Part shown: positions 1-20,554 of the stretch, one piece after another | How positions within the stretch are numbered: the stretch's first letter is position 1 | Layout of the letters: each line of letters opens with the position of its first letter | Assembly: GCF_004010195.1 (NCBI RefSeq) | Contig: NC_057718.1 | Span: 90,630,376 to 90,650,929 of the forward strand | Direction of reading: 5' to 3' | DNA: 20,554 nt | Source: Chiloscyllium plagiosum | Taxonomy: Eukaryota | The notes under the pieces: model-generated | Database searches by the model: none | What the model was told of the DNA's origin: nothing | The model's input: the letters and a program-made list of their open reading frames with translations, nothing else | Program-made: the position numbers and the translations under genes

Positions 1-360
1 CTATGGCAACGGTATAATTGCCTATGTGGTTAAATGTTGCCATGAGGGTCATTCAGTGTATTCACCTGGTAAATGCCAGCTAATGAGTGTAACAGAGGAG
101 GGCTGTTTCTGTACAGTTACACGCTGGGAGAACATTAGGGGCTCTGCTTGCTGCAGGACATGTTTCGGAAAGGGAGATTACTTCTGAGTGGGAGGCTCAT
201 TGCTAGCTGCCTTCTGAGAAAACTTACCGGGAGGCGTATTAATTGTGAGGCCTCTCGCAAGACCTCCCTGCGAGTGACATTTTCGCACATCTTCCTGGGG
301 ACCTCGCACCATTGGTGCACTCTTTCTCTCTGTGTGAGAACTCTGGCATAAACGAAAGCT

Positions 361-395
361 GAGGGGGCCGGGGGGGGGGGGGGAGGGGGGGGTGG
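361..395 (+). repeat. G-rich tract (G5-CC-G14-A-G8-T-GG), potential G-quadruplex
   Basis: Read directly. It produces the poly-Pro in the minus-strand ORFs 135..506, 178..528 and 239..481. Confidence 0.85.
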
Positions 396-870
396 TTTGC
401 AGTCTGGAGCGAGGAACTTGGTTGTTTCTCTGCACATTTGCCTGGCACTTCTGCGCTGATCCTGACTGTACACCTTCCCAAGTTTGCAGGAACAGAGAGG
501 TCTCACTGAGGTCAGTGCACCAGGCCACCAGAGAGTGGAAAAGTTCCCAACGTCACCTTCAGCTCGCTTTGTTCCTGTTCACACATCTGCTGCACAGCTG
601 CACAGCGACCAACACACTGTACCCCTACTTTGGGTACAAAGTCTTAAACTTTACTATCAGATGTACAAGAGGTTAACAAATGGACGAGAGCAGAGGGGCC
701 CCTCTAAATGATGTCCGAGAACACAATGCCGAAACATTAATTAAAGCTAATCCCAACACTGGCACAACTGGACCCAGCCATTTAAGCAGTGCACTTCCAT
801 TGCCCAATCTCAACATCACTTCTATTAAAGAGACTCCCAATGTGGAGCGGTCACTCTGAAATTGAATGGA

Positions 871-1026
871 ACAAAAAAATGGGAACTGCAGATGCTGGAA
901 ATTAGAGTCATGATTAGAGTGGTGCTGGAAAAGCACAGCAGGTCAGGCGGCATCATTCTTGATGACAGGCTTTTGCCCGAAATGTTGATGTTCCTCCTCC
1001 TCAGATGCTGCCTGACCTGCTGTGCT
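871..1026. mobile_element. Degenerate fold-back Penelope-like terminal element
   Basis: agcacagcaggtcaggcggcatc is inverted as gatgctgcctgacctgctgtgct. A decayed hammerhead (ttgatgacaggcttttgcccgaaatgtt) lies between the arms. No TSD found. Confidence 0.7.
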
Positions 1027-1304
1027 AATACAGATTGCTATGTCAAACTAACATCACAGAGTATCACAGCATTATTGAGTTTAGCAAGAATTACAATAAA
1101 AGGTTACTTTAGTGAGACCAGTAGGATTTTGGTTCTCCACAATCTTTGCTCAAATAAGTCATATTAAATGGTTCTGAGATGAGAGGCAGGCAATATAGTT
1201 GTAATGACTCTAGACTAGTAATCCAGAACACCAGGCGTATGTCCCGGGGTTGAGGGTTCAGATACCACCATGACAGATTGCAGGAATTTGACTTCAACAG
1301 AAAA

Positions 1305-1526
1305 CAGAGCTGAAAATGTGTTGCTTGAAAAGCGCAGCAGGTCAGGCAGCATCCAAGGAGCAGGAGAATCGACGTTTCGGGCATGAGCCCTTCTTCAGGA
1401 ATGCTGAAGAAGCTCATGCCCGAAACGTCGATTCTCCTGCTCCTTGGATGCTGCCTGACCTGCTGCACGTTTCCAGCAACACATTTTCAGCTCTGATCTC
1501 CAGCATCTGCAGCCCTCACTTTCTCC
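1305..1526 (+). mobile_element. Fold-back Penelope-like terminal element with hammerhead motifs on both arms
   Basis: Arm 1305-1398 is the reverse complement of about 1404-1495, followed by an unpaired 31-nt tail ending ctcactttctcc. Direct repeat cttcaacagaaaa at 1292-1304 and 1526-1538. Confidence 0.85.
1371..1398 (-). ncRNA. Minimal type I hammerhead ribozyme core (predicted)
   Basis: The minus strand reads CUGAAGA-A-GGGC-UCAU-GCCC-GAAA-CGUC: both conserved boxes, a 4-bp helix II, palindromic ACGU in place of helix III, and a GUC cleavage triplet. Helix I is weak and activity is untested. Confidence 0.7.
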
Positions 1527-1860
1527 TTCAACAGAAAATAGTCTGGCATAAAAGCTAGTCTAATGGCAACCACCTAACAATGTTATAAAAGCCCATCTGG
1601 TTCCCTAATGACCCCTGAGGGAAGGAAAGCTGCTGCCCTTACCTGGTGTAGCCCACAAAACAGCATGGTTGACTCTTAATTGCCCCCTGAAATGGCCCTA
1701 GCCACTCATGTGGCAATTAGGGAAAAGCAATAAAGACTGACCCAGCTCACATCCCATGACCAAGTTAAAAATTACGCTGATAAGCCAAACAGCCTTTATT
1801 CCTGCTCTTAAATATCCTTCCTCCCTTCCATCGAGGACACCATACCATACGAGAATAAGA

Positions 1861-2333
1861 GACAAAAAAACCTGCAGATGCTGGAATCCAAAATAGACTG
1901 CAGGTGAAGAACACAGCAAGCCAGGCAGCATCGAGAGGTGGAGAAGTCAATGTTTCAGGTATAACCCTTCAGCTCCTGATTTAGATTAGATTAGATTCCC
2001 TACATTGTGGAAACAGGCCCCTCAGCCCAACAAGTCCACACTGACCCTCCGAAGAGTAACCCACCCAGACCCTCTGACTAATGCACCTAACACTATGGGC
2101 AATTTACCATGGCCAATTCACCTGATCTGCACATCTTCGGAGCACCTGGAAGAAACCCACACAGACATCGGGAGAACATGCAAACTCCACACAGACAGTC
2201 ACCAGGGGTGGAATTGAACCTGGGACCCTGGTGCTGTGAGGCAACAGTGCTAACCACTGAGCCATCGTGCCACCCTCTCTACCGCCTACTGCTGCCTGAT
2301 TTGCTGTGATCTTCAAGCCTCCTCCGTGTCTAC
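1861..2333 (-). mobile_element. Related fold-back subfamily, split by an HE1 SINE
   Basis: The left arm tagac...gaagaacacagcaagccaggcagca is inverted at 2290-2333 (tgctgcctgatttgctgtgatcttc...gtcta). Degenerate TSD acgagaataaga (1849-1860) / atgagaatgaga (2334-2345). Confidence 0.7.
1980..2275 (-). mobile_element. HE1-type (V-SINE) tRNA-derived SINE, near full length
   Basis: Minus strand shows A-box TGGCTCAGTGG, B-box GGTTCAATTCC, V-domain tgtgtggagtttgcatgttctcccgatgtctgtgtgggtttc, tail gggcctgtttccacaatgtagggaatc and (TAATC)n. Confidence 0.9.
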
Positions 2334-3508
2334 ATGAGAATGAGATACAAAAAGGAAGGCAGTTTGTTTTCATCTGTCTGACTTCAAGATGCTTTGGGAA
2401 GATTCGATGGTTGTAGTACAGATGCTAGGATTGAGCAATTACTGGCCTACGGTTTGAGCTGAAGCCCTCAAAGGCTGTTGAACCCTTGTAGTTCGACTCT
2501 TGCAGGTTGTCCAGAGGCTCACCTTCCGCTGAGCTGCCTGGCAGAGGCTGAACAACACAAATACTTAGCAGAACTCTTCATTACTCTGAAGGTGAAAGCT
2601 TGCCTCAGATGCTGTAACTCACTCCAATTCACGCCAGCCCTCGTGCTCACAATCTGGTGATGAAGCAACAGTTTGATCTACTTCATAATATGTTCTTTTG
2701 GGAGGCAGGGTGAAATGATCAGACAGCACACAGGCATGTAATTTCTTACATATTTATAACACAGGAACAGTAAAGCAGAGTCTGAACAGGGCAAGAAATT
2801 ATTTTTTTTTAAAATTCAACCATGTTATTAATTGTTTCGCTATCATAACGCAGTCTGACCTGAGGGACCTGGAAGCGTCGTTAATTAATTTGAAAATTAG
2901 CAGAACTTTTCATTTAAAAACAACTAACCAAACAAAGTGATTTGGGGGATTTTGCAAAAGCACATTGATTGAGAGGTCAGTTGTAGAGCTACAGTAGTTG
3001 GCAGAAAAGTTATTAAGGGAAGTTTATATCTTGGCTGCTTGCTCAATAGGTTTTATTGGGTGAAAGTTAATTTACAACTGATCAAAACAATCAAGGAAAT
3101 AGCAGATGGCTAATTTATGAATGATTTTGTTCTAGTTTCTCACCTATATGGTAGCAAGAAGAGGTGTCCCCCTTCAAATTTAGTTCTGTGGATTACATTG
3201 TTGAGAGATTAACTTTACTGCTGAAATGTTTTAATACTTATGTTCATTGAGCTGTTGTGTAATTTTGCTGCATTGGGGAGACCACATCTGGAGCACAGTT
3301 ATGGTCTCCTTGTTTATGAAAGAATTTAGTTACATTAAAAACAGTCACAGAAAGTTCATGTGACTGATTCCTGGTATGAGGGGATTATCCTGTGAGGATA
3401 GCTTCCTTAGAATGGGCCTGTATACTGTGGAGTTCAGAAGAATGAGTGGCAACCTTATTGAAAGGCATGGATCCTGAAGGAGATTCGACAGGACGTAGGC
3501 TGAGAGGA

Positions 3509-3795
3509 ATCATAGCATTCCTACATTGTGGAAACAAGGCCATTTGGCCCATTGAGTCCACACCAACCCCCTGAAGAGCATCCCACCCATTTCTAATCCA
3601 CCTAACCTCCACATCCCTGGACAATTTAGCATGGCTAATCCACCTAATCTGCACATCTTTGGACTGTGGGAGGAAACCAGAGGAAACTCACACAGACATG
3701 GGGAACTTGTGCAAATTCCACACAGGCTGTCATCCTAGGCTGGATTGAACCCAGGTCCCTGGTACTATGAGGCAACACTGCTCGCCAGTGTGCCA
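3509..3795 (-). mobile_element. HE1-type SINE
   Basis: Homologous to 1980-2275 (ctacattgtggaaacaaggc, ctgcacatctttggactgtgggaggaaacc, ttgaacccaggtccctgg). Confidence 0.85.
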
Positions 3796-3887
3796 GAGAC
3801 TAAAGCTAATGGGGGTCTAATGTAACTTAAAGGTGTCTCCCGTTTAAGATTGACAAAGAAGCATTTGTTTTTCCCTTGAGAGACATC

Positions 3888-4130
3888 AAGATACAAAAGT
3901 TTGAAAGCACCTACCAACAGATTTAAGAACAGCTTCCTCCTGGCTGTTTAGACTTATGAACGGAGTTAATCTTTCTCTGCACCTTCTCTGTAGCTGTAAC
4001 ACTTATATTCGCATTCTGTTCTATTAGCCCGATGTACTTATATAAGGTATAATTTGTCCGGATAGACACAAACTAAAACTTTTTACTGTATCTCGCTACA
4101 TGTGGCAATTATAAATCAAATCAAATCAAA
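3888..4130 (+). mobile_element. Rex1/Babar-type LINE 3' end
   Basis: Encodes RYKSLKAPTNRFKNSFL, ends in (AATCA)n, and is homologous to 7375-7628. Confidence 0.75.
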
Positions 4131-4976
4131 ACGAGCAGGATCATTAAATATTTTTAAAACCGAGGTAGGTAATATTTTTAACCAACGAAGGAGTCAAAGG
4201 GTAGGCAGGGAAACGGTGTTGAGGTCTAAAGGAGTTCAGTCACAATCTTATTGAATAGCAGGGCAGGCTTGAACGGCCTGGTCCTCATGCATTTGTTTGT
4301 CTCGTTTTACACATTGCTTTCTTGAAATTGGTGGGGCCACTTGTTGCTGTGCATAATGTCAACCGCTAATGTGAATCTCTGTAATGGCACTGTGTCTAGA
4401 GATGGCAGTAACATGAGGCAGCCCTACTTTGGGCACACATACATCTGACCACATCCTCTCAGTTGGCAGTATATTGAGTTTGACAGTTTTCATTTGAAAA
4501 CTAATGATCATATCTCCTGTGCACTGGCCCCTTGACATTTCTGACTCTGGCAGGAATAATCCCTATGGGATTGCTGGGGATTTGGGGTACATGATGCATT
4601 TGGTTCTGTGATAAGAGAGTTCCTCCTTTTCCAAAGCACACTTGTGTTCTTCCAGAAAGGAATTTTCCACGGATTGTGAAAAGTCTCTCTCCTTTCCTTG
4701 ACTTAAAATAAATGCTTGTGAGTACAAAGCCATATTTCATAGTATGTTTTCTTCGATAACTTGTATAATGAAGACATTCTAAAAACATACATATCTTCAC
4801 TTCACCAACACTCCAAAGTACACACATCAGCAAGTACTAAAAAGCAAAAGCAAAAGATTTGCAATTTATATTTACACTGTAAATCTCAAAATTCTTTATA
4901 GGTTTTGAATTTAGTCATTGCTGTGCATAGAAAAGACAGGAACCAATTTGCAGTTAGCAAGCTCCCTCGAATGGGC

Positions 4977-5080
4977 TTTTTTTTAACAGGATGTGGATGT
5001 CGCTGGCTGGGCCCAGCATTTATTGCCCATCCCTAGTTGCCCTTGAGAAGGTGGTGGTGAGCTACCTTTTTGAATTGTAG
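4977..5080 (-). mobile_element. Short LINE 3' tail (CR1/L2 group) nested in the Deu-SINE
   Basis: The minus strand reads ctcaccaccaccttctcaagggcaactagggatgggcaataaatgctgggcccagccagcgacatccacatcc followed by an A-run. Confidence 0.65.
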
Positions 5081-5304
5081 AATGTAATAATGACCAGGTA
5101 ATTTGTTTCTTGTGATGTTGATTGAGGGATTGATGTTGAGTAGGATATTGAGGATAACTCTCTTATGTTTCTTTGAAATGGACTCCCCCCGCCTTTTACA
5201 CCTGGAGCCGTGATTTAACATCTCATCTGAAAGATAGCAAGAATTTTTCAAGAATACAGCACTCCCTCTGTACTGTCCTGGAATATTGGCTGTAGTGTTT
5301 GGTG

Positions 5305-5497
5305 TTGAGAGAGTGTTGCTGGAAAAGTACAGCAGGTCAGGCAGCATGCGAGGAACAGGAAAATCGACGTTTTGTGATGAAGGGCTCCGACCCGAAACAT
5401 CGATTCTCCTGCTCCTCGGATGCTGCCTGACCTGCTGTGCGTTTCCAGCAACACACTCTCAACTCTGATCTCCAGCATCTGCAGACCTCACCGCCTC
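5305..5497 (+). mobile_element. Fold-back Penelope-like terminal element
   Basis: Inverted arms surround gtgatgaagggctccgacccgaaacatc. Perfect 15-bp TSD ctgtagtgtttggtg at 5290-5304 and 5498-5512. Unpaired tail of about 35 nt. Confidence 0.85.
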
Positions 5498-5717
5498 CTG
5501 TAGTGTTTGGTGATCAGATCCCAAAGTGGGACTTGAACTCAGCTTCTCTGAGGCACAGGTCCTGAGGTGTGGAATTCGAACAAGACTAGACAGGGCAAAC
5601 CTAGGAAGGATATCCCTGATGAACTGGAGAGTTCACAGTCTAAGGATGTAGGAAAGAATATTTTAGGACTGAGGGAAGGAGACATGTCTTCACCCAGTGA
5701 GCCACCCACTCCTGTAG

Positions 5718-5983
5718 TGCTAAATTGCCCCCTGGTGTCTAGGAATGTGTTGGCTAGGTGAATTAGTCATGGTAAATATGGGGTTAGGATAGGGGACTGG
5801 GTGTAGGTTTGCTCGCTGAGCTGGAAGCTGATCTTCCTGCTGAGCAAACCTTCATTCAGAACCTCAACCTGAGCTACAAATCTCCTCAAAAATAGGAGAC
5901 TGGGTTTGTGTGGGATGTCCTTCGGGGGATTGGTGCAGAATTGATGGGCCAAATGGCCTGTTTATGGACTGTAGGGATTCTAT
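5718..5983 (+). mobile_element. 3' half of an HE1-like SINE, interrupted at 5803-5891
   Basis: tgctaaattgccc...gatgggccaaatggcctgttt...ctgtagggattcta matches the HE1 body and tail. Confidence 0.7.
5803..5891 (+). mobile_element. 89-bp fold-back insertion of an unrelated family (probable Penelope-like 3' terminus)
   Basis: tgtaggtttgctc...gctggaag is inverted as cttcctgct-gagcaaaccttca, followed by a 37-nt unpaired tail. TSD ataggggactgggt (5789-5802) / ataggagactgggt (5892-5905). Confidence 0.7.
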
Positions 5984-7110
5984 CACAAGAGCCTTATGGT
6001 TGATAATATCCAGCAAATCAGCCACTACCTGAGAAAGCAGGGAATAGGCATTTAGTGACATGTCCAGTCTGCATCTTCATCCCTCCATTACAGCCCGGGT
6101 CACGTTTTGAAAATATGGCTCCCGGGGGCTTTGGATGCGCTGAGTTCACGATCAGCTTTTGATAAACACAGCTTCTCTCTAAATTTCACCCCTTCCATCT
6201 CCATCAGACAGCTAGATTTCCAATGCTCCCAGCTTTCCCATTGTCTCACAACATACTAGAGTTGATGCCAAATGGCAGGGGAAAATACGCTTGGGTGCAA
6301 ACGGCTTCCTTTTGTGTAGCGTACGTGTTTAAAATCGAGTGGGTGGAAGCTGTCCATTCATTTATGGGCAAAGAGTGCTGTTGCAAAACTCTAAGCCCCT
6401 CGTATCCCTGAATCCTGGATGAATGAAGTCTCTAAGCTGCAGTCCCTGTCACTGTGAGCACTCGCAGCACCTCGAGGGTCGGTTTGCTCTCAACACAGGT
6501 TACTTTTGGTCACCTGTGACCCAATCACAGATCGCTGATCTTGTCCAGATACTCCTGGAGCTCTCTGCTGCTGTCAATTGAAACAAGAGTGACCTCATTC
6601 CGAGAACAATCGTAGCAAAAATATTTTTTTTCTCTCTCTCGCTCACTCGCGACTCAGCAAGAGCTATGTGAATCAGGACCTTTGTTGTGATGAAAAATAA
6701 ATAAATAAGTCGTTCCGTGAAATTTGTCTGGCTGACATTTTCCATCTCAAAATAATGCCCTTTCTCTGAGTCTAATCTGAGACGAGGGTTGCAGCTATGA
6801 GATCTGGAGACCTTGGCACAAAGGCCTCTCTGTGTGTGTTTCAACTTCCAGGGTCTTTTTTTTCCATCTGAAGTTTCCATTGTACTGTGCCAGGCTAATG
6901 TGTGCTGAATGGTTTCTCACCAAGCCCTGTAATCCATGGAAAACAAAATTCCAGCAGGATACAGCAGAGTGATTTTTAAAAATGAAAACATTTTGCACGG
7001 GCGTCCTGTGTAATTGTTGCAGTTGTTATTTTCAAAATCAGGGCAGACACTGTTGCGGTTCCAGGGACCTGCCTTTCTAGGTGTGCTGCCTTGTGCCCAC
7101 TTGCACCATC

Positions 7111-7628
7111 AGGCCTGAGGAGGCTAAAGAAATTCGGCACATCCACCAACTTTTACAGATGCATCATAGAAAGCATTCTATCTGGATGCATCATGGCCTG
7201 GTACGGCATTGCTCTGCCCAGGATCATAGGGGAACCTCAGAGATATGTGAACACAGCCCAGACCATCGCACAAACTAACCTTCCATCCATTGATCCCATC
7301 TACATTTCTCATTGCCACGGAAATATCATCAAAGACCCCCTCGTACCCTAGTTATAATCTCTTCCAGTCAGGGAGAAGATACAAAAGCTTAATCATACAC
7401 AGATTCAAAAACAGCTTCTTCCCCGCTGTTATTAGACTTTGCAAATTTCAAATGTCATGTTGATCTTGTTTTTTGTACACCTTCTTGGCAGCTGTAACTC
7501 TGTGTTCCTCGCTCAGTTCTATCACCCTGTGATCTTTTGAGTCTTTGTGTGTTATGATCTGCTGTACACAAAACAAAACTCTTCACTTAGGTATGTGTGA
7601 CAATAATGAATCAAATCAAATCGAATCA
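7111..7628 (+). mobile_element. Rex1/Babar-type LINE, ORF C-terminus and 3'UTR (degenerate)
   Basis: LRRLKKFG..TNFYRCIIESILSGCIMAWYG...LPSIDPIY...IIKDP in ORF 7091..7351 is characteristic of Rex1 ORFs. Ends in an (AATCA)n tail. Confidence 0.85.
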
Positions 7629-7629
7629 G

Positions 7630-7775
7630 TCATTGGTAGTAGAGGTGATCAATGATTTTGGATGGGCACTTGAAAAAAATAAACTTGTGGGCCTACTGGG
7701 AGAGAGCAGGGGAATAGCACTCATTCTAGGTACAGCCAGCACGGACTCTATGAGCTCATCCTGTGCTATAGTGAC
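7630..7775 (+). mobile_element. Highly decayed CR1-like 3' tail
   Basis: ttggatgggcacttga...gggagagagcagggga...agccagcacggac...ctgtgctatag resembles shark CR1 3'UTRs. Confidence 0.45.
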
Positions 7776-9224
7776 CCTAAGGGTCAGCATTTTCAAACAC
7801 CTGTGATCGTGTGTGTGAGTGGACATTGTAACTCACGCAATCAGTTGGTGTGTCAGTCTTTCAATAGCTTTTTTAAAAAGGGTAATGGTGGGGAATGGGG
7901 AGGGTGGAGGGCCAGAAACAGGGAAAATGGTCCAACTAACTCGACCTTAAGGAAGATGAGCTCGTGTCAGGGACTGGGAGAGTGGCAGAATCAAATTTTC
8001 AATGTCCACACATGCTGGGGCACGTTAGTGTTTAGCAGTTGAGAGATCCATTGCCCATTGATGTGGAATCAGGTATTGAAAAGGAAGAGCAAAACTGTGA
8101 GGTGCTCATGCAGTGGTGGGTAAGTTTCCATCACTTAAGTTGATTGGCCGTGAGCACAAGACTTCTTTCCATACCTTCATAAGCTCAGTGTGACATTCCC
8201 AGGACAATATTGTTTGCATCTCTAACTGTCCTTGAACTGAGCCGAGTTGAGTTAGCAACTGTATCAACAGAATCAGTTCGAATTTAATAAAGAAACTGTT
8301 CTTAAAATCTATCTTTCCAGATGGTGTATCTATGAATTCTTGGCTGAGTTCCAAGAATGAGAAACGTCCTTAGCTTACAGCAGGCACCTTTGACTCAGCA
8401 GGAGTCAGGCTTTGTTTGATTGATGTTTTTATTGCCATGTAGTAAGTTATTCTTCCCTTGGAAGCGGTTTTTCAATGCAGGTGTAGTTACTCGCACAAGA
8501 TTAAGAGGTGTGAAGTGAACACGTTTAGTGGTTGATTGACATTTCATGAGCTGAGCTGTTTTTCTGTTTATTGTTTCGGGCTTGCCAATGGCTCGTCCGC
8601 TCTGACGGTGATGAATACTGGGAGAGGGCAGTGTGGCGAATGCATGGGCATCGGTGGGTGAATGGGTGTGTCAGAGTGAGGTTGAGGGACTGACATTCAA
8701 CTGGTCAATGTCCCAAAGTAATGTTTCTCCCCTCTGTTGCCACCTAACGCACCCCCTGCCAGGCCAAAATGGGAATTGCAGAGAGGGGCCTCTTCAGCAG
8801 AGATGGATTTGCAGGAACATTTCTGACTCCTACTTTCTGTCACTCTCACAGAAATCTTACCTTAATATGCCTGCACATATAAATGTACTTCACTCCCTAA
8901 TGAGAGCATTTATTTCCCCTTCTTTTCCAGCCCTACAGGTGTATTATCTACAGGCGTAAATTCACCTTCAATAGCAGTGCTTACAAAGCCCAACATTGCC
9001 TCCCAACTACCTCACATAAAACCCCCTCCCATTCCCAATCCGCACTTTCAATCCAAACTATCAATCTCCCTCTCACTGCACTTTGGAAAGGCCTCAATGA
9101 TCATTTTGTATCTCTTGATAGGCTCCTCTTTCTTCAAACTCCCTTGTCCCCATGACCACAGGCTTACTCAGGCCACTGAAGTCCTTACCAACCCCAAATC
9201 AAACTTCAAACATCACGTTGAATT

Positions 9225-9476
9225 AACCAAATTGCTTGCTTCCATCTCTGCTCCATTGCCCATTTGTCCAAGAATGACCACACTTAGGAAAGTGGCTGCA
9301 GAGTGCTTTGAGATGTCCTGTGACCATTAAGAACATTTTCCTTGGTGTTCTGTCACCACACGGAAACCTTTCCCAATTCAATCCTTCAGTACTCCTCCAG
9401 GGATTTTGTGTCTAAATCCATGGGACCCACAGCCTTCTGATTCAGAGACCTGAGCATTACCATTGAAGCAAGACTC
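9225..9476. mobile_element. Decayed Deu-SINE-like remnants (tail on +, tRNA head on -)
   Basis: tgaccacactt...tggctgcagagtgctttgagatgtcctg on the plus strand, and acccacagccttctgattcagag...accattga as an antisense head. Confidence 0.4.
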
Positions 9477-10055
9477 ACAATTTCCACATTCTTCTATCCC
9501 TTTGTAAAGCCAAATGTGGTCAACAAACTGGAATCTTCCCTGTCATGGTATCTCATAAACCCGATTAATGGAGGAGTAAGCCTTTCTGATCATGCACATG
9601 TATGTACTAATGGTGTCAATGTACTTTTATGGTTCTGAATCAGTTGAATACCACGACGGCTTCTCACATTAAATTGGAGCCTTCACATTGAATTTCCATT
9701 TGTTAAAAGAAGTTCAATAGTACATCGCGAAAACTCAGTCCCAGGCACAGAATTATACCGAGTTGTCATCCTAAATTATGCTATCTTCTGCTTAATTGGG
9801 TCTATGCTTCAAATAAGACCTGACTCATTATTTACTGACTGTTTAATGTCGCATTATGTACACTGACTGTCAGTACCCAGCTGTAAACTGAGGATTACAG
9901 CTCAATAAATCTGTGGTCATAACAACATTAATCTTCTTGTGTAAATCAAGGTCGTGGTGTACAGTGAAAATCTGCATCTTCATCTTAACAGAGAAAGAGA
10001 CACGCCTTCCCAATCCAGATCGAGTTGAAACCATGCCATCCAACAGTGACAGCTA

Positions 10056-10213
10056 CAGAGGAACCTCGATTAGTTGAAGGACACAGGCGGGGAATTGAAT
10101 TCCGGATAACCGAATGCCGGATAACATAGTTTAGCCGAGTACTGGGACCTTGCGATCTTGCCGGATAATCTGATATTCGGATAATCGAATGCTGGATATT
10201 CAAAGTTCCTCTG
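10056..10213. mobile_element. 158-bp Tc1/mariner-pogo (Tigger-like) MITE
   Basis: TA|CAGAGGAAC...GTTCCTCTG|TA: TA duplication at 10054-10055 and 10214-10215, a 9-bp perfect TIR that extends imperfectly, and five internal (C/T)GGATA(A/T)Y repeats. Confidence 0.8.
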
Positions 10214-10249
10214 TATCACTCATGTACAGATGAGTCAAGGTCCAGTGAG

Positions 10250-11042
10250 CAGATAAATGTGAGGTTACCCACTTTGATGGCATAAACAGGAAAGCAGATT
10301 ATTATCCGAATGGTGGCAGTCGAGGAAAAGGCGAGGTGAATCAAGACCTGGGTGTCATGGTGGAACAGTCGCTGAAGGTTAGCATGTCGGTGCTAATGGC
10401 ATGCTGGCCTTCATAGTGAGAGGATATAAGTATCAGAGTGGGGGTGGCTTGCTGCAGTTATATCGGGCCATGGTGAGGCCACACCTTGTGTATTGTGTAC
10501 AGTTTTGAACTCCTAGTCTGAGGAAGGTCACTTTTGTTATTGAGGGAGTCCAGCGAAGGTTTAACAGCCTGATTCCCGGGATGGCAGGACTGACATATGA
10601 GGAAAGACTGGATTGACTGGGCTTGTACTCACTGGAATTGAGAAGAATGAGGGGGATTTCATAGAAACAAATAAAATCCTGATGGAACTGGACGGGCTAG
10701 ATGCAGGAAGAATGTTCCCGATGTTGGGGAAGTCCAGAACTCGGGGTAACTGTCTAAGAATAAGGAGTAAGCTATTCAGGACTGAGATGAGGAACAATTT
10801 CTTCATTCAGAGAGTTGTGAACCTGTGGAATTCTGGCCCACAGAAAGCTGTTGGGGCCAATTTGTTAAATATATTCAGGAGGGAGCTGGTCATGGCCTTT
10901 GCAGCTAAAGGGGTCAAGGGGTATGGGGAGAAAGCGGGAGGGGATACTGAGATTGCATAATCAGCCATGACCATATTGAATGGTGGGGCAGTCTTGAAGG
11001 GCCGAATGGCCTGCTCCTGCACCTATTCTGTATGCTCCTATG
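10250..11042 (+). mobile_element. CR1 (HER1-type) LINE, 5'-truncated ORF2 C-terminus and 3'UTR
   Basis: Encodes fragments DLGV.V, ANGMLAFI, VRPHL.YCVQF, GVQRRF..LIPGM, SRTRGNCLRIRSKLFRTEMRNNFFIQRVVNLWNS. 3'UTR gggccgaatggcctgctcctgc with a tatg-type tail. Frameshifted. Confidence 0.92.
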
Positions 11043-11344
11043 AATGCTGATGGGGGGACAGCACTGGGATCTGTACAAGGATTGGGTGGAAGGCTTGGCT
11101 TGAATGTGATGCCCTCACGATCAAAGAGCCTGTGAAAATTTGCCATCTTGCATTAAATAGCTTACCCTCTGAGTAAAGTGGGGTGATGATTTGGATCGAG
11201 GAAGGATAATGGATATGTTAGGGACAACTTGTGCCCATTTGACCCCAACAGCAAGACCTATTCCCTCCTAGCGAAACCCTAATCAATATCACGTGTGAGG
11301 TAGGTACTGCCATGCACTGCTGCAGGAAATCAGATTCTTGAGTA

Positions 11345-11836
11345 TTGCTGGAAAAAGACACATTTTATTGAAGCTTTTTGACCTCCTCTCATAACAGCAA
11401 ATTCACACGAAATACCAATGTACAGGGAAAACAACAATTTATACAATAATAGGAAAGGAGAGTACTGATTGATTGGCAGTCAGACTGTATTCTTCAAAGA
11501 ACAGGGCCCTGTCTATTAATGTATGTAGCTTCCAGCACACACGTGTCTTTGTAGACAGAACACTTGTCTCCACCTGTTTCAACTCAACATAACAGGTGGC
11601 AGCCATTTCCTAATTCATTTCTCAGGGCACTTCCATGAATAACTGGGAGTCAGCCTGCCCTGTTTTAAAATTCAAACAAAGCTCGGCAGTGAACTGTCAC
11701 TTGCCATCAACTGGCACATTCTCCGTGGCAGTGCCTGAATCAATCCAAGTCCATTCGCCAACCAGTCAGTACTCTCCTCTCATTCAGAATGAATGTTGTT
11801 TTCCGTTTCCTTCGGTATCGAGACTTGTCCTGATGA
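11345..11836. mobile_element. Old long inverted-repeat element, probably Penelope-like
   Basis: 11456-11477 and 11757-11778 are reverse complements at 20/22. gaaaacaaca / tgttgttttc and atacc / ggtat extend the arms. CTGATGA at 11830-11836. Confidence 0.55.
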
Positions 11837-12261
11837 TATTCAAAGAGTGTTTGTGGATTTTGTTAATACCATGACCGATGCTGTCTTGTCAGGGGTATAG
11901 ATAGTCAATAGATGGCAGGCTTGCAGGAAGCCTAGGTAGGGGAGAGATGTGGACAACCTGGGGTGTGTAGTAGGACAGTGTGTGATCAGAATTTATGTCA
12001 TTAATACAATCGCTATTTGGAATGATGGCGGTTGAGGAGGTGAAGGGGTTGGAGGGAGTGGCAGGGTGTTGCTGATCAAACAGTAATGTACTGGACTTCA
12101 TCTGAGAGATTACAAAGGTACATATCTTCTGAGGCCCGATGTGTCTCAACTGGTGGGGGAGATGTGCAAGGAAACAGTGAGTTCCACTCCCAGTATTCTG
12201 ATGTTTGCTGGAACAGGTTTCCATATCCTGCTCACTGCGCTACAGAAAAATAAGCATCTCT

Positions 12262-12599
12262 CTCTCTCTCTATCTCTCTCTACATGACATGCCTCTCACT
12301 GTGGAGAAAGTGAGGACTGCAGATGCTGGAGATCAGAGCTTAAAAATGTGTTGCTGGAAAAGTGCAGCAGGTCCGGCAACATCAAAGGAACAGGAGAATT
12401 GACGTTTCGGGCATAAGCCCTTCTTCAGGACTCTCTCTCTATCTCTCTCTACATGACATGCCTCTCACTGTGGAGAAAGTGAGGACTGCAGATGCTGGAG
12501 ATCAGAGCTTAAGAATGTGTTGCTGGAAAAGTGCAGCAGGTCCGGCAGCATCAAAGGAACAGGAGAATTGACGTTTCGGGCATAAGCCCTTCTTCCGGA
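12262..12599. repeat. 169-bp tandem duplication (41 bp flank + 128 bp element arm)
   Basis: 12262-12430 and 12431-12599 differ at three positions by eye and share private variants (gtccggca, ggagaattgacg). Confidence 0.9.
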
Positions 12600-12697
12600 A
12601 ATGCCCTGAAGAAGGGCTTCTGCCCGAAACATCGATTCTCCTGCTCCTTTGATGCTGCCTGACCTGCTGCGCTTTTCCAGCAACACATTTTTAAGCT
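12303..12697 (-). mobile_element. Fold-back Penelope-like terminal element with a duplicated long arm
   Basis: Long arms start ggagaaagtgaggactgcag at 12303 and 12472, and the inverted short arm spans about 12606-12697. TSD catgcctctcactgt at 12288-12302, 12457-12471 and 12698-12712. Confidence 0.85.
12401..12428 (-). ncRNA. Minimal type I hammerhead ribozyme core (predicted)
   Basis: The minus strand reads CUGAAGA-A-GGGC-UUAU-GCCC-GAAA-CGUC. Confidence 0.7.
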
Positions 12698-13562
12698 CAT
12701 GCCTCTCACTGTATCACACATTTGCATCTTTCTGAAAACAATGTCATTGCACAAACAACAAGGCATTGAACGAGGTCTCTTCAGGGTAGTGTGGTCGCCT
12801 CTCTGCATAGCGGTTGGTATGGGTGACAGCTGCAGTTCAAGATGTTACCTGTGCTGTTTTACCAAATTAGACCAATCATCAATGACACAGGAAGGAATAG
12901 AGCAGCAATTCCCAAAGGCGTGCTTGTTTTCCGTACAGATTCCAGCATCTGCAGTAATTTGTTCCCAAGGACACGCATTGTGCATTGGCATTAAAGCTGC
13001 ACGGGAGATTCGGTCAGTCATCCGTGGTGAGCGAGTCATCCAGCTCCCTCAGTGGCCTGTGAAATGTGAGGCTACTGCTGTTGTTGAATGCTCTTGTGGT
13101 TTTAACACTCACTGCACTCGCCCGGATGTGCCGCACAGCCAAGACTTGGGGCGATGTCAGCACAGCACGGGGCAAGTCAACAGTTTTAGGGCGATTGCAG
13201 AAGCGTCTTGTTATTCATGGAGAATCTCATTCTGAGTTCTGATGAGGTGATCTTTATTAAACATGAGCTCCCACAGAGATTAGTCAGGCTTCTCCAATCT
13301 GTCGGTGATCTCAGCACAGAGCCCTGCGTTAACTGTGAGGCTCTTATAGTGTCCGAATCTTGTGTAGGAGTTAGTCGCGTGCACTCCCTCCTACTCTCTT
13401 TTCCAGCCTTTCCCATTTAACATGGGGTCACCCACAGGGAAGGTGATCACCCTGCAAACCTAGCAGCATTTTTGAATTTGGTGGGTGATTTTCTAGCCAC
13501 ATGCCCTTTCTATCCCTGAACCCTCTTCAGCAACCCTGCTATTAGATTGAAATCCTATTCAG

Positions 13563-13686
13563 GAGAAAGTGAGGTCTGCAGATGCTGGAGATCAGAGCTG
13601 GAAATGTGTTGCTGGAAAAGCGCAGCAGGTCAGGCAGCATCCAGGGAACAGGAGAATCGATGTTTCGGGCATAAGCCCTTCTTCAG
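13563..13686 (-). mobile_element. Single-arm copy of the hammerhead-bearing element
   Basis: One arm only, whose minus strand starts at CTGAAGAAGGGCTTATGCCCGAAACATC. Perfect 14-bp TSD gaaatcctattcag at 13549-13562 and 13687-13700. Confidence 0.85.
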
Positions 13687-13700
13687 GAAATCCTATTCAG

Positions 13701-14058
13701 CTTTGCTATTAGATCTAAGCCCTTCATTAGTCTTGCTGGAAGATCTAGACCCTTGGGTGGCCTTGCTGATAGGTCTAAGCCCTTGGTCGGCCTTGCTGAT
13801 TGGTCTAAGCCGTACATTGGGCTCGCTGATAGGTCTAAACCCTTGGTAGTCCTGCTGATCGATCTAAGCCCTTGGTCGGCCTTGCTGATAGGTCTAAGCC
13901 CTTGATCGGCCTTGCTGATAGGTCTAAGCCCTTGGTTGGTCTTGCTGATAGGTCTAAGCCCTTGGTTGGACTTGCTGATAGGTCTAGCCCTTGGTTGGAC
14001 TTGCTGATAGGTCTAAGCCCTTGGTTGGACTTGCTGATAGATCTAAGCCCTTCATCAA
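13701..14058. repeat. 30-bp minisatellite, about 12 units, consensus CTTGCTGATAGGTCTAAGCCCTTGGTYGGN
   Basis: The ctaagccc-like core recurs every 29-31 nt. Units are more degenerate at the left end. Confidence 0.92.
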
Positions 14059-14067
14059 TGCCTTTAC

Positions 14068-14150
14068 TGCCATCCTTACATGGTCTGGCCTACATGTGAC
14101 TCCAGACCCACAGCAGTGAATTTGTCTCTTAAACTGCTCTCTGGGCAATT
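14068..14150 (+). mobile_element. Internal fragment of the SINE family seen at 1181-1771
   Basis: ctgccatccttacatggtctggcctacatgtgactccagacccacagca...ctcttaaactgc...gggcaatt parallels 1630-1720. Confidence 0.7.
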
Positions 14151-14607
14151 CATAGCATCACGGAGTCATAGAATCCTACAGCGTGGAGACAGGCCCTTCG
14201 GCCCAAACTAGTCCATGCCGACCAAAATGTCCATCCATGCTAATCCCATTTCCTTGCACTTGGCCCATATTCTTCTAAACTTTTCCTATCTATATATTTG
14301 TCCAAATGCCTTTTAAATACCTGTTAATGTACCTGCCTCAATCACTTCCACTGGCAGCTCATTCCATACCACCCTTGGTTTAAAAATGTTGCCCCTCAGG
14401 TTCCCTTTTCTTCTTTCCCCTCTAACATTAAACTGATGCCCTCTTGTCCTTGATTCCCCAACACTGGGAAAAAGATTGAGTGCATTCACCCTATCCATAC
14501 CTCTCATGGTCTTATGCACTTCTATATGGTCCCCTCTCAGTCTCCTACACTTTGAAGAAAAATGTCTTGGGTCCTGGCAACATCCTTGTAAATTTCTTCT
14601 GCACTCT
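14151..14607 (-). mobile_element. CR1 (HER1-type) LINE 3' end
   Basis: ORF 14313..14519 (KTMRGMDRVN...ESRTRGHQFNVRG...RVVWNELP) plus 3'UTR gggccgaagggcctgtctccacgctgtaggattctatgac. Confidence 0.9.
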
Positions 14608-15369
14608 TATGACTCTATGGTCAAGCTAATGGCTGGCTTGACTCAATAGATGGAAGTCCAGACTTAACTGCTCACAGGCCTAATAGTAAAAAAAAGAATT
14701 CCATTGCCAAACAGCATCATAACGGTAACCAATGAAAGACTGGATCAGTAAAGGAGTTAACTTATGCACAATAACCCATTGAACCAACAAAGCTATTGTT
14801 CTCAAAAAGAATTGAATCCTTCCAAATTTACCAATGAACGAGATGCATCCAAAACAGTATGGATGTAAAAACCAATCCGTAGGTTATCGAGATAGATTTT
14901 TCTGCTTATGAGGGAGTCCATTTCATGCTCTGCTACAAAAATAACCAATGAAAGGATAATCAGGCAGCTTCAACACCAATTATTGACCAGCAGATATAGA
15001 CAAAACCCCCCCTGGAATGTGTGCAAAGATGTGACTCTCGGACTCTTGTCAGGGATTAGTGAGACAGCGTGTGTTTTGCCTAAAATCTCATTTGCCTTAA
15101 AATCCTCCTGCATTCGTTGGGAGGGAGGCGTCGGTAGAAATCAAGATGTTACTCAGATTTTAGAGCTATGGGGTGAGCTTAAGTGTAAGACCAGACATGG
15201 GAGGCCATTAAGCCCATCTGAGTCATGCTGGAATACTAGCCTATGATTCTTCGTATTCCCTCCCCACACACCCCCCACACACCCCGAGTCTGTGTTCTGC
15301 TCCAGACCCACAACCAGAGGGGATGTCTGCACCACTCTAATTCTGGACCCTTGTCTTGTCAGGGATTAC

Positions 15370-15548
15370 CGTGCTGTCTTGCATGTTTTGCACTTTCTTG
15401 TGCACTTTATGCTGCCCTGTGTCTGACTGTACTCTCATGTAGTCTGTGTGTTCATGTAGCACCTTGGTCCTGGAGGAACGCTGTCTCATTTTTATTGTAC
15501 CAGCTGTATATGGCAGAAACGACAAATAGTTACTGTACTCTACTTGAG
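15370..15548 (+). mobile_element. LINE 3'UTR, Rex1-like
   Basis: tgtagcaccttggtcctggaggaacgctgtctcattt...tgtaccagctgtatatgg...gacaaata...tacttga is recalled as a fish Rex1-type 3' end. No ORF support in this window. Confidence 0.5.
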
Positions 15549-16544
15549 CAGCTGTAATTATAATCGCTATATCATTGGTCAGCTTCCGAGGCCCCATGCT
15601 CTGGGACTTGTTGCCTCTGTCTTATTACCTCTCTACCCGACTTTTCACCTTTAAAACTGACCACACCGTTGGTTTTCGGGCCTAACAATCCCTGTGCGTC
15701 CCATTTTTATCCTGAGAAAAGCCCTGGGATCCATGCGAGTAGCAAGCTGTTGTTGGATCATTTCTGGGAATCTCGGGGCTAGATTTGTCCACAAGTGTGG
15801 GAGCCCGAGGGTCAGGTGCCCACTCTAGGTGGGTTTTGCAGAGGGTGGCCAATTAATGGGTTGCCTTGGTGTTCGCCAGCCAACAATGGCGGTGCCCACC
15901 AGCAGGAGGCCCAAGCAGCAGAAGGGTCAGGGTGGAGAAGGTGAGAGCATGATAAGAGGAATAGTCCCCTACCATTTCTATGTAACTCCCCTCGACCTTT
16001 CCCTGCCTTCTGTGTGGACTCCTTGCACTTAGTCAGTGAACAATTCTGTCATTCCGACAGATCGAAGTGCTTTTCTGACAGCAGTGCGGAAATGTGCTTC
16101 TCTTTTGCATGTGACGTGGAGTTCTTCTGCTGACATCAACGCTTTACGTCACTGTCCCCTTATATCCAATCTCCCTGTCAGGAAAGGTGGTCTGAAATTG
16201 AGATATGGAGCGATGAGTCCAACTTAATGTGTCATTGAGTTTGAGAATGGGCTGTCACCTTTTGTAGCAAAGATTGGAGCCAGTTCAGAGGCATTTCTGG
16301 ACTGAGTCCAGTTTCCACAAGAGGTTGCCTGATGCATAAAGATGAGTTGGTAAAAGGGAGTAACTGAGAACTGGGTCAAACCCAGGACTAAAACAGAATC
16401 TACTTGGTGGAGTAATTGGACAGAGTTGACTTTCCTTTTCCCTCAATCATTATTAACCCCTTCCTTACTTTCCATACTTCCAAACTGTTAGAAAGCAGTT
16501 ACTTGTTTTTGTTGTTTAGTCTATGCTTGTTTGTGTCATCAAAT

Positions 16545-16705
16545 TATGGAAAATAGGAGCAGGAATATACCATTCAGCCCTTCAAGCCTGGCCCACCAGT
16601 CAATGTGACCCTGGCTGACCATCCAACTCAGTCCCCTCTTCCCACTTTCTCCCATATTCCTTCATCCCTTTAGTCTTTTGGAACTGTATCTAATGTGCCA
16701 TTGAA
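16545..16705 (-). mobile_element. Decayed CR1 3'UTR
   Basis: aataggagcaggaatataccattcagcccttcaagcctg...ggctga...ttctcccatattccttcatcccttta is the antisense homolog of 10900-11030. Confidence 0.75.
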
Positions 16706-17185
16706 ACCACCATGGTAGCCCTCAAAGATTTAAAGTGATTTCTGCGAATAAAATCCAACAACACAGATGTTTTTTTCTCACAATGATTCACCCACTAACA
16801 AAGTTGACTTCTCAGACACCACACAGTGCGATGGCTTTGTGACGTTACTATTGAGGAGAAAGGCTGGGATATTTCCACTTTTGGGTCATGGAGGTTTTGG
16901 ACCCGAGGAGGATCTGTAACTGATTCACATCAGCTGAAGTGTGCCAACTCTTCAGTTTGGAACGTTGCATTCCTCGACATAAAGGGAAGGAGAGTCCAGT
17001 CACAGGTTTAGGGTCCAGTCAGCTGAAAGCTTAACCAACAACCGTAGAACAGTTTAACACTGAATGCCAGGAGGAGCAACATGATTTTGAGATGAGGCTA
17101 AGGATTGGAAAATGAGGGCAAGAATTTTCCAATTGAAGCGTTACCAGTTTTTGAGCTAGTGCTGTTTGGCAGACACACAGATAGT

Positions 17186-18784
17186 GAGTCATAGAGTCAT
17201 ATAGCACAGAAACAGACCCTTCGGTCCAACTGGCCCATGCTGACCATTATCCCAAACTAAACTAGCCTCACCTGTCTGCTCCTGGCCCGTATCCCTCCAA
17301 ACCTTTCCTAGTTATGTACTTATCAAAATGTATTTTATACATTGTAATTGTGCCCAGATCTACCACTTCCTCAGGAAGTTCATTCCACACATGGACCACC
17401 CTCTGTGTAAAATATTTGCCTCTTATATCTTTTTAAAATCTTTCTCCTCTCACTGTACCCCCCCTAGTCTTGAAACTCCCCATCCTAGGGAAAAGATAAC
17501 TACCATTAACTCTATCTACACCTTTCATTATTTTATGAACTTCTATCAGATCGCCTCTCAACCTCTTAAGCTCCAGTGAAAAAAGTCCCAGCCCATCCAG
17601 CCTTTCTTTATAACTCAAACCTTCCATACCCGGCAACATCCTGATAAATGTCTTCTGAACCCTCCCAAGCTTAATAATACCCTTCCTAAAACAGGGCATC
17701 CGGAATTGGAAACAGTAATCCAGAAGAGGCCTCACCAATGTCCTGTACAACCTCAACATGACTTACCAACTCCTATACTCAAAGGACTGAACAATACCCA
17801 AGGCCCTACCATTAACTGTATAAGCCCTACCCTTGTTTGCTGTATCAAAATAGAATACCTCACATTTATCCAGATTGAACTTCATCTGCCATTTTTCAGC
17901 CCATTGATCCATTTGATCAAGTTCCTTTTGTCACCTTAGAAAACCTTATTCGCTGTCTACAATGGCACCAATTTTGGTGTTGTCCGCATGCCTTCTATAT
18001 TCTCATCCGAATCATTTACATAAATGGCAAACAAAAGAGGACCCAGAACTGATCCCTGTGGATGACCGCTGGTCACAGGCCTCCAGTCTGAAAAGCAACC
18101 TTCCACTATTACTCTCTGTCTCCTGCCATAAAGCCAATCATGTATCCAATTAGCAAGCCCACCCAGAATCCCATCTGACCTAACTTTACTAATTAGTCTA
18201 CCATGTGGAACCTTGTCAAAGGCTTTACTAAAATCCAATAAACAATGTTTACCACTCTACCATCATCAACCTTTTTGGTAACTTCCTCAAAATAACTCAA
18301 CCAAGTTTGTGAGACGCGATTTTCCTTAATCAATTTTTGCCTCTCTAAATGTCCATAAACCCTATCTTGTATAACCACCTCCAACAATTTACCCACAACC
18401 AAAGTCAGATTCACAGGTCTGTAGTTTCCTGGTTTCTCCTTGCAACCTTTCTTAAACAAAGGCACAACATTAGGAGAAAGTGAGGTCTGCAGATGCTGGA
18501 GATTAGAGTCGAGAGTGTGGTGCTGGAAAAGCACAGCAGGTCAGGCAGCATCCAAGGAGCAGAAAAATCGATATTTCAGGCATAAGCCCTTTATCAGGAA
18601 GGAGTTATGCCCAAAAGTCCTGATGAAGGCCTAATGCCCGAAACATAAATTCTCCTGCTCCTCGGATGCTGCCTGACCTGCTATGCTTTTCCAGCACCAC
18701 ACTCTCGAAAGGTACAACATGAGCCAGCCTCCAGTCATCAGGTACCTCACCCGTAGTTAGAGATGATGGACATATCTCTGTAAG
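17186..18784 (-). mobile_element. CR1 (HER1-type) LINE, degenerate reverse-transcriptase ORF2 and 3'UTR
   Basis: Motifs [57 protein letters not shown] and LYRTLVRPLLDYC occur in three disjoint ORFs, with frameshifts and internal deletions. (TATGACTC)n tail. Confidence 0.95.
18474..18707 (-). mobile_element. Fold-back Penelope-like terminal element nested in CR1 ORF2
   Basis: Inverted arms with an unpaired tail of about 36 nt. TSD aaaggcacaacattag (18458-18473) / aaaggtacaacatgag (18708-18723), 14/16. Confidence 0.85.
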
Positions 18785-19130
18785 TGAATGGGACTTGGTG
18801 CAAGCTAGGATATAGAGTTTAGATATATATGGTATATGATATGAGCCTGCCCTGAAATCATTTGAATAGCTGAGTCTGGAGGCAACTAAAGCATGGTTGA
18901 TGATCTCAGCACCGAATACAAGAGACTAAAATCAATTTGCAAGTGGGCAAAGTCAAGTCTATGTAACTTCTCTCAGGCATTCCACTTTAAACTGTTTCAT
19001 TGTCACTGGCTTGACCTTCAGCTGCCCAGACCCTATACCTTTAGCTGAGGTTTCCTTCCCTCTGTGCACAGTAGTGCACTGTTCAAAACTGAGAGTTACT
19101 TCTCCCAATTCAATGCCCAATTATACAATG

Positions 19131-19419
19131 GAATAGAATCCCTATAGTGTGGAAACAGGTCCTTCAGCCCACACCAATCCTCCAAGGAATAACCCACCCA
19201 GACCCATTCCCCTACATTTGGCCCAGACTAATGCACCTAGCCTTGACATCCCTGAACACTATGGGCAATTTAGCATGGCCAATTCACCTAACCTGCACAT
19301 CTTTGGACTGTGGGAGGAAACCCACACAGACTGAATGTACAAACTCCACACAGACAGTCGCCTGAGGCTGGAGTCGAACCCTGGGTCCCTGGTGCTAACC
19401 ACTGAGCCACCGTGTTGCC
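19131..19419 (-). mobile_element. HE1-type SINE
   Basis: The minus-strand head reads ggcaacacggtggctcagtggttagcacc...ggttcgactcc, and the body and tail are homologous to 1980-2275. Confidence 0.9.
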
Positions 19420-19841
19420 TTTCCTTGAAATTTCTCGAGATAGCACAGCAACAAAGTAGGAATTTGTTGGCATGGGAGATGGCTTTCCTTTTTCAATCTG
19501 AAGATTCAAATGCTCCTGAACGATTATCACAAATGCTTCGGGAGTTAGAGGAGGCAGCTAAAGCGAATAGTGTCGGGTTTGGGTTTGATGAAACTCATTT
19601 CCCATCAAAGGAATTGGCTGGTGCAGCATTTTATACCATTGTGAAGTGCACAGGCTGTGTGCTGTGTTGGAAATTGGTGCCTTAGAGTCAGCAGACCCTT
19701 CAATGCCTTATTCTCACATTTCAAAATTATTTGAAGTGATAACCCTTATTGGTAATAATGCCATCGAGTTAAATCTTCATATTTGCTAATGCCTGAGCTG
19801 TAAACTTGGAATTTCACCATTTGGGCTGACATTTTAAGAAT

Positions 19842-19992
19842 GTTCAGACGGAGCGCAAAGCCGGTCGGGAAGGTAAGTGATTACTATATAAAGAGCTTAC
19901 CTCGACGCCAACGGTCTTTTCGCAGCAGAGAGCGGCGGGAGCTGGGCGGAAGTTCAGACGGAGCGCAAAGCCGGTCGGGAAGGTAAGTGATT
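19842..19992 (+). repeat. 41-bp perfect direct repeat with a 110-bp period
   Basis: gttcagacggagcgcaaagccggtcgggaaggtaagtgatt at 19842-19882 and 19952-19992. Confidence 0.95.
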
Positions 19993-20195
19993 GCTATTAG
20001 AGTGGGTGAGTTCTAAACCCCAGGTCCTACAAAGTAGGGTCTCCCTCCCTCCTCTAACCTTAATTAAGAGTCCACAGACGTGCCACAAAAAGAGGGTCTA
20101 AGGAAGTTTAGTTCGAAGAGTGAGGCTTCAGCTCAGGAATCTTTGACAAGGAGGTTGAGTGAAGTAATTACACCACAGTTGAAGAAGGTGAAGAC

Positions 20196-20554
20196 ATGAC
20201 TGCCCAGCTGGTTCAGTGCGCTACGTGCTTGATGTGGGAGGTCAACGACTCTGGTGTGTCTGGCTCGTATATCTGTGGAAAGTGTGTGCACATTCAGCAA
20301 TTGACCGAGCATATTGCAGCGCTGACAAAAGAACTCGAAGACCTTAGGCTCATCCGAGAGAACGAGATCTTTCTGGACAAGACCTTCAGCGATGTTATTA
20401 CACCAATCATGCAAGAGGAGAGCAGAAGAGAGCAAATGATGAGGAAGGCAGAGAGGAGACAGGTGCAAGAGACCCCGGGAGAAGTACCTGTCAGGAACAA
20501 GTTGAAGCTTTTGGAAACAGAGACTGATGACACTGCCAGTTCGCAAGGCGGCCA
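20196..20554 (+). CDS. CR1 ORF1 protein N-terminus (C4 zinc finger + coiled coil), 3'-partial
   Basis: Hand translation with no stop: MTAQLVQCATCLMWEVNDSGVSGSYICGKCVHIQQLTEHIAALTKELEDLRLIRENEIFLDKTFSDVITP...RQVQETPGEVPVRNKLKLLET. It has CxxC-x15-CxxC, heptads I33/L36, I40/L43 and L47/L50, and an in-frame TGA upstream at 20160. Confidence 0.85.
   Translation, partial: MTAQLVQCATCLMWEVNDSGVSGSYICGKCVHIQQLTEHIAALTKELEDLRLIRENEIFLDKTFSDVITPIMQEESRREQMMRKAERRQVQETPGEVPVRNKLKLLETETDDTASSQGG

Follow-up and report, generated by a model that had tools for sequence, protein, structure and literature searches.

Results

Hammerhead-bearing repeats and their inverted copies

The window, a 20,554-nt stretch of Chiloscyllium plagiosum contig NC_057718.1, contains short units whose terminal repeat carries a type I (minimal) hammerhead, assigned at the motif level only, with a bulged base, a 4-bp stem II and a CG palindrome. 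At 871, 1305, 1861, 5305, 12472 and 18474, and by analogy at 5803, a 5'-truncated copy lies adjacent in inverted, head-to-head orientation (Table 1). The hammerhead, the inverted copy, the 30–40-bp tail at one end and the short, variable target-site duplication (TSD) without poly(A) are among the features expected of an endonuclease-bearing (EN+) Penelope-like element (PLE), and the initial annotation was right to read the units as Penelope inverted arms with a tail. No telomerase-like RT or GIY-YIG domain was recognised among the window ORFs (six pieces scanned with Pfam), and a protein search with a 40-aa frame of the unit gave no match. Rfam returned 13 matches, all far below the gathering threshold; 12 were to miRNA-hairpin models and lay on the palindromes, and none was to a hammerhead model. 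Pattern scans for further copies found none in metagenomes, viral sequences or GTDB; a shorter pattern hit 120 metagenome loci, but none of them matched more than 38 nt of the unit, and these were dropped as chance. The LINE around copy 18474 gave Pfam RVT_1 at only E 0.07 on one piece but at 2e-12 on the next, and a PDB search with the LINE flank gave no significant match.

Two other classes were considered and rejected. A non-LTR retrozyme would have at least two head-to-tail units with a hammerhead in each, and the sole tandem in the window (12262–12599) includes host flank and postdates the insertion. A MITE or fold-back DNA transposon, which would have inverted repeats at both termini, a TSD of fixed length and a shared interior, does not agree with a one-sided tail, TSDs of 13–16 bp and centres that all differ.

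Table 1. Coordinates of the inverted units and associated features (positions in the window; + and − offsets are relative to CUGA)
Feature	Span	TSD	Arms (strand)	Tail	Remarks
Copy 871	870..1026	none found	tail-bearing ~870–954 (-), stops at +45; short 955–1026 (+), begins at -4		short arm contains whole hammerhead
Copy 1305	1292..1538	1292–1304 / 1526–1538, 13 bp, exact	short 1305–1403 (-), to -5; long 1404–1525 (+)	1496–1525, 30 nt	
Copy 1861, diverged family	1851..2353		long ~1862–1975 (-); short 2276–2331 (+)		centre holds SINE 1982–2275
Copy 5305	5290..5512	5290–5304 / 5498–5512, 15 bp, exact	short 5305–5372 (-), inner end GAAA (+21); long ~5374–5497 (+)	5463–5497, 35 nt	
Copy 5803, second family	5789..5905	5789–5802 / 5892–5905, 14 bp, 1 mismatch		5854–5891, 38 nt	no ribozyme part; inserted in a SINE
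Tandem duplication, 169 bp, judged younger	12262..12599				long arm together with 41 bp of host flank; ends at palindrome centre
Copy 12472	12457..12712	12457–12471 / 12698–12712, 15 bp, exact	long 12472–12600 (-); short 12605–12697 (+)	12472–12505, 34 nt	
Solo tail-bearing arm	13549..13700	13549–13562 / 13687–13700, 14 bp, exact	13563–13686 (-)		minimal hammerhead core 13686–13659
Copy 18474	18458..18723	18458–18473 / 18708–18723, 16 bp, 2 mismatches	long 18474–18600 (-); short 18620–18707 (+)	18474–18509, 36 nt	in LINE RT frame; additional 22-nt hammerhead piece 18598–18619, last letters GTC

Tails and target-site duplications

All five measurable palindromes have a one-sided tail of 30–38 nt and a TSD of 13–16 bp, and with the solo arm at 13563–13686, which was absent from the earlier list, six copies carry a TSD of this length without poly(A). 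Ungapped repeat scores between the flanks of different copies served as the chance control and reached a maximum of 9 in 90 pairings, whereas own-flank scores were 10–15 at seven of the 10 loci tested. Locus 12927 scored 7, and the same 10-locus search gave no TSD at 871 or 11335. The paralogous SINE at 19196–19214 has the TSD word of copy 5803 a single time and so serves as a paralogous empty site; no read record bridging an empty site was found for the solo copy. The mirror-image insertion geometry is real.

The TSD and tail values first assigned to 1305, 5305, 5803, 18474 and the palindrome then called 12303 were reproduced within 1 nt. The last of these had been given the wrong start, its true span being 12472–12697. 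Positions 12262–12430 are on sequence comparison a younger tandem duplicate that postdates the insertion: over 169 positions there are 3 differences between the duplicates, and either differs from the short arm at 7–8 of 94. The tail of about 32 nt and TSD of about 12 bp proposed for copy 1861 could not be confirmed, because its flanks hold only an imperfect repeat (1851–1868 / 2336–2353, 16 of 18) that overlaps the A-rich element end, and the copy is too decayed for the TSD or the tail (~25–32 nt) to be measured.

Read from the tail end, four of the five main-family TSDs start with CT (binomial p ~7e-5), contrary to the description of the TSDs as unrelated. A G lies 18 nt out in four of five copies and in all eight read consensus strings. 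At the short-arm end the TSD begins with the base that comes next in the template in 4/5 (chance ~0.02), so that primer-like matches of 1–2 nt are present at both outer ends. The short-arm end wobbles over 6–7 nt and tracks subfamily sequence. Main-family TSD/tail pairs of 13/30, 15/34, 15/35 and 16/36 give r = 0.98 (n = 4, permutation p = 0.083), or r = 0.53 with copy 5803 added, a correlation that is partly built in by the assignment of shared bases and is treated as a lead only.

Centres and relations between the arms

Inner ends cluster at the hammerhead's upstream edge: nine of 11 fall between -5 and +1 of CUGA and the remaining two at +21 and +45, and at least one arm ends at the ribozyme 5' edge in all five main-family palindromes. 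Hammerhead cleavage was rejected as the source of the centres, since none of the 11 inner ends falls on the GUC site (+28). The placement of the inversion centre at the ribozyme 5' edge rather than at GUC is thus borne out for at least one arm of each main-family palindrome, but the edge is not absolute, because 31,293 X19 reads continue upstream past it with a common sequence (agreement 0.62).

A subfamily-diagnostic segment is common to both arms in the alignment of all four main-family copies with a TSD. By whole-arm distance the short arm has its own partner as nearest neighbour in only two of five cases (871 and 5305), and that of copy 12472 is nearest to its partner's duplicate; old age blurs the signal by this measure. 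The short arm of copy 871 holds ~49 nt that its long arm does not and lacks ~60 nt. This copy, already noted as a misfit, has no TSD and may have been altered by a later deletion. In copy 1305 the short arm holds 5 nt that are missing from the long arm and match the upstream read consensus.

Read evidence and abundance

Short reads (1.93 Gb read; depth ~100,000 on the unit) were mapped to the solo arm 13563–13686. The tail end is sharp, with 23,618 and 9,394 reads ending at two adjacent positions and a flank agreement of 0.33. The initial annotation had held that its fixed geometry would be refuted by a broad genome-wide spread of short-arm ends, or by identical inversion junctions in many copies, which would mean that the palindrome is copied as a unit. 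Neither was seen. Depth changes little across the tail and rises in a step within 13595–13620, which fits clustered short-arm ends; all seven centre junctions compared in the window differ, and out of over 700 joint rows the largest opposite-strand junction class holds 188 of 138,188 X19 reads (0.14%). The 13 opposite-strand rows listed for X19 comprise 887 reads, of which 172 join an arm aligned only to 13597, the length of the tail, to a hammerhead-edge arm (13597 to 13686/88/89); subfamily indels break alignments at 13597–13606, and the pile-up at 13597 may partly reflect this. The tail/core depth ratio (~0.55) was rejected as a measure of the short-arm share, edge effects being equally large. 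Solo arms and longer copies are also present among the reads. Of the variants listed, those that are common, non-CpG and inside the ribozyme are in loop II and at the N of CUGANGA. Abundance is ~1.6–2.6 x 10^5 arms, assuming a genome of 3–5 Gb.

A proposed model with two priming events at the target site

Taken together, the units are probably dead 5'-truncated end pieces (pLTR module plus minimal hammerhead) of an endonuclease-bearing PLE, each palindrome having been built at insertion by twin priming. As the TSDs suggest, the target would be nicked on both strands 13–16 nt apart, leaving two 3'-OH ends. One would prime at the distal start by pairing 1–2 template bases (CU) and give the tail-bearing arm; the other would prime 30–38 nt upstream and give the short arm. 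Both cDNAs would run toward the RNA 5' end, mostly halting at the hammerhead's upstream edge, probably a transcript start, and sometimes earlier. Their ends would then be joined head to head, either bluntly, across a 2–3 nt microhomology or with a few bases added, and such variable joining would make every centre different. If the second end were joined unprimed, a solo arm with the same TSD would result, as at 13563. The tail would be the distance between the two synthesis starts, ~35 bases.

With priming from both nicks, the short-arm end would be a synthesis start and not a stop. The initial annotation had proposed a ruler in the form of an RT footprint or a template switch; the evidence favours the start of a second reverse transcription over either, and a ruler set by protein spacing between the two starts may exist, but the short-arm end wobbles and tracks subfamily sequence as described above. 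A GGAUGCUG/CAGCAUCU stem brackets the second start in four of five minimum-energy folds but is not taken as support, because the fold energies are no better than those of shuffles (z = 0.32, -1.98, -0.13, 1.14 and -0.38).

The strongest competitor, though one we judge unlikely, is fold-back or self-priming, in which a single cDNA (or antisense template) turns back on itself close to the hammerhead and serves as its own template. Synthesis would halt 30–38 nt short, where RT, RNA or endonuclease covers the primer end or where the intermediate is resolved; the footprint or ruler idea of the initial annotation belongs here. An antisense template was suggested by Arkhipova (2013; PMC3846280) and 'EN-mediated resolution' by Craig (2021; PMC8557442). 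Fold-back agrees with the origin of both arms from one source, is in keeping with the hairpin-like centres and short spacers of 1305 and 12472, and could turn the 1-nt matches at the short-arm end into end-joining microhomology; palindromes 5305, 12472 and 18474 are equally compatible with it. It is contradicted by the short arms of 871 and 1305 and by the reads joining 13597 to 13686/88/89, which hold sequence that the tail-bearing arm lacks, since a strand cannot copy sequence absent from itself; simple fold-back is thereby excluded in copies 871 and 1305. In addition, the start sites reported in vitro for PAc (Poseidon of Anolis carolinensis) coincide with both tail borders (PMC11167929).

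It is highly improbable that the arm pairs arose from two separate insertions at one site or from later recombination or gene conversion. PLEs are reported to be able to nick their own pLTR (PMC11167929), and later rearrangement did occur at 12262–12599 and at 1861, but a single TSD surrounds both arms, the subfamily marks are common to both arms in 4/4 and the arms invariably face head to head. Copying of a ready-made palindromic mini-element, whether MITE-like or in the form of a non-autonomous hairpin RNA, would suit the very high copy number and the similar sizes of the four main-family copies (193–234 bp), but it is already largely refuted and has very little probability, given the differing centres, the 0.14% junction class, the asymmetric ends, the variable TSD length and the solo arms and longer copies.

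Discussion

The way in which PLEs acquire their inverted repeats and one-sided tails is described as undefined (PMC8557442), and the in vitro PAc work does not validate the later steps (PMC11167929). A twin-priming model with two fixed RNA sites would account together for the tail, the inversion, the TSD and the variable centre, and the family is abundant enough for this to be tested by counting. The lopsided geometry of tail and inverted arm is already published for PLEs and is not new; added here are the TSD bias, the primer-like matches at both outer ends, the sequence confined to short arms and the differing junctions. Literature searches turned up no application of twin priming to the inverted arms of PLEs, although Arkhipova (2006) and Evgen'ev and Arkhipova (2005) may do so. 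A bolder and doubtful extension is that one dimeric RT–endonuclease complex is the true ruler, coupling nick distance to the distance between RNA start sites and choosing the site via AG at the first nick and the G 18 nt outside. Were this so, the ~10^5 arms would be a natural record settling how the inverted ends and tails of Penelope elements arise.

Like the units described here, non-LTR retrozymes are non-coding, PLE-derived and equipped with a type I hammerhead, but they form head-to-tail arrays (10.64898/2026.07.22.740005), whereas the present units are head to head or solo. The minimal hammerheads of metazoan PLEs (Cervera and de la Pena, 2014; PMC4209133) share the core, the bulge after position 9, G10.1-C11.1 and the palindromic 15.2-16.2, and pairs 100–700 bp apart on opposite strands have already been noted in them; here the predicted stem II has 4 bp and stem I is weak, most copies having U.U in it. 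L1 twin priming, a model that is said to need validation of its own, likewise involves a second priming event at the target, joining of the cDNAs by microhomology and TSDs below 20 bp (PMC10760644). The present units differ in having no poly(A), a second start at a fixed RNA site and arms that usually overlap as a true palindrome, which would need two templates or strand displacement.

Among the closest published structures is that of EN+ PLEs, for which a 30–40-bp tail beside an inverted, shorter arm is a described hallmark (Arkhipova, 2013; Craig, 2021; PMC3846280, PMC8557442). Pen2a_Av, for example, has a head-to-head inverted 5'-truncated copy, an extension at one end (a 31-bp tail, with the inverted pLTR 37 bp shorter) and one TSD around the unit. 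The units here have no ORF, a short arm that can outreach the long arm at the centre, and TSDs of 13–16 bp rather than the 8–10 bp of Adineta. For PAc, the available account (Frangieh, 2024; PMC11167929) does not explain how inverted arms form; it reports that the tail is the stretch between two RT start sites, that both strands are cut and extended, that a dimer is predicted and that hammerhead cleavage is not needed. PAc prefers AT-rich ATT sites and is reported to show no primer-template homology, in contrast to the 1–2 nt matches and CT...C bias found here, and its starts lie 85–92 nt past the hammerhead cut as against ~60–66 and 96–98 nt for the proposed starts here. In PAc, and probably also here, two internal starts downstream of the hammerhead bound the tail; in both systems the cleavage site is not an end.

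Geometry of the palindromic insertions

The alignment comprises 12 window arms that belong to a single main repeat family; diverged relatives lie at 1861 and 5803. All of the arms represent part of a ∼125-nt unit, at whose 5′ end is a minimal hammerhead motif of type I (CUGANGA, a bulged A, a stem II of 4 bp and GAAACGUC, at motif level) and whose 3′ end is a pyrimidine-rich stretch. No RT-endonuclease gene linked to the repeat was found among window ORFs, by Pfam scan or by protein search; membership among Penelope-like elements (PLEs) is assigned because of structural features. SINE and LINE hosts of the insertions were identified via repeats and Pfam.

The target-site duplications (TSDs) and unpaired long-arm tails listed in the initial annotation were recovered by measurement at five copies (see table), and copy 871, recorded as a misfit, has no TSD. 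Copy 1861, for which values had been given, was not measurable, and the palindrome reported at 12303 proved to be a secondary copy of the 12472 long arm, duplicated later: the two have five substitutions in common that are absent from the short arm, and only three positions distinguish them. When flanks of different copies were paired as a chance control, the repeat score never exceeded 9 in 90 pairings, as against 10–15 for TSD-bearing copies; the geometry is real and well above chance. Independent support comes from 5803, whose TSD word is present once in a paralogous SINE (19196–19214), and from 18474, whose insert breaks the RT frame of a LINE: translation of the flanks gives ...WRLAHVVP on one side and NVVPLFKKG... 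on the other, the overlap being the duplicated residues; intact LINEs carry this motif once. Arms within a copy are 8–12% apart in four TSD-bearing copies, and the window copies are old. TSD and tail lengths increase together in the four main-family palindromes, a lead only (n = 4, permutation p 0.083). The tandem duplication at 12262–12599 possibly arose when a break provoked by the hairpin was repaired.

Palindromic copies and neighboring features of the window
Feature	Position	TSD	Tail	Remarks
Copy 1305	1305	13 bp	30 nt	
Copy 5305	5305	15 bp	35 nt	
Copy 5803	5803	14 bp	38 nt	
Copy 12472	12472	15 bp	34 nt	
Copy 18474	18474	16 bp	36 nt	
Solo arm	13563–13686	14 bp, exact		
Tandem duplication	12262–12599			169 bp; breaks at CT microsatellite and palindrome centre
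Minisatellite	13703–14052			30 bp, 11.7 copies, immediately after solo-copy TSD; unit has TAAGCCCTT in common with hammerhead stem II; first units similar to left flank 13537–13547
Decayed fold-back, other family	11335–11845	looked for, none found		∼500 bp; arms 11412–11477/11757–11818; CTGATGA close to outer right end, centre far upstream of motif
Tail-only stub, related subfamily	12927–12954			flanking 7-bp repeat within chance
Short MITE-like element	10052–10215			imperfect inverted ends, internal 15-bp repeats
LINE fragment	17186–18775			minus strand; RVT_1 match (Pfam); hosts copy 18474
Second LINE-like 3′ piece	∼10240–11030			
Two direct repeats, ∼50 bp	19840, 19950			open frame with CxxC pairs downstream, from 20163, no Pfam match; 19840–20554 resembles a LINE 5′ end with ORF1

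Copies in genome-wide reads

Reads from four runs (three organisms) were aligned to the solo copy, the reference stopping at 13689. In the read set X19, peak depth was ∼100,600 in 1,934 million letters, giving 1.6–2.6 × 10^5 arms for an assumed genome size of 3–5 Gb. The tail end is sharp, with 23,618 reads ending at 13561 and 9,394 at 13562, and flanks are unrelated (agreement 0.33). Depth is almost level over 13569–13594 (∼55,000–58,000) and climbs to ∼95,000 by 13608–13620; window short arms end at this rise (13593–13599 in reference coordinates), and the step fits clustered short-arm ends, with subfamily indels at 13597–13606 contributing and no clean histogram.

Opposite-strand junctions have one side at 13685–13689 in 13/13 rows listed, where arms longer than the reference are pooled at the 13689 limit, and the other side from 13597 to 13689. 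Identical junctions common to many copies, which the initial annotation had held would mean copying of the palindrome as a unit, did not appear: the largest of the 13 rows, beyond which lie 702 more joint rows, holds 188 of 138,188 reads, and therefore no junction is widely shared, with the proviso that palindrome hairpins may be under-represented in Illumina reads. A joint of 13595 to 13561, placing the 35-nt tail in tandem twice, occurs in 26 X19 reads and in the other three runs, and suggests that synthesis can stop at the second start and restart at the first.

A G is found at 13545, 18 nt outside the element, in all eight tail-end flank-consensus strings (four runs, two positions), which are otherwise AT-rich; part of this signal in raw reads may come from copies running beyond the tail. 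The same G is present in 4/5 window copies (p ∼0.01 for one position, three inspected) and is a lead.

Formation of the inverted arm

Both arms have their 3′ ends outward, each adjoining a TSD copy, an arrangement that two cDNAs primed from two nicked target ends would produce. Such twin priming is the most likely origin. At tail ends the first two TSD bases are CT in 4/5 copies, matching the two template bases that come next, and at short-arm ends the first TSD base is the next template base in 4/5; both outer ends thus look like primer sites, although the tail-end CT could instead reflect endonuclease preference. Fold-back, in which one strand snaps back on itself, is less favoured. Three palindromes are compatible with either model and the copies are old, both points against twin priming, but primer-like outer ends speak against fold-back, as do short arms holding sequence that their partners lack. 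These comprise ∼49 nt at 871, 5 nt at 1305 agreeing with the consensus of upstream reads, and a class of reads (172/887 in the rows listed) joining a tail-length arm to one starting at the hammerhead edge, the first arm having no hammerhead even with ≤40 unaligned letters. Centres, also in favour of twin priming, are blunt, contain a few extra bases or have 2–3 common letters, as expected for end joining; read classes with shared letters were pooled by the aligner and are over-counted. What these observations add to the known signature is evidence that the short arm may be a second cDNA, its synthesis starting from a separate, second site.

Position of the centre

The initial placement of the centre at the ribozyme 5′ edge rather than the GUC site describes the window well, inner ends lying at −5 to +1 of CUGA in 9/11 cases and at the cleavage site in 0/11. 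It does not extend to all copies: 31,293 reads extend beyond the hammerhead on its upstream side with shared sequence, and therefore longer copies are common. The reason for the position is less settled. A template RNA starting at the hammerhead 5′ edge would set the centre there. The initiator consensus is YYANWYY, and the upstream read consensus, TCATTCC at −6 to 0, fits it with A at −4, although a motif this short carries little weight as evidence for an RNA start. Stalling of the RT at a ribozyme that is structured or bound by protein is an equally good fit. Between the two arms of 18474 lies a 22-nt partial hammerhead piece (18598–18619) ending exactly in GTC, a single decayed case that could be the trace of a template jump onto the self-cleaved 5′ product.

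Comparison with known Penelope-like elements

The insertion unit seen in the window is the one already published for PLEs, a known signature. Arkhipova (2013; PMC3846280) gives a 31-bp tail, an inverted pLTR shorter by 37 bp and TSDs of 8–10 bp; Craig (2021; PMC8557442) a one-ended 30–40-bp tail with an adjacent inverted truncated copy; and Cervera and de la Pena (2014; PMC4209133) minimal hammerheads paired on opposite strands 100–700 bp apart. In Penelope of D. virilis, the ORF ends carry a 34-bp repeat (PMC2377424), and transcription starts well upstream of the hammerhead (PMC4209133, PMC2377424), in contrast to the start proposed at the hammerhead edge for the window family. In work with purified PAc, both strands were cut and extended (Frangieh, 2024; PMC11167929); according to the same source, its reverse transcription begins at two internal RNA sites, the tail being the stretch between them, and hammerhead cleavage is dispensable. 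Compared with the units of Arkhipova (2013), the window copies differ in TSD length, 13–16 bp versus 8–10 bp.

Follow-up and report, generated by a model that had tools for sequence, protein, structure and literature searches.

The short palindromic repeats dispersed through the window, a 20,554-nt stretch of the Chiloscyllium plagiosum genome, are composed of arms that are very probably insertion products of an EN+ Penelope-like element (PLE) and that carry a hammerhead motif for which self-cleavage is predicted only in dimers and which likely has no part in the making of the copies. The pattern of PLE minimal hammerheads is already known (PMC4209133); here it occurs in a very abundant family. 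Earlier, the repeats had been read from the letters of the window as the ends of a ribozyme-bearing Penelope-like family, and this reading is supported by an open reading frame (ORF) with reverse transcriptase (RT) and GIY-YIG parts, by target-site duplications (TSDs), by a one-sided tail and by published hammerhead traits.

Insertions in the window

Searching the whole window with the hammerhead motif CTGANGANGGGCNNNNGCCCGAAACGTC, which in RNA form reads CUGA(A/U)GA-A-GGGC-N4-GCCC-GAAA-CGUC, gave seven matches at three or fewer mismatches against 0.00 expected (100 shuffles). A profile of the repeat located 13 arms, which make up five young insertions (beginning at 1305, 5305, 12303, 13563 and 18471), an old pair at 876-1033 and an old solo arm at 1871-1971 (Table 1). 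All five young insertions are bracketed by TSDs of 12-15 nt. The preliminary description had listed at least five TSD-flanked insertions with motif variants, decayed relatives, an intact minus-strand core at 1371-1398 and another at 12401-12428, a varying helix II loop and a weak helix I; each of these was recovered, the seven matches and the TSDs bearing out the first, the relatives lying at 876-1033 and 1871-1971, both cores matching without mismatch, the loops UCAU, UUAU and UUCU all being seen, and AUUC pairing with GAUU at 3/4 positions. Its view of all five as palindromic insertions holds for the four that are head-to-head, each with an inverted copy and a one-sided tail, but the fifth, 13563-13688, is a single arm, and the insertion at 12303 also holds a 169-nt tandem duplication.

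Table 1. Hammerhead motifs, arms and target-site duplications in the window
Feature	Position	Strand	Details
Motif matches, 0 mismatches	1371-1398; 12401-12428	-; -	
Motif matches, 1 mismatch	12570; 12606; 13659	-; +; -	
Motif matches, 3 mismatches	5374; 18620	+; +	
Older head-to-head pair	876-954 and 955-1033	- and +	decayed, same superfamily; core mutated
Insertion 1, inverted arm	1305-1403	-	outer end without the tail of ~31 nt; intact motif at 1371-1398(-)
Insertion 1, full arm with tail	1399-1526	+	ends ...CACTTTCTCC
Insertion 1, TSD	1293-1304 and 1527-1538		TTCAACAGAAAA, perfect 12 nt; brackets 1305-1526 exactly
Old solo relative	1871-1971	-	diverged; hammerhead decayed
Insertion 2, head-to-head pair	5305-5498	- and +	left arm (-) without tail, right arm (+) with tail
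Insertion 2, motif	5374-5401	+	3 mismatches
Insertion 2, TSD	5291 and 5499		TGTAGTGTTTGGTG, 14 nt
Insertion 3	12303-12697	- and +	tailed arm (-), tandemly duplicated, then tail-less inverted arm (+, 12604-12697)
Insertion 3, motifs	12401-12428; 12570-12597; 12606-12633	-; -; +	intact; U4 to G; reads CAUC
Insertion 3, TSD	12288, 12457 and 12698		CATGCCTCTCACTGT, 15 nt
Insertion 4, solo arm with tail	13563-13688	-	own TSD
Insertion 4, motif	13659-13686	-	CAUC in place of CGUC
Insertion 4, TSD	13551 and 13689		AATCCTATTCAG, 12 nt
Insertion 5	18471-18708	- and +	tailed arm (-, 18471-18600) and tail-less inverted arm (+, 18616-18708)
Insertion 5, motif	18620-18647	+	3 mismatches
Insertion 5, TSD	18459 and 18709		AAGGCACAACAT at 18459, AAGGTACAACAT at 18709; 11/12 identical

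On the minus-strand arm of insertion 1 cleavage is predicted between 1371 and 1370, and the hammerhead copy of its plus-strand partner (1404-1429) has a 2-nt deletion in the 5' strand of helix II. The left arm of insertion 2 is 5'-truncated within the motif. In insertion 3 the duplicated unit of 169 nt (12262-12430 and 12431-12599, 98% identical) consists of 41 nt of flank plus the whole arm, and this duplication accounts for the only same-strand pair of hammerhead motifs in the window.

Other repeats are present in the same stretch. Beside the solo arm, at 13674-14052, a minisatellite begins with at least 11 copies of a unit of ~30 nt (CCTTGGTYGGNCTTGCTGATAGGTCTAAGC). A dispersed repeat unrelated to the arms (...CCCTACAGTGTGGAAACAGGCCCTTCGGCCCA...) lies at 1982-2208, 3503-3739, 14158-14205 and 19124-19367, and a direct repeat of 46 nt (19842-19887 and 19952-19997, 98% identical) has its copies 110 nt apart.

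Anatomy of the arm

The repeat unit is one arm of ~95 or ~130 nt, not the palindrome. In RNA sense it reads 5'-AUUC-CUGA(A/U)GA-A-GGGC-loop-GCCC-GAAA-CGUC-GAUUCUCC...UUUUCAGC, with the predicted cleavage point directly after CGUC; the motif is followed by ~60 nt whose end is UUUUCAGC, after which an optional 35-nt tail finishes in CACUUUCUCC. Arms stand solo or in head-to-head pairs inside one TSD, mostly with exactly one tailed arm per pair. In the arm consensus an AUG in loop II opens a frame of 27 codons, closed by UGA just past the first 3' end site (CAG CUC UGA).

We read the 29 nearest genomic copies (30 were taken, one of which lacked the anchor word): nine are solo, 15 have an inverted arm or a piece of one upstream, and five extend upstream into a common longer sequence. 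Among these copies the palindrome centres vary by several bases, and the inverted arm stops nearly always at GCTGAAAATG, that is, without the tail. TSDs at other genomic loci are 9-15 nt long.

Palindromes with flanking duplications, for which Rfam returns only spurious miRNA-hairpin matches, could in principle be MITEs or foldback DNA transposons with a chance resemblance to a hammerhead at their centre. The variable centres, the solo arm with its own TSD and the tail-less inverted arm are at odds with copying from a palindromic master and with a MITE: in place of fixed-length TSDs and a palindromic master we found TSDs that range from 9 to 15 nt, centres that differ between copies, asymmetric arms of which one is tailed, and solo arms with TSDs of their own. 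In addition, the arms are continuous with an RT-GIY-YIG ORF, and a minimal-hammerhead descriptor gives 59 matches against 0 in the control, as set out below. We therefore consider a MITE or foldback origin extremely improbable. In annotation the palindromes should be assigned to PLE fragments when masked, and not to MITEs or miRNA hairpins.

Abundance and end points of the arms in the genome

An unbiased random sample of 100 stretches of 10 kb (965,002 non-N bases) held 217 arms, which lie in 78 of the 100 stretches and cover 2.16% of the bases. This corresponds to ~225 arms per Mb or about one per 4.4 kb, close to the one copy per 3-4 kb that had been estimated from the window, and extrapolates to a genome total of ~0.8 million arms in 3.56 Gb.

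At their 3' ends, 87 of the 217 arms have the tail, 93 lack it and 37 end otherwise. Among 48 pairs of neighbouring arms with a gap of at most 60 nt, 43 are head-to-head and three are on the same strand, and the head-to-head pairs contain one tail in 35 cases, none in eight and two in none. The 5' ends divide into 130 that reach the 5' edge of the motif and 87 truncated within the arm. Those reaching the motif end there (82), meet an inverted arm (25) or continue into the long element (23). The commonest 5' end is the A of TCATTCC, 4 nt upstream of C3 (32/105), and arm starts at most 2 nt from the predicted cleavage site number 5/217.

This concentration of ends bears on a second reading, in which the short arms are a self-standing non-autonomous element that borrows the PLE enzyme and are not by-products of full-length RNA. 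The template would be a separate short RNA starting at AUUCCUGA, with an initiator-like TCA(+1)TTCC placed exactly at helix I. Such an RNA would fit with the 107 of 130 motif-reaching arms (82%) that stop within a few nucleotides of the motif, only 23 continuing into the 3' UTR of the long element, with the commonest end 4 nt upstream of C3, and with the 2.2% of the genome that arms cover; PLE end repeats with Inr-like promoter motifs have also been described (PMC3846280). However, a strong RT stop at the same point would look alike, and part of the class that ends at 4 nt comes from other long subfamilies. RNA reads of one run cover arms on both strands, and 96% of them continue into unlike sequence, many of these entering the 3' UTR of the long element; the read ends show no pile-up, in a library of a type that cannot map RNA ends. 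From a second run no reads aligned to the arm. On balance we regard a separate short RNA as possible, though somewhat doubtful.

Arms are joined to a Penelope-type ORF

In long copies the arm is continuous upstream into an ORF with RT, CCHH and GIY-YIG parts, which is the PLE signature. The locus L045 has a frame of 387 aa with YIDD, CCHH and GIY-YIG motifs (...IIYCIRCSRCGLLYIGETDRLLAERFREHL...), and an arm with an intact motif begins 108 nt past the end of this frame. Against the Pfam GIY-YIG family (PF01541) the frame scores 22.6 bits, exactly the cut-off, and a related copy, L043, matches RVT_1 at 33.3 bits (cut-off 29.6). When the genome was searched with an RT piece of 114 aa, 56,237 candidates came up at first look, and from these we picked 17 loci by RT similarity alone. 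A same-strand arm lies downstream of the endonuclease part in 13 of the 17; of the remaining four loci, one has the arm after a 1-kb gap, one runs off the contig end, one has N there and one has no arm. Long copies attached to an RT plus GIY-YIG ORF, named beforehand as what to look for, were thus found.

The locus L034:946-2940 contains two long RT-EN copies that meet head-to-head within the RT region, with a tail on one of them only. This is the same geometry as that of the short palindromes, at the kilobase scale.

Searches with three short, frameshifted ORF remnants (L016, L008) against Pfam gave nothing useful, and the RT and EN pieces had 0 sequence matches in the PDB. In a protein atlas the nearest clusters are animal 'hypothetical proteins', a minority of whose members carry PF26215, GIY-YIG or RVT_1, which we take as a lead only. 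Parts of the ORF are covered by N runs of 113 to 3,428 nt at L008, L012, L023, L030, L043, L044 and L150; these runs may be either assembly gaps or withheld sequence.

A direct arm adjoining the 5' region of the element was seen at 0/29 loci, which represent one subfamily and may all be 5'-truncated. Because this direct 5' copy was not found, we do not call the arms pseudo-LTRs (pLTRs) in the strict sense. Two candidates at the 5' side were rejected: the arm ~1.4 kb upstream at L148, considered as a 5' pLTR, is an unrelated old copy, and L043:2643, considered as a sharp 5' boundary of the element, is a truncation of that one copy. Upstream of the N-terminal part of the ORF, at L152, L155, L160 and L179, the 5' region of the long element has GC-rich tandem repeats of ~38 nt with CCGCCCC boxes; it looks more like a monomer-type promoter than like an arm copy.

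Structure and conservation of the hammerhead motif

The motif follows the order of a type I hammerhead, and its core (C3-A9, G12-A14, A15.1, U16.1 and H17) is exact at the two intact window sites. The additional base between A9 and position 10.1, the G10.1-C11.1 pair and the palindromic positions 15.2-16.2 are all present (A-GGGC...GCCC and ACGU). The extra A after A9 had been put forward as a tolerated variant; a bulged base at this place, G10.1-C11.1 and a palindromic helix III are published traits of PLE hammerheads (PMC4209133).

A hammerhead search had two outcomes. The minimal-hammerhead descriptor found 59 matches in the sample and window and 0 in reversed sequences, but no Rfam hammerhead family matched at the gathering score or at E up to 10. 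The Rfam result is a weak negative because the motif has only 28 nt and almost no helix III; Rfam output consisted solely of sub-threshold, spurious miRNA-hairpin matches, which arise from the palindromes.

One of four intact variants is carried by 34 of the 126 gap-free sample arms, and these variants differ solely at N7 (A/U) and in loop II (UUAU, UUUU, UCAU and CUGU). Across the consensuses of four subfamilies, 1/22 constrained hammerhead positions differs against 36/104 other positions (Fisher p = 0.004). The constrained position that differs is a CpG; the motif otherwise varies only at N7 and in loop II, and the scatter within copies is mostly CpG decay. Blocks of the arm outside the motif are just as constant from one subfamily to another. 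Helix I is a perfect 4-bp pairing (AUUC/GAAU) in the CUGU subfamily, and in the minimum-energy fold of solo-arm RNA helix II is formed and the core stays unpaired. In a further, recently amplified subfamily GAGC replaces GGGC, so that helix II contains an A.C mismatch. To this lineage belong 17 of the 29 nearest genomic copies (four of them long) and 11 of 160 sample arms.

A second, unrelated tail family in the sample, family B, bears a hammerhead of its own (CUGAUGA-A-GGAGC-GUC-GCUCC-GAAA-GCUA; 14 copies in 965 kb, for example at L062:173-215(-), L080, L124 and L129), together with its own optional tail of ~35 nt and head-to-head pairs. Family B keeps the bulged A and has a different helix II from the family of the window (family A); its palindromic helix III is AGCU versus ACGU in family A, and its helix I is CAC/GUG versus UUC/GA(U/A). 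All three helices thus differ between the families and yet pair, in sequences picked with a pattern that allowed only stem transitions. The helices were tabulated by script, a MAFFT alignment being off by one column. Covariation in helix II, sought as a sign of the hammerhead, may accordingly be present between the two different families, but none is seen among the subfamilies of family A, where the stem is invariant.

Cleavage and the making of copies

Does the hammerhead act in producing the arms? Cleavage does not appear to be necessary for making the copies, since the 5' ends are not at the GUC site, a subfamily with the GAGC mismatch has been amplified and same-strand neighbours are rare. 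Same-strand neighbours are what a dimer needs, so their rarity (3/48) counts against cleavage mattering, and the lack of a direct upstream arm in 29 loci means that a dimer partner within the same RNA was not found. For a transcript through a palindromic insertion, fold prediction gives a hairpin of -181 kcal/mol with the core buried. We also considered cleavage after CUC in CUCA, a valid NUH site, as the origin of the arm 5' end; it was rejected because, judged from the sequence, no copy of the core can pair with the flanks to make helices I and III.

The same facts lend some weight to the idea that the conserved motif has lost its ribozyme function here and persists as a module of the element RNA with a structural or recognition role, for instance for the RT. 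The GAGC subfamily was amplified despite its mismatch, only 5/217 arms have their start 2 nt or less from the cleavage site, a partner in the same RNA was not found at the 29 loci, and other arm blocks are as invariant between subfamilies as the motif. Moreover, PLE minimal hammerheads have low activity in vitro (PMC4209133), and among the results cited here for the Anolis PLE, insertion in vitro was unaffected by hammerhead mutation and no reads ended at the cleavage site (PMC11167929). Against this idea, all catalytic-core bases are kept with drift only at N7 and in loop II, and family B keeps the fold with other sequences and a helix III that is different but palindromic; this is the pattern predicted by selection for the hammerhead fold. 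We think loss of ribozyme function unlikely. A narrower version is more doubtful still: the hammerhead might sit, partnerless for want of a 5' pLTR and uncut, at the 5' end of a mini-template of ~130 nt starting TCA(+1)TTCC, where it would be a 5'-terminal recognition or protection module and not a processing ribozyme, in a PLE without the pseudo-LTR layout.

Under the preferred reading, that the arms are EN+ PLE insertion products, the course of insertion may be pictured by analogy with the Anolis Poseidon element (PMC11167929). The RT would begin synthesis at one or the other of two internal sites separated by 35 nt, and priming would occur on both cut DNA strands. By the same Poseidon analogy, copying of the RNA would run as far as a discrete 5' end located 4 nt short of the hammerhead core, and mirror-image stubs would arise anew at each landing. 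On the preferred reading the hammerhead is kept intact in source lineages, and the bulk of the copies then decay, mostly at CpG. We counted as points against the preferred reading the Rfam null, the lack of covariation between subfamilies, the 3/4 helix I pairs, the GAGC mismatch, the few cleavage-site starts, the 3/48 same-strand pairs, the -181 hairpin, the missing upstream arm and the GIY-YIG score at the cut-off.

The arms record three things: alternative 3' ends at two sites separated by 35 nt, a single discrete 5' end at the ribozyme edge, and almost no starts at the cleavage site. These end points back, from genomic copies, the claim made in vitro that uncleaved RNA serves as template (PMC11167929). 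The family described here offers a large natural record with sharp, countable ends, though it does not itself settle what the hammerhead does in PLEs.

Comparison with known systems

Minimal hammerheads of metazoan PLEs, including the fish Poseidon, Neptune and Xena elements, were described by Cervera and De la Peña (2014; PMC4209133), with a base between 9 and 10.1, a G10.1-C11.1 pair, palindromic 15.2-16.2 and low in vitro activity as dimers. The arms share with these the type I order, the near absence of helix III, the ACGU palindrome, the unpaired base after A9, G10.1-C11.1 and a short helix I, as well as the occurrence of many dispersed single motifs and of opposite-strand pairs 100-700 bp apart. 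They differ in a helix II of 4 bp versus 6-8 bp in several described families, in a family far less variable than the reported 'extreme variability', in that a direct flanking repeat was not found, and in that cleavage is here predicted only.

Retrozymes provide a further comparison. The arms have in common with animal non-LTR retrozymes that they are non-coding repeats with type I hammerheads and are related to the terminal regions of PLEs (PMC7229834; 10.64898/2026.07.22.740005), and the latter preprint ties vertebrate hammerhead repeats, those of one cartilaginous fish included, to PLE ends. Unlike the arms, of which only 3/48 neighbouring pairs are on the same strand, retrozymes are described in these sources as tandem arrays giving circular RNAs. 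Head-to-tail repetition is not the layout of this family, and the only tandem within the window, the 169-nt duplication, takes in flanking DNA as well.

Frangieh et al. (2024; PMC11167929) showed for PAc, the Poseidon PLE of Anolis carolinensis, that the tail lies between two RT start sites and that both DNA strands are extended. The arms resemble PAc in that putative start sites bracket a genomic tail, both strands would be cut and extended and the hammerhead lies ~100 nt upstream of the start sites, and the PAc results cited give, as do ours, no sign of cleaved RNA as template. As reported there, the PAc ORF begins inside the hammerhead; here, in contrast, the AUG in loop II leads to a stop after 27 codons, and the arm follows the ORF.

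An inverted, 5'-truncated copy together with a one-sided tail of 30-40 bp has been given as a PLE signature (PMC8557442), and PMC3846280 records an inverted pLTR that falls 37 bp short of the full ones and comes with a 31-bp tail and a 9-bp TSD. Pen2a of Adineta vaga and the other EN+ PLEs to which these reports refer are full or long elements with direct pLTRs, whereas here most copies are stubs of 95-130 nt; the TSD, the inverted copy shorter by 31-37 nt, the one-sided tail and the 5' truncation are common to both (PMC3846280, PMC8557442). The features of EN+ PLEs found in this family are an RT plus GIY-YIG ORF joined to the repeat, a one-sided tail with an inverted copy, and a variable TSD.
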